From an uncultured Gemmatimonadaceae bacterium (lineage in GTDB: Bacteria > Gemmatimonadota > Gemmatimonadetes > Gemmatimonadales > Gemmatimonadaceae), in NCBI GenBank assembly GCA_963740355.1, contig CAVUDW010000002.1, positions 1,888,001 through 1,952,000 of the forward strand: a DNA stretch of 64,000 nucleotides. The letters are read 5' to 3'. The notes under the pieces are model-generated. The model had not been told where the DNA came from. It saw nothing but the letters and a program-made list of their open reading frames with translations, and did not search any database. Below, one piece after another: positions 1 to 64,000 of this stretch. Positions within the stretch are counted from its first letter, which is position 1; each line of letters starts with the position of its first letter. A program made the translations under genes and the position numbers.

Positions 1-877
1 AGATGCGATCGCGAATTGCGCGTGGCGAGTCAACGACATCAGTATCTGCCGAACGCAGCACGATGCTGTCGATCGCCAGGCGCAGATTCAGTGCAGCCGC
101 CGTATCCTGGCGTGCGACAGCAGCACCCCACGCCGGTAACAGTTCTCGCCAGAGATACGAGCGTGTCGCCTCTACCCATCGGCCCGATTCCGCCGCGGCT
201 TTGCTCGACATTCGCAGCGGATCACCTTGGAGCGCGAGCGTTGGCGAAGGCGAACGAGACAGGTCGTGGTACACCTTCCACGCCGCGTCAGCCCCGTCGC
301 GAAGACCAAGCCAGGTGAGTGCCATCGCACAGTTCCAGGCAGCTCCGGCGGAGCGTGGATCCTGGTGCAGCGCGACGCGCGCCGCATCCAGTGCGGCGAT
401 CAAGTCGAGCGCATCCCGGCCGCGAGCGAAACGCGTGAGTAGCGCACCCGACAGGTCGGACCAGCTTGCCGATGACGTTGGGTCCAAGGCAGTCGCGGCC
501 TGCAGGCCCAGGATCGCGCGACGAAGTGCACTGGTGTCGCTGGCTGCATACCAGAGGTCCGCCAACGCACGCGCACGCCTCACCTCCGCTTCCGGCAAGG
601 ACGGCGCCGCGACCGCGATACCCTCCATGATGCGACCGGCGTCCGCCGCGGCTGCCGCCGATGGCATGGGCATGGCGCCGCATGGATCGTCGACAGCGCC
701 GAGCGTCACTGTGTCGCACGATTCGGGCAGATGGCCGGCAATGGCTGCGGCGCCCTGCCATGGCAGTGTTGCCAGCGATGTGGACGTCGCTCCGCCGTCT
801 CCACATGACGTGCCGGCGATGGCACTGATTGCAAGCCAAACCTGCCTCACGATCACACGCCGCCGCACAGTTGTCAC
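1..877 (-). CDS. N-terminal part of a TPR-like helical protein, runs off the window (style resembles N-termini of TPR+CHAT proteins)
   Basis: Not in the ORF track because it has no stop in the window. Manual translation from GTG 877 (GTGA overlap with the permease stop): MTTVRRRVIVRQVWLAISAIAGTSC...ALDPTSSASWSDLSGALL...AAWNCAMALTWLGLRDGADAAWKVY; TPR-like helices. Confidence 0.7.
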   Translation of the reverse strand, partial: MTTVRRRVIVRQVWLAISAIAGTSCGDGGATSTSLATLPWQGAAAIAGHLPESCDTVTLGAVDDPCGAMPMPSAAAAADAGRIMEGIAVAAPSLPEAEVRRARALADLWYAASDTSALRRAILGLQAATALDPTSSASWSDLSGALLTRFARGRDALDLIAALDAARVALHQDPRSAGAAWNCAMALTWLGLRDGADAAWKVYHDLSRSPSPTLALQGDPLRMSSKAAAESGRWVEATRSYLWRELLPAWGAAVARQDTAAALNLRLAIDSIVLRSADTDVVDSPRAIRDRI

Positions 878-2202
878 GTCAGTCGCCGCGTGCGCTGCCA
901 GAGCGCGTAGGCCACCACACCCACCACCACCGTCGCCAGCCCGAGTCCAGCGAATCCCCAACCGCTGGTCGAGAAGATGTAGAACCATCCCACCAGCGCG
1001 ATGATGCTTGGCACCGGATAGAACCACATCCGGAACGGCAGGACGAAACCCTTCCGCTGTCGCAGGATGTGCAGCGCCGCAATCTGGCCAACGAACTGGA
1101 TCAGGATCCGCGACGTCAGAAGCGCTGAAATCACATCGCCGAGCGAAAAGAAGCTGCAGAGGATCGACAACACGCCAAGCACCACCACCGCCACGTGCGG
1201 GAAGTTGCCTGTGGGATGCAGCCTGGCGAAGACCGCGAAGAAGTCGCCTTCGGCGGCTGCGGCCCACGCGATCCGGCTGTAGCCGAGCAAGAGCGCGAAG
1301 ACTGACGCCACCGCCGTCCACATCACCAACACCGTCACGGCCGACGCCGCCTTCGGACCATAGAGTCGATTCATGAAATCCGAGACGATGAAGGTGGACT
1401 TCATCGCTTCGCGCCACGGGATGACAGCGATCAGGCTCAGGTTCGTCAGGGCATACATCGTTGCGACGGCGAGCACCGACCAGATGATGGCGCGCGGAAT
1501 GACCTTGGCCGGATTCTTGATCTCGCCCGCGACGTAGCAGACATCGAAATAGCCGCTGAAGTCATACATCGCGATCAGCATCGCTGAGCCAAGCCCGCTC
1601 ACGAAGCCGAGGTTGAAGGTGAACGCGTTCGGTGGAAAGTCGAAGACGATGGCGGCATCGAAATGCGTCAGCCCGCTCACGATCACGATCGTCACCGTGA
1701 GCAGCATGCCGATCCACAACACCACCGTCAGCTTCCCGATGCTGCTGATCTTGCGGTAGAGCAGGGCAATCACCACGAGTCCGATGGCGACGCTGATGAG
1801 GCGTGCGCCCCACACGCCCATACCAGGCCAGAAATAGCCGGCGTATTGTGCGAAGCCGATGTAGCCGGACGCGATCTCGAGCGGCGCGCTGAGGATGAAT
1901 TGCCAGATGAACAAGAACGGCAGCACGCCGCCGAGTTTTGTGCTGCGGAACGCCTCGCGCAGGTATACGTAGGTGCCGCCGGTGCCTGGCATGGCCGCCG
2001 AGAGTTCGCTCCAGACCAACCCGTCACTCAAGGCGAGGACCGCGCCGAGCACCCAGCCCAGCATGCACTGCGGGCCGCCCATCGTGGCGATGATCAACGG
2101 GATCGTGATGAACGGCCCGACGCCGACCATGTTGCTCATGTTGAGCGCAATCGCCTGCACCTGTCCGAGGCTCCGCTCCAGCCCACGCGGCGACGTACTC
2201 AC
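874..2202 (-). CDS. APC-family amino acid permease
   Basis: LERSLG...NMVGVGPFITIP, WSELSAAMPGTGGTYVYL, GEIKNPAKVIPRAI motifs; many TM segments; GTG 2202 is the likely start. Confidence 0.92.
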   Translation of the reverse strand: MSTSPRGLERSLGQVQAIALNMSNMVGVGPFITIPLIIATMGGPQCMLGWVLGAVLALSDGLVWSELSAAMPGTGGTYVYLREAFRSTKLGGVLPFLFIWQFILSAPLEIASGYIGFAQYAGYFWPGMGVWGARLISVAIGLVVIALLYRKISSIGKLTVVLWIGMLLTVTIVIVSGLTHFDAAIVFDFPPNAFTFNLGFVSGLGSAMLIAMYDFSGYFDVCYVAGEIKNPAKVIPRAIIWSVLAVATMYALTNLSLIAVIPWREAMKSTFIVSDFMNRLYGPKAASAVTVLVMWTAVASVFALLLGYSRIAWAAAAEGDFFAVFARLHPTGNFPHVAVVVLGVLSILCSFFSLGDVISALLTSRILIQFVGQIAALHILRQRKGFVLPFRMWFYPVPSIIALVGWFYIFSTSGWGFAGLGLATVVVGVVAYALWQRTRRLT

Positions 2203-2388
2203 TGCGGGCCCACCACGCTGCGTGCAACGCGACTGGTCGAGCCCTGCTGCTGGGTGACGTGGTGCACGGGTCGATTCCGGTGGAGGCTGCTGGATACACC
2301 TGAGTACGGTCCTGCGTACGGCCCTGAGCGGCAAAGGTACCGCTCGCGCGCGCCGGTGGGACGGGCCGCAGGGGGGCCGTGGAACCGA

Positions 2389-2414
2389 AGTACTTCAACG
2401 GTTGTAGAACTACT
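2389..2414. promoter_or_regulatory. Imperfect palindrome, candidate ArsR-family operator
   Basis: AGTACTTCAA-CGGTTG-TAGAACTACT, an AT-rich island ~60 nt upstream of the OYE-ArsR operon. Confidence 0.5.
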
Positions 2415-2416
2415 GA

Positions 2417-3583
<1,167 letters not shown>

Positions 3584-3584
3584 C

Positions 3585-3875
3585 ATGACGACTCACGCTG
3601 CGGCGGATACGTCCGCCGAGCAACGCGCCACCGTCTTCAAGGCGCTCGGCGAACCGACGCGCCTGCGCATCGTCGACTTCCTTCGCCGGCGCGGCAAGGA
3701 AGCGACAGGCAGTGAAATCGCCGACCACGTCGGCATCAGCCTCGCCTTGCTATGCCATCACACCGATGCGCTGGTCGAAGCAGGTCTCGTCACGAAACGC
3801 AAGGAAGGCCAGACCAGCATCTGGCGCGTCAATTCGATTGCCCTCAGCGCCGCCCTGAAAAGCCTCGGCAGCTGA
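3585..3875 (+). CDS. ArsR/SmtB-family transcriptional regulator
   Basis: VFKALGEPTRLRIV...LCHHTDALVEAGLV..RKEG winged HTH; ATG lies 1 nt after the OYE stop. Confidence 0.9.
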   Translation: MTTHAAADTSAEQRATVFKALGEPTRLRIVDFLRRRGKEATGSEIADHVGISLALLCHHTDALVEAGLVTKRKEGQTSIWRVNSIALSAALKSLGS

Positions 3876-3904
3876 CTACAAGCGGTCGGGTGCTTGCGCT
3901 CAGC

Positions 3905-4461
3905 AACTCCGTCCCCCTTCCGCTCAGAGACTCCGTCCCCAAGTGCCAAAGACGTTCGCGGTGCGACGGACGCTGCTGCGGTCGCACTCCGTGAGCTCCG
4001 TGCGCTCCCCCTCATTGCAGTTCCTTCCCGCGCGATCGCGAGCAACCGCTGCACCGCGCACCGACGCTAACAGCAATTGGGGGGGAGGCCACGGAGCTCA
4101 CGGAGTGCTCCAGGTGCGACCTTGGCCTCTTCCCCAGCAACGGTGCTGAAGGGAACTGCTGGAGGAACTTCGTCCCCATGAACTGAAGAACTCCGTCCCC
4201 AAAGAACCAAAGACGTTCGCGGTGCGCCGGACGCTGCTGCGGTCGCACTCCGTGAGCTCCGTGCGCTCCCCCTCATTGCAGTTCCTTCCCGCGCGATCGC
4301 GAGCGGAGGCTGCACCGCGCACCGACGCTAACAGCAATTGGGGGGGAGGCCACGGAGCTCACGGAGTGCTCCGGTAGCAGTCTTGGCCTCTTCCCCAGCA
4401 ACGGTGCTGAAGGGAACTGCTGGAGGAACTTCGTCCCCTTGAGTTCTGGGAGTCCGTCCCC
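3905..4461. repeat. 261-bp-period tandem composite REP-like element (two cores with long inverted repeats, three junction doublets)
   Basis: AACTYCGTCCCC-type doublets at 3905/3929, 4166/4189 and 4427/4450. Each core has a perfect 19-bp IR: GCACTCCGTGAGCTCCGTG...CACGGAGCTCACGGAGTGC. Confidence 0.9.
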
Positions 4462-4495
4462 AGAGCTCCCCGCCGCCACAGGCGTCGGGTGCTGT

Positions 4496-4680
4496 CCTCC
4501 GCGCCACCGCGTCCCCCGCGCCTCCGCGTGAGGGAGTGTGGACCGTCAGGCGAAAGCGCAGCGTCGCCGCGCATGCGCACGCGCCGGACGATTGCCCGAT
4601 CCACCGCCCGTGAAGTCCGTCAGTGCGGAACGCCTTCGGAGTAAAGTCTCGCGCGGAGTCGCGAACGAGAAACGCGGAGG
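4496..4680. repeat. Degenerate inverted REP-like pair (CCTCCGCG...CGCGGAGG family)
   Basis: CCTCCGCGCCACCGCGTCCCCCGCGCCTCCGCGTGAG (~4496-4532) versus CTCGCGCGGAGTCGCG...ACGCGGAGG (~4648-4680). Confidence 0.5.
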
Positions 4681-4682
4681 AA

Positions 4683-5594
4683 CTACTGCAGGCTGATTCC
4701 GACCTCGAACGTCAGCGTCACGGTCACAGCCCCGCCGGCAGTGCCGGGCGCGGGTTGCAGGGTGGCGTTGATCGTGCCTTGCACGCGCGATGCCGTTTCG
4801 CTCGTGATCGTCACCGTGCCGGCGGAGAGGGCGTTGGTACCGCCCCAGGTGCCCGCGTTTGTGCCGGTGTTGATCAGGCGCAGCGTGTGCGTGGTGCCGG
4901 TGCCGAGTGTGTAGGTGCCGGGTGCCGTGTACTCGGTGAGGATCAGGCTCAGCGACTGCGCCGTGTTGGCCGCTGTGAAGGTGAGCGTACCTGACGTCGG
5001 GTTGGTGTTCGTCGTGACTGTGGCGGCGTTGAATGCAACCGTCGCAGCCGTGCCCGTGACCTTGCTCGCGGCATCAGGCGGGATCGTGATCGTCGTTGCG
5101 CCGGTGACCGGAATGCTGAACTGACCGTTCGTCACTGCACGGGTATTCGTCTGCGATTGACCCGGTAGTGGCGGTGCGTTGAAAGCGAATGATCCCGTGA
5201 TGCGCGATGTCGAGATCGTCGTGATCGTGACCGTCCCCGCAGCGCCGCTCAGTGGCGTGGCCCAGGTCGATGCGCCATTGGTGACCGTGGCACTTCCGCC
5301 TGCGACCGATGAGCCAACCCCGAGCGGATACGTGCCGGGAGTGGCGATGCCCGAAAATGTGACCGAGATCGCCGTGCCGCTCGACGTCGCAAGCCCAGCC
5401 ATCGTGAAGATCCCGCTCGACGTCGCGACTGCGGTGGGTGACAGGCTCTCCCATGGTGCCCCGTCGATGGTCGCGGTGAACTGCCGAATCACGACCGGCT
5501 CGGGCGACGTCGTCTCACTGCCACCGCCGCAGGCCGCAGCGAAGAACAGCAACGTCGCGGGCAGCACGCGGGGCAGGGCAGACCGTGGGTGCAT
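4683..5594 (-). CDS. Thr/Gly-rich beta-sheet lipoprotein with two internal domains, paralog 1
   Basis: Lipobox FAAAC; FTATIDGAPW start; repeated PGTYxLG...GTVTITxxxxxRxxG motif. Confidence 0.85.
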   Translation of the reverse strand: MHPRSALPRVLPATLLFFAAACGGGSETTSPEPVVIRQFTATIDGAPWESLSPTAVATSSGIFTMAGLATSSGTAISVTFSGIATPGTYPLGVGSSVAGGSATVTNGASTWATPLSGAAGTVTITTISTSRITGSFAFNAPPLPGQSQTNTRAVTNGQFSIPVTGATTITIPPDAASKVTGTAATVAFNAATVTTNTNPTSGTLTFTAANTAQSLSLILTEYTAPGTYTLGTGTTHTLRLINTGTNAGTWGGTNALSAGTVTITSETASRVQGTINATLQPAPGTAGGAVTVTLTFEVGISLQ

Positions 5595-5697
5595 CAATAC
5601 AGCCTCACAGCAACAGGTGGCTCGGTTCGGTGGCTGCTGGGAGCCTAGCGCGCCGTTCGCCCGAACGCGAGTTCCCTGTCTCCGATCTGCTGCCCCA

Positions 5698-6615
5698 TCA
5701 GGGTGTTGCGATCCCGATCTCGAATGTCACGTTGAGCGTCGTTGCGGCGGGGGCCAATGAACCGATCGGCTGGACCGTTGCCGTGAGCGTGCCCTTGATG
5801 CGTGTCGCGGTGGCGCTCGTGATGGTCAGCGTGCCGGTGGTATTGCCGTTGCTGCCACCCCACGAACCCGTCGGCGCGACCGTGTTGGTCACGCTCACCG
5901 TGCGCGATGCACCGGTGCCCAGCGTGTACGTGCCGACGCCGGTGTAGCCGGAAAGAATCACGTTCATCGTCTGCGCGCTGTTGCTTGCGCCGAAGGTGAA
6001 CGTGCCTGACGACGGCGCCGTCACCGTGACGACCGTCGCGGCGTTGAACGCCGTCCCGGCCACCGTGCCAGTCACCTTGCTGCCAGCGTAGTCGGGCACC
6101 ACCAGGGTTGCCGGCCCGCTGGTGATCGGCACATCGAACGTGCCCGCCGTGACGACACGGGTGTTCGTCACCGTCTGACCGATCAGCGGCGGTGCATTGA
6201 ACGTGAAGGTGCCCGCGACTCGCGTCGGCGAGACCGCCGTCACAGTTACCGTGCCCGCTGCGCCGCTCAACCCCGTTGACCAGATCGAACTGCCGCTGGT
6301 CACCGTCGCGGTGCCACCAGTCACCGAGGGGCCGACGCCGAGGGGATACGTCCCCGGTGCTGCGATCGAGTAGAGCGTCATCGTGATCGCTGTGCCTGAC
6401 CCCGTCTGCACGCCACCCAGGGCGAAGTTTCCGCCCGCACTGGCGCCGCCGCTCGTCACAGCCGACGACCAACTGGCGCCATCGATGCGGGCGGTGAAGG
6501 TGCCAGAGTTTCCACCGTTTCCAACCGGCCCACCACCGCCGCCGCCACACGCGGCCAGCCCGGCCAGCACGACCGCCGCAGCCAGGCGGACTGTGACTGG
6601 ATATTGAATCGCCAT
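5698..6615 (-). CDS. Thr/Gly-rich beta-sheet lipoprotein, paralog 2
   Basis: Lipobox LAAC; collinear with 4683-5594 over its whole length; GGAG RBS before ATG 6615. Confidence 0.85.
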   Translation of the reverse strand: MAIQYPVTVRLAAAVVLAGLAACGGGGGGPVGNGGNSGTFTARIDGASWSSAVTSGGASAGGNFALGGVQTGSGTAITMTLYSIAAPGTYPLGVGPSVTGGTATVTSGSSIWSTGLSGAAGTVTVTAVSPTRVAGTFTFNAPPLIGQTVTNTRVVTAGTFDVPITSGPATLVVPDYAGSKVTGTVAGTAFNAATVVTVTAPSSGTFTFGASNSAQTMNVILSGYTGVGTYTLGTGASRTVSVTNTVAPTGSWGGSNGNTTGTLTITSATATRIKGTLTATVQPIGSLAPAATTLNVTFEIGIATP

Positions 6616-6698
6616 CGCGCACTCTCCGAAAGAAGTCGCCCTACGCCTCTGCAGTGCATTGCGCAGGACGGCGATGGAAACCATCACCGATGACTCGA

Positions 6699-8963
6699 TC
6701 AGGTGCCTGTGCCGATCTGTCGGGTGTACTTGAGCACCAGCGACCGTGACTGCGGGCGGACCCAGCGGAAGAATGAATCGGCTTCTTCACCATCATTGAA
6801 GACGATGAAGAGCCCAGTCCCCGCCGTGTTCAGCCAGCCGAAGCGGGCATTGGCCGTCCAGGCGCGGGCCTGGTTGTTGTACTGCACCAGCGAGTTGATG
6901 AAGATCTTGGGCGTGAAGTTGTAGCCCAGTCGCGTGCCGATCAGCGTGCGCTGGAAGTTGCCCTGGTCCAGATGCACATCGTTGAAGTCCAGCACCAGCG
7001 ACGAGGTGAACGCGGCACCCTTGCGGAAGGTGATCTGCGTGCGGCCGCCGTTGCGCGTGCCATTGTAGAACGGTCCGAAATCGACACGCGTCGTAAGTGA
7101 CAGTGAACGACTCGGGTCGGTATCCCAGTCGAAGCCATAGACGAAGTAATCGTAGCTGCCGGCAGGCAGCGTCACACCGGGAGCGATTGTGAACGGTGCC
7201 TGCAGCCCCTCGTGATACCAGTTCACTTCCGGCCCCGCACGCCCGCCGTTGTTGAACGTCACTTCCGTCAGGTCGAAGTGCACCTGGCCACTCTGGAAGT
7301 AGTTGTCCAACCCGTAGTAGCCGCGATACGACATGTGCGGATTCCACTGCCGCACATTCGTCCACGACGGCTTCCGCACCAGGCGCATCACGGTGCCTTC
7401 GACGTAGCGATAGCCGCCAGTCCGATTGAGGAAGCCGACTTCCGGATTGAAGTCCCGCCCCGCCTGCAGCACACGCACCGAGTTGCTCCAATCACGCGTC
7501 GTGTAGCTCGCGAGTGAGCTGAAAGCGAGATCGTCGTTGCCCTTGCCCGGTGTCTCGGTCTTGCCGCCCCACCAGTCGAAAGTCACCGCGTCGCTGACGC
7601 CGATGCGGCCATCCACACCATAGGTGCGATTGTGGTCGGGACCGGTGTCGCCGAGGCCGAGGCGCTGCACGCCGATCAGGCCCACGCGCGAGCGTCGGCC
7701 CAGTTCCTTCGTCAATCGCGCCACGGAATACGAATTGCCCGGCTGTGTCGCGCTTCGATCATCGGTCACGATCTGCAACAGTCCCACCGTCATGCCACCG
7801 ATACGCCCTGACACACGTCCACCGCCGCGAATCGGCACCGGATTGCCGAGGGAGTCGATGCCGATGCGACGCGTGAAGAAGAGATCGACCGCCTGCGGCG
7901 TGCCGGCCGAAAAGATGCCGGCATTTTCGAGGAAGAAGGTGCGCTTCTCGGGAAAGAAGAGCGGGAACCGGGTCAGGTTTGTCCGCTGCTCATCGACTTC
8001 CACCTGCGCGAAGTCGGTGTTGTACGTCAGGTCGAGTGTCAGGCTTGGCGTGATGCCGTATTTCGCATCCACACCGAACTCGGTCGGATGGCGGTACTTC
8101 TGGTCCACGGCAAAGGTGCGCGTGTTGGAACTCAGCGCATATGGCGTCACCGTGGCCACCCGACGCACCGGCACGGTCAGCCCGCCAAGGGTGCCGGCGC
8201 GCGAGAGGCGATAGAGCGAGAACTGCCGCGGCACGAACGACCAGAGCGCTTCTTCATTCTTCCGTCGAATGCTGCGCGCCATGTTCATGCCCCACGTCTG
8301 CTTTGCATCGCCACCATAACGCAGCGTCGAAAACGGGATGCGGAACTCGGCATACCAGCCATTGCCATCCACCGACGTCGCCACCTTCCAGCTGCCGTCC
8401 CAGTTCAGGTTGAATCCGCCGAGCGCTCCGCTCTGCGCCCGTGTCTGCCCCGTCTGAGTCACGGCTCCACCTTCACCTTCGCGCGTCACCTGCCCATCGT
8501 ATTCGACACCGGCGGGCGTCGTCGCAAACACGAACCCGTTCTGCTTGTCGAGATAGGTGTCGAGGATGATCGCGAAATAGTCGCTGTTGGTGAGCAGCAC
8601 GTCGCGCAACTTTTCGCCGGCCACGATACCCTGTGGTTCCTTGTCATAGAGCCACGCCCCGATGTAGAGCGCCTGCCCATCGGTGAGGATGCGGACCTCG
8701 GTGCGTTCGGTCGCGGGATCGCCTTCCTTCGCTTCGCGCTGGATGAAGCCGTCGAAGGGAGTGGCCGCTTTCCACGCCTCTTCATCGAGATGGCCGTCGA
8801 TGGTCGGCGGTGTCGTAACCAGCGTCGCGAGCCCGGCGCGGCCGGCGCCAGCGTGAACGACGCGCGGCGCTGGGGCCATCGGCTGGGCGAGCGCGACACG
8901 GGTCGGGATCGAAAGCAGGGAAATCGCGCTGAGCGCGCGAATGAGGTACGAGCGTGAGGACAT
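6699..8963 (-). CDS. CBM9-like + DUF5916 outer-membrane protein
   Basis: PTIDGHLDEEAW, GWYAEFRIPFSTLRY, NTDFAQVEVD..NLTRFPLFFPEKRTFFLE motifs; signal peptide. Confidence 0.88.
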   Translation of the reverse strand: MSSRSYLIRALSAISLLSIPTRVALAQPMAPAPRVVHAGAGRAGLATLVTTPPTIDGHLDEEAWKAATPFDGFIQREAKEGDPATERTEVRILTDGQALYIGAWLYDKEPQGIVAGEKLRDVLLTNSDYFAIILDTYLDKQNGFVFATTPAGVEYDGQVTREGEGGAVTQTGQTRAQSGALGGFNLNWDGSWKVATSVDGNGWYAEFRIPFSTLRYGGDAKQTWGMNMARSIRRKNEEALWSFVPRQFSLYRLSRAGTLGGLTVPVRRVATVTPYALSSNTRTFAVDQKYRHPTEFGVDAKYGITPSLTLDLTYNTDFAQVEVDEQRTNLTRFPLFFPEKRTFFLENAGIFSAGTPQAVDLFFTRRIGIDSLGNPVPIRGGGRVSGRIGGMTVGLLQIVTDDRSATQPGNSYSVARLTKELGRRSRVGLIGVQRLGLGDTGPDHNRTYGVDGRIGVSDAVTFDWWGGKTETPGKGNDDLAFSSLASYTTRDWSNSVRVLQAGRDFNPEVGFLNRTGGYRYVEGTVMRLVRKPSWTNVRQWNPHMSYRGYYGLDNYFQSGQVHFDLTEVTFNNGGRAGPEVNWYHEGLQAPFTIAPGVTLPAGSYDYFVYGFDWDTDPSRSLSLTTRVDFGPFYNGTRNGGRTQITFRKGAAFTSSLVLDFNDVHLDQGNFQRTLIGTRLGYNFTPKIFINSLVQYNNQARAWTANARFGWLNTAGTGLFIVFNDGEEADSFFRWVRPQSRSLVLKYTRQIGTGT

Positions 8964-9123
8964 CGAATGCGTTAGTGGCGGGGAGGTCACGTGGCGCGTC
9001 GGACGAGCGGAACAGTAAGGCGTGTTCACGCCCCGTACGAGGAACAGAGGCTAGGCGTTGGGGGCTGGCCACCGGCACAGCGAACGCTGGAGCGCCGCGT
9101 TGACAGACGCTGTGAATCGGACT

Positions 9124-9145
9124 AACTACTGGAAAGCCAGTAGTT
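9124..9145. promoter_or_regulatory. Perfect 9-bp inverted repeat, candidate repressor operator in a divergent promoter
   Basis: AACTACTGG-AAAG-CCAGTAGTT, ending 21 nt before ATG 9167. Confidence 0.5.
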
Positions 9146-9166
9146 CATGATTTCCCCCGGAGGCGC

Positions 9167-10363
9167 ATGCGGCAGTGTGATCGAGTCGGGCAGGGCAGTG
9201 CCGGCAACGCCCGACCCACGCTGCGGCGGGCGCGAGCCATCGCGGTTGCTGTCCTCGGCTTCGCGATCGCTGCAGCGCCGACGGCCAGCGCGCAGGGGAG
9301 CGGCACCTTGCAGGGCCAGGTGATCGCGACCCAGACCGGTGTGGCGCTGGCCTATGCGGTCGTCAGCGTTCCACAACTCGCCGTCGAACGCTTCACCGAT
9401 CCGGACGGTCGGTTCACACTCACCACGCTGCCTGCCGGGAAATTCGAGGTGCTGGTCAAGCGCATCGGGTATTCGCCCTATCGTGCGCAGGTGGAGATCG
9501 CGGCGACGGGGATCACGCGACTCGACGTCCGGTTGACGCAATTGCCGGTACGAATTGCGGGCATGACCGTTCGCGCGCTCGCCAACTGCCCGCACCCGGG
9601 TGTGCCGACGGAGGCGGCGGAACCGGAGGTCTTTACGCTGATCTCACTGCTGCGTGAGAACGCGGATCGATATCGCTTGCTCTCCTCGCAGTATCCGTTC
9701 GTCTACCTGCAGGTGCGAGCCGTTGGTGCCCTGCGTGACACGACGCTATTCGTGCAGCGCGTGGACACGGTGCTGGTGAAGAGCGCGACGCGTGTCACCT
9801 ACCGCGCGGGTCGCGTGGTCGAGCGCACACGCAGTCCGCGAGGCGGCGCCGAGTACACGATGGCGATACCAACCATTCTCGACCTCGCGGACGAGGAGTT
9901 CTCGCGCAATCACTGCTTTTCGTTTGGCGGCACGAGTGTCCACGCCGGTGAAACCTGGCTTCGCCTAGAAGTGCGCGCGGCCGATCGAATCAAGGGACCT
10001 GACGTCCACGGCAACTTCTACCTCGACAGTGCCACATCGCAGCTTCGGCGCATGGACCTGACGCTCAGTCGGCCGGAGCGCTTGCCGCGTGAACTGCGCG
10101 CGGTGAGCGGCGTGGATGCGATGACCTCATTTCTCGACATCGCCGCGGGACTGTCGGTGATCGACCGCGTCTGTGGCTTGAATCACATTCGGGCGGGTAC
10201 GGCCCGGTCTGTGAAGGTGACGCCTGCTGAACTGCAACAGTTGCTGCAGTACGAGTTCACGGAGCCGCCCCCGGGTGTTCGGGCGGCGGCGGGGCGGGCG
10301 GCGCCAGAGGACTGGCGCGCCGGAGCGAAGCTGACCAAGGAAGTCGTCTGGTGCGCGAATTGA
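9167..10363 (+). CDS. Exported protein with N-terminal carboxypeptidase-regulatory-like domain
   Basis: Signal ending ASAQ; GTLQGQVI...TDPDGRFTLTTLPAGKFEVLVKRIGYSP. Confidence 0.8.
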   Translation: MRQCDRVGQGSAGNARPTLRRARAIAVAVLGFAIAAAPTASAQGSGTLQGQVIATQTGVALAYAVVSVPQLAVERFTDPDGRFTLTTLPAGKFEVLVKRIGYSPYRAQVEIAATGITRLDVRLTQLPVRIAGMTVRALANCPHPGVPTEAAEPEVFTLISLLRENADRYRLLSSQYPFVYLQVRAVGALRDTTLFVQRVDTVLVKSATRVTYRAGRVVERTRSPRGGAEYTMAIPTILDLADEEFSRNHCFSFGGTSVHAGETWLRLEVRAADRIKGPDVHGNFYLDSATSQLRRMDLTLSRPERLPRELRAVSGVDAMTSFLDIAAGLSVIDRVCGLNHIRAGTARSVKVTPAELQQLLQYEFTEPPPGVRAAAGRAAPEDWRAGAKLTKEVVWCAN

Positions 10364-10382
10364 GCGGTGGCGTTTGGCGATG

Positions 10383-11714
10383 CTACGCCTCAGCCACCGC
10401 CGGTCGCTCCCAGAGTCGCGTCAGGGCGCCTTCGTGCGTCGCAGTCCAGAGCCAGGCGGCGTCGCCGGCGGCGATGTAGAGATCCGTCGGAAGGAGGGGC
10501 TCCTTGAACTCCTCACGCGTCTCCGGCGGAATGGCTTCGCCCGCCGCCAGCGCGGCTGCCGCTTCGTCGAGCAGAGGGGAGAGGTGGTGCGCGACATGGC
10601 CGATCTGGACCAGTTGGCGACCGTGAATCAGGCCGCCGCCCCCTAGCTGCAGCGCGCCTGCCCAGCGCACGCGACTCTTGCGAGCGAAGAGTGCGCCGAT
10701 GGTTCGTGCGACCGATGCGTGCCGCGCCTCGGGGAAGCCGCAGTTCAATACCATCGCCAGGGTCAACGGCGGTGGGGACGGATCGGCGGCCCGATCGGCA
10801 AGGATGGCCTCGAGCACACGCGTCACCAGCGAGGGTAGTGCATCGATGTAGATCGGTGACGCAATCACGAGCAGGTCGCACTCTCGGAGTGCCGCAACGA
10901 ATGCCTGCAGTGACTCGGCCGAATGGGTCTCGCGCTGCACATGTCGCACTTCCCCTTCGATGCCGCGCATCGCGAGCTGCTCCATCAGTTGTTGCCCAAG
11001 GCTTTCCGATGTGCTCGAGCCGCGTGGCTTTGCGCTACCGACCAGCAGCATCGCACGCTTCGGCGGCGCACCATCGGCGGCGAGTGGCATCACCGGCAGG
11101 AGCTGGTCGACGTTGGCCACCAGCTTAGGTTCGCTCGGCACCTTCGGCAGCGTCAGTGTCGAAACCAGCGCATCACACGCGCCGAACGCCTCACCCACGG
11201 GATGGCGGCGATTGACGATACCGACCGCATGTTTGGGCGAGGCGAAGTTGATCGCGTTGCGCATGGCCAGCACCCGCACCGTCTGCTCGCTGTCGGCGTC
11301 AGCCGCGTCCTGAACGGCGATCACGCCGAGCGACGGGGGATAGGCGTAGCGCGGCACATGGTGCACCTCACCGTCGATCTTGCGGAAGAATGGGAGCAGC
11401 GTGCCCAACGTGCGATCGAGCATCTTCTTCGTCTCCGACGAATAGCTGCCGAATTGCACGGGTGTGACCAGCACGACCACGTCGCTGACGGTGAAGTCGC
11501 GCGAGAGGTCGCGGCCGCCGTCGTCGATCTTGCAGGTGCCGGGCGTATGCGTCCAGCACTCGAAGCAGCCCTGACAGTAGGCAACCGGCACGTCGCGCAG
11601 GATCACCGACTCCACCGCGTATTTGCGCGCGACGAAGTCGGCGGTGAGCCGGGTGGTGATCTCATCGAGCAGCGGATCGGGCCCGAGGGCGCCGTTCAGG
11701 ATCAGTGCGCGCAT
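10383..11714 (-). CDS. Tandem flavodoxin-like (iron-sulfur flavoprotein/NADPH-FMN reductase-type) fusion protein
   Basis: Domain 1: ALILNG...CQGCFECWTHTPGTCKIDD...TPVQFG. Domain 2: LLVGSAK..STSESL...ASPIYIDALP...NCGFPE. Confidence 0.85.
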   Translation of the reverse strand: MRALILNGALGPDPLLDEITTRLTADFVARKYAVESVILRDVPVAYCQGCFECWTHTPGTCKIDDGGRDLSRDFTVSDVVVLVTPVQFGSYSSETKKMLDRTLGTLLPFFRKIDGEVHHVPRYAYPPSLGVIAVQDAADADSEQTVRVLAMRNAINFASPKHAVGIVNRRHPVGEAFGACDALVSTLTLPKVPSEPKLVANVDQLLPVMPLAADGAPPKRAMLLVGSAKPRGSSTSESLGQQLMEQLAMRGIEGEVRHVQRETHSAESLQAFVAALRECDLLVIASPIYIDALPSLVTRVLEAILADRAADPSPPPLTLAMVLNCGFPEARHASVARTIGALFARKSRVRWAGALQLGGGGLIHGRQLVQIGHVAHHLSPLLDEAAAALAAGEAIPPETREEFKEPLLPTDLYIAAGDAAWLWTATHEGALTRLWERPAVAEA

Positions 11715-12245
11715 ACACGACCTATGGGTCAGGAAGGCTGGATTCGCCCGGAGGCGGGCGGGATGCGACAAGGTTGCGATTTTGCCCCGTCTTTCTCATC
11801 GGCCGTCGCCTGACGGCGTGTGGGGGTGTGCCTGACAGGCGGCGGTTCTGCGCGCGAGGTCTCGCGCGCGCCGCATCGATTGGCGGTGTGCGTCCTCGAC
11901 GATTGCGCACGAATCTCGTGGTGCGCATACACGTATCACGTACTCGACTGACGTTGTTTACCTGAGTACGTCGCACGAGCTCCGCTCGAGCGCGGCAGCA
12001 CATGCATCAGCTTGTGAATGAATATTTGCACACATCTTGCGTAAATCACTTTTGCGTGCAGGTGTGTTGTGCGCGCAGGTGTGAAGTGCGCATTCTGTCT
12101 CGCTCGTCCTGACGCCACTGCGCGACAGCGGGCAGCCGCGAAACTCACCCTGCGACGAAGCGGGCGACGGAGCAACACTCCCGCGCCGCTCGCTCACTCG
12201 GGCATGGGAGTGCAGGGATCGCCACGTCGATTCCAGGGGGGACCG

Positions 12246-14957
12246 ATGCACGAACAGGGCAAGCGCAAGACAGGAAACGGTGGTGGGGCCACTCGTGCGT
12301 CGTCGCCCCCGCGGATCAGCAGCGCCATGCTTGGGCAGAACACGCCGGAGATGGTGGCGGCCATCGAGGCGATGCCAGCGACTGACGGCGCCATCGATTC
12401 AATGTCCGAGATGCTGCGTCAATCAGGCGGTGCCGACACGATGCCCGGGATGTCATTCACCGGCGACGCGGCCACCGAGATGCTGCATGGCATGGACATG
12501 GACGGCGGCGCTGGTGGTGGCGACGACGTGATGCGGGGCGGACCGCCACGCGATGACGCCGCGGCAACCGACACAGGTGGTGAGCAGATACCGGTGCTGC
12601 TCGAATTGCGTGTCGACGCGGGCAATGCGGCGCGGAGTGCGTTCCAGATCACCGGCGCCTTTGCCAACTCGGGCTTCGCGCTCGATGATGGGTTCGAGGC
12701 AATTCCGATGGAGGCGCCGCGTGCAGAAGGAGAGAGTCTGCGTGCGGGAGCGGCAGCCGAAGCCACGCTCATCGTGCGTGGGACGATCGCCGCTGACCAG
12801 ATCGCAGCGCTCGAAGCACGGCCGGATGTGGTCAAGGTCTGGCGCGACACACGTATCGAGCCGTTCGGTGCGTCGATCGCCGAGGTCGAGACACAAACCG
12901 CATTGGTCGCACCGCTGGCCGCATTCGGTGCCTGCCCGATCGGCACCTGCGACTGTTCGCCAGGCACTCCGAAAGGCACGATGGCGGACGTCGCGAACTA
13001 CCTCGGCGTGGACCAGATCTGGAGCGCGGGCTATCGCGGAGAGGGCATCGTGGTCGGTGTCGTCGATGGCGGCATCACCGCGCAAGGCCGTCCGATCAGC
13101 GCGTCGGACACCTCGAAGCCCGACTGGCCGAACAAGCTGGTGCCGAATGTGATCGGCGGGTTCCCGGCGACGAATTGGGGCACGACGGGTGCGGGTTGGG
13201 GATGGCACGGCAACATGACGTCCACCGACGTGCTTGGGATGGCTCCCAATGCACGTGTCTACGACATTCGAATCGGTGATGCGACCATTGCAACGACCAT
13301 CTCCAACGCACTCGCCGGCTTCCAGTGGGCGATCAACCAGCATCGCACCGACGGCACACCGCAGATCCTCACCAACAGCTGGGGTATTTTCCAGGAATCG
13401 TGGGATCCGCTTTATGCGCGCGATCCGAATCATCCCTTCACGCGCAAGGTGGTCGAGGCGCTGAACGAAGGGATCATCGTGATGTTCGCCGCCGGCAACT
13501 GTGGCGGTACCTGTCCCGACGGTCGATGTGGTGCGGATAGCGGTCCCGGTCGCAGCATCTGGGGGGCGAACAGTCACCCGCGTGTGATCACGGTGGGGGC
13601 CGTGAATCGCAACGAACAATTCGTGGGGTACAGCAGCCAGGGCCCCGGTGCACTCGATGCGAACAAGCCGGACTTCTGCTCGATCACACACTTCACCGGT
13701 TTCTTCAACAGTGACAGCGGTACCTCGGCTGCGACTCCGATTGCCGCGGGCGTGGCGGCCCTGCTGAAACAGGCGAGTCCGGGGCTGACACAGGATCAGT
13801 TGAAAGCCACGCTGCGCAACACTGCGAAAGACATCGGACCGGCCGGATGGGATCAGCACTCCGGGGCGGGCATCATTCGACCGCGCATTGCGTTCGACAC
13901 TGTTGCACCCGCACCGGAGCCCTCCGGCCCCGCGGTATCCTGGGGCCCGAATCGACTCGACATCTTCGTGCTCGGCACCAATCGCGCGATGTGGCACAAG
14001 TGGTGGAACGGTGGGTCATGGGGACCGTCGCTCACCGGCTTCGAGTCACTTGGCGGGATCTGCAACACCGCCCCTGAAGTGGTGGCGTGGGGGCCGAATC
14101 GTCTCGACGCATTCGTGCTCGGCACCGATTCCGCGCTCTACCACAAGGCGTGGAATGGCTCGTCGTGGAGCCCGTCGGTGGCTGGATACGAACGCCTCGG
14201 TGGTGTCTGTCAGTCGCGGCCGAGTGTGGCGAGTTGGGGACCGAACCGCCTCGATGCATTCGTGACCGGCACGGATTCCGCGCTGTATCACAAATGGTGG
14301 AACGGCTCCGGATGGGGCCCGTCGGCAACAGGCTTCGAATACATGGGTGGTGTGTGTCTCGGAGAACCGAAGGCGGTCGCGTGGGGACCGAACCGTCTCG
14401 ATGTGTTCGTACTGGGCACCAACCGCGCGTTGTACCACAAGTGGTGGAACGGCTCGGCGTGGGGGCCATCCGTCACGGGGTACGAGTACATGGGCGGCGT
14501 CTGCAGCAGTTCTCCTGAAGTCGTGGCCTGGGGCGCAAACCGCCTCGATGTGTTCGTGCTTGGCACCAACCGCGCGTTGTATCACAAGTGGTGGAACGGC
14601 TCGGCCTGGGGGCCGTCGGTGACCGGGTATGAGTTCATGGGTGGCGTCTGCGCATCACCGCCAACGGTGGTGTCGTGGGGTGCGAACCGGCTCGATGTCT
14701 TCGTGATCGGCACCGATTCGGCGCTCTATCACAAGTGGTGGAATGGCTCGGCGTGGGGCCCGTCCGTCACCGGCTGGGAGAACATGGGCGGCGTCTGCAC
14801 CAGCCCTCCACGCGTCGTGGCGTGGGGGCAGAACCGACTCGACGTCTTCGTCACGGGTACTGATTCGCAAGTCTACCACAAGTGGTGGAACGGATCCGCG
14901 TGGGGACCGTCGCTCACCGGCTGGGAAGCACAGGGAGGAATCGTCACCGGATTCTGA
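12246..14957 (+). CDS. S8 subtilisin-like serine protease with C-terminal 7x49-aa PLL-like lectin beta-propeller
   Basis: Triad VVDGG / WHGNM / SGTSAATP, oxyanion AAGN; seven WGxNRLDxFVxGTxxxxxHKxWNG repeats; no signal peptide. Confidence 0.92.
13928..14954 (+). repeat. Coding tandem repeat, 147-bp period x7 (propeller blades)
   Basis: CACAAGTGGTGGAACGG-like motif recurring every 147 nt. Confidence 0.9.
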
Positions 14958-14986
14958 TCACGACGCGGTGAACCAGAGGCAAGTCA

Positions 14987-15026
14987 ACGCGGAGCGGCGT
15001 CGGGTGAGTCCGACGCCGCTTCGTGT
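14987..15026. terminator. Hairpin between convergent genes, probable terminator
   Basis: GCGGAGCGGCGTCGG-GTGAGT-CCGACGCCGCTTCGT. Confidence 0.55.
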
Positions 15027-15083
15027 GCGTCCGCCCCACACCCTTTGAACCCCGGCCGTCGCCGCGACGCTGGGCGTGACAGT

Positions 15084-16325
15084 TCAGGCGGAGACGGTGG
15101 CGGGCTGACAGTCGAGCAGATGCCCGTGATGAAAGCCAAGTCGCGGATCGGCATTCTTCGGCATCGGGATGTACTCCTGGATGTCCGGCATCTTCACCCG
15201 CAGGCGAATCGTGTTCGACGGGTAGTCGTAGATCGTGATGTGATTCAGGCCGCGATTGGCGGTGAAGAGCAGCGACTGATCGGCACTCAGCTTGCAGGCG
15301 TGCACCGAGTCCATCATGGTGAATCGACTCACGCGCATCGCGCCAAGCAGGTGCTCGGTCTGTGTGAACAGGCCGCCGCGCGCCAGCGTGTCGTAGAGCT
15401 GCGTCTTCGCCTGGCGCCGATTGGCGAACTGCTCACGAAGGCCAGGCTTCTCGTCGATGATGCGGAAGGTGGCGAAGTCGTCGAGCTGGATGAAGACGAT
15501 CGTCTGGCTCGCGCCATTGCAGAAGATCAACTCCGTGTCGGAGATCGTGAGGTCGCTGTTGATGTGCGCTGGGATGTCGCGGCCGGCGCTCCAGTGGCGC
15601 ACGATCTCTCCAGTCGCGGCATCCACTTCGAACGCGTATTCTCGCAGGTACGAGATCGCCCACTGGTGATAGTCCACGCGGTCCATCGGGTGCACACGAA
15701 ACGAAACGCCGTAGAAGAGGTCCTCGGTGCGATGTGGCACCGTGTGCCAGCAGGTGGCCGGGAGCTTCACGACTCGGATCTCGCCGGATCTGGTGTCCCA
15801 GATCCCCATCTCACGGGCCTCGCCGTGGCGACCCTTGGCAGGGTTGTCCATTGCGCCGAACACGATGTAGCGGCCTGACTTCGTCTGCTGCAGACCGTGT
15901 ACGATGCCCATGCCATGCTGCGCGAGTTTCTCCGGCTTCGAGAGCGACTGCGCGTCGAAGAGGTAGAGATGATCGCCGACGGAAGTGACGAAGCGGCGCT
16001 CGTCGAGCCAGACCGCGTGGGTGCTCCCGCGAAGCGAACTGTCTGGGATCTCGAAGCGGAGCGTCGAGATGCGATCGAGCTCTGCGCCACTGCGTGTATC
16101 GTAGAGCAGCAGGTGCTGGCCAGCGTTGCCCAGAAATCCGATCGAACCGGTTGGGTCTACGGTGGTGGCGTGACCTCCGGCGATGCCGTCGTGGAAGCGG
16201 ATGTTGTAGGCGTAGCTGTTGTCCGCCGGATCGAACAGAAAGATGCAGAGCCCGGCACGACCCTCGAGGCCGTTGATGCCATTGCCATCGAGTGCGATGT
16301 GGAACGCGTAGGGGTACCGCTTCAT
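15084..16325 (-). CDS. Uncharacterised cytoplasmic beta-propeller with recurring His residues
   Basis: Blade-like motifs GHATTVDP, THAVWLD, VHGLQQT, WHTVPH, AHINSDL, VHACKLSAD, FHHGHL; xxDxxSG turns. Confidence 0.75.
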   Translation of the reverse strand: MKRYPYAFHIALDGNGINGLEGRAGLCIFLFDPADNSYAYNIRFHDGIAGGHATTVDPTGSIGFLGNAGQHLLLYDTRSGAELDRISTLRFEIPDSSLRGSTHAVWLDERRFVTSVGDHLYLFDAQSLSKPEKLAQHGMGIVHGLQQTKSGRYIVFGAMDNPAKGRHGEAREMGIWDTRSGEIRVVKLPATCWHTVPHRTEDLFYGVSFRVHPMDRVDYHQWAISYLREYAFEVDAATGEIVRHWSAGRDIPAHINSDLTISDTELIFCNGASQTIVFIQLDDFATFRIIDEKPGLREQFANRRQAKTQLYDTLARGGLFTQTEHLLGAMRVSRFTMMDSVHACKLSADQSLLFTANRGLNHITIYDYPSNTIRLRVKMPDIQEYIPMPKNADPRLGFHHGHLLDCQPATVSA

Positions 16326-16453
16326 GTCGCAGATTCCGGTGATGGTTCATCAGTGTCGCGCACAACGATTCGCGCCCGCCTTGCCAGAGCCGCCCCACCC
16401 AATGCACACTTCGCGTTCTGTCGTGTCACAGGAGTGGCCACTCACGAGCTGCC

Positions 16454-16798
16454 ATGCAGAACGACTTCTCTGATCTCGAACAGCGTGCGCTCGAACTTCC
16501 CGTCGGCACGGCCACACCGCTGACACGCGACGAGGTGGATCGTCTGCTGCGTGATCCCGCCTACCGCTCGAGCCTCGGCACACCCGCACACGCCACCCAC
16601 TTTCGCCGGCCCCTCGCCGATGGTCGCGGCATGCACCTGGTGATCGATGCCGAGGGGAACGCGGGTCTGCACTGGGATCGCTTCGACCCACAAGCGAGTC
16701 CGACTGGACTCATGATGCACCTGCTGACCGATGCGCCGGAGCAGGCGCTGTCGCTGTTGGCCGCTGGATCAGCGGTGCTGCGCCGGCTCGGTGGCTGA
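16454..16798 (+). CDS. Small hypothetical protein (114 aa)
   Basis: Good coding bias; conserved-looking GMHLVI..LHWDRFDP...HLLTDAP core; 30-nt 3' overlap with the convergent gene. Confidence 0.7.
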   Translation: MQNDFSDLEQRALELPVGTATPLTRDEVDRLLRDPAYRSSLGTPAHATHFRRPLADGRGMHLVIDAEGNAGLHWDRFDPQASPTGLMMHLLTDAPEQALSLLAAGSAVLRRLGG

Positions 16799-17356
16799 CG
16801 CGCGCCGCGATCCTGTCGAGCCGTTGGTGACGAAGACTTCGACCGCCGCACCTAGATCCTGCAGGGTCTTCGCCAGCAACGTCGCTGCTGCATCCTCGAG
16901 CCCTCCCTTCAGCCGTCCCTGACCGAGTGGGCCCAGGGCGCCCGGACCGAGCGACGCCGAGATCTCGAACGACATGCGACTGCCACGTCCGCCCATCGCT
17001 GATTCGAGGCGCGTACTGCCGGAACCGGAGAGGCTGCCTGCCAGCAATCGCGACTCGACGGTCCAATGCGACTCGAGTTTGCCTTCGTGCCAGCTGGCGC
17101 GTTCGACCCACGTGAGCGCGTCACCATCCACGAAGCGTCCCATCGCCGAGGGCAAGGCTGCGCTCGCTCGCCACTCGTGCACGGTGCTGACCACACCATC
17201 GGCATCACCGGCATGTTCGAGTCGCGTGACCGACTCGATCCCCTTCATCCACGATGCCACCGATGGCAGGTCGTCTCGCAACGCAGACCAGACGCGCTCG
17301 GGGGGCACTCGCAGCATCACCATTCGCCGAAGGTTGACCTTCTGGTGTTCGTTCAT
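16769..17356 (-). CDS. SRPBCC/START-fold (polyketide cyclase-like) protein
   Basis: LRVPPERVWSALRDDLPSVASWMKGIESV N-terminus and C-terminal capping helix; ATGA overlap with the upstream gene. Confidence 0.75.
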   Translation of the reverse strand: MNEHQKVNLRRMVMLRVPPERVWSALRDDLPSVASWMKGIESVTRLEHAGDADGVVSTVHEWRASAALPSAMGRFVDGDALTWVERASWHEGKLESHWTVESRLLAGSLSGSGSTRLESAMGGRGSRMSFEISASLGPGALGPLGQGRLKGGLEDAAATLLAKTLQDLGAAVEVFVTNGSTGSRRASATEPAQHR

Positions 17357-18411
17357 GCACGCTCCGAGTAGGTGTGGAGTTCAGAGAACGGCGCCGAGGC
17401 AGGCACCTGAAGCCAGGCCCGAACGTCGGGTCGGATGTGATCGGTGCGGAGGAGCCAGCTGATTGCGGTTTGCAGCGCAGCCTGCGTCCCGGTCGATCGG
17501 TACCCGATTGCACGAGCGGCGCTGTCGTCGTACCAGTACCAACGTCCCATCATCCGCACTTCGTCTCGCGTCAGCGCGGGAGGCAGCCCGGACGTGCGCG
17601 AAAACCACTCGGCCCAGGCTGCAGTGAGGAAGGCGCCTGTATGTGTCGCCGTCAGCAAGGGGCCCGTCGTACCGCAGAGCGCGGAGATCTGGGAGTGCAG
17701 GTCGCGCCACGACAGGTTTTCAGCGCCGAGGATGTACGAGCGGCCCGGCGTGCCCTTCTCAGCGACGAGCAGATGGCCGCGTGCGATGTCGGTTGCCGCG
17801 ACCACGTTGCAACCACCGGCAAAGGTCGTGCGGAACGGATCGTTGAGATACTTCACGATGATCGCATTGCTTTCCGAGAGCCCGTAATCCCACGCACCCA
17901 TCGTCAGTGTCGGGCAGACGGCGACGAGCTCGATGCCGAGCGAGGCTGCCGTCGAAAACGCCACCGCCGACTGCCTGAACTTCGAGACGGCGTACGCTGA
18001 TGCGTCCTCCGCCGTGAATGATGCGTCCTCGTTCCGTGGCTCGGCTGACGCTGACGACCCGAAGATCACCGATGACGAGGTCAGCACCACACGCTTCACG
18101 CCAGCTCCAGCGGCGGCGGTGATCATGTTTCGCGTGCCATCGATCGCCACCTGCTCGAGCTCGGAAGCGTTGGCGTTCCCGTACGAGAACCGTGCGGCGC
18201 AGTGAAAGACGCAGTCGACACCTGCCGCCGCTGAACGCAACGAGGCTGGGTCGAGTACATCGCCTTCAGACAACTCGATCGGCAGGCCGCTCAGCGCGCG
18301 TCGTGGCGGGCCGCGGCGGACGAGGGCCCGCACGTCCCATCGTTGCGCGAGCAGTTCGCGAACGAGGTTGGCTCCGACGATGCCGGAGGCCCCCGTGACG
18401 AGCGCCTTCAT
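17353..18411 (-). CDS. NAD-dependent epimerase/dehydratase (extended SDR, dihydroflavonol-reductase/HpnA-like)
   Basis: MKALVTGASGIVG, VFHCAA, LTSS, YAVSK. Confidence 0.9.
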   Translation of the reverse strand: MKALVTGASGIVGANLVRELLAQRWDVRALVRRGPPRRALSGLPIELSEGDVLDPASLRSAAAGVDCVFHCAARFSYGNANASELEQVAIDGTRNMITAAAGAGVKRVVLTSSSVIFGSSASAEPRNEDASFTAEDASAYAVSKFRQSAVAFSTAASLGIELVAVCPTLTMGAWDYGLSESNAIIVKYLNDPFRTTFAGGCNVVAATDIARGHLLVAEKGTPGRSYILGAENLSWRDLHSQISALCGTTGPLLTATHTGAFLTAAWAEWFSRTSGLPPALTRDEVRMMGRWYWYDDSAARAIGYRSTGTQAALQTAISWLLRTDHIRPDVRAWLQVPASAPFSELHTYSERA

Positions 18412-20627
18412 GCCGAAGCCTCGCGCGCTTGTGGCGTGAAAGGCGTGGCCCCGATCGCAGCGAGGTCGCGACCAACGGCCTTGCCCAGCTCGGCGAGAAA
18501 GGTCATGGGTGTGAGGTCGGTCACGGCGCCGATCGGCGAACGCGCTCCGGACACGACACTCGGAGAGCCAAGGTTGCCAGCGAAGTGGGCGAAGCCCAGA
18601 TCATCGATGGCCAGCGGTTGCACTGACCCGGCGGCAGCGCTCTCGTCCGGCGTCGCCCATCCGAAGATCCGCGACACGAGCGCAATCGCGCCGGTGAGCA
18701 GGGCGCGAAGCTCCGAACCTTCCTCGATCGCACCGACGAGGACGGGCGGCTTGCCGATACGAAAGCTGCGCCCATCGTAGGCGGCGCGGAGATTCGCCAT
18801 CGTGCCATCGAAGAAGCGACCGTATGCGTCCGCCACCAGTTCGCCGTGTACGCCAGGCCAGCGTTCGATGCGCGCCGCGGCAAGCATGGTTGGCAGCTTG
18901 AATCGCTGTCGTGCGAAGACCTGTACCTCGACCTGGCCGGCGCCAGTTCGCCGAAAAGCCACGCACCCGTCATCGGAGTCAGCGGATCCATTCACACTTT
19001 GCATCGTGCGCCAATCGATCCGCTGCTCATCGCTCGAGTAGTGCATCACCTCGAGCTTCTCGACATCGATACTGTCGCCACCAAAGACGGCCGTCCAGTT
19101 CGGCTGCGGCAGGTAGAGATTCCGCTCGGCCTGTCGTGTCGGACGTCCTTCGGCATCGCGGGTGATCACACGCCAGGAGCCGCCGAGGTAGTCGTTCATG
19201 TTGCGAATCGACGCCGAGATGTCCACTCGCTCGACGAAGCTGTCGTAGTCGAGCGGGAGTAGGCGTTGCGCGGCGAAGTGGATGTGCCCGGCCACGGTGC
19301 GGAATCGGAAGCCGCGTGAGTCCTGCGGCGCTCCATCCAGCACCCGAGATTGTGCCGCCACGATCCGGCGCGTTTCGTCGAAATCATTTGGCGAGAAGGT
19401 GCGCAGGTCGAGGTTGATCGGCGCCAGCGATTGTCGGACGTCGCCCTTCGTGACGTTGGTGGAGAAGGTCTCGCGTGAACCAGCGAGAAAGCCGAGCAGG
19501 CTCTCGAGGAGGGTCTCGATCCAGTCGCGCACTCGTGCATCGCTGATCTTGTCGAGACGGCCAAGCACGGTTGCCGAGACCTGATCCACGATCACATCGC
19601 GAAAAGGGAAATGCTCGCGATCGGTCACTTGCAGCACGGCGGTCGCAAAGGCGTCCAGTTCAGGCCAGCGGCTACGACTGCGAATCGCGTCGATTCGGGT
19701 GGCCGTCGGATTGGTCCAGTCACGCCATGGCGATGCGTCGCCGTCAAGCACCCATGCCGAGGGCAGACCTACCTGATCGAGCGCACGACCGTTGATGGGT
19801 GAGGAGTGTGGATCACCACTCATCTTCAACGCGCCGATCCAGTCGGCGAGCAGGGCATTGGGCGATGCAATGATCGTGTCGGTCTGGATCGGGTTCGAGA
19901 TTCGGGAGCCCGCGCGTCCGTGACTGCCGACCACCGCATCGATCAGCGCAAAGTCCGGTGGACAGGCGCGCAGCAGTTGCAGCGCGGCGTCTTCCGGCGA
20001 CCAGTGCGTGGCGTCGCATTCGGTGGAGACGAGACCCAGCAGGTTGGCGACGGCGAGCGCGTAACTCCATGCGTCGTCGGTCTTCGCTTTCGCAAAAGAG
20101 ATTCGGATATCCGCTGATGCCCATACGCCGTTGACGCGAAGTGCTCCGGAGTCATCGTAGCGATCGAGCGCCACTGGCTGCGGGTCGTCGTCCACCCACG
20201 CAAAGTCGTATGGCTGCCCTTCCGGTGCCTCGAAGTGATAGCCGATGAGATCGGGGACTGAGAGGCCTTCGCGGTTGCACAACCAGCGGTCCGGCTTGTT
20301 GCGTCCATCGCAGAGCGTGACGTTCGCATAACCGGCAGTTCGCAGCTTGACGACCAGCAACTCGACCAGCTGCGGATCAGTACCCGTGTGCGAGTCGAGG
20401 GCGAACACATCGAGATCAGGCTTGATGACGATCGCGAGGTCACTCTTTCGCCGACGTCGAGACGCCCGTCGCTTGCTGAGCATGCTCCAGAAACCGGCAG
20501 CCTCGAGCGCACGGTCGAGCAACGATTCCGGTGTTGCACCGTGCTCGTGTGCAACCGCGACGGCGACCGGTGCCGTCGTGCTTGCTGGAGTCGCGATGTT
20601 CGAAATCGAAGTGCGCGTGCCTGTCAT
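18408..20627 (-). CDS. DUF362-like domain fused to a C-terminal START-like domain
   Basis: IVIKPD..TDPQLVELLV..KAKT..PPDFALIDAV..TIIAS.NALLADW (DUF362-like). The C-terminal IDWRT...DDGCVAF...VEVQV + long helix segment fits a START fold. Confidence 0.7.
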   Translation of the reverse strand: MTGTRTSISNIATPASTTAPVAVAVAHEHGATPESLLDRALEAAGFWSMLSKRRASRRRRKSDLAIVIKPDLDVFALDSHTGTDPQLVELLVVKLRTAGYANVTLCDGRNKPDRWLCNREGLSVPDLIGYHFEAPEGQPYDFAWVDDDPQPVALDRYDDSGALRVNGVWASADIRISFAKAKTDDAWSYALAVANLLGLVSTECDATHWSPEDAALQLLRACPPDFALIDAVVGSHGRAGSRISNPIQTDTIIASPNALLADWIGALKMSGDPHSSPINGRALDQVGLPSAWVLDGDASPWRDWTNPTATRIDAIRSRSRWPELDAFATAVLQVTDREHFPFRDVIVDQVSATVLGRLDKISDARVRDWIETLLESLLGFLAGSRETFSTNVTKGDVRQSLAPINLDLRTFSPNDFDETRRIVAAQSRVLDGAPQDSRGFRFRTVAGHIHFAAQRLLPLDYDSFVERVDISASIRNMNDYLGGSWRVITRDAEGRPTRQAERNLYLPQPNWTAVFGGDSIDVEKLEVMHYSSDEQRIDWRTMQSVNGSADSDDGCVAFRRTGAGQVEVQVFARQRFKLPTMLAAARIERWPGVHGELVADAYGRFFDGTMANLRAAYDGRSFRIGKPPVLVGAIEEGSELRALLTGAIALVSRIFGWATPDESAAAGSVQPLAIDDLGFAHFAGNLGSPSVVSGARSPIGAVTDLTPMTFLAELGKAVGRDLAAIGATPFTPQAREASA

Positions 20628-20857
20628 CTGCGAGAGGGCGAGACGGTGGCGTACGTCTATCGATGTGAATGCTCGTGCAATTGCACTGCAAGAACGAAGT
20701 TGCAAGGTCGTGTTCGCTGATACTTCACACGACTCTTCAATACAGAAGACGTCTTGACGCAGCGAGTGTGCTCATGCAACCTGTGTCGCAATGACAACGT
20801 AGGTTTGATCGCGCGCGTCCACAACGTGCTTCGCTGCAGAAGCAGGAGTGAACGGGA

Positions 20858-21424
20858 ATGAGCGTCAGCGTACCGCAACCGTTCCACACCACGGTGCACG
20901 CCGCGCAGCCGTTTCGCGCGAAAGTCGAGGGCGTTCCGACGTCGTTCACGATTGGAATTTCCGATCTGCCGTCGCTGGATGTGTCGGTGGAGAAGATCCC
21001 GGTGCTGCACCTGAGCGTTGACGCGATCCCCGCGGTGCATCTCAGTGTGGACGCCATTCCACCGTTGCACATCAACATCGACACGCTGCCGCCGATCAAG
21101 GTGGAGCTCGCTCCGATCGAACTCAAGCTCAGCGAAATACCATCGACGCGTGTGCATATCCCGGCAGACTTTGCGGTCAGCCTGTCGCTGCTTGGAATGG
21201 ACTTCGGCTCGGTGCGGCTGTGTGGCGAGGCGCAAGTCATCACCGAGCCGTACAAGCCGAACCCGTGTGAGATCTGCAGTCGGGCACCCGCTGATGCGGT
21301 GATCGTGAAGCCCACCGAGCCGATCGTGCCCAGGCCGAACGATCCTGTCGTGGTGAAGCCGCGCGATCCGGTGGTGGGTCAGCCGGTCACGCCCGTGACG
21401 CCGACGCCACGTCCACCGAATTGA
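20858..21424 (+). CDS. Hypothetical protein with 10-aa hydrophobic repeats, a CxxC and a Pro-rich tail
   Basis: AGGAG RBS; ISDLPSLDVS/VEKIPVLHLS/VDAIPAVHLS/VDAIPPLHIN/IDTLPPIKVE; PCEIC. Confidence 0.8.
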   Translation: MSVSVPQPFHTTVHAAQPFRAKVEGVPTSFTIGISDLPSLDVSVEKIPVLHLSVDAIPAVHLSVDAIPPLHINIDTLPPIKVELAPIELKLSEIPSTRVHIPADFAVSLSLLGMDFGSVRLCGEAQVITEPYKPNPCEICSRAPADAVIVKPTEPIVPRPNDPVVVKPRDPVVGQPVTPVTPTPRPPN

Positions 21425-21427
21425 TGT

Positions 21428-22186
21428 ATGGCGCAGGCGACAAAGACCGAGGGTGAACCGACCGCCGTCCGCTTCCGCGGCATTCCGTCCGGGCTGACAG
21501 GTGTCATCCCCGAGCTGACGGAATCGGCGTCGGAGATTGCGCTCACGATTCGTGGCGTGCGTGAACCGAAGGATTCCATCGACTTCATGGTTCAGTCCGA
21601 CATCGATCCGCGCGTGTTGCGACTCTTCCTGCCGGCGGACGTGGTGCCTGGCAAATACAGCGGTGTCCTGTCGCTCGACGGCAACACTCGACCGGCGCAG
21701 GTGGAAGTTGAGGCTGCACCCCATCTGCGCGCCTTCCCGGAACAGCTGCGACTCACTGCGCGACCCGGTGAGACAGTCAGGCAGCAGCTCACCGTGCTGA
21801 ACGATGGCAACGTGACTGTCACGCTTCGCAAGGTGCAGGCATTCGGAGTGATCCTTGCTGGAGGCATCGAACGGGCGTTGCGTCGTGCCTATGTGACCAG
21901 GCTGGCCGAGACCCAGCGGCGCGTGGATGTGATCGCCGACTCGATCGCCGCGGCACACGGCGGACTGGTGAAGATGTCGCTCGACGGTGGGGCCGTGTCG
22001 CTGCGACCCGGTGAGTTGCGCGAAATCGACGTCACGATCCGGCTTCCCAACGAGCTATCGCCGGGAGCGGAGTATGGTGGCAACTGGGAAGTCGCCGGGC
22101 TCGTCTATCCCGTCATCATCCAGGTATCGGGCACGAAGACCGAGCCGAGTGACGACGAGCATGACGATCCGCCCGTCGTCAACTGA
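21428..22186 (+). CDS. Hypothetical protein with probable Ig-like beta-sandwich domains
   Basis: PGKYSGVL, PGETVRQQLTVLNDGNVTV, LRPGELREIDVTIRLP..PGAEYGG; starts 3 nt after the upstream stop. Confidence 0.8.
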   Translation: MAQATKTEGEPTAVRFRGIPSGLTGVIPELTESASEIALTIRGVREPKDSIDFMVQSDIDPRVLRLFLPADVVPGKYSGVLSLDGNTRPAQVEVEAAPHLRAFPEQLRLTARPGETVRQQLTVLNDGNVTVTLRKVQAFGVILAGGIERALRRAYVTRLAETQRRVDVIADSIAAAHGGLVKMSLDGGAVSLRPGELREIDVTIRLPNELSPGAEYGGNWEVAGLVYPVIIQVSGTKTEPSDDEHDDPPVVN

Positions 22187-22265
22187 GCAGTCGCTGTGGT
22201 ACGACGGCGAGACGAACCACCGCTCGCATGTGACGTGGGAACGCCAGACCTCTGGAGACTCTACG

Positions 22266-22910
22266 ATGGCTTCGACGACGAAAGCCCGGCCGATGGGCGA
22301 TGTGCCCGGCGCATTCATGGGACTGCTGGCCGCGCAGATGAAGCTCGGGCAGCAGTTGTATGAAGACTTCACCGGAATGAAGGCACCGGACATGACATCG
22401 TCGATGTCGCAGTCGTGGAACGCCTGGCAGGAGGCGCTCATGAATCCTCCCGTGGCGACGCCGTCCTGCAGCGTTCCGCCGCCGTGCTGGATGCCGAAGA
22501 AACTCGGCGACATCACCAGCTACGCCTGCGGCTGCAGCACCGTCAAGGTGAAGATCGAAGTCACGAACTGCGACCGTGTGGCGCGAACCTTCAGCGTGCG
22601 GAGCGATGGCGTGGAGGGGGTGAAGATCGCACCCGACTCCATCAGCCTCAACCCGATGCGGCGGGGGACGATCGAGGTCTCGTTCAAGCTGCCGGAGGAC
22701 ATCGACGAAGGCACCGAGTATGAAACGCTGCTCTGGATCGAGGGCTGCAACCAGCACGTCCTGCGGTGGACCATCGTCGCCGGACACGCGGGGATGGATT
22801 CCACGCACGAAGTGAAGGTCAGCGATTGCCCGGACTACCGGCATCACTGGTACGACCACTTCTACTGCAATCGACCCTGCTCGCACACCCGGGTAACGCG
22901 CAATGGCTGA
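22266..22910 (+). CDS. Hypothetical Cys/His-rich protein (amphipathic helix + Ig-like domain)
   Basis: GGAG RBS; CSVPPPCWMP; C-terminal DCPDYRHHWYDHFYCNRPC; 9 Cys. Confidence 0.85.
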   Translation: MASTTKARPMGDVPGAFMGLLAAQMKLGQQLYEDFTGMKAPDMTSSMSQSWNAWQEALMNPPVATPSCSVPPPCWMPKKLGDITSYACGCSTVKVKIEVTNCDRVARTFSVRSDGVEGVKIAPDSISLNPMRRGTIEVSFKLPEDIDEGTEYETLLWIEGCNQHVLRWTIVAGHAGMDSTHEVKVSDCPDYRHHWYDHFYCNRPCSHTRVTRNG

Positions 22911-23445
22911 TCGGACACAGATGGAAGACGTTATGCGCCGCGCGTTCGACGCCAACCTGCGTTACTGGGAAACAGTCGGGCGTGCGACCACCGACTACGT
23001 GCAGACAGTCTCGAAGTTGTGGGCCGACGCGCCGATCAGTTGGAAGCCGGCCACCATGACCTGGAACCCGGCCACCTGGGCGGGGCAGCGCACCGCGCAC
23101 GCTGATCACCGTCACGACGCTGCCGTGGCGCCAGCGCTGGTGCTCGAAGGGGTGGCTGGCGCGCAGGTTCGGACGGTGCTGATGATCAGCAATGACCTCA
23201 CCTGTGATGCCGACGCGACGGTCGAGATCTCGACGCTGCGCGGTCCCGATGGCCGCTTCGCGTCGGTCGAGGTCCGCGCCATGCCCGAGTCGTTGACGCT
23301 CGTCGCTGGTGCGCGTGCACCCGTCACGCTGGTGGCCGACATCACCGACGCCTTGCATGTGGACACCGACTATCACGGAGAAGTGACGGTGCCCGGACTG
23401 TCGACGAAAGGCGTGCCGATTGTGGTGCGGCGACGGGCGAAGTAG
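22903..23445 (+). CDS. Hypothetical protein (amphipathic helix + Ig-like domain)
   Basis: 8-nt overlap with the previous gene; helix RRAFDANLRYWETVGRATTDYVQTVSKLW; PESLTLVAG...YHGEVTVPG. Confidence 0.8.
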   Translation: MADRTQMEDVMRRAFDANLRYWETVGRATTDYVQTVSKLWADAPISWKPATMTWNPATWAGQRTAHADHRHDAAVAPALVLEGVAGAQVRTVLMISNDLTCDADATVEISTLRGPDGRFASVEVRAMPESLTLVAGARAPVTLVADITDALHVDTDYHGEVTVPGLSTKGVPIVVRRRAK

Positions 23446-23528
23446 TCGCGGCGCGCTATCGGATTTCCGGTGGCGCCAGGTTCGGTGAGAAGACTCCGAG
23501 CAACCGTTTCGATACAGCACGTTCGCCC

Positions 23529-23702
23529 TCAGTCAGGCTCGCGCTGCGCTCTCGCAATGTTGTTCAGCTGGCGCTGCAGCCGATCCAGTCGGTCCTCGAT
23601 CGGCTCGAGTGCGCCGCGGACTATCCAGCGGATGCCGTAGCCGAGCGCCGCGATGACGCAGCCATAGAAGATCAGGTAGGACAGAAATATGCCAAGGAAC
23701 AC
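23529..23702 (-). CDS. Small single-pass membrane protein with coiled-coil tail
   Basis: GGAG RBS before GTG 23702; FLGIFLSYLIFYGCVIAALGYGI then IEDRLDRLQRQL. Confidence 0.55.
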   Translation of the reverse strand: MFLGIFLSYLIFYGCVIAALGYGIRWIVRGALEPIEDRLDRLQRQLNNIARAQREPD

Positions 23703-23796
23703 GTCGGCTCCAGCGAGGTGATAGTAGCGGCGTGATCTGACATTACACCTGTTTCGACAATAAAGACATCGCCGCGCCATCCCGGACTGGTCGAAC

Positions 23797-23840
23797 AAAA
23801 ACACCGGGGCCCGTCCCGATTGGCAGGACGGACCCCGGTG
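23797..23840 (-). terminator. Rho-independent terminator of the SnoaL-like gene
   Basis: CACCGGGG...CCCCGGTG stem with an A5 run on the left (U-tract on the minus strand). Confidence 0.6.
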
Positions 23841-23888
23841 CGCTTTCATAACCCATTGATGCGTCTGGATTTACCGCTCGGGGCAGCG

Positions 23889-24278
23889 TCAGCTCCCGGC
23901 GTTATAGAAAAACTCCTCATGCACGATCTTGCCGTCGCGCACCGTGTAGAGCGCCGCCTCTTCCATCGTGAATCGCTTCTGGGTCGGCTTGAACGTGATG
24001 TCGTATTTCATGTTCACGATGAATCGGTCACCATGCGGCCACGGGCCCGAAAACTGGGCATCGTGAATTTCATGGTTGTCCATCCACCACTGGCCCTTGG
24101 CCATGCAGGCCTCCATGCCGGTGGCCGTCGCCGGGCCGCTGCCGTCGGGGCTGCCAGCCTCGACGCTCACGATATCCGTGGAATACAAGGTCCGGATGGC
24201 TTCGGAGTTCTTGCCCTGCCGGCAGAGGTCGACCAGCGTCGTGCCAATCTCCATCGTACTCATCTGTGTCGTGCTCAT
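23889..24278 (-). CDS. SnoaL-like/NTF2-family protein
   Basis: LVDLCRQGK..AI..LY...VSVEA...GPWPHGDRF...MEEAALYTVRDGKIVHEEFFY; real start ATG 24278. Confidence 0.88.
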   Translation of the reverse strand: MSTTQMSTMEIGTTLVDLCRQGKNSEAIRTLYSTDIVSVEAGSPDGSGPATATGMEACMAKGQWWMDNHEIHDAQFSGPWPHGDRFIVNMKYDITFKPTQKRFTMEEAALYTVRDGKIVHEEFFYNAGS

Positions 24279-24401
24279 CCGGAGCTCCTCGCCTTCAAGT
24301 GTCGTTGCATTCGGAATCGGGGCAGGACGATAGAGTCGCGCGCGACCGCCCGCAACGCCCCAGCATCTCGCGCCAGCGTGGGCCGCACGTAGCTTCGGCG
24401 C

Positions 24402-26162
24402 ATGCGCCTCTCTCGACTGTTCTCCCGCTCGCTGGCCACCACTCTTCTGCCTGCAGCGCTGCTCATCGCCTGCGGCCGTGCCGCTGCCACCGATGCGCCC
24501 CCGGACCTGATCCTGCACAATGCGCGGATCTACACGCTCGGATGGAGTGAGCCCTCGCTCGATGGGGTGCCTGCAAGCGATGCTCCCTTCGACGCCACAC
24601 AAGGCTGGCATCACGACGCCTCGGCGGTCGCGATCCGCGGTGGACGAATCGTGTACGTCGGCTCCGACTCTGGCGCGCTCGCGCACCGTGGAACGGCAAC
24701 ACGCGTCGTCGATCTTCAGCAAGCGGTGATGCTGCCCGGAATGGTGGATTCGCATACCCATGTCGCCGAGTTGGGACAGTCGCTGGATCGCGTGAACCTG
24801 ACCGGCCTCGCGACGGAAGCCGAGGCAGTGCAGCGCATCGTTGATCGCGCCGCAACCACACCGAAGGGGGAATGGATCATCGGCTATGGATGGGATGAAG
24901 GCGCGTGGGCCAACCACTACCCCGACAAGAAGCTGCTCTCGGAGCGGGTGCCGGATCACCCAGTCCTGATGCGAGGGTTGCACGGCTTCGCCGCGTGGGG
25001 CAACACGCTGGCATTGCAGCAAGCCGGGATCACGCGCGACAGGGCCGCGCCAACCGGTGGCGAGATCCGCAAGGACGCGACCGGAGAACCGACTGGGTTG
25101 GTCCTCAATCGCGCGGTGCCCTTGCTCGACGATGCGGTGCCGTTGCCAACAGCCGCACAGCGCGACAAACAGGTGCTGCGCGCCCTGCACGTCATGGCAG
25201 ATGGCGGCTACACCGGTGTGCATGAGGCAGGCGTCGCACCCGACGTGATGGCGTCATTCGAGCGCCTTGCCAGGCTGGATTCACTGCCACTCCGCGTCTA
25301 CGCAATGCTCAGCGGACGTGACTCGACGTTGATCCGACAGTGGATCAAGCGCGGCCCGTACACCGCGCCCAACGGCATGTTGGTGGTGCGGTCGGTGAAG
25401 GCGTATTTCGATGGCGCGCTCGGCTCGCGCGGCGCACAGTTGTTGTCGGACTATTCGGATCGAGCGGGCCACCGCGGCATCAGCGGCGGCGCCTATGGCT
25501 TCGATCGGACTGTCGTCGGCGATGCGATGTCGGCTGGATTCCAGGTTGGAATCCACGCCATCGGTGATGCTGGCAATCGCGCGACGCTCGACTTCATCGA
25601 CTCGGTGATGAAGGTCGCACCCAAGGCTCGTGATCTCCGGCATCGCATCGAGCACGCGCAGGTGGTGTCGCCACAGGACATTCCGCGGTTTTCAGCGCTT
25701 GGTGTGATTGCCTCCATGCAGCCCCCGCACGCCGTCGAGGACAAGGGGTGGGCAGAGGAACGACTCGGGCATGCCCGCATCGCCGGCGCGTACGCATGGC
25801 GCACGCTGCGCCGAGCGGGTGCGCATCTGGCCTTCTCCTCCGACCTGCCCGGGTCCGACTGGAGTCTGTTCTACGGCCTCCACTCGGCCATGACGCGCCA
25901 GGATACCACCGGTGCGCCACCGGGCGGCTGGTATCCCGACCAGAAGATGTCGCCCGAGGAGGCGGTGCGTGGCTATTCGGCGTGGAGTGCCTTCGCCAGC
26001 TTCGATGAGAAGGAAGCCGGCAGCATCGTGGTCGGCAAACGTGCCGACTTCACCGTGCTCGATGTCGATCCATTCCGCCTTGCCGCGCCCGCTGAGATGC
26101 TGCGCGGCAAGGTGCTCGTGACCGTCTCGCGTGGGCGGTTGGTCTACCAGCGCGCCCCGTGA
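24402..26162 (+). CDS. Amidohydrolase-3 (YtcJ-like) lipoprotein
   Basis: LLIAC lipobox; PGMVDSHTH, IHAIGD, RHRIEHAQ, SSD, GKRADFTVLD. Confidence 0.92.
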   Translation: MRLSRLFSRSLATTLLPAALLIACGRAAATDAPPDLILHNARIYTLGWSEPSLDGVPASDAPFDATQGWHHDASAVAIRGGRIVYVGSDSGALAHRGTATRVVDLQQAVMLPGMVDSHTHVAELGQSLDRVNLTGLATEAEAVQRIVDRAATTPKGEWIIGYGWDEGAWANHYPDKKLLSERVPDHPVLMRGLHGFAAWGNTLALQQAGITRDRAAPTGGEIRKDATGEPTGLVLNRAVPLLDDAVPLPTAAQRDKQVLRALHVMADGGYTGVHEAGVAPDVMASFERLARLDSLPLRVYAMLSGRDSTLIRQWIKRGPYTAPNGMLVVRSVKAYFDGALGSRGAQLLSDYSDRAGHRGISGGAYGFDRTVVGDAMSAGFQVGIHAIGDAGNRATLDFIDSVMKVAPKARDLRHRIEHAQVVSPQDIPRFSALGVIASMQPPHAVEDKGWAEERLGHARIAGAYAWRTLRRAGAHLAFSSDLPGSDWSLFYGLHSAMTRQDTTGAPPGGWYPDQKMSPEEAVRGYSAWSAFASFDEKEAGSIVVGKRADFTVLDVDPFRLAAPAEMLRGKVLVTVSRGRLVYQRAP

Positions 26163-26171
26163 GACGATCGG

Positions 26172-27350
26172 TCACACGCGCAGTGTTTCCGGCAGGGCGG
26201 CGATGAACGCCTTCATTTCGTCCGGCGTCCCGATGCTGATACGGCACCAGTCGTTGTAGGGCTGAAATGGGCGGCCGACGAGAAACCCTTTCTCCTTCAT
26301 CGCCGCGGCGAAGCGCTGTACCGGCATGCCGATTTGCGCGAAGACGAAGTTTGCCTGCGACGGCAGGACGCGCTTGCCCATGCTGGTGAACGCCGCGGTG
26401 AGGAGCGCACGTCCTTCGCGGGTGCGCATCTTCACAAATTCCTGGTACTGCGTGTCCTGCAGCGATGCGATCGCGGCTTGCATGCCGAAGGCATTGGCGT
26501 TGCCCGTCATGTACTTGCCGAGCCGAGCGACGATGTCCGGGCGCGCGATTGCAAACCCGACACGCAATCCCGCCAGGCCGTGGATCTTCGAGGCTGTGCG
26601 CGAAACGATCACGTTTTCGCCCTTCAACACCAGGTCCACCAGCGACTTGGTGGTCGTGTCATCGACGAAGTCATGATACGCCTCGTCCACCAGGACCAGG
26701 GCGCGATGTTGCGTGGCGCTGACGAAGGCACGCATCTTCTGCGCGTCGGCAATCGTGCTCGTCGGGTTGTTCGGATTGCAGACGAAGACAAGGTTCACGG
26801 CACTCGTGATCCGTGTGTCCATGGCGTCGAAGTCGTGACCGAAATCGGCAGTGAGCGGCACCTTCTGGACCGTGGCTCCAATCTTCTCCGCGTAGCCAGG
26901 CAGCCCCTCGAACGTCGGCCAGGGCGTCACGACTTCACCGCCGTGCATGTTGTAGGCGAGTGCGGCAACCGACAGAGTCTCGCTCGACCCCTGCGTGATG
27001 AGGATGTTCGACGGATCGACCCCCACGCTTTTCGCGAACACGTCCTTCAGCAGCGCGTGCGAGCTCAGGCCATACAGGCTGTGTTCGAACCAGCCAGAGA
27101 GGATGCCATCCTTGGCCTTCGGCGACATGCCGAACGGATTTTCGTTGGCTGAGAGGCGAACTGGCCCCGCTGCACGGCGCGATTCCGTGGCGCTGGCTTC
27201 CATCTCGAGCAATCGGTCGCTGTAGTTGCCTGCGCCGCCGAGCGTCTTGGCGGTGCCAAGGGCGGGCAACACGGCCGGCAGGAGGACTGATGACCCAGCC
27301 GCGAGGCCGGTGGAGATCAGCCATTGGCGGCGATTCACTGGAGCAGTCAC
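26172..27350 (-). CDS. PLP aminotransferase class I/II (HisC-like) with Tat signal
   Basis: NRRQWL twin-arginine leader; LSANENPFG, CNPNNPT, DEAY, SRTASKIHGLAGLRVG, RISIGT. Confidence 0.88.
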   Translation of the reverse strand: MTAPVNRRQWLISTGLAAGSSVLLPAVLPALGTAKTLGGAGNYSDRLLEMEASATESRRAAGPVRLSANENPFGMSPKAKDGILSGWFEHSLYGLSSHALLKDVFAKSVGVDPSNILITQGSSETLSVAALAYNMHGGEVVTPWPTFEGLPGYAEKIGATVQKVPLTADFGHDFDAMDTRITSAVNLVFVCNPNNPTSTIADAQKMRAFVSATQHRALVLVDEAYHDFVDDTTTKSLVDLVLKGENVIVSRTASKIHGLAGLRVGFAIARPDIVARLGKYMTGNANAFGMQAAIASLQDTQYQEFVKMRTREGRALLTAAFTSMGKRVLPSQANFVFAQIGMPVQRFAAAMKEKGFLVGRPFQPYNDWCRISIGTPDEMKAFIAALPETLRV

Positions 27351-27458
27351 GGGAGCCTCACGGTAGGGCGGGAGGGAGCGCGCGGATGTCTGAGCATAGC
27401 AGGGTGGGGGAAGGGGCTGTGTCTCCCTTACCCCGCCACGGCATCCGGTCGTGAACTG

Positions 27459-29621
27459 CTACCGGGCAGTCTGCCCGCGGATGCCAGCGCGCAAACCCAC
27501 GGCCACCTGCCGCTGGAACGCCGCGGTCCAACCCGTCGGCCGCTGATCGAACAGGTTCACCACGCCAACCGAGAGCTCCATCGCACGCCGCACACCGATT
27601 CGCAGCTGACCATCGACCGAGACGAAACCGTCCTGCGTGATGTTCCCGCGCGGCGCCGAGCTGGTGTAGCGTGTGGAGATATCACCTGCGATGCCGCCGA
27701 GCGGCTGCCACTGCTGTGACAGCGCCAGGCGCGCCGTGTGCCGCGCCCGTCCATCGAGCGTCGCACCAGTGAGGAGGTTGCGGGCTCGCAGGTAGTCGTA
27801 GCCGAGCACCACCTCCATCGTCGGCATCGTGAAACGCGCGCTGCTTTCAATTCCCTCTGTTCTTGCGCGCTCGACATTCACGTTCTGGTAGACGATCAGG
27901 CCTGCCGCATTGGTACCCGTGGCCTGTGTGGCGATCAGGTTGGAGAGGGCGTTGCGATAACCTTCCAGTTCGAGCGACAGACCTGCTGCCGGCGCCCACG
28001 CGCCACCGAGCGTGGTGCTCCACGACTTTTCTGGCTGCAGCGTCGGGTTGCCGACGATCTGGTATCCCGCGGCACCGTTGATGAAGGTGTAGCGGAGCTC
28101 CTTGAAGGACGGGGCGCGGAAGCCTCTCGCGAAGTTCGTGTGTACGCGCCAGGTCGGCGAGAGCTGCCACACGGCACCGATCGTGGGAGAAACAGCGTCA
28201 CCCCACAGGGTGCTCGACGAACTCCGCGCGCCTGCGGTAAGCAAAACCGGACCCAAGGTCCAGGCGTCGCGGGCGAAGAACTCCAGCACTCGATCATTGA
28301 CGCTGTCGCCGTCGATCTTGGTCGGTGCGACGATACCGCGAGCGCTGAACTGCACACCGGCGTCGAAGGAGTGCTGGCCAACAGCCTTCGAATAGGAGAG
28401 GAGGCCGCGGGCCATGCGTTCCTGCTGCTCCAGCGAATCAGCCGACCCCGCGATTGGCAGGTCGCCCAGTGCCTCACGGAATTGGTAGGCGTATCGCTGC
28501 CCGAACACCCGAGCACGGAACAGCCCACCACCCACCTTCACCTGCGACTCCACGAAGCCTTGCAGCGAGTGATTGTCGATGAAGCCGTTGAATCCGGCGC
28601 CCACCGGCCAGCGCTGCCGCTGTTGTGAGTACGTGAGATCGGTGCGGAGTGAAACGCGCTCGGAGACGCGCACGCGAGTGTCGCCGCGGAAATCGTAGAC
28701 GCGGTCGAGCGTCGATCCTTCGGCATTGATCGCCGTCACGCGGTCCGTCTGACGCCAACCGCCATTGAGTCGAAATCCAATCGGACCAACGGTGTTGCTC
28801 AACTCCGCCGAGCTCTCACGACGACCGAGTTCTCCGGTGCGTGCATTCACTTCGGCAGTGAGGCCAGGCGTCGGTGCGGCGGTGACGAGATTGATCACGC
28901 CGCCCAGCGCCTCACTGCCGAACTCCACGCTGCCCGGTCCCTTCACGACCTCGATACGCTCGGCGGCCAGCGTCGAGAGGCGGCCGATGTCGCGATTCTC
29001 TGTCATCGCGCCCGCCATCGGCTCACCGTCCACCAGCACGAGCACGCGTGATTGATCGAGGCCACGGATGGCAATCGATGTCTGGGCTGGCGGCGATCCA
29101 ATTTCCTGCAGGCCGGGAATGCGGCGCAACAACTGGTTGGCGGAAACCGCCCCGGCCGCGACGATGTCCGCCTTCGTCAGAACGGTCACACTGGCGGGTG
29201 ACTCACCAGCGCGGATCTCGCGCTGACCAACGGTCGTCACGACGCGATCGAGCATCGTCGGCAGCGGCAGCATGGCGATCGACAGCTGCGGTGCCTCGAC
29301 CAGCACGCGTCGCTCGCGAAATCCAAGCGCACGGATGCGCAGGCTGTCACCAACGGTGGCACGGATGCGGAACGCCCCGGCTTCGTCGGTGCGCGCGCGG
29401 GCTCCGCTCGACACGACCGTAACTTCGGCCGACACCACAATCATCCCCTGCTCGCCGCGGCCGGTGACCGTCCCGCGCACCAGCTGGCTCGCTTGCGCAG
29501 CGAGTGGCGCGGTGAAGGCTGCGCCACTCGTCAATGCCAGCGTGATCAGCAGACACACCGCGAGGGCACGCACGCGCTCCCCCACGCACGCACCCTCACG
29601 ATATGTCGTACTCCCGTTCAT
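27459..29621 (-). CDS. TonB-dependent receptor (HmuR/FepA-like)
   Basis: Plug IRGL..RVLVLVDG..ERIEVVKG..G..ALGGVINLVT; GFRAPS, GNPTLQPE; ATGA overlap with hmuY. Confidence 0.92.
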   Translation of the reverse strand: MNGSTTYREGACVGERVRALAVCLLITLALTSGAAFTAPLAAQASQLVRGTVTGRGEQGMIVVSAEVTVVSSGARARTDEAGAFRIRATVGDSLRIRALGFRERRVLVEAPQLSIAMLPLPTMLDRVVTTVGQREIRAGESPASVTVLTKADIVAAGAVSANQLLRRIPGLQEIGSPPAQTSIAIRGLDQSRVLVLVDGEPMAGAMTENRDIGRLSTLAAERIEVVKGPGSVEFGSEALGGVINLVTAAPTPGLTAEVNARTGELGRRESSAELSNTVGPIGFRLNGGWRQTDRVTAINAEGSTLDRVYDFRGDTRVRVSERVSLRTDLTYSQQRQRWPVGAGFNGFIDNHSLQGFVESQVKVGGGLFRARVFGQRYAYQFREALGDLPIAGSADSLEQQERMARGLLSYSKAVGQHSFDAGVQFSARGIVAPTKIDGDSVNDRVLEFFARDAWTLGPVLLTAGARSSSSTLWGDAVSPTIGAVWQLSPTWRVHTNFARGFRAPSFKELRYTFINGAAGYQIVGNPTLQPEKSWSTTLGGAWAPAAGLSLELEGYRNALSNLIATQATGTNAAGLIVYQNVNVERARTEGIESSARFTMPTMEVVLGYDYLRARNLLTGATLDGRARHTARLALSQQWQPLGGIAGDISTRYTSSAPRGNITQDGFVSVDGQLRIGVRRAMELSVGVVNLFDQRPTGWTAAFQRQVAVGLRAGIRGQTAR

Positions 29622-30673
29622 CGGATGCGCGCGTACCGGATGGTCGGGAAGCCGCCCGCGCCTGACGTGCCGTAGTATCCGATCACCTGAAGCTTGTAGG
29701 TCTTCGCCCCGTTGCGGATCAGGTAGGTGTTGAACGTCGGGGAGAGGCGCTGGTCATTGTTGAGGTCATAGCGGAACGGACCGCTGATGTCCTCGATCGA
29801 GTTCGGGATCGGGCCGGTGAGCACCGAGAGGTATGGCGCGTACTCTGGCGCGTCGCTGGCCAGCGTGGTGCCGGCAAATCCTGGAGTCGAGGCGCCTGGG
29901 TACGTCCCTGCGTTGCACGCCGAGTTGACGCTGATCTCGTAGATCGCTGGCGACAACAGCAAGTCCCAATTGCATCCAGACGCGGTGACGGCAGTGCCGG
30001 TCGCGAGGTCGATGTTGAGTGGCGTGGAACCGGTCGTGATCGTGAACGACTGTGCGGCGCCAAGCGTGCTGCCGGTCTGGATTCGGGACTCGAAGGTGAC
30101 CGAACCGAGCGCGCGACCGCTGAAGGTGATGCCCGTCACACGGACCAGCGCGAAGCCACCATTGCCGCGACGCACCTTCCAGTAGGCCGCCGCATTGGCC
30201 GTTGGTGCAGCACCACCGACGATGAGGAAGGCGTTCGCGTTCAGGATCAGGCGGTCCGCCTTGAAGAGCGAGTCCGCCGGGATCTGCGCATCGCGGATCG
30301 AGTCGAATGCCGCCAGCGTGTTCTGGTTGGTGAATGCGAGCACCTGCGCGGCGGTCGCGTTCTTGTTGTTGCCGAGCGAGTAGCCCGTGCCGCCAGCCGT
30401 GCCCGATACGCCACCGTTCACGCGCACTTCATAGCGACGGAGGGCGATGTCCCATGTCGAGGTCTTCGGGACCAGTGCCTGCGCGTCGAAGCTGAAGTAG
30501 ACGAGTGTGTCAGTCGAGCTGGCGTTGAGCGGGCCGGAGACCACGATCTCGTTCAGTGCCGCGCCCGTGACTGGATTGACTGTTGGGTCGGTGGTCGATT
30601 CGCTGCACGCTGCCAGCAGCAGCGCACTCGCGGCCGCAAGCAGCGGCGTCCGGAACATCAGTGTCGAAGACAT
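29618..30673 (-). CDS. hmuY: HmuY-family lipoprotein (two HmuY-like halves)
   Basis: LLAAC lipobox; VYFSF..WDIALRR...NGG.SG; C-terminal YKLQVIGYY..G..GFPTIRY. Confidence 0.82.
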   Translation of the reverse strand: MSSTLMFRTPLLAAASALLLAACSESTTDPTVNPVTGAALNEIVVSGPLNASSTDTLVYFSFDAQALVPKTSTWDIALRRYEVRVNGGVSGTAGGTGYSLGNNKNATAAQVLAFTNQNTLAAFDSIRDAQIPADSLFKADRLILNANAFLIVGGAAPTANAAAYWKVRRGNGGFALVRVTGITFSGRALGSVTFESRIQTGSTLGAAQSFTITTGSTPLNIDLATGTAVTASGCNWDLLLSPAIYEISVNSACNAGTYPGASTPGFAGTTLASDAPEYAPYLSVLTGPIPNSIEDISGPFRYDLNNDQRLSPTFNTYLIRNGAKTYKLQVIGYYGTSGAGGFPTIRYARIR

Positions 30674-31207
30674 CAATACCTGCGTCAGTGTCGTGATTGG
30701 CAACGCGATCAATGGCGTTGCGAGTGTGCACGAACTCTGCTCGGACCAGGTGTGCGGCGAAAGTACGGAAGACTACGGACAACACCCGGCGGAAACCCGC
30801 CGTGCCGTGCCCGCGTTGTGCGCACCGTTCGGGCCGTGCGACCGACTGCGCCACGCGGCTGTGATTCGCGACCGCCGGGAGTACATCTTTCATCGCGGCG
30901 TGATCGCCGCGCCGGCAGCGGCATTGGATTCACACCATCTGTTCACACATCGCGATTCCCGGGGGCGGCATGAAGGGAGGAAAGGCGGGCAGGGAGGCGA
31001 AGCGCCCGACGACGCGCGCGGATGCGCAACCGCCGCACCCCAAGGGGCCGTCGCGCGGTGCACCGAAGCGCGACTGGGGTCCGCAGGAGTCCGCCGACGA
31101 GCTGCCGAAGGCTGTGCCGCCGAAGCGTATCAGGCCGGGTCGATAAGGCGCCGGCAAGTCGCGCCTGCTGGCTTGTGCGGACCAGACGCCCCCGGTTCGT
31201 TTCCGGG

Positions 31208-32944
31208 ATGCGTCCATCCCACATCGTTTTCGCCAGTGCGCTCCTCATCAGCGCCAGGCTTGCTTCTGCTCAAGCTCCCGCGTCACCGGCTGCCGCCTTC
31301 TGGGCACCGGTGCGCACCCAGTTCTCCGGTGATCGCGCGAAGGAAACGGTCGCGTTCCTCGATCAGTACGTCCGGTGGCCGGGCAATCGGGGCTTCGACG
31401 CCAGCATTGCGCACATCGTGCAGCGCCTAGAACGCGCCGGATACGTGGCAGAGGCGAAAGCCGCGCCCACCGATCGGCTGACATATCGCGTCGAGAAGTA
31501 TCCGATGGCGGCACCCGCATGGGAGCCCACCGGTGCCTCGCTCGACATCGTCGGTGAAGCAGCGCCGGTGCTGCGGTTCCAGACGAATCGCAACATGCTC
31601 GCGACCAACTCGTACGCGACCCCCGCAGCGGGTGTCGAGGCGGCGTTGGTGGATGCGGGCGACGGCAAGCCCGCCACCCTCGACTCGTTGAACGTGCGGG
31701 GCAAGATCGTGCTCGCCCGGATGAACGTCGGTCGGTTGTTCACCGAGGCGGTCACCAAGCGCGGCGCCATCGGTGTGCTCGCCTATTCGCTGCCGGCCTA
31801 CCTGCAGCCGGAGAAGAACCGCACCTCGATCCAGTTCGGTGGCGTCACGCGCGACACGGTCGCCAAGGCGTGGGGGATCGTGCTCTCGTATGCGGCGCAT
31901 GAACGCCTCAAGGCGGCCATCGCACGCGGTTCGGCACGGGTGCGAGTGTCGACGGCGGCAACCTGGACGCCGAATGCGGTCGAACAGGCGGTGGTGGCCG
32001 AGGTGAAGGGATCGCGCCTGCCCGATGAACGGTTCGTGTTCTCAGCGCATGTGCAGGAACCGGGTGCGAATGACAATGCGTCCGGTGTTGGTGCGCAGGT
32101 CGAGATGGCGCGCGTGGCAGCCAGCCTGTTCAAGGCCGGTACGATCAATCCAGCGCGGACGATCACGATGTTGTGGGGCCTCGAGATCCGGAGCACCGAT
32201 CGGTACATCACGCAGGATTCCGTGCGTGCGCGCGGTATCCGCTGGGGATTGTCGCTGGACATGGTGGGCGAGGATACCCGCAAGACCGGCGGCACATTCC
32301 TCATCGAGAAGATGCCTGATCCTTCCGCAATCTGGACCCGCGGCGATGAGAAGCACACCGAATGGGGCGGCTCGCCGATCACCAAGGCACAGCTCACACC
32401 GCACTACTTCAACGACTTCGTGCTTGCGCGCTGCCTCGAGCAGGCGGCCACGAATGGGTGGACGGTGAAGACCAATCCCTTCGAGGGCGGGAGTGATCAC
32501 ACGCCGTTCCTCAAGGCAAAGAAGCCAGGGCTGTTGTTCTGGCACTTCACCGATCAGTTCTATCACACCGATGGTGATCGCATCGACATGGTGTCGGCTG
32601 ATGAGCTGCGCAACGTCGGCATGTCGGCGCTGGTCAGTGCGCTGGTCCTGACGAGTGCCGACGGTGCGAGCACGCGCGCGATCGTGGCGCAGTTGCAGGC
32701 GGCGGCGCTGGCGCGACTGCAGGTGGAGGCGGCGCTCAGTCGCACTGCCATCGCCGGCGGCGCAACCGTGGCGCAGGAACAGGACATCCTCGAGACCTGG
32801 GCCAGCTGGTACGTCGACGCCATCGGAACGGCGGCCGATATCGAGGTCGGGGGCAGCTCGGCGGAGACGACGGCCGCCATCGTCGACGCAAAGCGCCGCG
32901 TGACAGAGGCGCGGGAGCTGGCTGTCCGGACCCTGCAACGCTGA
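31208..32944 (+). CDS. M28-family metallopeptidase with PA domain, exported
   Basis: SAHVQE, GANDNASG, SLDMVG, GSDHTPF, YHTDGD. Confidence 0.88.
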   Translation: MRPSHIVFASALLISARLASAQAPASPAAAFWAPVRTQFSGDRAKETVAFLDQYVRWPGNRGFDASIAHIVQRLERAGYVAEAKAAPTDRLTYRVEKYPMAAPAWEPTGASLDIVGEAAPVLRFQTNRNMLATNSYATPAAGVEAALVDAGDGKPATLDSLNVRGKIVLARMNVGRLFTEAVTKRGAIGVLAYSLPAYLQPEKNRTSIQFGGVTRDTVAKAWGIVLSYAAHERLKAAIARGSARVRVSTAATWTPNAVEQAVVAEVKGSRLPDERFVFSAHVQEPGANDNASGVGAQVEMARVAASLFKAGTINPARTITMLWGLEIRSTDRYITQDSVRARGIRWGLSLDMVGEDTRKTGGTFLIEKMPDPSAIWTRGDEKHTEWGGSPITKAQLTPHYFNDFVLARCLEQAATNGWTVKTNPFEGGSDHTPFLKAKKPGLLFWHFTDQFYHTDGDRIDMVSADELRNVGMSALVSALVLTSADGASTRAIVAQLQAAALARLQVEAALSRTAIAGGATVAQEQDILETWASWYVDAIGTAADIEVGGSSAETTAAIVDAKRRVTEARELAVRTLQR

Positions 32945-33216
32945 TATCCGAGGCCCGGAGTGACTGATTCTCCCTCTGGCGAGGGGCCCTGGACGGGCCG
33001 CCGGCCGGGGCCTGCGGGGGAGGGGCGGTCAGAGAAAAACGAATTTTCCGGAAATGCCCACTTGCGCGCGCAAACGGTTATATTCTGTTCACGCCGCAGA
33101 TATGCGGCTCCCTTCGTGAGGGTCGTCACGCAGTTCACTGTGGTGAGTATCTGTCGGGAACAGGCGCAAAACGCATGCTCCGGGTTGAAAGCCGCACAAT
33201 TACCAGGAGTATCGCA

Positions 33217-33429
33217 ATGCGTATGTCAGGCACCGTCAAGTGGTTCAACGACGCCAAGGGTTTTGGTTTCATCACGCCGGCTGATGGCCAGAAGGATTGC
33301 TTCGTGCATCATTCTGCCATTCAGGGCAATGGCTTCAAGACGCTTGCCGAAGGCGAAGCCGTCGAGTTCGACATGGTGCAGGGCCAGAAGGGTCCGGCCG
33401 CCGAGAACGTGACGCGCTCAGGCCACTAA
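33217..33429 (+). CDS. cspA: Cold-shock protein
   Basis: [38 protein letters not shown]. Confidence 0.96.
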
Positions 33430-33447
33430 GCTTCACCGCTGTGAACG

Positions 33448-33480
33448 AGGGCCGCTACCGAAAGGTGGCGGTCCTTTTTC
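33448..33480 (+). terminator. Rho-independent terminator of csp
   Basis: AGGGCCGCTACC-GAAA-GGTGGCGGTCCT followed by a T run. Confidence 0.8.
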
Positions 33481-33494
33481 ATATCCGCTCGCGT

Positions 33495-33540
33495 GCAGAA
33501 TGGCGCCCCACCGGATCGAGTCGGTGGGGCGCCTTTCTGC
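33495..33540. terminator. Second hairpin, probable terminator of the convergent kinase
   Basis: GGCGCCCCACCG...CGGTGGGGCGCC. Confidence 0.55.
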
Positions 33541-33614
33541 GTTCTCTTCGGAGTTCGCTTCGGAATTCAGCGCACAGTGAAGGGCAGCGTTCCGTTCAGA
33601 AGACTCGCGCGCGG

Positions 33615-36410
33615 CTACTGCTGCCGTGGTGCCATCGGCTCTTCGTCGAGCGCCTGACGCAACGTGGTGAGGAGCGAGCTGGCCGTGTAGGGTTTGGGCA
33701 GGAAGTGTCGAACGCCTGCCTCCGCCGCCTTCGCCACCGAGCCGTTGGCGGCCAGCCCGCTGGCGGCGATGATGCGCAGCTGCGGGTTCATCTTCCGCAA
33801 CACCCGAATGGTGGTCACGCCATCCATCACGGGCATCATCATGTCGGTCAGCACACAGGCGACGTCCAGCGTGCGGACGGCATACTGCGCGATCGCGTCG
33901 GCCCCATCGGTGGCCAGCATCACCCGGTAGCCGAAGGCTTCGAGCGTCTGGCGCGTGATCTGTCGCACTGACGTTTCGTCATCGATCACGAGGATCAATT
34001 CGTCCTTGCCCCGTGGCAGTGGTGCCGCGGCTTCGGCGTCGGGCTCATGCTCGGCGACGTTCGCGGCGGGCAGGAAGACGCGAAACGTGGTGCCGTTTCC
34101 AGGCTCACTGTAGACGCGAATGAACCCGCCGTGGCTGCGGATGATCGCCAGCGACGTCGAGAGACCGAGCCCGGTGCCCTGGCCCGGCTCCTTGGTGGTG
34201 AAGAACGGGTCGAAGATGCGATCCATCTGGTCGCGCGGGATGCCGGTGCCGGAGTCCTCGACGGCGATCACGACGTACGTGCCGGGGCGTGTCTCGTCGT
34301 TCACGTGTGCCGACCTCGCCTCGATCACGGTCGACTCGCAGGTGATCGTCAGCCGCCCACCTGTCGGCATGGCGTCGCGCGAATTGACGGCGAGGTTGAG
34401 GAGTACCTGGTGCAGCTGCGTCGGATCACCGAGCAGCGCTGGCAACCGCGCCGGGACACGGGTCGACAGCACGATGCCCCGGGGAAAGGTGTCACCGATC
34501 ATGCGTGAGATGTCCGACACCAGCTGCGAGGGATCGACGCGTGCGCGGCGCCCCTCGACGCCGCGCGCGAATGTCAGCACCTGACGCACCATGTCGGCGC
34601 CGCGCTTGGCGCTCGATTCGATCGCGTCCAGTGCCTCGTTCTTCTCATCCTCGGTCATCGGCATCCGCAGCAGGTCGATGCTGAGGAGGATCGGTGCCAG
34701 CACGTTGTTCAGGTCGTGCGCAATACCGCCCGCAAGGGTGCCGATGCTCTCCATGCGTTGCGAACGCAGGAACTGCTGCTCGAGTCGTCGACGCTCTGTC
34801 ACGTCCTGGAAGGCGCCGCGCAGTCGCAGGATCCGGCCGTCGGCATCACGTTCTGCCTCACCGATGGTGCGGCCCCAGAAGCTGCGCCCACTGGCGGCAC
34901 GGAACGCGAGCTCGATGTCGAACGGTGTGCCATCCTGTTCGCAGCGCTCGAGCAAGTCGGCCACCGCCACACGCCAGGAATCCCGGTGCATGGCGAGCGC
35001 CTCCGGTGTGGCGTGCTCGCTCTCTGCCTGCAGGTCGAACAGTTCGAGAATCTCGTTGCTCCAGACCACGCGTCGTTCGGGCAATTCCAGCACCCAGCCG
35101 CCAAGGCGCGCACTGACCGACGCGATGCGCCGCAGCGCCTCGGTCATGCGCAACGCGCGCTCCGCTTCGCGGCGCACGGTGACGTCACGCGCCACGACGA
35201 GGCGGGCATTCCGTCCGTTGAACGCAATCGGCGTCGACGCGATCTCGACGTCGATCAGCGTGCCGTCACGCAGCAGGTGGCGCCAGTCATTCGTCTCCGT
35301 GTAGGCGTGTGGCGAACGGTGCACGGAATCCAGCACGGCCTGTCGATCAGAACTCGGTCGGATGTCGAGAATCGTCAGCGCCGCAAACTCCTCGCGCGAC
35401 CAACCGTACTTGATCGTCGTCACGTCGTTGACGGCGAGGAAGCGAAGCGTCTCGACGTCGTACACCCAGACGGGCTCCGGATGTGCGTCGAAGAGCAGGC
35501 GATACTCTTCCTCGCGCCGTCGCAGCGCGAGCTCCATCTGGCGACGTTCCGACACGTCCTGTGCCGTGCCGCACACCAGCAGTCCGCGATGTGGCCGGCT
35601 GCTGTCCAAGTGGCCGTGTGCCCGCACATGATGCGTTGTCCCATCAGTCGCCACGATGCGGCATTCGATGTCCAGTGGCGCGAGTCCCGCGACGGCGTCT
35701 TCGAGGCCACGTTGGACGATGGGCCGGTCATCGTCGTGCATGGCCGCGAGGCAATCGACCAGCCTGAGTGGCGCGTCGGTCGGCTCGAAGCCGAACATCC
35801 GATACACCTCGGGTGACGCCACGAGCTCGCCGGTCGACATCGACAACTCGAAGCGTCCGAGTCGCGCGACATGCTGTGCTTCGCCGAGATGCGCGCGCAT
35901 CTTCTCGTACAGCAGGCGCTGTTCACGTGCATCGAGCAGTGCCGCCACGTGTCGCGCCAGCTGCGCGAGTGTCGCGACCTGCTCATCGGCGAGCGCGCGT
36001 GGGCGATGATCCATCACGGCCAGCGTGCCGACGGTGTGCCCGGAGCGCGACCGAATCGGGATACCAGCGTAAGAGCGAATGAACGGCTCTCCGGTCACCG
36101 TCGGATTGCGTTCGAAACGTTCGTCGTCGTGCGTGTCCGGCACCAGCAACGGCTGATCGCCTGTGATGGTGTACGCGCAGATGGAGATCCGCCGGTCAGT
36201 CTCGCGAAACTGCATGCCGACGCTGGCCTTGAACCACTGCCGATTTTCGTCCACGAACGTGACGACGGCCATCGGCGTGTCGCAGAGGCGTGCTGCAAAG
36301 GCCACGATGTCGTCGAACTCGGTTTCCGGCGCCGTGTCGAGAATGTGCAACGCGCGAAGTGCGCGGAGCCTCCCTGCTTCGTCAGGCGAATATTTCTCAG
36401 TCGGAAGCAT
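33615..36410 (-). CDS. Cytoplasmic hybrid histidine kinase GAF-PAS-PAS-PAS-HisKA-HATPase-REC
   Basis: EAGRLRALRALHILDT GAF; AHDLNN H-box; DPFFTTK..G.GTGLGL; LVIDD...TDMMMP...KPY receiver. Confidence 0.93.
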   Translation of the reverse strand: MLPTEKYSPDEAGRLRALRALHILDTAPETEFDDIVAFAARLCDTPMAVVTFVDENRQWFKASVGMQFRETDRRISICAYTITGDQPLLVPDTHDDERFERNPTVTGEPFIRSYAGIPIRSRSGHTVGTLAVMDHRPRALADEQVATLAQLARHVAALLDAREQRLLYEKMRAHLGEAQHVARLGRFELSMSTGELVASPEVYRMFGFEPTDAPLRLVDCLAAMHDDDRPIVQRGLEDAVAGLAPLDIECRIVATDGTTHHVRAHGHLDSSRPHRGLLVCGTAQDVSERRQMELALRRREEEYRLLFDAHPEPVWVYDVETLRFLAVNDVTTIKYGWSREEFAALTILDIRPSSDRQAVLDSVHRSPHAYTETNDWRHLLRDGTLIDVEIASTPIAFNGRNARLVVARDVTVRREAERALRMTEALRRIASVSARLGGWVLELPERRVVWSNEILELFDLQAESEHATPEALAMHRDSWRVAVADLLERCEQDGTPFDIELAFRAASGRSFWGRTIGEAERDADGRILRLRGAFQDVTERRRLEQQFLRSQRMESIGTLAGGIAHDLNNVLAPILLSIDLLRMPMTEDEKNEALDAIESSAKRGADMVRQVLTFARGVEGRRARVDPSQLVSDISRMIGDTFPRGIVLSTRVPARLPALLGDPTQLHQVLLNLAVNSRDAMPTGGRLTITCESTVIEARSAHVNDETRPGTYVVIAVEDSGTGIPRDQMDRIFDPFFTTKEPGQGTGLGLSTSLAIIRSHGGFIRVYSEPGNGTTFRVFLPAANVAEHEPDAEAAAPLPRGKDELILVIDDETSVRQITRQTLEAFGYRVMLATDGADAIAQYAVRTLDVACVLTDMMMPVMDGVTTIRVLRKMNPQLRIIAASGLAANGSVAKAAEAGVRHFLPKPYTASSLLTTLRQALDEEPMAPRQQ

Positions 36411-36963
36411 CAGTGGGACGCGAGACGAGACAGACCGCAGGGGAGACAGCGTGTGTTTCGATCGAGTGCCGAACAGACGGCTGCGCACCGTGACATTCGG
36501 GGCGGCGCACCGGAATAGAGTATCGACATGCACGCCGACATGCGTTGCTCGTGTCGCGCCGACATCGCGCGGCCAATAAACGCGTCCTAATGCAGCTGAT
36601 ATTTCACGACTGTACAACTGATCGATCACGTGAGAACGGTGCCGGGACCGCACCACGTCGCCGACGAAGAACTGTGAAACAACCGACGTGTGAATGCGAC
36701 GTGTGACTCGGCGGTTTCAGTCATCGGACACTGGGCGTGCCGCAAACATCCGATGCCGCCGACCTGTGGTGCGTCCGCGGGAGTCCACTGCGAGTGCCGT
36801 GGGCGGTCCACTCGGACGCCTCTGGGAGTCCGCTAGAGTCCCGGCAGTCAACTGGGCCGCAGCCCGCAGGCGGTCCGCTCGGCGTCCGGTGTGCCGCTTC
36901 CGGCGCGTGGATATCTTGCGTTTGTCCCGTCACACGCCGGCACCACCGTCTCTCACCCGAGTT

Positions 36964-37653
36964 ATGACCTCTCCCCGTCGCGACTTCCTTGGCTGGTTCG
37001 GTAGTGCCTCCCTGCTCGGCCTGGCTGGCGCGCCGTCGCTGTTGCGTGCCCAGGGGCGACCCACGGAACGCGAGATCGAGGACCATGCGTTGCCGGTGGC
37101 CGACACCTGGGACATGAGCTGGACCAACCGCGTGACCGGGAAGTACAAGGCCGTCTTCGACTCGCCCGAGGCGTCTGGTGGTGCGGCGATATACCGTGCG
37201 GTGTCGTGGTGCGACCACTACAAGGAGGTGTACGGCGCGGCGCGGACCGAGATGTCGCCGATCGTCGTGCTGCGGCATAAGGGGTTCTATCTCGCCATGA
37301 ACGACGAGTTCTGGTCCCGCTACGAGACCGGCAAGCGTCTCGAAGAGCGCGACGAGAACGGGAAGAAGTGGGCCAAGGCCAACCCCGTCGGTGCGGCGGC
37401 CGCTGCGGCGCATCCGGAGCAGGCGCGCTTTGCACTGCAGGGATTCATCGCCGACGGTGGGATCGCGCTGGTCTGCGGCTGGTCCTTCGGCGGCGCCGCG
37501 TCGCAGATCGCGAAGGCAGAGAAGCTCGAGAAGGACGCCGCCAGGGCACGCGCCAAGGAGATGATGATTCCCGGTTGCATCCTGCAGCCGAATGGCATCT
37601 TTGCGGCGCTTCGTGCGCAAGAAGCCGGCTGCGGCTACATCGACGCCAGCTGA
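36964..37653 (+). CDS. Tat-exported protein, DsrE-like fold probable
   Basis: SPRRDFLG leader; KAVFDSP..IVVLRH..LVCGWS..ALRAQEAGCGYI. Confidence 0.75.
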   Translation: MTSPRRDFLGWFGSASLLGLAGAPSLLRAQGRPTEREIEDHALPVADTWDMSWTNRVTGKYKAVFDSPEASGGAAIYRAVSWCDHYKEVYGAARTEMSPIVVLRHKGFYLAMNDEFWSRYETGKRLEERDENGKKWAKANPVGAAAAAAHPEQARFALQGFIADGGIALVCGWSFGGAASQIAKAEKLEKDAARARAKEMMIPGCILQPNGIFAALRAQEAGCGYIDAS

Positions 37654-37677
37654 GTTGGCAGCGTCGTCGTCGGGTCG

Positions 37678-38548
37678 CTAATTCGCGGCCCGACGTTCGA
37701 GCAGGAGAATGCCGCTGAAGTACTTCCGTGCGTCGCGCACCTTCTGTGGCGCGAGACGGCCAAGCCAACGAAAGAATTTCGCGTACCGAAAGGCGCGATT
37801 GAGCCGCAGCGCTTCGTCGAGGAAGGGGCGGTATTCCTGCTCCTTCCAACCGAACGGCAGGAACCAGGCAGGTCCCTCCGCTGGACCAAAAAGAAATGGC
37901 GCGTTGCTCGCCAGCTCACTCTTGCCCCAGCTGCGCTCCATCATCTTGATCAACCCGGGACTGGCAAGATCGGTGAGCCAATTGGTTGCCGTTCGCATAG
38001 CATGCGACATCGACTGCGAACGCGCGCACTGCGGCCTCCGGCAGGTACAGCAACAACCCTTCGGTGATCACCAGTGTCCGCGTCGCACCGGCATCGACAC
38101 TCTCGAACAGCGCCTTGCGCGCACTGGCGTCGGCGAGGTCGACCACGCGCGATTCGTAACGACAGACCGGTGTCTCGCCGGCCATCGCATTTGCCTTGTA
38201 GTTGACCATGACCTCCTGGTCGACATCGATCCAGTGCAGGGAGGGAGGCAGGGTCATCCGCCACGCACGGGTATCCAGTCCTGCGGCGAGGTTCAGCACC
38301 GTGTCGACACCGTTGCTCACCAGTCGTGTGATGATCTCGTCCATCACGACGGTGCGAACGATGATCGCCCAGGCCGTCTGCCTGCCCTGCGGCAGCGCTT
38401 CGACGATCGCCTCGCCATGTGCGCCGGCGAGACGTCGCGCGAAGGGATCATGAAACAGCGCATCCGGACGTTCGCTCTCCATCGCGCGGTATACCGCGAC
38501 CCAGCGCGCCGTGTCGGCGACGCCAGCGATCAGCGAGGGCGCAGGCAC
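37678..38548 (-). pseudogene. LCM-family SAM-dependent methyltransferase split by a 1-nt frameshift near 38005
   Basis: N-part TARWVAVYRA.ES.RPDALFHDPFA, LAAGLDTRAWR, ITEGLLLYL; C-part WLTDL...APFLFGP..FGW lies in the next frame. Confidence 0.8.
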
Positions 38549-38562
38549 GGAGCCTCGGGCCG

Positions 38563-39153
38563 TCAGCGGCGTCCGCTGCGCGGACGCTCCGGGACGGCCT
38601 TCTTCAGGTCATTCGTCTGGTCTTCGAGCAGCTTCGTCGCGCGTTCCTTCTGCGTGTCATCCACGAGCGCGAGACAGGCGGCGACATTCGCGGGACGACG
38701 CGTCAGCAGCTCCTCGTGCACGGTCACCATCGCCAGCATCTGCTCGCGCAGGCGTGACATCTCTTCCGGGCTCGGTGGCTCACCGCCACCACCTTGTCCG
38801 GCCTGCTCGAGCGACTTCGGGATCTTGAAGTCACGACGGACGGCGTCATACCGCACGAGCAGGTCGGCGTTCTGCTCGAACAGTGTCGCGCGGAGCGCCG
38901 TGAGCTGCGTCACCTGATCCTCGGTGAGCTTCAGCTTGCGCGATTCCTTGAGCAGGGCGTCGGCGGCGTTGAATGTTTCCAGTTCCTTCGCCGTCGCGAA
39001 CTTCGGCATCTGGTTGCGCGGGCCAGGGGGCCCGCCGCCCATGCCACCGCCTCGCCTGCCGCCACCCATGCCGCCCATCCCACCCATGCCTTGGGCGAGG
39101 AGCGCAGAAGGCAGCACGGCGAGCAGCACGAGAGTGGAGAAAAACCGTTTCAT
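38563..39153 (-). CDS. Exported helical protein, Spy/CpxP-like
   Basis: Signal ending LLAQ; Gly/Met-rich linker; LKLTEDQVTQL. Confidence 0.7.
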   Translation of the reverse strand: MKRFFSTLVLLAVLPSALLAQGMGGMGGMGGGRRGGGMGGGPPGPRNQMPKFATAKELETFNAADALLKESRKLKLTEDQVTQLTALRATLFEQNADLLVRYDAVRRDFKIPKSLEQAGQGGGGEPPSPEEMSRLREQMLAMVTVHEELLTRRPANVAACLALVDDTQKERATKLLEDQTNDLKKAVPERPRSGRR

Positions 39154-39247
39154 GGGATCACACCCGGCTCGGGAAGATTGACGCGTAACCGGTATACTTC
39201 AGATCGTCGGCCACGTTCCTGAAAGTTATCACGTCCTCCCGCCTCAC

Positions 39248-40498
39248 ATGCGAGTCTTGCTGCGCCTGATCGCCGTGACGATTCTCCTCGCCATCGTCGG
39301 CATCGTTGCGCTCCCGTTTCTCGCACTGGAGGACACGGCGCTAGTGGCGGACGATGCGGGAACCTCGGTCACTGATATCCGTCGTGCTCGCTCCCTGGTG
39401 GCGGCAAACGATCCCCGGAAGGGTGGGGCAGGCAAGGAGCGGGTGGCAACACTCTCCGGTGAGGACGCCAACCTGCTGCTGAAGCTGGGGGCGACCAAGG
39501 TTCGCTCGGGCGCTGGCCGCGTCCAGCTTGGCGCAGGCACGGCCGATCTCGAATTCACGGTCGAGGCGCCGGCCAATCCGATCGGTCGCTGGATCAACCT
39601 GCGCGCCACCATGCACGATGCGCCCGGTCTGCCAGCGCTCGAGAAGGTACGCGTGGGCGCAGTACCGGTGCCGTCGTTCCTCGTCGGTGCACTTCTCACT
39701 CGACTCGGCGATCGCGGCGTCGTCGGCGACGGCCTGGCACTGGCCCGCAACTCGGTGCGCGGCGTTGTCTTCACGCCATCACAGGCGACTGTCCGATACG
39801 CGTGGTCCGCCGAGACGGCGAGACAGATCCGTGCGACCGTGGCGCCAGGCAGCAACACGGAGAGCCTGCGCGCCTACTCCGCACTGCTAGCCACGACCAT
39901 CGCGTCAGATCGGAGTGGAAAAGCGATCCCGTTGGTTCGGTTGCTGCCGCCGCTCTTCGCCCTCGCCGCAGAGCGAGCCGCCGCCGGCGATCCCGCAGCA
40001 GAAAACAGCGCCGTGCTGCTCACGCTGACAGCGTACGTGACGCGCCATCGCCTGCAGGCCATCGTTGGTAATCAGCCGGATTGGCCGACGCCAGCGCGCC
40101 GCACGGTGACACTCGCCGACCGCGACGACTATCCGAAGCACTTCCTGCTGTCGGCCCTGATCGCCGCCGAGGGAAACGCCGGCCTGTCCGACATTGCCGG
40201 CGTGACGAAGGAACTCGACGATGCGCGCGGTGGCAGCGGCTTCAGCTTCACTGACATTGCGGCTGATCGCGCAGGGACCCGATTCGGGCGGCTTGCGGTG
40301 GATGACCCTCAGGCGCTGCAGGCGCGAGTGACGGCGACGCTGCAGGAGCGGGACTTCATGCCAGCGGTGGCTGACTTGCCGGAGTTCATGGCGGATGCGG
40401 TGTTCCGTGAACGTTTCGGCGGCGTTGGTGAGCCGAAGTACGTTGCCATGATGGAGAAGATCGAGTCGCGGATCGCGGCACTTCCGATGTACCGCTGA
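39248..40498 (+). CDS. Membrane-anchored hypothetical protein with C-terminal YfiM-like motif
   Basis: N-terminal TM; KHFLLSA...KELDD..GGSGFSFTDIAADRAG resembles the YfiM signature. Confidence 0.7.
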   Translation: MRVLLRLIAVTILLAIVGIVALPFLALEDTALVADDAGTSVTDIRRARSLVAANDPRKGGAGKERVATLSGEDANLLLKLGATKVRSGAGRVQLGAGTADLEFTVEAPANPIGRWINLRATMHDAPGLPALEKVRVGAVPVPSFLVGALLTRLGDRGVVGDGLALARNSVRGVVFTPSQATVRYAWSAETARQIRATVAPGSNTESLRAYSALLATTIASDRSGKAIPLVRLLPPLFALAAERAAAGDPAAENSAVLLTLTAYVTRHRLQAIVGNQPDWPTPARRTVTLADRDDYPKHFLLSALIAAEGNAGLSDIAGVTKELDDARGGSGFSFTDIAADRAGTRFGRLAVDDPQALQARVTATLQERDFMPAVADLPEFMADAVFRERFGGVGEPKYVAMMEKIESRIAALPMYR

Positions 40499-40509
40499 TC
40501 CGCAGCCGA

Positions 40510-40872
40510 TCAGGACACGGCGATGCGTGCGTAGGGAATGATGTCGAGCCGTTCGAACGGAATCGGCTTGCCGGTCTGCTCGTCGAGACCGAAGGTCTCC
40601 GGCGACGTCACCATTCGATCGAGCGCAGCATCGATCTCGACCAGCTCGGCTGAGACGCGCGTGCTGATGGATGCCTCGACCTCTTCCTCGTTGACGTCGG
40701 TCCCGAGGTCGGCCGAGTGTGTCGGAAACTTCGAGATGTCGCCGGCGAGCGTCTCGCTGTCTTCCGAGGACTCAGTCGCCGCGAAATCGTTGAGCTGTGC
40801 AAGAAGGCGCTCGCGCTCTTCGTGCAGGCGCTTCTCCAGATGCTTGAGCTGGGTAGGTGTCAGGGTCATCAT
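40510..40872 (-). CDS. DksA/TraR-family regulator (YteA-like) lacking zinc-finger cysteines
   Basis: THSADLGTD coiled-coil tip; EIDAALDR..FGLDEQTGKPIPFERLDIIPYAR; GGAG RBS. Confidence 0.85.
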   Translation of the reverse strand: MMTLTPTQLKHLEKRLHEERERLLAQLNDFAATESSEDSETLAGDISKFPTHSADLGTDVNEEEVEASISTRVSAELVEIDAALDRMVTSPETFGLDEQTGKPIPFERLDIIPYARIAVS

Positions 40873-41066
40873 CGCTCCGTGTCGGTATTTCAGCTGCGCC
40901 GCACTCGTTCGACGTGATGCCGACGGCGCGCGCACGTCCACGGTACCCTGAGGTACGGGGGAGTTCCGTAAGGGATTCGGGAAGCTCGCGCTCGTCATGC
41001 ACCAGGCCGCCACGGCAAGCCCCTTGATCAGCTTGGTACGCGAGCCGTGATCCGACGCGGCCTGCG

Positions 41067-42512
41067 CTAGCGCCGGTACGGGTAGCCGCCGGCCAGTTGC
41101 GCGGCCAACTCGGCATCGAGCCCGTAGATGTCGTCGTAGAAGAGCGTCTGGCCGCTCTCCTTGGTGACGGCGGTGGCATAGACGATGTGTACGGGGATCG
41201 GCGTCGGCAGGTCGACGCGTTGCGCATCGCGCGCATTCATCGCCCGTTCGATCGCGGCGGCGTCCCAGTCACTCGATCCTCGCAGCAGCAGGCGAGCGAG
41301 GGCTGCTGGATCGGCGATGCGGATGCACCCATGACTGATGTCCCGCCGCTCCCGCTCGAACGCAGCGTGCACCGGCGTGTCGTGCAGGTAGACGTCGAAT
41401 TCATTCGGGAACATGAACTTGACGCGGCCCAACGCATTGGTGCCGCCGGGCAGCTGGCGAATTCGTGCGCTGCCCGCGATGACGCGGCGCACGGATGCCG
41501 CGTTGGCCTTCAGCGGCTTGTCGCGTGCATCGACGATTTCGTAGTTGTTGACCTCGAGCAGGTGCGGATCGTTCACCGCCAGCGGCACCAGTTCTGCCAT
41601 CGCAATGCTGCGCGGGACATCCCAGTACGGCGCGAACACGATGTACTGCAAGGCTCCGCTGAATACAGGCGTGCGGTGGCCGAACGCATCACCGACCACC
41701 ACATCCATCGTCACCATCTCCGACTCGCGATCCCGTTCTGATGCCAGGGCATACAGGCGGAATGCCGGGATGTTGACGATCACCGGTGGCGTCGTGAAGC
41801 GGTGCGGCAGCCAGCGCCACCGTTCCAGTGTCAGCCCAATCTGCTTCACACGCAATCGCGCCAGGCTATCGCTCGGCGCCTGCCGCAAGTAGACGGCCAA
41901 TGCACCTTTCAGCAGCTGATAGTGCAGGTAAGGCGGCTCCTGCTCGTCCAGCACCAATGACGGCGACGGTGAGAGCGCGAGCGAGCGCAGCTCCTCGGCG
42001 AAATCCACGGTGTCCTGCGGGAACTGCAGCCTGGCGTGTGCCTCGCCAGCGGAGATGCGCCCACTGCGCAACGATCGAATGGCGCGCAGGCCAGCAATGC
42101 TCATGGTGAGATCGAACGCGGCCTGCGCTGCCGGTGTCGCGAACGTCGGCACCAGCATCGCATTCAGGCGCGCGACATCGAAGTCGTCGGGATCGAGGCC
42201 ACGCGCTGCGATCGAGTCGAGCGCCATGATCAGTGCCGCTGCGGTGCGTGTGGGAACTCCGCCGCGTGACCAGAGGGGCGTGAATTCCCGCGCGGCATAC
42301 ACTCGCTGCAGTTCGTCGGCGACGTCGGTCACGCGCGGCCAGCGAATCCCGGCATATTCGTCGCCGCCGGCGAATGCCGTCACGGCGCTGGCAAGGAGCG
42401 AGTCGACCGCTGCCACCGGTCCCTGTGCGCGCGTGACGCGCGCGAGCCCTGCGCCGAACAGCAGCAGCAACGCTGTTCGGCGCAGGGCGGCGCCGCAGGA
42501 GCGGGCCGTCAT
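41067..42512 (-). CDS. L,D-transpeptidase (YcbB/LdtD-like with scaffold domain)
   Basis: LERWRWLP, VNIPAF, PYWDVP, NALGRVKFMFPN..VYLHDTP, SHGCIR. Confidence 0.92.
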   Translation of the reverse strand: MTARSCGAALRRTALLLLFGAGLARVTRAQGPVAAVDSLLASAVTAFAGGDEYAGIRWPRVTDVADELQRVYAAREFTPLWSRGGVPTRTAAALIMALDSIAARGLDPDDFDVARLNAMLVPTFATPAAQAAFDLTMSIAGLRAIRSLRSGRISAGEAHARLQFPQDTVDFAEELRSLALSPSPSLVLDEQEPPYLHYQLLKGALAVYLRQAPSDSLARLRVKQIGLTLERWRWLPHRFTTPPVIVNIPAFRLYALASERDRESEMVTMDVVVGDAFGHRTPVFSGALQYIVFAPYWDVPRSIAMAELVPLAVNDPHLLEVNNYEIVDARDKPLKANAASVRRVIAGSARIRQLPGGTNALGRVKFMFPNEFDVYLHDTPVHAAFERERRDISHGCIRIADPAALARLLLRGSSDWDAAAIERAMNARDAQRVDLPTPIPVHIVYATAVTKESGQTLFYDDIYGLDAELAAQLAGGYPYRR

Positions 42513-42535
42513 CGATCGACGCGCTCCATGCAATG

Positions 42536-45499
42536 TCACATCGCGACCTTTTTCACCTCGGTCTTCGCCTTCGGATCGAGCAACGGCTTGCGTGAGCGGA
42601 GATGTTCCTCCATCCGCAACCGTGGCACGCCCTCCTGCATCCACTCCGGCGCCGGCTTGCCCTGCAGGAAGTGATCGAACCACTCCTGCATGCGGACAGC
42701 GTAGTCCTTCTGGTTGATCGGACGGGCCAGGCCGTGGTTCTCGCCGACGTACTCGAGCAACACCACATCCTTGCCCAGTTCGCGCAGGGTGTTGAAGTAC
42801 GTGATGCCCTGGTTGAAGTCGACGGCACCGTCGCGATCGTTGTGCAGGATCATGAACGGGATGTGCAGGCTATCGGCAAACCGGTTCGGTGAGTTGCGCA
42901 GGTAGGCATCGGGATTGCGCGCGTAGCTGGAGCGGAAGCGCCCCTGGCTCGAGATGAAGATGCCCTGGTTGGTGCTGCCCGAGTTCCAGTAGACGGAGCT
43001 GAACATCGAGACCATGTCGGTGAGCGGTGCACCGGCGATGGCGGTCTTGAAGATGTTGGTCTGCGTGGTGACGAAGCTCGTCTGGTATCCACCCCAGCTG
43101 TGGCCCTGCAGCGCCACGTTGGCCGAATCGACGATACCGCTCGCGATGGCAGCCTTCACGGCCGGCACGACGCACCACACGGCCGAGCGGCCCGGATCGT
43201 CCAGCTTGTAGCTGATGTCCGGCATGAAGTACGCATAGCCACGCGATGTGTAGACACTGGGATTGGCGTACCGCGTGGCGTTCGGCTGCGCATAGGCGTG
43301 GAAGCCCTGCGACAACTTTTCGTAGATGTACGTCAGCGTCGGGTATTTCTTGCCTTCCTCGTATCCGGCCGGCAGGAAGAGCGCGCCCTGCAGTTCGTCG
43401 CCGTTGTTATCGCACTTGTAGTTGATGAGACGGGCGCCTGCGCTCCAGGCGACTTCGCTCTGCTGCGGGTTGGCATCGGTCAGGCGACGCTCGTTCGCAA
43501 GCCCGCCATCCGCAGCGTAGAAGTCGGGAAAGCGAACGAAGGTCTGCCGTGTGTACACCCACACATCGGCATCACGTGCGCGTCGGTAGTCGACCTTGTC
43601 GTCTTCCCACGACATCACACGCACGCCACCCTTCACGGCGTCCACCGCCACCAGTCCTTCCTTCTTGGTGCGCTCGCCGTACGTCTCGAGGAAGAGCGGG
43701 ACGCCGAGGTCGATGCCGCGCTCACGCTGCGGAATGGCAACGCGCGTCTGGTAGTGTGTGCCAGTCGACTTGCCGTTGCCGGTGATGTTGATCGCCGTGC
43801 CGCCATTCACCGGCACGCGCCACACATCCCAGTTGTCGCGCAGGAACACGGACCGCGAGTCACGCGACCAGCCGAGCGGCGCGGCGGCCGGCGGCTTCAC
43901 GACGTTGTGATCGTCCTCATCGTCCCAGAAGTTGGTGGCGATGGCCGCGGTCAGCTTGCGCGATGCCTTGGTGGTGAAGTCGTACACGCTCCACACGCCA
44001 TCGTCGTACCATGCGGCACGCAGCCCGTCAGGCGCCAGCAGCGTCGGCAGCGGGCCGCCCGGATTCTGGATGCCCTTGGCGATCAGTGCCCGCGCGCCAG
44101 TCGTGACGTCGATCGCATACAGGTCGCGCAGCTGGCGACCGTCGATGCCGGCCTGTCGCTCGTAGGGGGCCACGTCGGCGCCCAGCGCCCAGCGATCGCC
44201 ATAGCCGATGGCGACGGTGCGGATGTTGTCGTCGCTCAGCTGCACCACCTTCGGCGACGCGAGATGCCACGCGGCGACGTAGCTGAAGCTCTTGTCGGCG
44301 TTCTCCTGTACCTGCTGCTGGCTCTGCAGGCGCGGGTCCTTCCAGTGCCAGAGAATCAAAGACGGTGTTTCGTCATCCTGCCGTGCTGGGGCCACCTGTC
44401 CGCCCGCGCCAGCACCCGGCGCCGGTGCATTGGCGCCACCCGTGAGCGGGGCGCCGGTGGATGCCGGCGGTGCCGGACGCGGTTCACGCAGCCCGAAGTA
44501 GAGCACCGTCTGTGCGTCGTTCCACTTCGGTGCGCGGTCGGCGCTGACCACGGCGTTGTTGGTGACACCGGCGCTCTTCTCGTTGATCGTCACCGCCACC
44601 GGTGTGCGGGTGGCGAGGTGCGTCCAGCCAAGGATGGTGCTCAGTGTGTCTTTCGTCGCGCTGTCGGCCACCGAGCGAACGACGGCCAGTGCATCGCCGC
44701 TGTCGGCCCAGGTCAGGCGGCGGTAGAGCGCCTTTTCGCCGTCAAGCGCGCGCACCACACCGCTCGACATGTCACGCAACTGCACGCCGTTGCCAAGCTG
44801 ATCGCGCTGCTCGGTGGTGTAGGCGAGAAACTGCCCCGCCTCATCGAATGCATACTCGCCGACTGCCGCCAGCGTGATCGGTGCACCACCAGCCAGATCG
44901 ACCAGCATGACGACAGACCCGTTTACTGGCGCGGCAGGCGCTGCTGCTGCGGCGCCCGCGCCCGCCGGCGCATCGGGTGGCATCAACTGCAATGCGATCA
45001 CGTTCGAGCGATCGCCGGCGAAACGGAAGCTGCGGACCCGCTCGAACTCGCGCTTCGCTCCGGTCGCGAGCTCGATCACGCCCACCCTCGTCGGCAATGT
45101 GCGGCGATCCTTCCGCGCCTTCTTCGCTTCTTCGGCCTTCGGATAGACGGTGTAGGCGACCCAGCGATTGTTGCCCGACACGGCGACCGGCGTGCCAGCT
45201 GCCGGTCCACCTGCGGGCGGTTCACCGACGGCCACTCGCGTCTCCTTGCCCGTCGCCGACGTACCGCGAACGACGAACTCCGCATCCCCCTCGTTCGGGG
45301 CGAGGACGTACGCCATCCAGCGCCCGTCGTTCGACAGCGTGGGGAAGCGGATGCCCTTCCACGACAGCAGATCTTCCATTGTCAGTGGCCGCTTGCCTGA
45401 CGCGACCGGCGCCTGTGCCGACCCGGTGGCAGAGCAGAAGACGAGGGCCACCAGCAGGGCAGCGGCCCTGACGAAGGGGCGCGGGAGACGACCGGGCAT
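42536..45499 (-). CDS. S9 prolyl-oligopeptidase-family peptidase, exported
   Basis: Propeller region, then GHSWGG, DGAV, ENHGL triad. Confidence 0.92.
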   Translation of the reverse strand: MPGRLPRPFVRAAALLVALVFCSATGSAQAPVASGKRPLTMEDLLSWKGIRFPTLSNDGRWMAYVLAPNEGDAEFVVRGTSATGKETRVAVGEPPAGGPAAGTPVAVSGNNRWVAYTVYPKAEEAKKARKDRRTLPTRVGVIELATGAKREFERVRSFRFAGDRSNVIALQLMPPDAPAGAGAAAAAPAAPVNGSVVMLVDLAGGAPITLAAVGEYAFDEAGQFLAYTTEQRDQLGNGVQLRDMSSGVVRALDGEKALYRRLTWADSGDALAVVRSVADSATKDTLSTILGWTHLATRTPVAVTINEKSAGVTNNAVVSADRAPKWNDAQTVLYFGLREPRPAPPASTGAPLTGGANAPAPGAGAGGQVAPARQDDETPSLILWHWKDPRLQSQQQVQENADKSFSYVAAWHLASPKVVQLSDDNIRTVAIGYGDRWALGADVAPYERQAGIDGRQLRDLYAIDVTTGARALIAKGIQNPGGPLPTLLAPDGLRAAWYDDGVWSVYDFTTKASRKLTAAIATNFWDDEDDHNVVKPPAAAPLGWSRDSRSVFLRDNWDVWRVPVNGGTAINITGNGKSTGTHYQTRVAIPQRERGIDLGVPLFLETYGERTKKEGLVAVDAVKGGVRVMSWEDDKVDYRRARDADVWVYTRQTFVRFPDFYAADGGLANERRLTDANPQQSEVAWSAGARLINYKCDNNGDELQGALFLPAGYEEGKKYPTLTYIYEKLSQGFHAYAQPNATRYANPSVYTSRGYAYFMPDISYKLDDPGRSAVWCVVPAVKAAIASGIVDSANVALQGHSWGGYQTSFVTTQTNIFKTAIAGAPLTDMVSMFSSVYWNSGSTNQGIFISSQGRFRSSYARNPDAYLRNSPNRFADSLHIPFMILHNDRDGAVDFNQGITYFNTLRELGKDVVLLEYVGENHGLARPINQKDYAVRMQEWFDHFLQGKPAPEWMQEGVPRLRMEEHLRSRKPLLDPKAKTEVKKVAM

Positions 45500-45563
45500 G
45501 CAGGACTCCGGGAACGGTGTAGACGGCGAAACTCACCTGCCGCGGAGTCGACGTCAAATCAAC

Positions 45564-45595
45564 TCGCGGGATATCCTCAGCTATCGCGGGATATC
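45564..45595. promoter_or_regulatory. 12-bp perfect direct repeat with 20-nt period upstream of the S9 peptidase
   Basis: TCGCGGGATATC at 45564 and 45584. Confidence 0.4.
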
Positions 45596-45633
45596 ATGGC
45601 CACCGCCCGGATACGTCTCGAATCGCGATTCCG

Positions 45634-48600
45634 TTATCGGGACCGGCGCGGCTGGATGGCAGCGAGTGCATCCCGAAAGGCCTGCAGGAGCACCGCGTAC
45701 GCGGGTCGCTCCGGATCGAGCATCGTGAAGTGATTCGTCGAATCACTCATCACCACCCAGGTGCTGTCGCCCGCTGCACGCGCGCGGGTCGCGTACACCG
45801 GCATCGAGCCGGCCTCCGAGCCCAGCGTCGGCAGGCGCCAGTCGAGGCCTCCACGCACCATCGCCTGCGGAACACCAAGGGGCAGGAACTCCGACGGCGA
45901 GGCGAGCCGCCAGCGTTCGGGTTCCGCCGCGGGTGTACTCGCCAGCAGCTGTTCCAGCACGTTGCCGCCACAGATGGTGCTGATGCCGGTGTTGGCCATC
46001 GCCAGGTCACCCGGCCCGTCGATCGCGACGACCGCATCGATGCGCAGGGCGTCCTTCTTCGCGCGAACGCCGCTCGAGCGTGGCAGCTTGGGCTGCGCTG
46101 CCAGCCACAACGCGAGGTGCGCCCCCGCCGAGTGGCCGCTGGCGATGACCCTCGTCAGGTCGAGATGAAAGCGCGGCGCGAGCCGTTTCACCAGCGCCGC
46201 CTCCGCCGCCACATCCTCGAAGGTGCCGGGCCAGCCACCCCCCGGCTCATCGGCACGCCGATACGAGATCGTCCAGGTCGCAAAGCCAGCCTGTCGCAGC
46301 GCCTCCGACATCGGACGCATGTAGCGCGAATCGGCGAACTTGGTGACCCAGCATCCGCCGTGAATCACGATCGCGAGCGGATGCGGACCAGCACCGGTCG
46401 GCACCCGCAATTCAGCCACCAGGTCCTTTTCGCCAGAGCGCAGGATGACCGTGGTGTCCGGCGCAGGGACAGCGCGCTCCTGCAGCATTCCGGCGTTCAG
46501 CCGCTGGGCCAGAAGGGGAGGGCCGAAAAGGGCCGCCGACAGCATGACCGTGGCGAGGACGCCGAGTGCGCGCTTGGCAGGGTTGGGTGTGAGGAGGGCA
46601 CGCGCCCTCGCCACCAGGTCTGCGCCGTGGAATGGCTTCGGGATCACGTCATCCGGTCGGTCGGCGTCGCCCAATCCGTGCAGGATGTCATCCGCATACC
46701 CAGTCATGAGAAGTACTCGCAACCCGGGCACAATATCTCTCGCCGCGCGCGACAACTCCACGCCGCTCATCCCAGGCATCACGACATCGGAGACCAGCAG
46801 TTGTGTGTCGCGCCCATCGCTGGCCAGCCATTCCAGCGCTGACGCTGGTGTGGGCGCCGAGTGCACCTGTAGGCCAGCGCCTGACAACAGGCGCACCACG
46901 ATGCGTCGAATGGCGTCGTTGTCCTCGCACACCACGACACGCGCTTGCACGCTGACAACAGGTGCCTCGATCGCGGCTGGCTCGACGATGTCGAGCGCTT
47001 CCAGCGACCGCGGGATCCAGAGCGAAAATGCGCTGCCTTCACCGATGGTACTGGTTGCGCGGACAGTGCCACCAAGTTTGCGCACGACTGCCTGCACCGT
47101 GGCCAACCCGAGGCCGGTGCCCTGTTCACCCTTGGTCGTGAAGAACGGCTCGAAGATGTCGCGGAGCACATCGGGTGCAATGCCGACGCCGGTATCGCGG
47201 ACGGCGAGCGTCGCGTAGTCGCCAGGCGCGAGGCCGAGGCGAGCGGCCTCGTCGCCGGTCAGCGTTGCGCTTCCGGTGGTGATGCTGACCTTCCCACCCT
47301 GTGGCATGGCGTCGCGGGCATTGGCGGCAAGGTTGAGCATGATCTGCTCGAACTGCCCCACATCCAGCGCCACATTCCAGCTCTCGCCGAGATGCTGCAC
47401 CTCGATCTCGGTGTGTTCCTCCAGCACGCGCTGCAGCAGCGACGTCACGGCGTCGACCTGCGCCGCCAGCGACACCACCCGCGGCGCGACGACCTGTGCG
47501 CGCGAGAACGCGAGCAACTGCGTAGTGAGCCGCTGCGTCCGCTCGACCGTCTCCTCGATCTCGTCGAGCGCACCTGCTGCTTCCGGCGCGCCCGCGATAT
47601 GGGGGCGAAGTACATACGCCTGCCCGAGCACGATCGTCATCAGGTTGTTCACATCGTGCGCCACACCACCTGCCAGCCGGCCGATGGCTTCGAGACGCTC
47701 GGCGCGTACTCGGGCCTGCGCTTCCTGTTCCAATTGCAGCAGGTCGGTGGCCGTGGCGACGGCGCCGACCACTTCACCATTCGCGCCGCGCATCGGTTCG
47801 TAGCGCATCTCCATGCGGGTGTCTGGATCCGGTGTCAGCACGGCCACGTCCGAATGGCCGCTCAGCGCACGCTTCCAGCCTTCCGTTCGGCGCGCCATGA
47901 CCTCGGGCGTTCCTTGCGTCGGCGCCATCGGGTCGCCGCCGATGGTCAGGTGTTGCTTGGCCGACTTGACGAAGATCGCATCGGCCGCAGCGCTGAACCC
48001 GACGATGCGCCGATCGAGGTCCACGGCGAGGATGGCCTCTGGTGCCGTATCGAGGAATGACTGGAACCGGTCCGACGAACGCCGCAGGTCACTCAGCACG
48101 GCGGCCAGCAACACCGTGGAGGCGCCGATCGCACCAACATAGAGCTCAACTGCTACGAATCGTTCGAAGCCGGGAGCGCCACTCTCCGCGAAGCTGCCGA
48201 CGCCCGATGCCGTGATGGCGAGGATCGTCGCGAAGGTGATCACGGATGCCCAGGCCGTCATCCCCACGCCATAGCGATACGCGATCAGGATCAGGAACGG
48301 GACGGCGACGAGGCCGATCGGCAGGGTGATGCGCGCGACGTGTGGATGGGTCGTCACCGCGGCAATCGCACCAGCCACCGCCACGAGGGCGACCAATCGT
48401 TCGAGGAATGCCGCCCCCGTCATGCGCCGTTCGTGATGAAACCATTCGAGCGAGACCCAGAGCGCCGGCGCCAGCAGGAGGGTCATCACCAACTCGGTGA
48501 AGTACCACTGCGGTACGGCGGACGTCGCCGGCGGGCCCCCGGTGGCTGCGATCAACCATCCGCCGGCGATGGCACCCAGTGGCACGATCACGAACGTGAT

Positions 48601-48981
48601 CAACGCGGCGAACCGAAGCAGCGGACCAGTGCGGTCGAGGTGCGGGCGTGGCCCAAGCAGCGCGATCACGGCCTCGGCGCCAGCCCAGTCGATGAGCAGT
48701 CGGACGCACATGCCCAGCACCACTCCGGGACCCGACAGGCCGCTCACGAGCGCATGGGCGGCGACGTTTGCGAGCAGCGTGGTCAACGCGATCCGCCAGC
48801 GGCGTCCATCCGGCGTGCCAAGAATCGCCACCAGCCCAACGGCACCCGCGGGCCACAAGCCGGGATTGTCGTGCAGCGCCTTGCTCCATGCGAGCGAGCC
48901 AGCCTGCGCGACGAAATAGAGCACGAACGACGCGACGAAATACCATGCCTGCGTCGTGGATCGTGTCGTTTGCTTAGACAG
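45634..48981 (-). CDS. MASE1-PAS-HisKA-HATPase-REC hybrid kinase fused in frame to an alpha/beta hydrolase
   Basis: LWPAGAV MASE1; AHDVNN; EPFFTTK; REC; then IHGGCW, GHSAG, GGLD, NHF. Probable CTG start at 48981 behind AGGAG. Confidence 0.85.
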   Translation of the reverse strand: MSKQTTRSTTQAWYFVASFVLYFVAQAGSLAWSKALHDNPGLWPAGAVGLVAILGTPDGRRWRIALTTLLANVAAHALVSGLSGPGVVLGMCVRLLIDWAGAEAVIALLGPRPHLDRTGPLLRFAALITFVIVPLGAIAGGWLIAATGGPPATSAVPQWYFTELVMTLLLAPALWVSLEWFHHERRMTGAAFLERLVALVAVAGAIAAVTTHPHVARITLPIGLVAVPFLILIAYRYGVGMTAWASVITFATILAITASGVGSFAESGAPGFERFVAVELYVGAIGASTVLLAAVLSDLRRSSDRFQSFLDTAPEAILAVDLDRRIVGFSAAADAIFVKSAKQHLTIGGDPMAPTQGTPEVMARRTEGWKRALSGHSDVAVLTPDPDTRMEMRYEPMRGANGEVVGAVATATDLLQLEQEAQARVRAERLEAIGRLAGGVAHDVNNLMTIVLGQAYVLRPHIAGAPEAAGALDEIEETVERTQRLTTQLLAFSRAQVVAPRVVSLAAQVDAVTSLLQRVLEEHTEIEVQHLGESWNVALDVGQFEQIMLNLAANARDAMPQGGKVSITTGSATLTGDEAARLGLAPGDYATLAVRDTGVGIAPDVLRDIFEPFFTTKGEQGTGLGLATVQAVVRKLGGTVRATSTIGEGSAFSLWIPRSLEALDIVEPAAIEAPVVSVQARVVVCEDNDAIRRIVVRLLSGAGLQVHSAPTPASALEWLASDGRDTQLLVSDVVMPGMSGVELSRAARDIVPGLRVLLMTGYADDILHGLGDADRPDDVIPKPFHGADLVARARALLTPNPAKRALGVLATVMLSAALFGPPLLAQRLNAGMLQERAVPAPDTTVILRSGEKDLVAELRVPTGAGPHPLAIVIHGGCWVTKFADSRYMRPMSEALRQAGFATWTISYRRADEPGGGWPGTFEDVAAEAALVKRLAPRFHLDLTRVIASGHSAGAHLALWLAAQPKLPRSSGVRAKKDALRIDAVVAIDGPGDLAMANTGISTICGGNVLEQLLASTPAAEPERWRLASPSEFLPLGVPQAMVRGGLDWRLPTLGSEAGSMPVYATRARAAGDSTWVVMSDSTNHFTMLDPERPAYAVLLQAFRDALAAIQPRRSR

Positions 48982-49063
48982 GGTAGCTCCTATGCTTCAC
49001 CGCAGCGGCAGCCGGCGCGTCCGGACCGTCATGTTACAAGGTGCAGACGGATTGGACAGTGCG

Positions 49064-50608
49064 CTATGCGGCGGCGGCCGCGGCGGACGCCTGACGATGT
49101 CGGGAGAATGCGGCCACCAGGTGATCACGCATGGCGCGCAGCAGCTCCTTGATCGTGTCCGAACACTCGACGGGATCCGGCCCGTTATCGAAGTACAGGC
49201 ACCCGATCAACTTGTCTTCCAGGACCAGCGGCAGCAACGCGACACAGCGCGGGCGCAGCTCGCGAAGCATGCGATCGCGGCGAAAGCTCTTGCCATCGCC
49301 GACCTCGGTGTCGATGAACACATCCTCACGAAGTTGCAGCGCCTCGCCGAGCGGGCCGAATGCCCGTTGAGGGCGAACCGCGAATGTCCGCAGCAGTTCC
49401 TCGTGGCCGACGCCCGCGCCCATGCGTCCCTTCACGACACTGAAGTCCTCCGTGCTCAGCGCCAGCAAGGAGCGACGAAAGCCAGCGCCACGCGCGGCAT
49501 CGAGCGTCGCCGCTGTCGCCGCACCGACCGTGAAGCGGTCGCCCTGCTGCCGCTGCTCGCTGAGCGAGCGGACGACCCCGCGCACCTCGGCCTCGCTGGC
49601 GCTGTCCGACTCGTTCGGCTGTGTGAGGTTGGAGACGGCGGATTCCCCCGACGTGGCCAATTCCAGCTCCAGCCGCTTCGAGGCATACCGCTCTTCCCGT
49701 GCGGCCAGCCAGCCGTCCACCGAGACGTGCATCGTGTCCAGCGTCGGCGTCGCTTCCATTCGGGCGGTCGCGACGGACTCGTGAATCACCTTCGCTTCCA
49801 CACCGAGCGCCTTGGTGTATGACTCGATCAATGGCGCGCTGTCGGGAAGCGCTCCGTCGGATTGAAGGGCACCGTACGTCAGGCGCGTGAGGTCGGCGCT
49901 GCACTGGGTGATGTGGTGCAGGCGATCGCGGGCTGTATCATCACTCGGGTCGATGCGCCGCAGCGTCTGCACCAGGTCCGCGGGCATGCCCCAGCGTTGC
50001 GCCAGCACGAGCCCGACCTGATCGAAGGTGAAGCCAAAGTGCTTCTCCTCGCTGCCGACGCCCTGCGCCCCGCCGGTGACCACGATATCGGTCCACTCTC
50101 GGTACTGTGTCGCCCGATAGCAGGCGACCAGCACCTCGCCGAGGTTGCGAAAGAGGCCGCAGAGATACGCCATCTCGGGGCGCCCGTAGCCCGCACCGAT
50201 GGCCAGTGAAAGGCTCTGGTTGGCCGTGAGCACGGAGAGCACCAGCAGGTCCTGCACGGCGGGAGCGTTCTTCTCGATCTGTTCGAACATGCTGGCAGAC
50301 GCCGAGAGGTGCTGCACTCGATCGTAGCCAAGCAACATGATCGCCTGCTTGACGCTCGTGATCGGCGTTCCGCCACCGTTGAGCGCCGAACTGGCGATGC
50401 GCAGCACCTTGGTCGTGAGGGCGACATCCCTCACGATGGCCTGCTCGAGCAGCGCGACTCGCGCTTCGAGGTCGGACGCGACCGTGGCGATGGCGCGCAC
50501 GTTTTGCACGAACGCGGGGAGATCGGTGGCTGCGCCGACGGACTGGACGAAGGCCAACGCCTCGCGCGACAGTGTGCCCTCGGCCGGCGACGATACGCCC
50601 GTGCTCAT
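49064..50608 (-). CDS. HDOD domain protein with C-terminal GAF-like domain
   Basis: DLPAF, IVRDVALTTKVLRIA, SVKQAIMLLG, GLFRNLG, WGMP; LPLVLEDKLIGCLYFD. Confidence 0.88.
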   Translation of the reverse strand: MSTGVSSPAEGTLSREALAFVQSVGAATDLPAFVQNVRAIATVASDLEARVALLEQAIVRDVALTTKVLRIASSALNGGGTPITSVKQAIMLLGYDRVQHLSASASMFEQIEKNAPAVQDLLVLSVLTANQSLSLAIGAGYGRPEMAYLCGLFRNLGEVLVACYRATQYREWTDIVVTGGAQGVGSEEKHFGFTFDQVGLVLAQRWGMPADLVQTLRRIDPSDDTARDRLHHITQCSADLTRLTYGALQSDGALPDSAPLIESYTKALGVEAKVIHESVATARMEATPTLDTMHVSVDGWLAAREERYASKRLELELATSGESAVSNLTQPNESDSASEAEVRGVVRSLSEQRQQGDRFTVGAATAATLDAARGAGFRRSLLALSTEDFSVVKGRMGAGVGHEELLRTFAVRPQRAFGPLGEALQLREDVFIDTEVGDGKSFRRDRMLRELRPRCVALLPLVLEDKLIGCLYFDNGPDPVECSDTIKELLRAMRDHLVAAFSRHRQASAAAAAA

Positions 50609-50916
50609 GCGGTGGGCGCCGATGTGCCGTCGTTCGGCGTGGCGACCTCGGTCAGCAGTTGGCGGAGCGGGTTCACCCCTTGCTGGCGCAGGAATGCTGC
50701 GGCCGGTGACTCCGCAACGAACAAGGCAAAGACCGATGCCTGCGAGGCGTCATGCCACTGTTCGCCGCCACCTCGCCCCGGAAAGCGGACGAAGGTGATT
50801 CCGTCGTCCACGCGCAGCTCTGAGACGAGGCCCGAGGCGCGATCCGTGATCCGAAGCACCTTGTCGCGCGGTTCGTAGGTCGAGGTCAGCGCAAAGGTCG
50901 GAATATCGGCAGGCAT
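50605..50916 (-). CDS. Hypothetical protein (103 aa) coupled to the HDOD gene
   Basis: ATGA overlap with the HDOD start; coding-like codon bias. Confidence 0.65.
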   Translation of the reverse strand: MPADIPTFALTSTYEPRDKVLRITDRASGLVSELRVDDGITFVRFPGRGGGEQWHDASQASVFALFVAESPAAAFLRQQGVNPLRQLLTEVATPNDGTSAPTA

Positions 50917-51214
50917 GGTGCGGCGTGCGGCTGGCGAAACGGATGAATCGTGACTGGTGCCTCATGAGCTTCGGCACATGATCGCCCAGACTTCATCGAA
51001 CCCCGACAATTGCGGTGGCCAGTCGGCGTGACTGACGCGTCGGACCCGGTGCTCGCGGTCGGTAGCATGAGCTTGCTGGCAAGGTTCAGTTCGCCGTCAC
51101 CGTTGGCGGCGCCGTGATGTGTCGCGCTGTTTGTGTACGTATGTAAAGATTGTCGAGTCTCGGCTCTCCGGTCGTTCTGCCAGCCGTTCTCCCCGCCGCC
51201 TGGGCCTGGAACGC

Positions 51215-53749
51215 ATGCGCTACCACGACTTCGATCTGTCCATTGCGCTCGCGGCCGACGGTTCGGTGGCGCTGCGATCATGGTGCGACGCACATGGTGA
51301 GTACAAGGATGTCGCCGTCCTCGACCGCGGCACACTCGAAAGCGACTCGAAGGTTCTGTCGGCGGATGGCGTCGCGCGCGATACCCTGCGACAGATCGGT
51401 GGTCGGCTCTACGCGTACACGTTTGCGTCCACCGGCCGCAATATCGAGTGGCACTTCGGCCAGTGTTGGGGTGCGGCGCGAAGCACCAGTGATGGTGTAC
51501 GGCTCCGGCTGCGTGTGGAAGAACCGACGCTGGCCGTGATTCCGTGGGAGTACCTCTACTCGGAGCGCCTTCACTCCTTCCTCGGCGTCTCCGAACGCAC
51601 GCCGATCGTGCGATACCTCGAACTGCCGCAAGCAATTCCGACGCTCGAGGCGACGCTGCCCGTTCGAGTGTTGTTGGTGATGCCCGATGAACCAGAGCTG
51701 GATACGGCAAAGGAAAAGGCGGCGATCCTCGCTGCCGTCGCGCCGTTGAAGGAGTCGGTGCAAGTCACGCTCCTGGAAGGGAAGGTGACACGGCGGCAGA
51801 TCGCAGACACGCTCGCGATGGCCGAATACCATGTGATGCACTTCATCGGGCACGGCGACTTCGCCAGTGATCGTGCCGTGCTGCTGATGTACGCCGATGA
51901 CGGGAGCGAGGCGGAGGTCGACGATGAGCGCGTGGCTGGACTGTTCCGAAATCATCCGTCGATGAAGCTGGTGATCCTCAACTCCTGCCGTGGCGGTGAG
52001 TTGTCGGCATCGAAGCCGTTCGTTGGCATGGCCGCGGCGCTGGTTCGTGCCGGTATCCCAGCGGTGATCGCGATGCAGTACGAGATCGCGGATGACGAAG
52101 CAGTCCTGTTCGCGAGCACGCTCTTCCGCCATCTCTTCCTTGGTCGAGACAAGGGCCGCATCGAGATCGCGGTCTCAAATGCGCGCAACGCGCTGGCCGA
52201 GGAGTTTCCCGATACTCGTGCGGTTGGATTGCCGGTGCTGTTCACGCATGCTCGCGAAGGCGTGCTGTTCAATCTCGAGAGCGGCAGTCCATTGCTCGAC
52301 CTGTCGGCGCAGTCGGCGGATCGCATGAAGGCCGTGATCCGCGCGCACGAACAGAACCTCGACGCGATCCGGAAGGCAGCGCCGGATGATGAGGATGCAG
52401 GCACGCCGGCGCCGGCAGGTGCTTCGCGCCCAGAGCTGTCGAGTGATCCGAACAGCCCCACGCGTTCCGCTCGCACGATGCGTTCGCGACGAGGCGGGCC
52501 TCGGTCGGAGGTCGAACGTCTCGAGATTCTCGCGCTGCAGCGTGCGCGGCAGCGACTGCGGTTCCGCAACTGGACGATCGTGATCGCGGTGGCCATCGCA
52601 CTGGTCGTCGGCCTCGCGGGCGCGTATGCCGGCGTTCAACAGCGATTCCCGTACGTGCGGGCGGAGAGCTATGTGATCGCATGGAGTGACCTCTTCCATC
52701 ATCACGATGCCGAAGCGGGGGTCGTGCTGGTCGCGATCGACAGTGCGACAGTGGCTGCGATTGGCAGCGTGCCCGATGCCTCGTGGCGCGGACATCATGC
52801 CCGAGTGCTGCAGCGGATCCTCGACGCGGGCGCGCCGGTGGTCGCATTCAACCTTGGGTTCGACAGCGTACCGGCCACGCTGCGCGATGTCACGGATTCG
52901 TTGGCGAGGCAATTCGCACGCGCCAAGGCCATGGGGCGTGCGGTGTTGGCGGCCCCGCGATCGTTCCGCGATGGCGCGCCGATGGCGGAACCGGCACTGC
53001 TCCCGGTCGCTCAGTTCGGCACGAATTGCGTCGCGCTGGCGTCGGGAACGGCGCCGGTGATGACGCTGGCGGCTGGTGGAAAGAACGGCCGCGTGCTGTC
53101 GTTGCCACTCTCAGCCGTGAGCGTCTTCCGCGCGGTGGAACGCGTGAAGGGCGGGGGCGATCTGCAGCGCTTGCTGACGGCGGTAACGATGGAGACGCAG
53201 TATGCTGGCAGCGTGGACGACGAGTGCGGTTTTGCCCCGGGCGATACCCTGTGGCGCATGGCGATCGATTATGCCCCGCAACATGAACTGGCCGACTCTC
53301 TCCATCGGCTGTCGTACCTCCGCGTGCTGCGCGACTCTGCACTCCCTGACCTTAGCCATGCACTGGTCCTGATCGGCTACGAGAATCCGGAGCGCACCTT
53401 CCATGTCTTGCGCGGATGGTCGCGCGAGCAGCGCTTCGGTGTGCAGGTCGAGGTCGATGCGATGAACACCGTACTGCGTGAAGTGCGGATCGCACCGCTG
53501 CGAAAGCGGTTTCAGCTGATCGTGATCCTGTTGATGGCCGCGCTGGGCGCATTTTCGGCATGGCTGGTGGTCCCTGCGGGTGAGCGCGTCTCGGCTGCGG
53601 CGGTGGTGGGCAGTGTGGTGCTGTACTTCGTGGCTGGCGCGGTGCTCTACGCTCGGAGCCACTGGTTGTTGAACACCGTTTTCGATCTCTCGGCTTTGAT
53701 CATCTCCTTCATCGCGGTGCGGTACACCCGCAGGACATGGTTCCCATGA
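51215..53749 (+). CDS. CHAT (caspase-like) protease - TM - CHASE2 sensor - 3TM
   Basis: IPWEYL, HFIGHG, ILNSC, AVIAMQY (CHAT); VVLVAIDSAT...WRGHHARVLQRILDAGA.VVAFN, VLIGY, FGVQV and 3 terminal TMs (CHASE2). Confidence 0.88.
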   Translation: MRYHDFDLSIALAADGSVALRSWCDAHGEYKDVAVLDRGTLESDSKVLSADGVARDTLRQIGGRLYAYTFASTGRNIEWHFGQCWGAARSTSDGVRLRLRVEEPTLAVIPWEYLYSERLHSFLGVSERTPIVRYLELPQAIPTLEATLPVRVLLVMPDEPELDTAKEKAAILAAVAPLKESVQVTLLEGKVTRRQIADTLAMAEYHVMHFIGHGDFASDRAVLLMYADDGSEAEVDDERVAGLFRNHPSMKLVILNSCRGGELSASKPFVGMAAALVRAGIPAVIAMQYEIADDEAVLFASTLFRHLFLGRDKGRIEIAVSNARNALAEEFPDTRAVGLPVLFTHAREGVLFNLESGSPLLDLSAQSADRMKAVIRAHEQNLDAIRKAAPDDEDAGTPAPAGASRPELSSDPNSPTRSARTMRSRRGGPRSEVERLEILALQRARQRLRFRNWTIVIAVAIALVVGLAGAYAGVQQRFPYVRAESYVIAWSDLFHHHDAEAGVVLVAIDSATVAAIGSVPDASWRGHHARVLQRILDAGAPVVAFNLGFDSVPATLRDVTDSLARQFARAKAMGRAVLAAPRSFRDGAPMAEPALLPVAQFGTNCVALASGTAPVMTLAAGGKNGRVLSLPLSAVSVFRAVERVKGGGDLQRLLTAVTMETQYAGSVDDECGFAPGDTLWRMAIDYAPQHELADSLHRLSYLRVLRDSALPDLSHALVLIGYENPERTFHVLRGWSREQRFGVQVEVDAMNTVLREVRIAPLRKRFQLIVILLMAALGAFSAWLVVPAGERVSAAAVVGSVVLYFVAGAVLYARSHWLLNTVFDLSALIISFIAVRYTRRTWFP

Positions 53750-54813
53750 ATGGTCGCGAAGGTACGACGGCTCTCGGTCGGCGGCTGGTGCTGCTGGTGC
53801 TGTTCGTCGGCGCGGTGGTGGCCGGTTGTACACCGGTGCCGTCGGCGTTCGCGCGGCTCGACAGCGCCGTGACTCGGGACAAGTTCACCAACAACCCGTC
53901 GAAGTCGGATGTGCGCGTGGTGCGCGACGATGTGGTGTTGTCGCCGACTGTGGCGATGGCGCTGAAGAAGGGTGATTCGATCAGTACCTCATCGTCGGCG
54001 CAGATCGTGATGACCTTCGCCGCCGGCTACGAGGTCACGCTCGATACCGGCACTGCCATCTACATCGAGAATCCCTCGATCTTCCTCAAGTGGGGCAGGG
54101 CCTTCATCCGCCGACTCACAGGTACGCCGGATACCCTCGACACCCATACGCGGCACGCGACGCTGCACGATGTCGGCACATCGTACGTCGTCTCGGTGAC
54201 CCCGGAGGTGACGACCGTACGCGTCGAGACGGGTGTCGTGGCGGCGCGAATGCGCGGCGATTCGAGTCAGTGGACCAGGTATGGTGCGCTGGAAGGTGGC
54301 CAGATCACCATTGGACAACGACCGACGCGGACGACCCGGATTTCTGCCGATCAGATGGAGCAGGAACTCCGCTGGGTCCGCCGGATCGACCAGATCTCGA
54401 ATATCGTGGTCCCGCAGCTGGATTCGATGACCGAACGTGACGCGCGCAGCGCGCTCGATCGGGTTGGGCTGCGCGTGCTCTTCGTCACGCATCGATCCAC
54501 GGGACGGTACGCCCCCGGTCGTGTCATCGAGACCACGCCTGGCGCAGGGCAGAAGACGAAGCCTGGTACCTACGTGAATCTGGTGCTCGAGAAAGAGGCC
54601 GCGCGCGACACACCGGCGCGGCAGTGCAGGGTGCCGACGATCACCGACATGCCGGAGAAGACCGCTCTCGCGCTTCTGGCGCGCGCGAACCTGCGAGGCG
54701 AAGCGATCAGTCGCGTGGGTGAGCGCGACATCGTTACCACGCAGCAGGAGAAGTCGGGGACGATGATCGCGTGCGGATCAGTCGTTCACTACACTTGGGG
54801 GCAGTTGCGCTAG
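53746..54813 (+). CDS. Lipoprotein FecR-like + two PASTA domains
   Basis: VVAGC lipobox; LKKGDSISTS..GTSYVV..TTVRVETGVV; VVPQLDSMTERDARSAL..GL..GRVIETTPGAG; VPTITDMPEKTA; ATGA overlap with the CHAT gene. Confidence 0.85.
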   Translation: MNGREGTTALGRRLVLLVLFVGAVVAGCTPVPSAFARLDSAVTRDKFTNNPSKSDVRVVRDDVVLSPTVAMALKKGDSISTSSSAQIVMTFAAGYEVTLDTGTAIYIENPSIFLKWGRAFIRRLTGTPDTLDTHTRHATLHDVGTSYVVSVTPEVTTVRVETGVVAARMRGDSSQWTRYGALEGGQITIGQRPTRTTRISADQMEQELRWVRRIDQISNIVVPQLDSMTERDARSALDRVGLRVLFVTHRSTGRYAPGRVIETTPGAGQKTKPGTYVNLVLEKEAARDTPARQCRVPTITDMPEKTALALLARANLRGEAISRVGERDIVTTQQEKSGTMIACGSVVHYTWGQLR

Positions 54814-54883
54814 ACGCGAGCGCACACAACCGCCAAGAGCGACGGCTCAGGTGCGCCGGAGCGCGACCGCAAGGTTGGTCGCG

Positions 54884-55318
54884 CTACGGGAAGACGAAGT
54901 CGACGCGAACGCTGTCGCGCAGTTCGTTCGGCTTGATGGCGACCGTCGTGGATGGCGCCACGATGCTGTCGGCGTTCGACGACGCGGACTTTCGCGCCAC
55001 CAGGCGCAGGCAGACAGTGTCGATCACCGTGGCATCGACGCTGAGGCGGTAGAAGCCGTTGGTATCGACCGTTCCGGAGCGGGCGGCGATGGCAGCAGGT
55101 CCGCGGTTCGTGCCACAGCGTCCAATGGTGCCGGTGGCCGAGAATGTGGCGGTGGTGACTGCACCACCCGTCGATGTCCGGACGTTGCCGTAGAGCGAAA
55201 AACCTGGCGGCGGCACGGGGATGTTGCCGCCAGTGCCGGTTGGCGACGAACAGGCGGCCAGGGCAGCGGCACTCAGTGCAAGGCCAGCCACTGCGGCGAG
55301 TCGGAACGTAAGGGTCAT
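54884..55318 (-). CDS. Small lipoprotein (transthyretin/Ig-like)
   Basis: LAAC lipobox; LYGNVRTSTG...DTNGFYRL...VRVDFVFP. Confidence 0.75.
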   Translation of the reverse strand: MTLTFRLAAVAGLALSAAALAACSSPTGTGGNIPVPPPGFSLYGNVRTSTGGAVTTATFSATGTIGRCGTNRGPAAIAARSGTVDTNGFYRLSVDATVIDTVCLRLVARKSASSNADSIVAPSTTVAIKPNELRDSVRVDFVFP

Positions 55319-55432
55319 GCAGCGAAAGTTGAGGCGGGTGTCGGCGTTGCCGAATGCAGTACTCACGGCGCTCGAAAAAGGTCACCCAGCGGCAGCAGTG
55401 ACTCGCAGTTCACCGTGCGAATGGGAATGCTG

Positions 55433-55690
55433 TCACGGCTGCTTTGGCGGAACCTGATTCAGGAGTGCCTCGAGCTGGCCGGACGCGATCGATGCCACCC
55501 GCGCCGCTGGGATGCCGCGCTCGACGAGGTTGCGCAGGACTTCGGCCAGGCAGAGCAGGCTTGCGCCAAGGGCTGCGCTGAACTGTTCCTCCTGCTTCAA
55601 CTCCAGCAATTCCTCGCGGGCGCGGGTGACGAGAAGGTTTGAGAGCTCGGTACCGACGCGGTCGGCAAAATCCATCGGGTCAGTCGGCAT
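55433..55690 (-). CDS. Hypothetical helical protein (85 aa)
   Basis: Strong coding bias, amphipathic helices. Confidence 0.65.
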   Translation of the reverse strand: MPTDPMDFADRVGTELSNLLVTRAREELLELKQEEQFSAALGASLLCLAEVLRNLVERGIPAARVASIASGQLEALLNQVPPKQP

Positions 55691-55871
55691 CGGTGGCAGT
55701 GTGAGGAATGGCTTAAGTGAGCTATTGGCCAGTAGCGGAGGCGAAATTTTGGCAGGAAGTTACTGGGATGTCCACACTGCACCACCGCGCGCGTGCGCGA
55801 CTACCCTGCATCGAACTCCGCGGCGCGCTGGCAGGCGCCGTGATGCGCTGCCCCGAGGGACGCGCCGATAC

Positions 55872-56822
55872 ATGACGTCGCGCCGCCGGAAAATCCTGAT
55901 CGGTGTGCCAGTGGTCCTCGTTGCGGCGGCGTTCGCGCTCTGGACGCCTGATGCCGAACGTGAAGTGCTCGAGGCGAAATATCTCGCACATCGCGAAGAC
56001 CTTCGGTCGATCGCGGGTACCACCCTGCACGTGCGGGATACGGGCCCACGCAACGCGCCGGCGCTGATCTTCCTGCACGGCTTCGGTGCAAGCCTGCACA
56101 CGTGGGAACCGTGGGCACGCGCCCTCGACAGCACGTATCGCGTCATTCGGTTCGACTTGCCCGGTAGTGGCCTCAGCGCCCCGGATGCGACCAACGACTA
56201 CACCGACACACGCAGCATGCAGCTCCTGCTGGCGTTGATGGACTCGCTGCATGTGTCGCGCGCGTCGCTGATCGGGAACTCGATGGGCGGACGCATCGCA
56301 TGGCGCTTTGCTGCGGCGCATCCCGAGCGTGTCGAGCGGTTGGTGCTTTCGGCTCCCGACGGCTTTGCGAGCCCGGGATTCGAGTACGGCAAGCCGGCGG
56401 AAATCCCGGCCACGCTGCCGCTGATGCGATTCGTGCTTCCCAAGTCGTTGTTGCGGCTCAGCCTCGAACCTGCATATGCCGATTCGCGCTCGATGACCGA
56501 TAGCCTCGCAACGCGATACTACGACTTGATGCTCGCCCCCGGAGCGCGGTCCGCGATGCTTGCGCGCATGGAGCAGACCGTCCTCACCGATCCTGTGCCG
56601 GTCTTGCGCCGGATCCTTGCCCCGACGCTGCTGCTCTGGGGCGAGAAGGATGCGATGATCCCGGTCGCGAATGCACAGGATTACCTGAAGGCCATACCGA
56701 ACGTGCGCCTCGTGACCCTGCCAAACGCCGGACACCTTCCATTCGAGGAAATCCCGGCGGCAGCGCTGAAGCCGGTGCGCGCATTTCTTGAGCCTACTTG
56801 CCGTCCATCTTCCAGAACGTGA
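55872..56822 (+). CDS. Alpha/beta hydrolase (Abhydrolase_1) with N-terminal anchor
   Basis: FLHGFG, DLPGSG, GNSMGG, GEKD, AGHLP. Confidence 0.92.
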   Translation: MTSRRRKILIGVPVVLVAAAFALWTPDAEREVLEAKYLAHREDLRSIAGTTLHVRDTGPRNAPALIFLHGFGASLHTWEPWARALDSTYRVIRFDLPGSGLSAPDATNDYTDTRSMQLLLALMDSLHVSRASLIGNSMGGRIAWRFAAAHPERVERLVLSAPDGFASPGFEYGKPAEIPATLPLMRFVLPKSLLRLSLEPAYADSRSMTDSLATRYYDLMLAPGARSAMLARMEQTVLTDPVPVLRRILAPTLLLWGEKDAMIPVANAQDYLKAIPNVRLVTLPNAGHLPFEEIPAAALKPVRAFLEPTCRPSSRT

Positions 56823-58089
56823 TACCACTGGCCTGCTGCGAGACATCGACCGTCGCGACCCGGGTCTTCGAGCGCAGGTCGTAGATGTCGACCTTGCCCG
56901 GCTGCGCACCCACACCTTCGCTGCTCACGAAGGCGTAGCGCGAGTCGGGGCTGACCGCGACACCATGCGCAACCGTCGTCGACGTCTTCAGCTGTGCGAT
57001 GCTCAATCCGGTCGAGAGGTCGAAGATTTCGACGCCGGCGCTCTGCTTCAGTGTCGCGACCAGATAGTGCCCATCGGCCGTCACGGCGAGGTTGTATGGC
57101 CCGCGGCCTGTCTTCAATCGACGCGTGATGCTCCATGCGTCGCGATCGACCTCGAGGATTTCATCGGCCTTGTTGCAGGCCACGTACACCTTCTTGCCGT
57201 CGGCTGACGGCTGCGCCCAGGTCGGCGAGCAGGTCGAACTCATCGACATCCCGTGGCCCTGCGTCATGTCCATCTGCTGTACAGGCGCGCCCGCTGCCGG
57301 TGCAGGCGTGGATCCCATCGCAGCCATGTTGTGGCCTTCGTGGCCCGCCATCGCCGTCGTCGTGCTGATCGGCCCTTCCTTGCCTTTCGCCAGCGAGAAG
57401 CGCCGGGCGACCGCGAAGCTGCGGGTGTCGATCTCGACCAACTGATCATCCATCATGCAGCCTGAGTATTGCATCGCACCACTTGGTTCGATGCGGCTGC
57501 CATGCGGCATGGTGCAGGTGGTTATCTGCGCCACCTCGGTCATCGTCGGCGTGTACACGACGCTGATGCTGCTCGGCACCATCTCGCCGTGCAGGTTGAA
57601 GTTGGCCGAGAAGGTGTAGAGACCGTCGGGCGTGATATCGAGCGACGCCGGGAACTTGCCGAGCGATATACCAGGGCCGACGAGCGTGTCGGGGCCGAGA
57701 TCGTACTTCCACAACTTGCCGTCCGGCGTGCCGTGCCCGGTGGTCATGAAGAGGTACTTGCCGTCGGGCGAGATCTGGAGGCCATGTGGCCCCTCCATCT
57801 CGGCGGCCATTTCACCGATCAGCGTCGTCTTCTCGATCAACGCACCAGCGGGCCCGAACCGTACCCGGTGGATACGATCAGCCGATTCCGCGCCAACGTA
57901 GACCCAGTAGGTGGCCGTAGGAGCAGTGGTCGATGGCGCTGGGGTCGGCGCCGCTGGTGTCGCTGGGCGGCGCGCGGTACGCTGGGCGCCGGACGGGTTG
58001 GCACAGGCGGCCAGCAGCGCGGCGCCAAGTAGAAGTTGCACGCCGGACCGGTTCGTCTTGCGGGCAGGATGGACGTGGGCCATGATCAT
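56794..58089 (-). CDS. YncE/YVTN-family beta-propeller, exported, with Met/His-rich insert
   Basis: GPHGLQISPDG, MPHGSR, GPYNLAVTADG, AHGVAVSPD repeats; LLAAC. Confidence 0.85.
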   Translation of the reverse strand: MIMAHVHPARKTNRSGVQLLLGAALLAACANPSGAQRTARRPATPAAPTPAPSTTAPTATYWVYVGAESADRIHRVRFGPAGALIEKTTLIGEMAAEMEGPHGLQISPDGKYLFMTTGHGTPDGKLWKYDLGPDTLVGPGISLGKFPASLDITPDGLYTFSANFNLHGEMVPSSISVVYTPTMTEVAQITTCTMPHGSRIEPSGAMQYSGCMMDDQLVEIDTRSFAVARRFSLAKGKEGPISTTTAMAGHEGHNMAAMGSTPAPAAGAPVQQMDMTQGHGMSMSSTCSPTWAQPSADGKKVYVACNKADEILEVDRDAWSITRRLKTGRGPYNLAVTADGHYLVATLKQSAGVEIFDLSTGLSIAQLKTSTTVAHGVAVSPDSRYAFVSSEGVGAQPGKVDIYDLRSKTRVATVDVSQQASGITFWKMDGK

Positions 58090-58180
58090 CGCTCGATGCG
58101 CCGTCGGTTCCGGCGCCCTGTAGGTCTGCTGTTGCACACGCGATTTCCGCAGTGCTCCACCCGTTCCGGGAGTTTGCATC

Positions 58181-60229
58181 ATGAACGTAGTGCGCTGCAT
58201 CCGCCGCGTCACCGCAGGCGGCGCCGCAGTTCTCACCGCGACGCTCGCGGTGTCGTCCAGTCTTTACGCACAATACACCGCTGGCGTGGTACGGCTCACC
58301 GCCGAGCCCGCGCGGGTCACCATGAAGGCCGGCGAAAGCGTCGCCCTCAAGCTCACCGCCTACGACTCGGCCGGGAAAGTGGTCGCGGACGCGCCGATGC
58401 GTGTCGGCGGCCCTGTCGGCGCCGTGCGGTATGCCGATGGTCGCCTGACCGCCCTCAAGGCCGGCTCGTTCAACGTCGTCGCCACCTCGTTCAGCGGGCG
58501 TGGCATTGCCGCAGTCTCGCTCGAGATTCCGGTGACGGTGTCCTGGCCGACGTTGACGAAACTCGACGTCGTGGCTGAGGCGCGCCGGCTCTACGTCGGT
58601 ACCATGCTCGCGCACAGTGTGAAGGGCACACACGCCGATGGCTCCCCGCGCCCGGGACTGGTCGCGACCTGGCGCAGCTCGGACGCGACGGTCGCGACAG
58701 TCGATCGTTTCGGCAACGTGACGGCGCTGAAGGCCGGTCCGGTCACGATCTCGGCCGAGTCGGAAGGGGTGTCGTCGCAGGTGCGCTATACCGTGGCGGC
58801 GAGCCCGGTGGCACGCATCGAAGCCACGATCAAGGAAACGTCAGTCAACACCGGCGACGTGGTGCACCTGATGGCGGTTGCGAAGCGCGCCAACGGTGAC
58901 GTGGTGCCGGATGCCAAGATCGAGTGGAGCTACATCTACACCCCGGATGATTCGATCGCGGCCCCGGGTGGCCCTGGCATCATCGATCGGGCACCGGACG
59001 GCACGCCGCTGTTCGCGGCCAATGCGCCGGGTCGCTTCACGCTGGTGGCGCAGTCGGGCACCGCGGTGTCGCGGACGGTCCTGGATGTGAAGCCGCGCGA
59101 TGTGCATCGCCGCATCACGATCACGGGCCGTGGCATCGTGAATACCACCGCCACGTCGGATCTCTGGCCGTGGACGGGCAAGGATGGCCGCGACTACTGC
59201 CTCGTCGGCACGTGGGGTGGCGATGGGTATGCGCTGGTGTTCGACATCACCGACATGAACAACATCGTGCGCACCGACAGCATCAAGGTCGACGCCCGCA
59301 CGATCAACGACGTGACCGTCTCCCCTGACGGGCGGTACGGTGTGATCACGCGTGAAGGAGCATCGAATCGCGTCAACGGTGTGGTGATCCTCGACCTCGC
59401 CAACCCGGCGCACCCGAAGATCGCCTCGGTGTTCAACGAGCAGTTGACCGGTGGTGTGCACAATGCGTTTGCCACCAACGACTACCTGTTCGCGATTTCC
59501 GGCGGCGAGAAGTACGTCATCATCGACGTGAAGGACATCACCAAGCCGCGCTACGTGAGCGAGTACAAGCACCCGGGCGCACGGATCCACGATCTCTGGG
59601 TTCGCGACGGTATCGCGTATTCGGCGCAGGGTGGCGCGGGGACCGTGCTGGTGGACGTGGGCAATGGCAAGTACGGTGGGTCGATCGAACATCCGAAGCT
59701 GATCAGCGTCTTCCCGATCAACTCCGGCCACGAGATCTATCCGTACGTGCAGGCGAGCACCGGCAAGACCTATCTCTTCATCGGTGACGAAGAGATGAAC
59801 CGCGCCGGCCGCACCTGGGAGGGCACGAACTACGGCCCGACGCTTGGCCAGGCAGGTGGTGTGGCACAGACGTCGGGTGGCTACGTCCACATCGTCGACG
59901 CGACCGACCCGATGAACATGAAGAAGGTCGGTCGGTACCACCTCGAGGACTACGGTTCGCACGACATCATCGTCGAGAACGACGTGCTGTACCAGGCGTA
60001 CTACGACGGCGGTGTGCGGGTGGTGGACGTCTCCGGCGAATTGCTGGGCAACCTCGCCGAGCAGCATCGTGAGATCGCGGTGTTCAAGCCGTACGATCCG
60101 AAGGCACTGACGGCCAACGCACCGTTCGTGATGAACGCGATGCCGTGGAAGGGCAGGGTGTTGTTCACCGACTTCAACTCCGGCCTCTGGGCCGCGAAGC
60201 TGGAGCCACGCCCGCCCGTCGTGCCGTGA
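58181..60229 (+). CDS. Exported Ig-like (Big_2) + LVIVD-repeat protein
   Basis: TWRSSDATVATVD..GNVTALKAG; VVILDLANPAHPK, AYYDGGVRVVDVS, TDFNSGLW. Confidence 0.85.
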   Translation: MNVVRCIRRVTAGGAAVLTATLAVSSSLYAQYTAGVVRLTAEPARVTMKAGESVALKLTAYDSAGKVVADAPMRVGGPVGAVRYADGRLTALKAGSFNVVATSFSGRGIAAVSLEIPVTVSWPTLTKLDVVAEARRLYVGTMLAHSVKGTHADGSPRPGLVATWRSSDATVATVDRFGNVTALKAGPVTISAESEGVSSQVRYTVAASPVARIEATIKETSVNTGDVVHLMAVAKRANGDVVPDAKIEWSYIYTPDDSIAAPGGPGIIDRAPDGTPLFAANAPGRFTLVAQSGTAVSRTVLDVKPRDVHRRITITGRGIVNTTATSDLWPWTGKDGRDYCLVGTWGGDGYALVFDITDMNNIVRTDSIKVDARTINDVTVSPDGRYGVITREGASNRVNGVVILDLANPAHPKIASVFNEQLTGGVHNAFATNDYLFAISGGEKYVIIDVKDITKPRYVSEYKHPGARIHDLWVRDGIAYSAQGGAGTVLVDVGNGKYGGSIEHPKLISVFPINSGHEIYPYVQASTGKTYLFIGDEEMNRAGRTWEGTNYGPTLGQAGGVAQTSGGYVHIVDATDPMNMKKVGRYHLEDYGSHDIIVENDVLYQAYYDGGVRVVDVSGELLGNLAEQHREIAVFKPYDPKALTANAPFVMNAMPWKGRVLFTDFNSGLWAAKLEPRPPVVP

Positions 60230-60253
60230 TGGCGCTGTAGGCGTGGGTTGAAG

Positions 60254-60303
60254 ACGAGGAAGGCCGCGTTGCAGAGACACTTCTGCGACGCGGCCTTCCT
60301 CGT
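60254..60303. terminator. Long hairpin between convergent genes
   Basis: ACGAGGAAGGCCGCGTTGCAGA...TCTGCGACGCGGCCTTCCTCGT. Confidence 0.65.
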
Positions 60304-60348
60304 TCGTGCATTGGCGGGGGCGATCGTGCGTCCACCCGCCATCCGGCC

Positions 60349-60957
60349 CTAGAACACGACGCTCAACCCGCCTGTCTGTTCGATACCGACCGCCTCACCA
60401 CCGGCCCGGCGCTGATCGAAGCGGAAGCGGGCTTCGGCGCGCAGCGAGACACGATCGGAGAGGATGAAGCGCACACCAGCCGGGAAGGCCATCATGGTGC
60501 GCACATAGGACGGGCCATCCTCTTCATCGCGCATCGCCAGCCCGACTGCGGCACCGACGTAGGGACGAATCACGCTCGACGGCAGTTCGGCGCGGATGCC
60601 GATGGTGGCCGATCCGAGCTGCAGGCTGCGCGAGCTGGCCGGCGTGATGCCGCCCGCAGGGACGTCGATCGAACCGATGGCGTACGAGACCCCGACTTCC
60701 GAACGCAGCCAGCGGCGCACACGCCAGTCGGTGCGCAACGCTGCCATCGGCAGGCTCTTGTCATCGTCCTGGCTGCGCAGGGCGCCGACGGACATGGTGA
60801 TTTCGCGATCGGGGGTGCGTTCGCGGCGATCGAAGCTGATGCGCATGGTGCCGACGCGCCGGTCATCGCGTCGTCGGTCCTGCGCGTGGGCAGCGGTCGG
60901 GAGGGCGGCCAGCGCAGCGAGCGCGAGCAGGCAAAGGTTTTGACGTGGCAGAAACAT
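60349..60957 (-). CDS. Outer-membrane beta-barrel (OmpA-like 8-strand) protein
   Basis: Signal ending AHAQ; RPYVGAAVG, AGVRF, C-terminal F. Confidence 0.8.
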   Translation of the reverse strand: MFLPRQNLCLLALAALAALPTAAHAQDRRRDDRRVGTMRISFDRRERTPDREITMSVGALRSQDDDKSLPMAALRTDWRVRRWLRSEVGVSYAIGSIDVPAGGITPASSRSLQLGSATIGIRAELPSSVIRPYVGAAVGLAMRDEEDGPSYVRTMMAFPAGVRFILSDRVSLRAEARFRFDQRRAGGEAVGIEQTGGLSVVF

Positions 60958-61056
60958 CAGAGCTCCGGAGCAGTGTGAAGTCGTGCGACCGAGGGTTGGA
61001 CAGTGCCGCGGCCGAAGGGGTTTACCGGGTCCGCGAGGTATTTCTTCCCCGGCTCG

Positions 61057-61515
61057 GCGCGATATTGTTCCGCCTGCGCTGAAACCACACCAAGGGGTCA
61101 GAGATCTTGATCCGCGCGATATTGCTCCGTCGGCGCTGGAAAGACATCAAGGGGTCGGAGATCTTGATCCGGAGATCTTGACCCGCGCGGTATTGCTCCG
61201 CCGGCGCTGGAAAGACATCAAGGGGTCAGAGATCTTGATCCGGAGATCTTGACCCGCGCGATATTGCTCCGCCGGCGCTGGAACGACATCAAGGGGTCAG
61301 AGATCTTGATCCGCGCGAAATTGCTCCGCCGGCGCTGGAACGACATCAAGGGGTCAGAGATCTTGATCCGGAGATCTTGACCCGCGCGGTATTGCTCCGC
61401 CGGCGCTGGAACGACATCAAGGGGTCAGAGATCTTGATCCGGAGATCTTGACCCGCGCGATATTGCTCCGCCGGCGCTGGAAAGACATCAAGGGGTCAGA
61501 GATCTTGATCCGCGC
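61057..61515. repeat. Intergenic tandem array, 7 units of 57/71 bp
   Basis: GGGGTC anchors at 61094, 61151, 61222, 61293, 61350, 61421, 61492. Confidence 0.93.
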
Positions 61516-61557
61516 GCGCGTTCGCTCCGCTACGGACTTCCTCCTCCCCGCACCTCA

Positions 61558-62796
61558 ATGCTCCGAAGCCAGTCGCTGCGCGTCCTCGTCGCACTCGTCG
61601 TTGGACTCGCACTGGGGATGAGCCTGGCCGCGGGGAGTGCGACATCATCGCAGCTGGTCGCGGTCGCCGACGTGATCGGGACACTGTGGACGAACGCCAT
61701 TCGCATGACCGTCATCCCGCTGGTGGCGGCGCTGACGATTGCATCGGTGGCGGAGACGGGAGCGAGTGCCGATCTGCGGCGGGCGATGACACGCGCCGTC
61801 ATCGTGTTCGTGCTGCTGCTTCTGGCTGGCGGGGCACTGGCACTGGTCATCGGTGAACTCGCATTCGCCGGCTTCGAATTGCCAGCCGACGTGGCCGCCC
61901 GGATCCGACAGACCGCCGCGCCTGCCGGCAGCACACCCGCACTGCCGTCACTCGGCCAACGACTGATCGAGATCGTCCCGGTGAACCCGATCAAGGCGGC
62001 CGCCGATGGTGCGCTGTTGCCGCTGGTGGTGTTCTCGCTGGCGCTCGGATTCGCGCTCAAGCGGGTGGCGACGGAGCGGCGCGATGCCGTGATCAGCCTC
62101 TGTCGCGGCCTCTCGGACGCACTGCTGGTGGTGGTCGGCTGGGTCGTGGCGATCGCGCCGATTGGCGTGCTCGCCCTTGCCTTCGCGCTCGGCGCACGAC
62201 TTGGCCTTTCGAGCGTCGGTGCACTCGCGCGCTACATCGTCACGCTGTCGGTGGTGTTGATCCTCTTCACCGTACTGCTGTATCCAGTCGTCGTGCTGAT
62301 CGGCCGCATGCCGTTCCGCCGCTTCCTCGCTGGCGCCGCGCCCGCACAAGCATTGGCCGCGGGGTCGCGATCGTCGCTCAGCGCGCTACCGCTGATGATC
62401 AGTGCCGCGCGCGAGAAACTCGGGCTCGATGCCGCCGCCAGTGGATTCGTGCTACCACTCGCGGTGTCGATCTTTCGCGTCAACGTGCCGATGGCATGGG
62501 TCGTCGGCGTGATCTTCCTCGGAAAGTTGTACGGCGTGGAAGTCAGTGCGGTGACACTCGTCACCGTGATCCTGACGTCCACACTGCTCAGCTTCAGCGT
62601 GCCAGGCATCCCATCCGGCAGCCTGTTCATCCTCGCGCCGCTACTCGTGAACCTTGGGATTCCGGCCGAGGCGGTTGGGATCCTGATCGCGGTGGATGTC
62701 ATTCCCGACATCTTCAAGACGACGGCCAACGTGACCGCACACCTGACGTCGGCGGTGCTGGCGGGTGGCGAGGCGGAGTCGCACACGGGCACCTAG
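61558..62796 (+). CDS. Dicarboxylate/amino acid:cation symporter (DAACS)
   Basis: IRMTVIPLV, PVNPI, SRSSLSALP, FVLPL, DIFKTTANVTA. Confidence 0.92.
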   Translation: MLRSQSLRVLVALVVGLALGMSLAAGSATSSQLVAVADVIGTLWTNAIRMTVIPLVAALTIASVAETGASADLRRAMTRAVIVFVLLLLAGGALALVIGELAFAGFELPADVAARIRQTAAPAGSTPALPSLGQRLIEIVPVNPIKAAADGALLPLVVFSLALGFALKRVATERRDAVISLCRGLSDALLVVVGWVVAIAPIGVLALAFALGARLGLSSVGALARYIVTLSVVLILFTVLLYPVVVLIGRMPFRRFLAGAAPAQALAAGSRSSLSALPLMISAAREKLGLDAAASGFVLPLAVSIFRVNVPMAWVVGVIFLGKLYGVEVSAVTLVTVILTSTLLSFSVPGIPSGSLFILAPLLVNLGIPAEAVGILIAVDVIPDIFKTTANVTAHLTSAVLAGGEAESHTGT

Positions 62797-62825
62797 CGCC
62801 GCCAGCCACACCGCCGCCTCAACAC

Positions 62826-63596
62826 CTATGGTTTCGCCAGCACTTCCTCGAAATACGAGATCGCACGCGGATCACCACTCTGCCCGAGCCAGAAAATCGC
62901 CTGGCGCCTGACACGCGGATCGAGCTTTCCCTTCGCGATCGTCAACAGCGCCGGTACTCCCTCGCCATTCGGACGTTGCGAGAGGGCGAACACCGCCGAC
63001 TTCCGCACCTCGACGTCTCCGCTCTCGTCGTCGACCAACCCATTCAGTGCGGCGGTCGCGTCGCTGGCCGCCTGACCGAGCCAGAACACCGCGCTCTTTC
63101 GCAATTCCCGCTCGCGATTGGCGTCCTTCGCAATTCGCAGCAGCGTCGGCCAGACGGTGGACGAGTCGGCCAGCGTCGACACCGTGATCGCTTCCTTCGC
63201 CGCGCGCCCCGTGCCCGTTTCGGCCTGGCGGATGAACCAGGCGCCGGCATCGGAGGCCGCGACCACGCCGATGTCGGTCGCCGTGCCGGGTGTCCCCCAC
63301 TTGCCACCGACGTAGAACCGAATCGCGGTCGGTGTTCCCGCCGTGAGGTCCATCGCCACGCGTACCGGCCCTGGCTCACATTCCGAAGACCATTCACCGT
63401 TGTGGCGTGAGCGCTCGCTCGAGCTGAAGCTCATCGACTGGCCGCTGCCACACACGCCCGGCCGCGCCTTGAATTGCATGCGAATCGTTCCCGTGCCCAC
63501 GCGGCGAACGGCCTGCGTGATCGATTCCTGCGCCCGCAGGGGCGTGCCAACCAACACACCCGCGGCGAGGATGAGGCCCATGGTGCGTGTCCTCAC
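62826..63596 (-). CDS. Exported HEAT-repeat protein
   Basis: RKSAVFWLGQ, RKSAVFALSQ, RRQAIFWLGQSGDPRA; signal peptide. Confidence 0.88.
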   Translation of the reverse strand: MRTRTMGLILAAGVLVGTPLRAQESITQAVRRVGTGTIRMQFKARPGVCGSGQSMSFSSSERSRHNGEWSSECEPGPVRVAMDLTAGTPTAIRFYVGGKWGTPGTATDIGVVAASDAGAWFIRQAETGTGRAAKEAITVSTLADSSTVWPTLLRIAKDANRERELRKSAVFWLGQAASDATAALNGLVDDESGDVEVRKSAVFALSQRPNGEGVPALLTIAKGKLDPRVRRQAIFWLGQSGDPRAISYFEEVLAKP

Positions 63597-64000
63597 TTGT
63601 TGATCAACTCCGTCAGGAACGCCGTCACGCGAGGGTCACGTGACTGTCCCAACCAGAAGATGGCCTTCTTCCGCAACTCGCGATCTGGATCCGACTTCGC
63701 GATGTCCATGAGCTTGTCGAGTGCCACCGCATCGCGCTTCTGCGAGAGGGCGAAGATCACCTGCTCACGCAGTTCGCGCTCGTCGAGGGAGCTGTAGAGC
63801 GAAGCCAGCTGCGAAATCTCGATGCCCATCTGGCTGGCGTTGAAGATCGCCTTCTTCCGCACGTCGAGGCTTTCCTTCGAGTCGTTGATGATGCCGAGCA
63901 GGAAGGCCTCGTTTCCCTGGCCCCGACGCTGGGTGAGTGCGAAGAGAACCTTCTCGCGCAGCTGCGGATCACCGACCTTGCGATAGAGGCTGCGCAAGTA
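63593..64000 (-). CDS. HEAT-repeat protein, C-terminal part (starts beyond the window)
   Basis: REQVIFALSQ, RKKAIFWLGQSRDPRV; GTGA overlap with the next gene. Confidence 0.88.
   Translation of the reverse strand, partial: YLRSLYRKVGDPQLREKVLFALTQRRGQGNEAFLLGIINDSKESLDVRKKAIFNASQMGIEISQLASLYSSLDERELREQVIFALSQKRDAVALDKLMDIAKSDPDRELRKKAIFWLGQSRDPRVTAFLTELINK

Follow-up and report, generated by a model that had tools for sequence, protein, structure and literature searches.

A gene cluster ranging from Gemmatimonadota to Actinomycetota that joins predicted lipid-handling enzymes with four cytoplasmic proteins of Ig-like type

INTRODUCTION

Described counterparts of the proteins discussed here include the SDRs HpnA (TIGR03466) and SdmB (NF052578), START/SRPBCC proteins such as StAR and CERT, lactonase/YVTN-type and His-lined β-propellers, the LarA/DUF2088 superfamily, and, in concept only, phasins on PHA granules and family 2 encapsulins with polyprenyl-transferase cargo. 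DUF362, the N-terminal domain of one of the cluster proteins, belongs to the same Pfam clan, CL0471, as DUF2088 (PMC11770544). There, DUF362 served only as an outgroup, and the literature consulted described no function for DUF362 proteins.

Here we analyze a locus in a 64,000-nucleotide stretch of DNA (the window) from an uncultured Gemmatimonadaceae bacterium. The initial annotation had not recognized it as a described pathway, and neither did our family, structure, and literature searches, which found no family name, solved relative, or paper describing the cluster. The locus is a genuine gene cluster that ranges from Gemmatimonadota to Actinomycetota. We favor, at a probability of about 0.45, the view that its nine genes (15084-23445) constitute one cytoplasmic system, accessory and horizontally spread, with two modules. 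In our best reading, this single system would serve a hydrophobic, probably isoprenoid-type metabolite, with the proteins R1 to R4 as a binding or scaffold assembly.

RESULTS

Organization of the locus

The features of the locus, with positions counted from the start of the window, are as follows.

12246-14957, + strand: subtilase (S8) with seven DUF346 lectin-type blades (Pfam); a neighbor, not a member
14994-15019, no strand: GC-rich inverted repeat with 10-bp arms and a 6-nt loop, lying where the S8 and propeller genes converge
15084-16325, - strand: PROP, 413-aa seven-bladed β-propeller (AF2 model and structure comparison)
16454-16798, + strand: small conserved gene, 114 aa, no family (tblastn)
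16769-17356, - strand: stand-alone SRPBCC (START-superfamily) protein, 195 aa (Pfam)
17353-18411, - strand: extended SDR, 352 aa (Epimerase, 9.7e-29; GASGIVG and YAVSK motifs)
18408-20627, - strand: DUF362-START fusion, 739 aa (Pfam and predicted structure)
20628-20857, no strand: divergent intergenic spacer with the presumed promoters for both arms
20858-21424, + strand: R1, 188 aa (repeats; alignment across 14 loci)
21428-22186, + strand: R2, 252 aa, two predicted Ig-like domains and a helical insert (alignments)
22266-22910, + strand: R3, 214 aa, N-terminal helical part and predicted Ig-like domain (alignments)
22903-23445, + strand: R4, 180 aa, N-terminal helical part, linker, predicted Ig-like domain, and short basic tail

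The ORFs of the initial annotation were confirmed at their positions, save for the tenth gene. A gene does lie between the propeller and SRPBCC genes, but it is the + strand ORF at 16454-16798 and not the one proposed on the - strand. It shares 30 nt with the 3' end of the SRPBCC gene, shows 49 to 68% identity in five syntenic loci (tblastn), has no Pfam match, and is confined to Gemmatimonadota-type loci (10 of the 87 propeller loci described below). The - strand ORF at 16350-16691, with 40% identity to one relative only, was rejected. Because the small gene is on the + strand, the left arm is not the single coupled operon once proposed; it consists of DUF362-SDR-SRPBCC, followed by the opposed small gene and then by the propeller as its own unit. 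The other junctions are as described: ATGA overlaps, seen as TCAT on the forward strand, occur at 18408-18411 and 17353-17356, and the right-arm genes are coupled too, with 3 nt separating 21424 from 21428 and 8 nt shared at 22903-22910.

The two arms diverge from a 230-bp spacer that is indeed AT-enriched, with 53.9% GC versus 65.1% for the window, a level reached in only 0.14% of 230-bp segments. No sigma-70-type consensus was found in this spacer. The DUF362 gene has two candidate starts, ATG at 20627 (739 aa) and TTG at 20522 (704 aa, the database call), and choosing the latter would extend the spacer to 335 bp. The inverted repeat at 14994-15019 is likely a transcript boundary; it was not listed by the terminator scan because it has no T-run. 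None of the cluster proteins has an N-terminal hydrophobic stretch or TM-like segment by a hydropathy scan, a cruder check than a signal-peptide predictor (Kyte-Doolittle 12-residue maximum of at most 1.62, versus 2.0 to 3.4 in many neighbors), which agrees with the earlier statement that recognizable signal peptides are absent.

The adjacent S8-lectin gene lies outside the system. Its product matches Peptidase_S8 (5.2e-30) and DUF346 (1.8e-33) in Pfam, with D274/H321/S494 motifs and seven NRLDxF repeats. Its proposed membership and role in maturation did not survive comparison with other loci: the gene is convergent with the propeller gene and has an orthologue in none of the five syntenic Gemmatimonadota loci, and only 3 of the 87 propeller loci have any S8 gene at a distance of 12 kb or less. 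The same data bear on the idea that the right arm is an exported or self-assembling fiber or coat whose subunits are matured by this protease. Such a structure would fit the PapD/ASH-type Ig-like leads for the R proteins, which include, besides protein-atlas clusters, sub-threshold matches to Cep192_D3 (E 0.0086) and PapD_N (E 0.025), and a signal-less S8 subfamily does occur near R modules in loci L022 and L059. However, the window S8 protein is only 24 to 28% identical to those encoded there, the cluster proteins show no signal peptides in the hydropathy scan, and the conserved gene set includes no usher, secretin, or transporter. We therefore consider this reading highly improbable.

Enzyme module

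No other protein of the cluster is as conserved as PROP, which has 878 matches, all unnamed or “hypothetical,” at about 60% identity across phyla. Like the right-arm proteins, it matches no Pfam or NCBIfam family, which bears out the impression that these genes have no assignable function, and a sequence search against solved chains found no match. Its AF2 model (pLDDT 82.7) aligns with 1l0q, 1jof, and 6nau at VIA Z scores of 30.6, 29.1, and 28.8, respectively. PROP contains 21 His in 413 residues, and 11 His and 3 Cys occupy invariant alignment columns; it is probably a metalloenzyme.

The two START-type pockets proposed for the left arm were both recovered, one by Pfam and one by modeled fold. 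The stand-alone SRPBCC protein matches DUF2505 (29.6 bits; cutoff, 26.9) and comes close to Polyketide_cyc2 (27.2 bits; cutoff, 27.4). In the fusion protein, the DUF362 domain (residues 66 to 265, positions 19833-20432; 53.2 bits, E 5.7e-14 in the 18408-20705 ORF) is followed by a helical linker and a START-like helix-grip domain at approximately residues 440 to 617 (18777-19310). For the AF2 model of residues 290 to 705 (pLDDT 82.7), Foldseek found the ACOT11 START domain (2.3e-6), StAR (5.5e-6), and TTHA0849 (TMt 0.70), and all the matches listed, to an E of about 2e-4, are START, Bet v 1-type, or PRELI/Ups1-type lipid-binding proteins. A profile comparison of the DUF362 protein with the SRPBCC family gave nothing (probability 0.2%), so the predicted START fold of the C-terminal domain comes from its modeled structure only; at the sequence level, no solved START protein matches it. 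The fusion protein shows 53 to 64% identity in the five syntenic loci.

The SDR is matched over its full length (residues 1 to 325) by the HpnA model TIGR03466 (237.6 bits, E 1.6e-70, under the cutoff of 367.65) and also by SdmB (142.2 bits; cutoff, 600). Its nearest solved relatives are 3wj7, followed by cinnamoyl-CoA and dihydroflavonol reductases; the nucleoside-diphosphate-sugar epimerase 2x4g is also among them.

The R proteins

In R1, seven repeats, each about 10 residues long and containing Pro (positions 37 to 99), lead into a conserved domain with the pattern PADF..LCGEAQVITEPY.PNPCE.C. It has no Pfam family at cutoff, and its matches are at chance level (E of at least 0.07). R2 has 47 matches, all “hypothetical,” and 1870 representative clusters at an E of 1e-3 or less; its invariant positions across this wide family are PPGxY and NxGN (G75, Y77, N125, G127, N128), P194, and Y216, and in the protein atlas, the clusters closest to it are either unnamed or of ASH/HYDIN-type Ig. 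R3 displays the conserved Cys/His motifs C.IPPPCW ... DCPD..HHWYDHFYC.R.C, and the earlier description of the right arm as Cys/His-rich is apt for this protein (9 Cys and 7 His in 214 residues) but not for R2, with no Cys, or R4, with one. The basic tail of R4 is longer and K/R-rich in other lineages.

The Ig domains of R3 and R4 are homologous by hhalign (probability 97%, E 4.5e-11), and R4 also aligns with the second domain of R2 (91.6%, E 8e-7). By these profile alignments, R2, R3, and R4 are three paralogues with one Ig-like domain in common. A predicted R3-R4 complex scored 0.42, with 0.00 for the best of 3 controls. Of 157 solved complexes, 116 attain that mark, as do 2 of 215 mismatched pairs, but scores that pass at 0.60 or lower include only 18 of the 157 solved complexes and both of the passing mismatches. 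At least 71% of contacts recur between the prediction runs, and the pLDDT of the partner is at least 79. Overall, the prediction weakly suggests that R3 and R4 may associate; it is the one direct check of the proposal that the right arm may build a compartment, coat, or fiber by self-assembly. The R module shows no enzyme signature, and the R proteins did not match lipid-binding, phasin, or shell families.

Co-location of the two arms

The propeller was surveyed in 87 loci (the window, 5 genome loci, locus L112, and 80 metagenome loci), using gene maps built with a GC3-based ORF picker and BLAST clustering. In 24 of these, 23 of them distinct because L028 and L029 are the same, the propeller has R genes no more than 12 kb away. 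A single locus with at least 3 kb on each side lacks them, and the other 62 contigs are too short for a decision. Thus, the arms co-occur well outside this genome, counter to the outcome that the initial annotation had named as grounds for rejecting its proposal, and they are adjacent in all four reference genomes in which a propeller was found (G000, G013, G219, and G795). Next to the propeller, the SRPBCC gene is found in 74 loci, the SDR in 66, and the DUF362 gene in 51, with all four genes together in 45; loci without the full block are mostly short contigs or contigs that end beside or inside it. In other lineages, the enzyme arm also includes a PAP2 lipid-phosphate phosphatase (PF01569, E 3.3e-20; 30 of 87 loci) and sometimes an aldo-keto-reductase-like gene. 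The PAP2 of these lineages is a predicted membrane protein.

Gene order changes by lineage while the neighborhood is kept, with at least five different orders.

Window: PROP< small> SRPBCC< SDR< DUF362< R1-R4>
Many metagenome loci: PAP2< PROP> SRPBCC< SDR< DUF362< R1-R4>
L059: R4< R3< R2< PROP>
L087: R genes, then PROP> DUF362> SDR> SRPBCC>
Actinomycete genome: PROP> R1v R2 R3v R4> SDR< DUF362<

The named matches come from Gemmatimonas, Chthoniobacterales, Nitrospirae, Burkholderiaceae, Novosphingobium, Terrabacter, and Pedococcus, and the GC content of the loci varies from 34 to 72%. That adjacency survives this range of orders and compositions argues against functionally independent arms that travel together only in a shared mobile island, as do the 24 loci with R genes versus 1 determinable locus without them. 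A general survey of conserved neighbor families also showed no integrase or transposase. What would fit such an island is the rare, patchy distribution. A search of 301 Gemmatimonadota genomes found the propeller in 2, and one of 401 genomes from the phylum of an actinomycete found it in 1; R2 turned up in 7 of 41 relatives and, in the phylum of an acidobacterium, in 4 of 301 genomes. R modules that lack the propeller arm would fit as well, as would a few propeller arms that lack R genes nearby (L064, where the flanks leave room, and L061, with 4.6 kb beyond the DUF362 gene). On balance, we regard independence of the arms as rather improbable.

R1 to R4 form a portable module. In the absence of the propeller arm, it adjoins a polyprenyl synthetase and a geranylgeranyl-reductase-family gene (TIGR02032, 196 to 204 bits; cutoff, 158.8) in L009, L010, L013, L019, L021, L022, and L107 and lies beside or within PKS/NRPS genes in L009 to L012 and L108; in the loci examined, its neighbors are always hydrophobic-metabolite genes. 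No propeller was found in the five such genomes searched. The module is therefore not specific to one enzyme, which weakens the case for a nonstructural R module acting as an assembly, chaperone, or regulatory factor for its partner enzymes, for example, in propeller metal loading or in sensing of the lipid product. R3 motifs typical of metal sites, the 11 invariant His of the propeller, and tight coupling of the R genes would suit such a factor; however, four proteins with a repeat array exceed a typical metallochaperone, and we judge this role unlikely.

DISCUSSION

Proposed function

The SRPBCC protein, the START-fold model, the SDR near the HpnA and SdmB models, and PAP2 give the enzyme arm a lipid theme. 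We infer that the enzyme module (PROP, SRPBCC, SDR, and DUF362-START) would make or remodel a small molecule that is insoluble in water, most likely a lipid alcohol or carbonyl compound of isoprenoid or other long-chain type, and that the two START pockets may serve as carriers, passing the substrate between the redox enzymes and the propeller. R1 to R4 would come together as a hetero-oligomer whose role is to bind, scaffold, or sequester the enzymes or their hydrophobic product, and this would explain why the module is also found on polyprenyl-synthase/geranylgeranyl-reductase and PKS/NRPS arms. The window genome has only distant copies of the polyprenyl synthase, geranylgeranyl-reductase-family, and PAP2 genes, none linked to the cluster, so the isoprenoid link comes from other lineages.

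Since the SDR family includes NDP-sugar epimerases and the best match of PAP2 is an undecaprenyl-diphosphatase, the system might instead serve cell-envelope glycan or carrier-lipid metabolism, with the SDR as an NDP-sugar epimerase and PAP2 as an undecaprenyl-diphosphate phosphatase. Among NCBIfam models, the SDR scores best with “hopanoid-associated sugar epimerase,” 2x4g is a solved relative, and the top NCBIfam match of PAP2 is SepP (47.9 bits, against a cutoff of 250). However, all these SDR and PAP2 scores are under the family cutoffs, and the conserved neighborhood has no recurrent glycosyltransferase, flippase, or sugar-activating gene. The two START pockets also speak against a glycan role, as does the hydropathy scan, in which none of the nine cluster proteins of the window has a signal peptide or a membrane segment, and we give this reading little credence.

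Comparison with known systems

The cluster SDR resembles HpnA and SdmB in being an extended SDR with GxxGxxG and YxxxK motifs but falls under both cutoffs and has no adjoining hopanoid or sterol genes. To our knowledge, the conserved partners in hpn and sdm loci are not a propeller, a DUF362-START protein, or R1 to R4. With StAR, the ACOT11 START domain, CERT, TTHA0849, and the aromatase/cyclases, the cluster shares the predicted helix-grip fold of the DUF362 C-terminal domain and the SRPBCC matches to DUF2505 and Polyketide_cyc2. The DUF362 fusion sets it apart; it goes unmentioned in a 2026 review of bacterial START proteins, in the main text of which DUF362, epimerase, and propeller have no occurrences. 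At the other end of this protein, the DUF362 domain links it, through the common Pfam clan, to the LarA/DUF2088 superfamily.

PROP shares its fold with the seven-bladed lactonase/YVTN-type propellers (1l0q, 1jof, 6nau), nitrous oxide reductase (2iwf), and the SBP56-type protein (2ece), at Z scores of 25.6 to 30.6, and its many invariant His recall the His-lined enzymes 2iwf and 2ece; however, it is only 6 to 14% identical to these chains. As for phasins and encapsulins, no encapsulin, BMC, or phasin genes were seen in the loci, and Phasin_2 matched only at E 0.32. No phasin, encapsulin, or BMC shell is known to have an Ig-like fold such as that predicted for the R proteins. The polyprenyl synthase beside R modules has as its top NCBIfam match an encapsulin-cargo polyprenyl transferase, at 77 to 85 bits against a cutoff of 450. 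What the R module has in common with phasins and encapsulins is the concept of non-enzymatic proteins placed beside lipid or isoprenoid enzymes, together with the helical parts and basic tails of R4 and the F11 protein.

Gene layout of the cluster

The region from 12246 to 23445, whose nearest named relatives are Gemmatimonadaceae MAGs, carries the following genes.

Genes of the region 12246-23445, with the basis of each assignment
12246-14957, + strand: S8 subtilase with DUF346 repeats (Pfam/NCBIfam)
15084-16325, - strand: predicted propeller protein, 413 aa, family-less (Pfam/NCBIfam without a match)
16454-16798, + strand: small gene, 114 aa, family-less (identity in five syntenic loci)
16769-17356, - strand: SRPBCC protein (Pfam)
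17353-18411, - strand: extended SDR (Pfam/NCBIfam)
18408-20627, - strand: DUF362 protein (Pfam)
20858-21424, + strand: R1, family-less (ORF; no Pfam/NCBIfam family)
21428-22186, + strand: R2, family-less (ORF; no Pfam/NCBIfam family)
22266-22910, + strand: R3, family-less (ORF; no Pfam/NCBIfam family)
22903-23445, + strand: R4, family-less (ORF; no Pfam/NCBIfam family)

The ORFs of the initial annotation are present as listed within 12246-23445, apart from one small ORF that had to be corrected. The tenth gene had been placed on the - strand at 16350-16691, a frame with 40% identity in a single relative (L008 and L014, which duplicate a single contig), whereas the + strand ORF at 16454-16798 shows 49-68% identity across five syntenic loci. 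Because the small gene is the + strand ORF, the left arm consists of the DUF362-SDR-SRPBCC genes, the opposed small gene, and the propeller gene on its own. The small gene overlaps the 3' end of the SRPBCC gene by 30 nt. The gene junctions are likewise as first described: 18408-18411 and 17353-17356 are both ATGA overlaps, R1 and R2 are separated by 3 nt, and R3 overlaps R4 by 8 nt. The 230-bp spacer between the arms is AT-enriched (53.9% GC versus a window mean of 65.1%) and falls in the lowest 0.14% of 230-bp windows; a scan for sigma-70-type promoters, whose consensus says little for this phylum, returned 0 sites. The start of the DUF362 gene is ambiguous, with candidates at TTG 20705 (the first of the ORF), ATG 20627, and TTG 20522, the last of which is used in the 704-aa database protein. 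A crude hydropathy scan detected signal-peptide-like or membrane segments in none of the proteins of 12246-23445 and in many of their neighbors.

The S8-lectin gene, the least certain member in the initial annotation, is a neighbor of the cluster and not one of its members. None of the 5 syntenic loci carries an orthologue, S8 genes near other loci are only 24-28% identical to it, and any S8 gene at all is found within 12 kb of the propeller gene in just 3 of 87 loci. The fibre matured by the S8 protease that was originally proposed is a rival explanation. The subtilase itself scores 105.2 bits against Pfam PF00082 (cutoff, 21.8) and retains the catalytic motifs DGG at 274, HGN at 321, and GTSAATP at 492. 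It falls short of the mycosin subfamily TIGR03921 (104.8 bits; cutoff, 278.75). Seven DUF346 lectin-type blades, repeating every 49 residues, are fused to the subtilase, whose gene converges with that of the propeller protein on a GC inverted repeat at 14994-15019 (10-bp stem). The N-terminal part of the protein, roughly 250 residues, is of low complexity, with no N-terminal hydrophobic stretch, which is unusual for a subtilase-lectin, where export would be expected. Signal-less S8 peptidases are also encoded at L022:17662-19431 and L059:3271-5172, in loci from other genomes or metagenomes, each a few kilobases from an R module (the R1-R4 set) and with otherwise dissimilar surroundings; the two share 39% identity and are related to the S8 protein of the window at the family level only.

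Genomic distribution

The remaining genes form a conserved but patchily distributed cluster of two separable modules. We compared 87 propeller loci: the window, five genome loci, one actinomycete locus, and 80 metagenome loci retrieved by a scan with the propeller profile; fetched loci were mapped with a GC3-based ORF picker and single-linkage BLAST clusters. The propeller gene is adjoined by the SRPBCC gene in 74 loci, by the SDR gene in 66, and by the DUF362 gene in 51, and all four are present in 45; in most loci short of the full four, the contig is short or ends beside or inside the block. Gene order varies by lineage while the neighborhood is retained, over a GC range of 34-72%. The small gene is kept only in Gemmatimonadota-type loci (10 of the 87).

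The two arms co-occur beyond this genome, as the initial annotation required. R genes lie within 12 kb of the propeller gene in 24 of the 87 loci (23 distinct ones, L028 and L029 being the same sequence) and are absent from one, L064, that has 3 kb or more of sequence on either side; the status of the other 62 is undeterminable, most metagenome contigs being short. At L061, 4.6 kb beyond the DUF362 gene are free of R genes. All four reference genomes in which the propeller gene was found (G000, G013, G219, and G795) have R genes next to it. The complete set from propeller to R4, arranged as in the window, is carried by five Gemmatimonadota loci, of which one is from Longimicrobiales. This outcome does not refute the original proposal and supports treating the arms as one unit, the rival explanation being that they were merely co-transferred. 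Tblastn searches of 72,556 plasmid records with the propeller and DUF362 proteins gave no match.

The cluster is rare. In samples of genomes from the respective phyla, the propeller gene was found in 2 of 301 Gemmatimonadota genomes and in 1 of 401 from the phylum of an actinomycete, and R2 in 4 of 301 from the phylum of an acidobacterium. R2 is present in 7 of 41 genomes of the same genus, the window's own genome included, and a pattern scan limited to a single genome for each species yielded 9 R2 loci.

Proteins of the enzyme arm

The propeller family comprises 878 matches at E ≤ 1e-3, all unnamed or "hypothetical" and none with a Pfam domain, and proteins about 60% identical to that of the window occur in Chthoniobacterales, Nitrospirae, and mine-drainage records. 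Across 23 aligned members, 11 His and 3 Cys residues are invariant. The AlphaFold2 model (pLDDT 82.7, pTM 0.87) has 7 blades and is closest to YVTN and lactonase-type propellers, as listed here.

Solved folds nearest to the propeller model
1l0q: Z 30.6, rmsd 2.5 over 289 aligned residues
1jof: Z 29.1
6nau: Z 28.8

Sequence identity to the structurally compared chains is 6-14%, and no solved chain was found to match by sequence. A propeller of the carotenoid cleavage oxygenase type was considered because of the invariant His residues and may still apply, although such chains are absent from the Foldseek and VIA match lists.

The DUF362 protein contains a DUF362 (PF04015) domain at residues 66-265 (53.2 bits; cutoff, 24) and no other Pfam match. 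Residues 290-705, modeled with AF2 from 22 homologues (pLDDT 82.7), comprise a helical linker, then a sheet of seven strands and a long C-terminal helix. The top Foldseek matches of this model are all START/SRPBCC proteins, the best being the START domain of ACOT11 (2.3e-6) and TTHA0849 (TMt 0.70), with StAR, CERT, carotenoid-binding START, and aromatase/cyclases among the others. The C-terminal domain is thus predicted to be a START-like helix-grip fold. This assignment rests on the modeled fold, since profile comparison with the neighboring SRPBCC family gave an hhalign probability of 0.2%; protein-atlas rows (0.87) are leads only, and no solved relative of the protein was found by sequence. 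Its homologues also occur in the cultured isolates Novosphingobium chloroacetimidivorans, Terrabacter spp., Pedococcus dokdonensis, and Amycolatopsis sp. (proteins P0267, P0277, P0280, P0281, and P0269).

The stand-alone SRPBCC protein is assigned to the SRPBCC/START group by DUF2505 (29.6 bits; cutoff, 26.9), with Polyketide_cyc2 at 27.2 bits just short of its cutoff of 27.4. The extended SDR matches Epimerase PF01370 with 100.9 bits (cutoff, 20.9) and has the Rossmann motif GASGIVG at residue 7 and the catalytic YAVSK at residue 140; its nearest solved relatives are 3wj7 and then cinnamoyl-CoA and dihydroflavonol reductases. Folds and families in the cluster point to lipid-type ligands; a glycan-carrier pathway is a rival reading. 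Elsewhere, a PAP2 phosphatase gene (PF01569, E 3.3e-20) adjoins the propeller gene in 30 of the 87 loci and an aldo-keto-reductase-like gene (best NCBIfam match 80.5 bits, under the cutoffs) in 7; neither is near the cluster in the window's genome.

R1-R4 proteins

In R1, seven Pro-containing repeats, each about 10 residues long, stand ahead of a conserved Cys-bearing domain, and the number of repeats differs between lineages. We considered R1 as a RiPP precursor and rejected this reading because its C-terminal part is conserved and its repeat region variable, the opposite of the usual leader/core pattern of such precursors. R2 consists of two putative Ig-like domains, whereas R3 and R4 each combine a helical N-terminal part with one such domain; by hhalign these domains are homologous (R3-R4 probability, 97%; R2-R4, 91.6%). 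R3 has conserved Cys/His motifs, and many R4 members end in a K/R-rich tail.

The R2 family is large, with 1870 representative clusters at E ≤ 1e-3 and 412 at E ≤ 1e-30. The 150 members listed are all stand-alone proteins of about 170-350 aa, the 47 closer matches are all unnamed or "hypothetical," and sequence searches for solved relatives gave chance-level matches only. Among Ig-type leads for the R proteins, Cep192_D3 (E 0.0086), PapD_N (E 0.025), and PapD-like/ASH/MSP protein-atlas rows (0.84-0.86) all lie below cutoffs. That R1-R4 act as an accessory or chaperone factor is a rival explanation.

Complex prediction weakly supports a putative R3-R4 complex. The pair scored 0.42, against 0.00 for the best of 3 controls, with a contact agreement between runs of at least 71% and a partner pLDDT of at least 79; among solved complexes 116 of 157 reach this mark, as do 2 of 215 mismatches, and at scores of 0.60 or under it is reached by only 18 of the 157 and by both of the passing mismatches.

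R modules in other genomic contexts

R modules that lack the propeller arm still adjoin genes for hydrophobic metabolites. In seven loci (L009, L010, L013, L019, L021, L022, and L107), a polyprenyl synthetase gene and a geranylgeranyl-reductase-family gene lie beside the module. The reductase belongs to TIGR02032 (195.6-203.9 bits in L022, L009, and L019; cutoff, 158.8), and the synthase, which Pfam identifies as a polyprenyl synthetase (PF00348, 97-105 bits), falls below the cutoff of 450 bits for the family 2 encapsulin cargo polyprenyl transferase (NF041169, 76.9-84.7 bits). At L020 the module is accompanied by IspH, a polyprenyl synthetase, and a methyltransferase, and at L040 the propeller arm and R1-R4 occur together with PAP2 and two reductase-family genes. 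A small helical protein, F11 (about 115-145 aa, with a K/R-rich C-terminal tail and no Pfam family), is frequent beside the synthase and reductase genes.

Examples of F11 genes
L019:4065-4409: with synthase and reductase genes
L022:14388-14747: with synthase and reductase genes
L010:1-438: with synthase and reductase genes
L031:5790-6209: follows a DUF362 gene

Homology of R4 or F11 to phasins was examined and rejected: the best match to PF09361 (Phasin_2) was that of one R4 homologue (E 0.32, 11.7 bits), and the other proteins scanned gave none.

Some loci without the propeller arm have PKS/NRPS megasynthase genes beside the R module. In an acidobacterial module, a KS-AT-KR-ACP-methyltransferase PKS (L108:11840-17170, - strand) is encoded between the R3-like and R4 genes. 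At L010, a FAAL-ACP-KS-AT-aminotransferase protein flanks the module. Seven loci (L011, L012, L075, L087, L089, L108, and L112) carry a variant module, in which the R1-like protein has different, PxPIKTES-type repeats and the R3-like protein is very rich in Cys (CGCxxDCGCGG, CxCHCECCVC) and has a terminal CC or CCxx, an ending that recalls lipidation or metal-cluster motifs. The propeller gene was found in none of five genomes with an R module in another context; a completeness value was given for one of them, 100%.

Possible functions

The reading that we favor, with a probability of roughly 0.45, is that the substrate remodeled by the enzyme arm is hydrophobic, probably of the isoprenoid type, and would be carried in START pockets, and that R1-R4 are non-enzymatic and assemble to bind or organize the product or the enzymes. 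A bolder alternative, which we regard as unlikely, is that R1-R4 represent an unrecognized, hetero-oligomeric cytoplasmic scaffold or coat of Ig-like proteins that organizes or sequesters water-insoluble products, with R1 acting as a repeat-length "ruler." The R module would then be a plug-in swapped between isoprenoid, polyketide, and START/SDR/propeller pathways across phyla, and the window's cluster would build a small lipid-handling body with its own chemistry.

Two large unannotated families, propeller and R2, are now tied to a defined and testable set of genes, and the pairing of the DUF362 domain with a putative START pocket opens a practical way into the chemistry of DUF362. Should the R module prove to be a general accessory of pathways for hydrophobic metabolites, it would be relevant to how bacterial cells deal with insoluble lipids and terpenoids in their cytoplasm and could be of use in engineering the production of terpenoids or polyketides.

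Comparison with known systems

None of the curated families and solved relatives describes the cluster, and a keyword search of the literature, which cannot prove absence from print, did not find it. In its main text, a 2026 review on START proteins of bacteria (PMC13525633) mentions neither DUF362 nor an epimerase or propeller, and PMC11770544 assigns DUF362 to the same Pfam clan as the LarA N-terminal domain and uses it as an outgroup only. As a candidate anti-phage defense system, the cluster was rejected: among the ten proteins scanned against PADLOC-DB, the S8 neighbor alone matches (a subtilase model), the nine cluster proteins do not, and the best score of the propeller protein is at chance level (E 0.0083). 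Among NCBIfam models, the SDR is closest to the hopanoid-associated sugar epimerase HpnA (TIGR03466) and matches SdmB more weakly; its match to the HpnA model, although below the cutoff (237.6 versus 367.65 bits), extends over the full length with an E value of 1.6e-70.

Follow-up and report, generated by a model that had tools for sequence, protein, structure and literature searches.

A conserved four-gene module with predicted Ig-type sandwich proteins beside lipid-related genes in bacteria of about ten phyla

Four adjacent genes (g1 to g4) in the genome of an uncultured Gemmatimonadaceae bacterium form a module that recurs in bacteria of about ten phyla, usually in the same order and beside changing sets of lipid-related genes. 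We see in the module a strong candidate for a system of a new kind. Our leading explanation, to which we give somewhat less than an even chance, is that the four proteins would be subunits of a soluble, cytoplasmic hetero-oligomer, a scaffold or carrier that works with isoprenoid or other lipid enzymes, either by retaining a hydrophobic product or by recruiting the enzymes to that product. This reading is drawn from sequence comparisons, structure prediction and gene neighbourhoods. The window referred to below is the whole stretch of DNA analysed, 64,000 nucleotides of contig CAVUDW010000002.1, and its relevant features are collected in Table 1.

Gene content, order and distribution

The four open reading frames are genuine genes, with many homologues for every one of them and a GC3 (0.75-0.81) that agrees with the expectation for coding DNA in a genome of 65% GC. 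They had originally been predicted to form an operon, and this was confirmed: they are co-directional and tightly packed, and their order is conserved. The start of g4 overlaps the stop of g3 by 8 nt. A start of g3 inside g2 was ruled out; translation begins at the ATG at 22266, in a frame that is open from 21987. The divergent intergenic region upstream of g1 is presumed, from the positions of the genes, to hold promoters in both directions, and no sigma-70-type promoter consensus was found in it. No RNA sequencing runs carrying the region were found, and DNA runs share at most 0.13 of its words. None of the four proteins matched Pfam or NCBIfam above cut-off, or the PADLOC anti-phage defence systems and PHROGs phage families at E<=0.1. 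A crude hydropathy check of g1-g4 (maximum Kyte-Doolittle 19-mer 0.81-1.38) revealed neither a signal peptide nor a transmembrane segment.

Table 1. Features of the module and its surroundings in the window
Feature	Coordinates	Strand	Description
u413, no family	15084-16325	-	413 aa; fourth member of the window-type accessory set
SRPBCC/START-like protein	16769-17356	-	195 aa; putative lipid-binding fold
Extended SDR, HpnA-like / 3-beta-HSD-like	17353-18411	-	352 aa; Pfam Epimerase, E 1e-28
DUF362-domain protein	18408-20705	-	765 aa as called; divergent to g1
Divergent intergenic region	20706-20857	.	152 bp between the DUF362 gene and g1
g1	20858-21424	+	188 aa; repeats, then hairpin, then tail
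g2	21428-22186	+	252 aa; two predicted Ig-like sandwiches
g3	22266-22910	+	214 aa; N-terminal helices, sandwich and Cys/His motifs
g4	22903-23445	+	180 aa; g3 paralogue without the Cys/His motifs

Homologues of g3 were found by a word search (165 matches) and by tblastn among species-representative genomes (170 confirmed relatives), and its profile retrieved 109 clusters at E<=1e-30 from 1.84 billion representatives. For the comparison of gene order, 80 loci were fetched with two g3 motifs as search patterns; the resulting set of 81 loci, including that of the window, is a motif-selected sample in which related genomes are not independent. Within it g1 is present in 76 loci (in each adjoining g2), g2 in 78, g3 in 81 and g4 in 72. 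The exact order g1-g2-g3-g4 on one strand is found in 60 of the 81, and the rest reflect contig ends or over-long ORF calls. Subject to a heuristic choice of starts, the median junction gaps are 3, -4 and -4 nt, with overlaps of g2 and g3 in 59 of 77 loci and of g3 and g4 in 50 of 71. By record titles, the loci span Gemmatimonadota, Acidobacteriota, Actinomycetota, Chloroflexota, Dormibacterota, Fidelibacterota and Eisenbacteria, and further loci come from alpha-, beta-, gamma- and 'delta'-Proteobacteria. Among close relatives the distribution is patchy, g3 being carried by five of 41 relatives' genomes (the window's own included) and by 4/19 others within the same genus. In a search for fusions exceeding 375 aa, none of 87 candidates scored; two long profile matches considered as fusions (P0294 and P0262) look like frameshifted metagenomic ORFs.

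Predicted folds and conserved residues

Profile alignment and a structural model indicate that paralogous beta-sandwiches of the MSP/PapD/ASH-like kind are present in g3, in g4 and in the second half of g2. The architecture proposed for both g3 and g4, in which a linker joins an N-terminal helix to a beta-sandwich, was recovered by hhalign (probability 92.7%, E 4e-7, 144 columns). When the C-terminal sandwich of g2 is aligned with g4 (probability 91.7%), ~45 residues (about 135-180) remain as an insertion. Sandwiches with an inserted helical hairpin had been claimed for g2; the insertion fits this claim, and the hairpin shape is a prediction from the sequence. Mean column identity is 31% for both g2 and g4, 39-44% for g3, and 28% overall for g1, in which a C-terminal motif is nearly invariant. 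In g2, residues N125, G127 and N128 are invariant, and there is no conserved Cys or His.

The AlphaFold2 model of g3 (mean pLDDT 83.6) has helices at residues 13-36 and 43-59 and a sandwich at 78-202. Residues ~73-176 superpose on the MSP domain of VAP-A (Z 10.1, rmsd 2.9, 99 residues), and the fold also matches PapD-type chaperones (Z 8-9) and ASH domains such as those of HYDIN and CEP192. Foldseek matches had E values of 1e-6 to 1e-4, and VIA gave 37 chains at Z>=8. Searched against PDB sequences, the g3 profile found HYDIN (E 1.4e-4) and nothing else significant, while the profiles of g1, g2 and g4 found nothing significant; an ESM Atlas search returned 'hypothetical' clusters and Ig-type families only. 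The g3 model falls in the Ig-fold superfamily (PapD-like/MSP/ASH; seven-stranded sandwich), and g4 and the C-terminal domain of g2 would join it by homology. All structural matches were to non-enzymatic MSP/PapD/ASH folds, and matches to unrelated enzymes were absent, in line with the original prediction. Together with the conserved gene order, this lends partial support to the heteromeric scaffold proposed originally. A common fold says nothing about function. Identity to MSP/PapD/ASH proteins is 7-19%, and those proteins offer no counterpart to the N-terminal helices, the Cys/His motifs or the arrangement of four genes. A periplasmic chaperone-usher system (the PapD family proper) was considered and rejected, since g1-g4 lack a signal peptide or hydrophobic N-terminus and no usher or pilin families occur among the neighbours; PapD_N matches were seen in only 2/35 g4 family members (E 0.013).

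Hydrophobic decapeptide repeats had been noted in g1, and they were borne out as ~6 units of the form [IL]Pxhxhxh[DE]x at residues 37-96; at the DNA level a 30-nt unit is repeated twice. The number of copies varies among orthologues, from about 2 to 6, and the hydrophobic pattern alternates. After the repeats come a conserved hairpin and then a variable tail rich in Pro. When g1 was modelled alone, AlphaFold2 was confident only at the hairpin (98-128), and the repeats, with pLDDT <50, are predicted to be disordered. Extended peptides or donor strands are the typical ligands of MSP/PapD/ASH-type folds, and this hints at a way in which the repeats could be held: in the scaffold that we tentatively propose, g2, g3 and g4 would supply the sandwich modules and the g1 repeats the strands held by them.

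The original prediction had stated that none of the proteins shows catalytic motifs. This did not hold for g1 and g3, both of which carry near-invariant Cys/His motifs (LCGEAQ...PNPCExC in g1; CxxPxPCWxP and WYDHF...C in g3). The C-terminal hairpin of g1 carries a Cys3-His motif (H100, C122, C137 and C140; LCGEAQVITEPYxPNPCExC), and these four residues, together with E124, Q126, E130 and E138, are invariant in 35/35 aligned orthologues. The g3 motifs read C68-x2-P-x-P-C74-W-x-P and D187...H193-H194-W-Y-D-H198-F-Y-C201-x-R-x-C205, plus C161. Among 86 unbiased cluster representatives of g3, the cysteines are retained in 79 (C68), 74 (C74), 80 (C161), 71 (C201) and 79 (C205), and H198, W195, D197 and F199 in 85, 85, 81 and 84, respectively; C102 and C188 are far less constant, at only 37 and 35 representatives. 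These patterns look like metal sites, and they argue that g1 and g3 are probably more than an inert scaffold.

It is possible, though rather unlikely, that the module is a metalloenzyme or redox system, in which g1 and g3 would bind an Fe-S cluster or other redox metal through their Cys, His and Glu residues. They would then act on a polyprenyl or other lipid substrate as the catalyst of one step, or supply electrons to the products of neighbouring genes (the geranylgeranyl-reductase (GGR) family, IspH or DUF362), with g2 and g4 as structural parts. Besides the residues just listed, the better conservation of g3 and of the C-terminal motif of g1 relative to g2 and g4 speaks for such a role, and neighbours that need electron donors exist (the GGR family, and LytB/IspH in 7 loci). 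Conservation of Cys, His and acidic residues as high as that in g1 and g3 is also less usual for a plain scaffold than for an active site or a cofactor site. However, the searches matched no cofactor-binding family or motif already known, the g3 fold is a non-enzymatic Ig-type sandwich whose motif region is modelled with middling confidence (pLDDT ~65), and C102 and C188 are absent from most representatives. Under the scaffold explanation, the metal in the clusters of g1 and g3 would be structural, with zinc as the simplest candidate.

The N-terminal helices of g3 and g4 had been described as amphipathic and phasin-like. The first part stands for g4, whose helix RRAFDANLRYWETVGR is strongly amphipathic with a hydrophobic moment of 0.68; in g3 the helix lies outside the protein's windows of highest moment (the best, 0.41, is elsewhere). 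The second part found no sequence support: neither g3 nor g4 of the window matched a phasin family, and neither did any of 35 g4 orthologues at E<=0.1. A single g4-like paralogue, from Ruegeria, approached Phasin_2 (PF09361) at 17 bits, with a cut-off of 24.9; paralogues of this kind, with the same design of helix, sandwich and tail, occur in 26 loci. Tails rich in Lys, Ala and Pro, or in K/R, are present in 40 of 71 g4 and 8 of 77 g2 orthologues, one of them matching the histone-H1-like family HC2 (E 9e-6).

Such tails, along with the amphipathic N-terminal helix and the setting among lipid genes, recall phasins and lipid-droplet proteins with basic tails, among them PhaF, PhaM and TadA/HBHA-like proteins. 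The module might, correspondingly, coat a hydrophobic inclusion, as had been suggested originally, for example a body of isoprenoid or neutral lipid. The amphipathic helices would lie on the lipid, and in many species the basic tails would tether the body to the nucleoid or to another body. The g4 helix, the tails, the sub-threshold match and the lipid-related neighbours speak for this reading. Yet we consider it improbable: the window's own g2 and g4 are without basic tails, phasins are all-helical and lack the beta-sandwich body seen here, and they do not normally comprise four strictly ordered, obligatory subunits with conserved Cys/His sites. We know of no inclusion in the taxa that carry the module. 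Neither a PHA synthase nor a TAG synthase was found among the Pfam-scanned representatives of conserved neighbour clusters. In a soluble scaffold, the N-terminal helices of g3 and g4 may form a bundle with each other or rest against the surface of a lipid; similar helices occur in other genomes in the g4-like paralogue and in a neighbouring methyltransferase, which has an N-terminal helix extension of ~80-100 residues.

Neighbouring genes and the proposed link to lipids

The genes next to the module fall into variable, mutually exclusive and lipid-themed sets. Type A, the set of the window (DUF362, HpnA-like SDR, SRPBCC and propeller-like proteins), occurs in 13 loci, type B (a methyltransferase set) in 33 and type C (GGR family) in 29. 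No accessory set was seen in six loci, four on short contigs and two of full length (L053 and L054). Polyprenyl synthases are found in 56/81 loci, GGR-family proteins in 29/81 and SAM methyltransferases in 32/81; among the neighbours are a UbiE-like SAM methyltransferase and FAD_binding_3-type enzymes. Membership of the GGR family (TIGR02032) was confirmed for a type-C neighbour (L087:2578-4068; 203.7 bits, cut-off 158.8). Two small ORFs after the GGR gene ('u96' and 'c25') translate like wrong frames and were dropped. For type B, two candidate assignments were set aside, one to an SCP2-like type for a 182-aa protein with no Pfam match, and one to a CrtC/AttH-like type for a 332-aa protein whose only match was DUF2804 (E 0.22).

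The type-A set is found in Gemmatimonadaceae and, in a different arrangement, in Woeseiaceae, Halioglobus and a betaproteobacterium; at one locus (L094) a polyprenyl synthase accompanies a type-A gene. At the window's locus, the DUF362 assignment (PF04015) covers residues 92-291 (53.1 bits, cut-off 24), the rest of the protein being without family match, and the gene is linked to g1-g4 in 12/81 loci including the window, in two different arrangements. DUF362 is placed in the same Pfam clan as the N-terminal domain of LarA in a passage of one published paper (PMC11770544). The SDR scored 237.6 bits against HpnA (TIGR03466), below the cut-off of 367.65, and is a related extended SDR rather than a member of that family; it co-occurs with the module in 11 of the 81 loci by blastp and in 12 by clustering. 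The SRPBCC protein (11/81 loci) matched DUF2505 at 29.6 bits (cut-off 26.9) and Polyketide_cyc2 at 27.2 bits (cut-off 27.4), and u413, whose cluster is found in 12/81 loci, has a weak lactonase/beta-propeller-like signal that is not significant (E 0.2). No dedicated polyprenyl synthase or GGR lies beside the window's module, and elsewhere in the genome only housekeeping-level matches were found (~30% identity), so that the isoprenoid link is indirect for the window's locus.

The clients of the proposed scaffold in the window genome would be these four type-A proteins and, in other genomes, a dedicated polyprenyl diphosphate synthase together with a GGR-family enzyme or the methyltransferase set. 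Both the lipid and isoprenoid neighbourhood and the Lys/Ala/Pro-rich g4 tails fit a lipid-associated assembly. A lipid-unrelated assembly or factor, beside lipid genes only through shared regulation or co-transfer, seems very unlikely to us. The patchy distribution, the differences between accessory sets and the two full-length loci without any set point in that direction, but all three sets are lipid-themed, the linkage survives rearrangement across phyla, and the module's proteins match no defence or phage family.

The polyprenyl synthases linked to the module are divergent, scoring 81-152 bits against all named synthase subfamilies (cut-offs 275-600). A synthase homologue, ComQ, prenylates ComX, and g1 and/or g3 could by analogy be substrates of lipidation, a conserved Trp or Cys being prenylated by the adjacent synthase-like enzyme and the product finished by the methyltransferase. 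The position of the synthase directly beside the module, the invariant W75 and W195 and near-C-terminal Cys of g3, and the ending ...CExCD of some g1 orthologues would suit such a reaction. We regard it as highly improbable all the same: the synthases keep the DDxxD motifs usual in chain-elongating enzymes, and the window type lacks such a synthase.

Relation to known systems and significance

A conceptual parallel to the proposed scaffold is the soluble Ubi metabolon of E. coli. There, the non-enzymatic UbiJ and UbiK, with the Ubi enzymes, maintain a polyprenyl lipid in solution, and methyltransferases and flavin enzymes are assembled around it. The UbiE-like and FAD_binding_3-type neighbours recall this arrangement. 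The module differs from it in that no SCP2 or UbiK family was matched, no aromatic prenyltransferase occurs in the clusters, and the flavoenzyme is of the GGR and not the UbiH type.

Family 2 encapsulins that carry a polyprenyl transferase as cargo offer another parallel, in that a protein assembly would sequester isoprenoid synthesis, and module-linked polyprenyl synthases had their best or second-best match to the cargo model of that family (NF041169; 81.5 and 145.3 bits). Membership was rejected: these scores are far below the cut-off of 450, g1-g4 match no encapsulin model, and their folds are of the Ig type, not HK97. A more far-reaching idea, which we rate as unlikely, is a metal-stabilised lattice or shell of MSP-like sandwiches assembled on the g1 repeat thread, which would sequester isoprenoid or lipid synthesis or store its product in the cytoplasm. 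It would be an unrecognised kind of bacterial particle, an isoprenoid counterpart of encapsulins, microcompartments and phasin-coated granules, spread horizontally over about ten phyla.

We did not find the module described in the literature searched, which comprised papers available without subscription. No paper was found for the motif HHWYDHFYC, and a search on MSP domains, isoprenoids and gene clusters gave nothing relevant among the matches listed, by title or abstract. The named RefSeq and UniProt records examined are 'hypothetical' or 'uncharacterized', with the exception of a Roseobacter g2 homologue named 'COG1470 family protein' in RefSeq.

The conservation of this module from Gemmatimonadota to Roseobacter, and its linkage to polyprenyl synthases, GGR-type enzymes and lipid-binding proteins, point to an unstudied part of isoprenoid or lipid cell biology. 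Complete 10-gene operons are present in cultured, non-pathogenic marine Ruegeria and Roseobacter strains (L092, where the type-B operon lies at 8735-15706, and L080), which makes the question directly testable. The module might account for the handling of very hydrophobic polyprenyl products in the cytoplasm, or, alternatively, bring to light a metallo-cofactor site of a new sort on an Ig fold.

Distribution and gene order of the module

The four adjacent genes g1 to g4 (the module; table below) form a real, ancient and horizontally mobile unit, present in a single copy in its own 5.4-Mb genome. Their third-position GC is 0.75-0.81, like that of surrounding genes (genome GC 65%). The ORF containing g3 is open from 21987, and the start was placed at the ATG at 22266, which is preceded by GGAG and where all homologues begin (MAS.T..RP.GD). 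All four products fell below the curated cut-offs of Pfam and NCBIfam, with weak Ig-type hints only, had no match in PADLOC or PHROGs, and displayed no signal peptide or membrane segment in a crude hydropathy scan. Apart from the accessory genes described below, the other genes of the window, including an amidohydrolase and an aminotransferase besides those tabulated, are unrelated to the module.

Coordinates of the module genes and of additional features in the window and in related loci
Feature	Positions	Strand	Length	Remarks
g1	20858-21424	+	188 aa	3 nt before g2
g2	21428-22186	+	252 aa	79 nt before g3
g3	22266-22910	+	214 aa	8-nt overlap with g4
g4	22903-23445	+	180 aa	
Flavodoxin-like protein	10383-11771	-	462 aa	Two flavodoxin-like / FMN-reductase domains
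Subtilase	12069-14957	+	962 aa	Five DUF346 repeats at C-terminus
ORF	23529-23849	-	106 aa	No family match; possibly not a gene in this form
Strong terminator-like hairpin	23801-23841	-		18-bp stem, 13 GC pairs, then T-run; directly downstream of SnoaL-like gene, inside 5' end of the 106-aa ORF
SnoaL-like gene	23889-24320	-		
TonB-dependent receptor	27459-30712	-		Adjoins HmuY-like protein (putative haem-uptake pair)
CHRD-domain protein (genome G004, locus L015)	5944-6579			PEP-CTERM sorting signal; after the four-gene run
Stretch with distant g2-like Ig protein (locus L017, G019:C297)	6569-10243			Also in locus L018
Type B extra genes (locus L092, Ruegeria)	13035-15706			Counterparts in 26-29 loci

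Distribution within the genus is patchy, with g2 in 7 and g3 in 5 of 41 relatives' genomes (the window's own counted). One relative (G013) carries all four genes in order at 57-64% identity with full synteny, two others (G005 and G002) carry them in order at 25-39% identity, and in G004 g1-g3 are matched in order and followed by a g4-sized ORF without significant match. Beyond the genus, 170 stretches of species-representative genomes encode g3 relatives. In the window and the 80 best loci, a motif-selected and phylogenetically non-independent sample, blastp with the window proteins recovered g1 in 76/81, g2 in 78/81, g3 in 81/81 and g4 in 72/81. Gene order is in line with the original prediction of a single assembly: the exact order g1-g2-g3-g4 on a single strand occurs in 60/81 loci, and the patterns in the remaining 21 stem from truncation at contig ends or from ORFs called too long. 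By record title, the loci belong to Gemmatimonadota, Acidobacteriota, Actinomycetota, Chloroflexota, Dormibacterota, Fidelibacterota, Eisenbacteria and several proteobacterial classes, the last including cultured Ruegeria and Roseobacter. Junctions are mostly overlapping (median -4 nt for both g2/g3 and g3/g4, with gaps depending on starts set by heuristic in other genomes), which suggests translational coupling and therefore a fixed stoichiometry. No fused forms of the module genes were found. Named RefSeq and UniProt records are all “hypothetical” or “uncharacterized”, except one “COG1470 family protein”, and a limited literature search found no description of the module.

The distant g2-like proteins of L017 and L018 (27-28% identity, fn3_5 28.7 bits) are encoded in another operon, which consists of unknown genes and adjoins a 1838-aa KS-AT-KR-ACP-methyltransferase polyketide synthase; these loci contain no g1, g3 or g4.

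Paralogous Ig-type proteins and conserved Cys/His motifs

The module encodes paralogous Ig-type proteins and one repeat-and-hairpin protein, g1. Its predicted decapeptide repeats are present as ~six units of [IL]Pxhxhxh[DE]x, with a 30-nt unit repeated twice at the DNA level. The proposed common design of g3 and g4 (helix, linker, sandwich) likewise holds, as the two are paralogues (hhalign probability 92.7%, E 4e-7), and the C-terminal sandwich of g2, with the expected insertion (~45 residues), is homologous to g4 (probability 91.7%); the g2-g3 alignment is weak (probability 21.7%). Structures were modelled with AF2 for g3 and g1. In the g3 model (mean pLDDT 83.6), helices span 13-36 and 43-59 and are followed by a sandwich (78-202). 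By Foldseek (E 1e-6 to 1e-4) and VIA (Z from 10.1 to 8), the sandwich resembles MSP/VAP, PapD-type chaperones and ASH/HYDIN domains, in agreement with Atlas leads, and a profile search matched HYDIN (E 1.4e-4). Modelled alone, g1 is mostly disordered (mean pLDDT 60.8), the hairpin at 98-128 being the only confident part.

Ortholog alignments revealed near-invariant Cys/His motifs in g1 and g3, which the original prediction had overlooked. In g1, H100, C122, C137, C140, E124, Q126, E130 and E138 are kept in 35/35 aligned orthologues, all within the block R.H.PA.F...LCGEAQvItEPY.PNPCE.C. The g3 motifs are C-x2-P-x-P-C-W-x-P and D-C-P-D-x2-H-H-W-Y-D-H-F-Y-C-x-R-x-C. Because exactly these motifs served as patterns for retrieving the 80 loci, the 80/80 count of HHWYDHFYC is circular, and g3 conservation was therefore re-measured with 86 full-length sequences, each representing a cluster, taken from an all-against-all HMM search. 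W195, H198 and N101 are kept in 85/86, F199 and P77 in 84/86, D197 in 81/86, C161 in 80/86, C68 and C205 in 79/86, W75 in 78/86, C74 in 74/86, H194 in 73/86, H193 in 72/86, C201 in 71/86, C102 in 37/86 and C188 in 35/86. The exact 9-mer occurs in 55/97 near-full-length matches, and both motifs recur in three homologues that an independent search with the complete window protein recovered at 32-34% identity and that are close relatives of one another. Two over-long metagenomic “g3” records (P0294, P0262), considered as fusions, are probably frameshifted gene calls, their motifs lying inside Arg/Ala/Pro-rich stretches typical of wrong-frame translation. Clusters of this kind in cytoplasmic proteins, as in g1 and g3, are most likely metal sites; that the module is a metallo or redox enzyme is a rather unlikely reading, which we rank second.

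Accessory gene sets and possible role in lipid handling

The module is persistently linked to lipid and isoprenoid enzymes. Clustering all ORFs of the 81 loci and scanning cluster representatives yielded three accessory sets. Type A, the window's (13 loci), comprises a DUF362 protein, an HpnA-like extended SDR, an SRPBCC/START-like protein and a 413-aa propeller-like protein; it is divergent from g1 in Gemmatimonadaceae, and downstream in a different arrangement in Woeseiaceae, Halioglobus and one betaproteobacterium. Type B (33 loci) comprises a class I SAM methyltransferase extended by an N-terminal helix, a polyprenyl diphosphate synthase, a g4-like paralogue bearing a Lys/Ala-rich tail, three more unknowns and often LytB/IspH, and in Ruegeria forms a single run of 10 overlapping genes. 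Four genes of type B loci are unannotated: the tailed paralogue and those for three proteins of 192 aa (helical), 332 aa (carrying the motif YHDHNWGRW; DUF2804 at E 0.22 only) and 182 aa. Type C (29 loci) combines a polyprenyl synthase with a flavoenzyme of the geranylgeranyl-reductase family (TIGR02032, 203.7 bits vs cut-off 158.8). Type A is never co-located with B or C, and B and C occur together in one locus (L032). Six loci, four of them short contigs, lack any of these genes.

Polyprenyl synthases occur in 56/81 loci, including one of type A (L094); no module-specific synthase or reductase was found elsewhere in the window's genome. The synthases of the loci keep DDxxD motifs and score low against every named subfamily; one of their top matches is the family 2 encapsulin cargo model, far below its cut-off.

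From order, coupling and co-occurrence, we infer that the g1-g4 products would form one complex, and the neighbourhood suggests that it may act on or with hydrophobic isoprenoid-type molecules. By analogy with MSP-FFAT and PapD donor-strand binding, sandwiches of the g2/g3/g4 type could bind the repeat strands of g1. The helices had been called phasin-like, for which there is no sequence support, and a true inclusion coat is the improbable third choice. Amphipathic helices and basic tails on a lipid-associated assembly are still a viable idea: 40/71 g4 orthologues have a K/R-rich tail, although the window's own g4 does not. Resemblances to ComQ, PhaF/TadA, the Ubi metabolon and CrtC/SCP2 are presumed. 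Our first-ranked reading, held tentatively, is that the module may be a lipid-handling scaffold or carrier.

Follow-up and report, generated by a model that had tools for sequence, protein, structure and literature searches.

A CHAT-CHASE2 receptor-protease and a FecR-PASTA lipoprotein encoded as a conserved gene pair: a candidate outside-in proteolytic switch in a Gemmatimonadaceae genome

Two overlapping genes in a Gemmatimonadaceae genome raise the question of whether a caspase-like protease of the bacterial cytoplasm may be governed by a sensor on the other side of the membrane. They lie within a 64-kb stretch of DNA that was analysed as a whole and is referred to here as the window. One of them joins a CHAT domain to a CHASE2 domain, and the other encodes a lipoprotein with a FecR-like region and PASTA repeats. 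The factors recognised by CHASE2 were stated to be unknown in the available part of a 2016 paper (PMC5192318), and a search of the literature from 2015 onward found no structure or ligand study of this domain. The features of both genes are collected in Table 1.

Table 1. Features of the gene pair, numbered from the first nucleotide of the window.
Feature	Coordinates	Strand	Length or basis
Gene 1, CHAT-TM-CHASE2-3TM receptor-protease (P0001)	51215..53749	+	844 aa; translation, Pfam CHAT and CHASE2
Cytoplasmic protease module, residues 1-355 (N-terminal extension and CHAT)	51215..52279	+	Pfam residues 105-329
Catalytic His213 and Cys258 codons	51851-51853; 51986-51988	+	Gene 1 CHAT
Variable linker, residues 356-445	52280..52549	+	Lowest conservation in alignment columns
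TM1, residues 448-475	52556..52639	+	Hydropathy peak 2.43
Periplasmic CHASE2 domain, residues 476-764, with Cys605/Cys671	52640..53506	+	Pfam residues 493-778
TM2-TM4, residues 765-836, followed by an 8-residue basic tail	53507..53722	+	Three hydropathy peaks
Gene 2, FecR-PASTA-PASTA lipoprotein (P0002)	53746..54813	+	355 aa; ATGA overlap with gene 1
Signal peptide with lipobox VVAGC, Cys28 at 53827-53829	53746..53829	+	Hydropathy peak at residues 6-36
FecR-domain region, residues 29-215	53830..54390	+	Pfam residues 77-165
Two PASTA domains, residues 216-283 and 284-355	54391..54810	+	Pfam, two stretches

The start of gene 1 was assigned to the ATG at 51215 because the resulting N-terminus, MRYHDFDL, is common to the homologues in the alignment; a longer open reading frame beginning with GTG at 51119 was rejected, as the homologue N-termini give it no support. 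Pfam assigns a CHAT domain (PF12770; 77.5 bits against a cut-off of 24, E = 1.5e-21) and a CHASE2 domain (PF05226; 41.5 bits against a cut-off of 26.3, E = 1.5e-10) to the product; the CHASE2 domains of its relatives score 70-83 bits. The intact His/Cys dyad described in the first-pass annotation is borne out by the alignment. The dyad lies in the motifs HFIGHG (H209-G214) and LNSC (L255-C258). All 36 aligned sequences share H209, H213 and C258, and approximately 50 positions of the protein besides the dyad are likewise invariant. The CHAT part is the most conserved region of gene 1 (mean identity of 0.65 over residues 101-355), and the gene 1 profile matches a CHAT protein in the PDB (8tl0_A, E = 1e-12; sequence-profile match).

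Hydropathy analysis places TM1 at about residues 448-475, after the segment RARQRLRFRN, with basic residues flanking the helix on its N-terminal, cytoplasmic side. Three further helices within residues 765-836 complete a CHASE2-type topology, whereas two additional hydropathy peaks (residues 268-287 and 499-520) were discarded as membrane helices because they fall within the CHAT and CHASE2 domains. The protein stops 8 residues past TM4 (RYTRRTWFP), and therefore has no C-terminal output domain. The cytoplasmic domain that is expected after the last helix of CHASE2 receptors is thus absent, and the sole enzymatic domain precedes TM1. Hydropathy and Pfam agree in this respect with the layout first proposed, namely one helix, CHASE2, three helices and no output module behind them. 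The linker between CHAT and TM1 is the least conserved region of the protein (0.35), and comprises, in order, a conserved helix (SA.R.KAVIR.HE.NL), a stretch rich in proline and charged residues, and a basic juxtamembrane helix. The CHASE2 region displays a mean identity of 0.42 and retains the Cys605/Cys671 pair in 35 of 36 sequences; a comparison of the CHASE2 part of the family profile with the PDB revealed no relative of solved structure by sequence. As read from its sequence, gene 1 encodes a four-pass membrane protein with a putative CHAT protease in the cytoplasm and a CHASE2 domain in the periplasm.

The two genes are translationally coupled, the ATG of gene 2 at 53746 overlapping the TGA stop codon of gene 1 (53747-53749) as ATGA. 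An alternative in-frame ATG at 53737, which would give a 13-nt overlap, is less favoured, as an AGGA sequence sits 10 nt before 53746 instead. Of the 38 aligned sequences of the gene 2 family, 35 have the lipobox cysteine noted at the outset (Cys28). The family comprises 31 clusters, and for many of these the length of the longest contig equals one listed for a CHAT-CHASE2 cluster. The FecR domain (PF04773) scores 23.6 bits against a cut-off of 24 in hmmscan (E = 7.3e-5) and 26.2 bits, over the cut-off, in a six-frame search of the genome; the scanned partners in loci L001-L013 score 28-41 bits, and the weakest partner, that of L079, 20.8 bits. The family profile matches FecR-like chains in the PDB (6ovk_R, E = 3.2e-5, and 4m0n_A), and the mean identity of the FecR region is 0.50. 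An assignment of gene 2 as a FecR-type anti-sigma factor was rejected because a lipoprotein signal peptide opens the protein; NF007296, the model of full-length FecR, reaches 13.3 bits against a cut-off of 385, and the scan of neighbouring genes yielded no sigma-factor family. The PASTA assignments hold (PF03793; two stretches, 56.1 bits against a cut-off of 23.2, E = 3.6e-15), and their profile matches the PASTA structures of Stk1 and PknB (3py9, 1.1e-17, and 2kui). The second PASTA domain contains a Cys294/Cys343 pair that is present in 32 of 38 sequences. The conservation of the cysteine pairs in CHASE2 and in this domain, together with that of the lipobox cysteine, implies a periplasmic location. 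Not all PASTA domains bind peptidoglycan.

The conservation of the pair was assessed in 45 full-length CHAT-TM-CHASE2 loci, which correspond to 26 clusters at 70% identity. Every one of the 42 assessable loci has a FecR-domain gene immediately downstream. This holds for all 13 loci from genomes, for 28 of 28 assessable loci from metagenomes and, by cluster, for each of the 23 of 26 that are assessable. The loci belong to at least six phyla: Gemmatimonadota, Rhodothermota, Acidobacteriota, Verrucomicrobiota, Pseudomonadota and Thermodesulfobacteriota. Because the FecR gene follows without exception, the two genes are regarded as a functional unit. The partner had been described as a FecR-PASTA protein, of which the FecR part is general and the PASTA part is not. 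PASTA repeats are found in 17 of the 23 assessable clusters, in one to seven copies, and the FecR partners of the other six lack them, so that PASTA is not essential to the family. A copy number between 0 and 7 is compatible both with the sensing of a ligand and with a function as anchor or spacer. Other modules on the FecR partner include TPR (L010) and a PEP-CTERM motif (L132 and L133). The family is sizeable, as approximately 94 of the 150 best representatives at 50% identity match collinearly over the full length, and its Gemmatimonadota-type clade is monophyletic with a support of 100/100. Another Gemmatimonadaceae genome carries a separate CHAT-TM-PASTAx2-VHL fusion (L027), which independently ties PASTA sensing to the CHAT clade of gene 1.

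A CHASE2 domain joined to one of the caspase superfamily proved less unusual than had been implied, since CHASE2 and CHAT occur together in 22 of the 30 nearest clusters of the ESM Atlas, and a metacaspase-CHASE2 fusion was already listed in 2010 (PMC2853523, in the portion available). The statement that CHASE2 genes often neighbour FecR genes holds in part. In the available portions of the respective papers, a LysM-FecR gene adjoins a CHASE2 kinase in Burkholderia (PMC5192318), and a FecR protein, along with a TPR protein, adjoins a CHASE2 cyclase in Campylobacterota (PMC9239204). By contrast, Pfam detects no FecR neighbour at eight other Gemmatimonadota CHASE2 loci, where hhalign gives two weak FecR-like resemblances, and none of eight cyanobacterial CHASE2 loci has one, DUF928 being the neighbour in four of them. 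FecR is, therefore, not a universal partner of CHASE2.

The genes upstream of the protease point to its likely output in the family. Of the 41 assessable loci, 27 have a Pepco gene directly upstream of the protease gene; among loci from genomes the figure is 4 of 13, among assessable loci from metagenomes 23 of 27, and among assessable clusters 13 of 23. Pepco and FecR-PASTA occur together in seven clusters. Pepco, named together with Trypco by Kaur et al. (PMC7159879), is described in the available text of a 2025 preprint by Evans et al. (PMC12642450) as a pore-forming toxin that is activated by proteolysis. In L079, a metallophosphoesterase takes the place of Pepco, and this class is also listed there as protease-associated. 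The frequency of Pepco beside the protease argues for a regulated proteolytic output of the death type at the family level, and to this extent the proteolytic switch suggested initially stands. It does not extend to an effector in the host, as no Pepco, Trypco1 or CATASP gene was found in this genome (94.5% complete), and Pepco is absent from the window and from the examined stretches of the other Gemmatimonadota-type loci. The death-effector reading consequently rests on the relatives.

The pair is an accessory element of sporadic distribution: a search with P0001 at E ≤ 1e-60 found no match in 300 other Gemmatimonadota genomes, including one of the same genus. None of the other genes in the window is conserved in related loci. 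PADLOC defence models matched the CHAT and PASTA parts of the pair itself, and no neighbour apart from two weak domain-level matches 15 kb upstream and 8 kb downstream. Matches this weak and distant indicate that the pair does not lie in a recognisable defence island.

We propose that the pair constitutes an outside-in proteolytic switch, in which FecR-PASTA and CHASE2 form an extracytoplasmic sensor that governs a caspase-like protease in the cytoplasm; we give this reading about an even chance of being correct. The FecR lipoprotein would act as a co-sensor of CHASE2, with its PASTA repeats tying it to peptidoglycan or peptidoglycan precursors. Envelope changes may alter the contact between FecR and CHASE2, and the signal would reach the CHAT module by way of TM1 and the basic helix next to the membrane. 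By analogy with other caspase-type enzymes, activation probably consists in bringing the protease domains together, upon which CHAT would cut a target in the cytoplasm or the inner membrane. For relatives linked to Pepco, the most likely target is the Pepco pre-pore, whose cleavage would permeabilise the membrane. Because the Gemmatimonadota clade lacks Pepco, its target must be either encoded elsewhere or the long linker of the protein itself, so that the protease would free itself. A stress- or conflict-triggered role has most likely been kept, given that gene 1 is accessory and sporadically distributed; this is the weakest step of the proposal.

The same absence of Pepco could mean that the pair is a decaying, inactive remnant left after the loss of the toxin, or that CHAT is a non-catalytic scaffold. 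This is very improbable, as both reading frames are intact, the dyad and the other invariant positions are maintained in 36 sequences, the CHAT module is the most conserved part of the protein, and at least seven distinct Pepco-less Gemmatimonadota-type clusters retain both genes. A clade that has kept the dyad and is monophyletic, with an effector gene linked in none of its loci, might instead have been repurposed for physiology, with the sensor controlling the regulated proteolysis of some regulator in the cytoplasm (for example an inhibitor of division or an anti-sigma-like protein) in non-lethal homeostasis of the envelope or cell wall. The available parts of two papers (PMC8406250; PMC9457339) offer a precedent in HetF, a membrane-anchored CHAT protease with a CHAT-TM-TPR layout that cleaves and degrades PatU3 at the Anabaena divisome. 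Two relatives carry a peptidoglycan-related gene a short way upstream (PG_binding_1 in L006, Amidase_2-SH3 in L014), and the neighbours in the window, which encode an HDOD protein and a hybrid kinase, belong to signalling rather than to defence. However, the distribution described above would be unusual for a housekeeping circuit, the family is mostly Pepco-linked, and the HetF equivalog model NF045509 scores 51 bits on gene 1 against a cut-off of 1200, over the CHAT region only. We consider a homeostatic role possible but unlikely.

A further alternative concerns the sensor: CHASE2 itself might bind the signal, for instance a small molecule, and the FecR-PASTA lipoprotein would then not be the sensor but serve as a scaffold or localiser anchored to peptidoglycan, or regulate negatively. 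The dispensability of PASTA, the occurrence of FecR partners with other modules that tether to the wall or surface (LysM in Burkholderia, in the portion of PMC5192318 available, TPR and PEP-CTERM), and the many CHASE2 receptors with no detectable FecR neighbour are consistent with this view. The invariant and translationally coupled FecR partner, on the other hand, argues for a stoichiometric and essential role, and the FecR region is no less conserved than CHASE2. We regard this alternative as doubtful; it would alter the first mechanistic step and leave the overall switch as it is.

Applied to the family as a whole, the outside-in switch would amount to a bacterial counterpart of the extrinsic death pathway. 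FecR-PASTA and CHASE2 would report wall damage or invasion and directly switch on a caspase-like protease, which in most members would license Pepco, and the Gemmatimonadota form would be derived and have acquired a new, unlinked substrate. We put this forward tentatively, as an extension that is rather unlikely to hold in full; if true, it would provide a first lead to the signals that CHASE2 perceives. In any case, the family joins CHASE2 sensing with protease-effector modules by wiring an extracytoplasmic, often PASTA-bearing sensor across the membrane to a caspase-like protease, and in most members this putative protease adjoins a proven type of protease-activated pore-forming toxin. The compact cassette of two or three genes makes it possible to test what CHASE2 and FecR sense, whether a caspase-type protease can be activated from outside the cell, and what its role is when the toxin is missing, as in the host genome.

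In Pepco-protease modules, as in most relatives of gene 1, the gene for a small latent effector adjoins that for a protease whose sensor part varies. As described in the available text of PMC12642450, the associated proteases include cysteine proteases and the sensors include peptidoglycan-binding domains, but the assayed example is the cytoplasmic trypsin-like protease Avs4, which senses a phage portal protein. As far as the literature examined extends, the characterised protease-effector defence modules sense cytoplasmic phage proteins, and the words CHASE2, FecR and CHAT do not appear in the main text of that preprint in the form available. In the window, by contrast, CHAT is wired to an extracytoplasmic two-protein sensor in a genome that lacks Pepco. 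Canonical CHASE2 receptors (cyclases, kinases and GGDEF/EAL proteins) share the TM-CHASE2-3TM topology and the adjacent gene for a secreted FecR partner, which often bears a peptidoglycan-binding module, LysM there and PASTA here; the FecR-TPR gene of L010 resembles the Campylobacterota set of CHASE2 cyclase, FecR and TPR (PMC9239204, available portion). They differ in that the output of gene 1 is a protease ahead of TM1 rather than a cyclase or kinase past TM4, so that the pair would, from its domain content, operate with neither a second messenger nor a phosphorelay.

HetF shares the N-terminal CHAT domain and the membrane anchor with gene 1 and, in the sources cited above, links proteolysis to envelope or division events, but it has a single helix and TPR in place of CHASE2, and lacks a FecR partner. 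DdvA of Myxococcus (anti-sigma-TM-periplasmic TPR-CHAT; PMC11506125) likewise spans the membrane and, in the setting of defence, connects CHAT with signalling through the inner membrane. It contains a long flexible linker that has been proposed as a site of self-cleavage; its topology is reversed, with CHAT in the periplasm and a cytoplasmic part that binds an ECF sigma factor. In the PASTA Ser/Thr kinases PknB, Stk1 and PrkC, extracytoplasmic PASTA repeats are also coupled to a cytoplasmic enzyme, and the L027 fusion is a direct analogue of this enzyme-TM-PASTA layout in which CHAT replaces the kinase. The PASTA repeats of the window, however, reside on a separate lipoprotein that would reach the enzyme only via FecR and CHASE2, and the host is a diderm. 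Cyanobacterial CHAT-TM-CHASE2 proteins such as that of L115 have an identical domain order and an adjacent gene for a secreted partner; this partner is DUF928 rather than FecR-PASTA, and the sequences are very distant (branch length of 7.8 in the tree). Elsewhere, the CHAT clade of gene 1 is fused to FGE, TPR, WD40, TIR, SIR2 and EAD2 domains, and adjoins Trypco1, CATASP/CATRA, VMAP-C and nSTAND1 genes.

The product of gene 1 (P0001) contains a CHAT domain at residues 105-329 (Pfam E-value of 1.5e-21) and a CHASE2 domain at residues 493-778 (E-value of 1.5e-10), both over the cut-off. Because the homologues in the gene-1 alignment begin with MRYHDFDL or a near variant, ATG 51215 is taken as the true start; a longer GTG-initiated ORF from 51119 was rejected, as these homologues give it no support. 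The catalytic dyad that the first-pass annotation described as intact, His213 in HFIGHG and Cys258 in LNSC, is unchanged in all 36 aligned members of the family. Topology was assigned from hydropathy, charge and cysteine conservation. The first transmembrane segment (TM1) spans residues 448-475 and is preceded by a run of arginines, and three further segments lie within residues 765-836, followed by only eight basic residues. This hydropathy and charge pattern predicts that CHAT is cytoplasmic and N-terminal to TM1, that CHASE2 is extracytoplasmic and that there is no C-terminal output domain, an arrangement read earlier from the sequence and on which Pfam and hydropathy agree. The cytoplasmic module covers residues 1-445, and the extracytoplasmic CHASE2 domain about residues 476-764. 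The pair Cys605/Cys671 in the CHASE2 part is kept in 35/36 sequences, consistent with an oxidising compartment. Mean conservation is highest in CHAT (0.65), lower in CHASE2 (0.42) and lowest in the linker (0.35), as in an unvarying effector module linked to a sensor that changes faster.

The product of gene 2 (P0002) displays a lipobox (VVAGC), a FecR domain and two PASTA domains. Both this composition and the overlapping start are confirmed as originally proposed; the FecR region takes up about residues 29-215. The Pfam FecR score of the window protein is marginal (23.6 bits, with a cut-off of 24). The assignment is nevertheless secured by a six-frame genome search (26.2 bits), by the scores of the scanned partners from the related loci L001-L013 (28-41 bits) and by matches of the family profile to the FecR-like structures 6ovk_R (E-value of 3.2e-5) and 4m0n_A. 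The PASTA part of the same profile matches the PASTA structures of Stk1 and PknB. The gene-2 family encompasses 31 clusters of proteins of about 350 aa, for which precomputed Pfam annotation gives FecR and PASTA in 23, PASTA only in 7 and FecR only in 1; for many of these clusters, the listed length of the longest contig agrees with that given for a CHAT-CHASE2 cluster.

Table. Positions of the gene pair, its upstream neighbours in the window and the tandem CHAT genes of a related locus
Feature	Location	Strand	Description
Gene 1	51215-53749	+	translation, 844 aa
Gene 2	start ATG 53746	+	ATGA overlap with gene-1 stop; 355 aa
MASE1-PAS-HisKA-HATPase-receiver with C-terminal BD-FAE/Abhydrolase_3 esterase-type domain	window 45634-48924	-	single 1096-aa ORF
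HDOD-domain protein, 514 aa	window 49064-50608	-	divergent from gene 1
103-aa ORF, no family match	window 50605-50916	-	precedes HDOD gene with 4-nt overlap; divergent from gene 1
Two tandem CHAT genes	L027:95-3958		first CHAT-TM(381-399)-PASTAx2-VHL-beta-like; second a 516-aa CHAT protein

Named homologues come from Gemmatimonadaceae and Gemmatimonadota. A word-indexed search returned 59 other clusters, 29 of which contain both CHAT and CHASE2. In an exhaustive profile search of 1.84 billion representatives, about 94 of the best 150 hits, counted by eye, align collinearly in one piece with 690 or more of the profile's 824 positions. The CHAT-TM-CHASE2 proteins are a sizeable, unnamed family. 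CHASE2 and CHAT also occur together in 22 of the 30 nearest large ESM Atlas clusters, mostly cyanobacterial, and the cyanobacterial protein of L115 (781 aa) has the domain order of gene 1; databases thus already contain receptors joining CHASE2 to a caspase-superfamily domain. A table published in 2010 lists a metacaspase-CHASE2 fusion (PMC2853523), and CHASE2 has been named as an extracellular module of a conflict-system protein (Kaur et al. 2021, PMC8195603).

Full-length CHAT-TM-CHASE2 genes were collected from 13 loci of a one-genome-per-species set, 31 metagenome loci and the window. These 45 loci form 26 clusters at 70% identity, and cluster counts are given together with locus counts because the metagenome loci include near-duplicates. 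The neighbourhoods bear out the pairing envisaged in the first-pass annotation. A FecR gene lies directly downstream, usually overlapping the protease stop, in every assessable locus (13/13 genome loci and 28/28 metagenome loci with enough downstream DNA, 25 of the latter by Pfam), covering 23/23 assessable clusters. ORF picking in high-GC DNA had overlooked three partners, those of L138, L150 and L163, which were recovered with a local profile built from the partner alignment; L144, L145 and L156, which end too early for FecR scoring, were left out of the counts. PASTA domains, in 1-7 copies, are present on the FecR partner in 17 of the 23 clusters and absent from 6. No other gene of the window recurs in the related loci, so that FecR is the constant partner, whereas PASTA is frequent but dispensable. 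At L132 and L133 the FecR partner (6442-7563) ends in a PEP-CTERM motif and has no PASTA domain, which suggests another mode of surface tethering. L010 has an additional FecR-TPR gene.

In the relatives, the small gene directly upstream of the protease frequently encodes Pepco (Pfam): at 4/13 genome loci and 23/27 metagenome loci with enough upstream DNA, or 27 of 41 assessable loci and 13 of 23 clusters overall. Pepco and a FecR-PASTA partner occur together in seven clusters. A local Pepco HMM, which matched 7/7 control loci, identified only L128 among the loci scored as Pepco-less; at this locus, which is included in the 23, Pepco lies 1.7 kb upstream of the protease with an inserted ORF in between. 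This ORF (L128:1848-4001, 469 aa) has no Pfam match and may be mobile. No hidden Pepco was found when the upstream ORFs of L008 and L010 were compared by hhalign. At L079, a metallophosphoesterase takes the place of Pepco, and metallophosphoesterase-like enzymes are among the protease-associated proteins described in a 2025 preprint (PMC12642450). According to the same preprint, Pepco forms a beta-barrel assembled beforehand, which a site-specific cut by the neighbouring protease converts into a lethal pore, and the proteases linked to Pepco have sensors of diverse kinds, peptidoglycan-binding domains among them. Its main text makes no mention of CHASE2, FecR or CHAT; its Figure 5A may show a related neighbourhood. 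The CHAT-linked Pepco proteins aligned here (L009, L011-L013 and L049) stop 2-5 residues past the Pfam model, whereas the Streptomyces Pepco studied there extends further at its C-terminus, in a tail that undergoes cleavage (PMC12642450), so the cut site in the CHAT-linked proteins may differ. At L009 and L011, from Verrucomicrobia and Competibacter (L009:11418-14236 and L011:11166-14422), a gene for a PAS-HisKA-HATPase-receiver hybrid kinase comes after the FecR gene, and a convergent ORF with a response-regulator-like N-terminus comes next, which suggests an extra signalling layer.

The CHAT module of gene 1 (N-terminal 355 residues) belongs to a clade that is elsewhere fused to FGE-sulfatase, TPR, WD40, PD40, Kelch, TIR, SIR2, FHA, PAS and EAD2 domains, and adjoins genes for Trypco1, CATASP/CATRA, VMAP-C and nSTAND1. 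Such fusions and neighbours are those met with in the conflict systems of prokaryotes (Kaur et al. 2020, PMC7159879). Another Gemmatimonadaceae genome contains, at L027, a direct CHAT-TM-PASTAx2-VHL fusion; such fusions are rare, with 1 further cluster (P0093) in 106 hits to the PASTA-VHL part. Judged by its predicted domains, the L027 fusion is an independent PASTA link to the gene-1 protease clade.

The window, L001-L003 and L005-L007 form a Gemmatimonadota-type clade with 100/100 support in the tree. L119, L120 and L122, which share 46-59% identity with P0001, were counted as the same type though they lie outside the tree; L119 and L120 share one 70% cluster with L003 and L005. No Pepco was detected at any Gemmatimonadota-type locus within the DNA stretches searched, and searches of the whole genome (94.5% complete) with Pfam Pepco, our own Pepco alignment, Trypco1 and CATASP gave no match. 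A recognised effector is likewise missing at L008 (Rhodothermales), L010 (Acidobacteriota) and L150. As the tree is unrooted and its deep branches are not settled, it allows loss or gain of Pepco alike. In separate lineages, Pepco accompanies partners that have PASTA as well as partners that lack it. The distribution of the pair is sporadic: a sample of 300 other Gemmatimonadota genomes, one of them from the same genus, gave no match to P0001 at an E-value of 1e-60 or lower. The family also extends across phyla, with a Verrucomicrobia copy nested beside Competibacter copies.

The neighbours of the pair in the window are a MASE1-PAS-kinase-receiver-esterase fusion, an HDOD protein, a small lipoprotein and an anchored alpha/beta-hydrolase. 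The first is an unusual combination of hybrid kinase and esterase, which lies about 2.3 kb upstream of the pair and is read in the opposite direction. The hydrolase (~55878-56822) was rejected as a caspase-linked effector: its N-terminus is a hydrophobic anchor, its match to Abhydrolase_1 is an ordinary one, and it is not a conserved neighbour, its only counterpart being an unrelated match at L048. PADLOC detected no defence island in the window; it assigned SAVED_CHAT alone to P0001, over the CHAT part, and to P0002 only the PASTA-like tail of the PD-T4-6 kinase models. Neither match assigns the pair to a named system. A scan for promoters and terminators found no promoter-like site, and terminator-like sites were at chance level; in an alignment of the upstream DNA, conservation is confined to close relatives.

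The topology, the intact dyad, the translational coupling, the invariant FecR, the frequent PASTA and the presence of Pepco in most relatives are shown by the sequence analysis. In the proposed mechanism, the FecR lipoprotein would dock on CHASE2 and be tied by its PASTA repeats to peptidoglycan or its precursors. Disturbance of this arrangement would reach the CHAT module by way of TM1 and the basic juxtamembrane helix, probably through protease domains being brought together. The activated protease would cut Pepco where present and, in the window, either another protein or its own 90-residue variable linker. A rival reading, a non-lethal, HetF-like role in the control of the wall or of division, agrees with the absence of the toxin here and with the peptidoglycan-related neighbours at L006 and L014. 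Another rival, in which the sensing is done by CHASE2 itself and the FecR-PASTA protein is only an anchor, agrees with the variable number of PASTA domains. That the pair is a dead remnant is unlikely, as its conservation speaks against this.

The links of CHASE2 with FecR, of caspase-superfamily domains with CHASE2, of Pepco with proteases and of PASTA with cytoplasmic enzymes are already known. The whole assembly of Pepco, CHAT-TM-CHASE2 and FecR-PASTA, with its Pepco-less Gemmatimonadota form, was not found in print, supplements and figures aside. Within the literature searched, no paper contains both 'CHASE2' and 'CHAT domain', and whole-word co-occurrence of CHASE2, CHAT and cyanobacteria in a single paper arose through the author name 'Chat'.

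More widely, secreted FecR-domain proteins adjoin CHASE2 kinases in Burkholderia, there with a LysM peptidoglycan-binding domain (PMC5192318), and, together with a TPR protein, CHASE2 cyclases in Campylobacterota (PMC9239204). In Sinorhizobium, the cAMP-dependent regulator Clr has the FecR-domain protein SMc02177 among its targets, in a paper that also uses the CHASE2 cyclase CyaD1 (PMC5498481). The frequent CHASE2-FecR neighbourhood stated in the first-pass annotation holds for published operons and for the present family, but as a rule it is not universal. The genes of SMc02177 and CyaD1 may also be adjacent. Of 120 other Gemmatimonadota genomes sampled, 10 contain CHASE2, and none of 8 other true CHASE2 loci of this phylum (six cyclases, one HD-type enzyme and one TIR fusion) has a FecR neighbour by Pfam; hhalign gave two weak FecR-like resemblances only. 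Of 8 cyanobacterial CHASE2 loci, 4 have DUF928 as the neighbouring gene and none has FecR. The second CHASE2 protein of this genome is an ordinary cyclase with no FecR neighbour detected.

At L089 (G000:C3:1194000-1205000), this second CHASE2 protein, the cyclase (4438-6249, minus strand), has in its vicinity a Peptidase_C14-Sel1 caspase gene (705-3029, plus strand) as well as an S8 subtilase and a GAF protein. At L095 (G116:C37:1-8300), genes for an MBL-fold hydrolase and a Peptidase_C14-DUF4384 caspase are directly upstream of CHASE2-cyclase-TPR and GAF-HD genes; MBL with a protease is one of the described protease-effector pairs (PMC12642450). A same-family Gemmatimonadota genome encodes, at L097 (G103:C1, ~2819310-2821208, minus strand), a 632-aa CHASE2-TIR fusion whose TIR domain comes after the last transmembrane segment; on its predicted architecture, this again links CHASE2 to an effector domain of immune type. 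At the cyanobacterial loci L114-L117, a DUF928 gene adjoins each of the CHASE2 receptors, the outputs of which are cyclase, CHAT or GGDEF-EAL, and TPR-CHAT, DUF1822, TPS-domain and EAD4-NACHT proteins are encoded nearby; the two genomes concerned (G304 and G305) contain 10-29 CHASE2 matches each.
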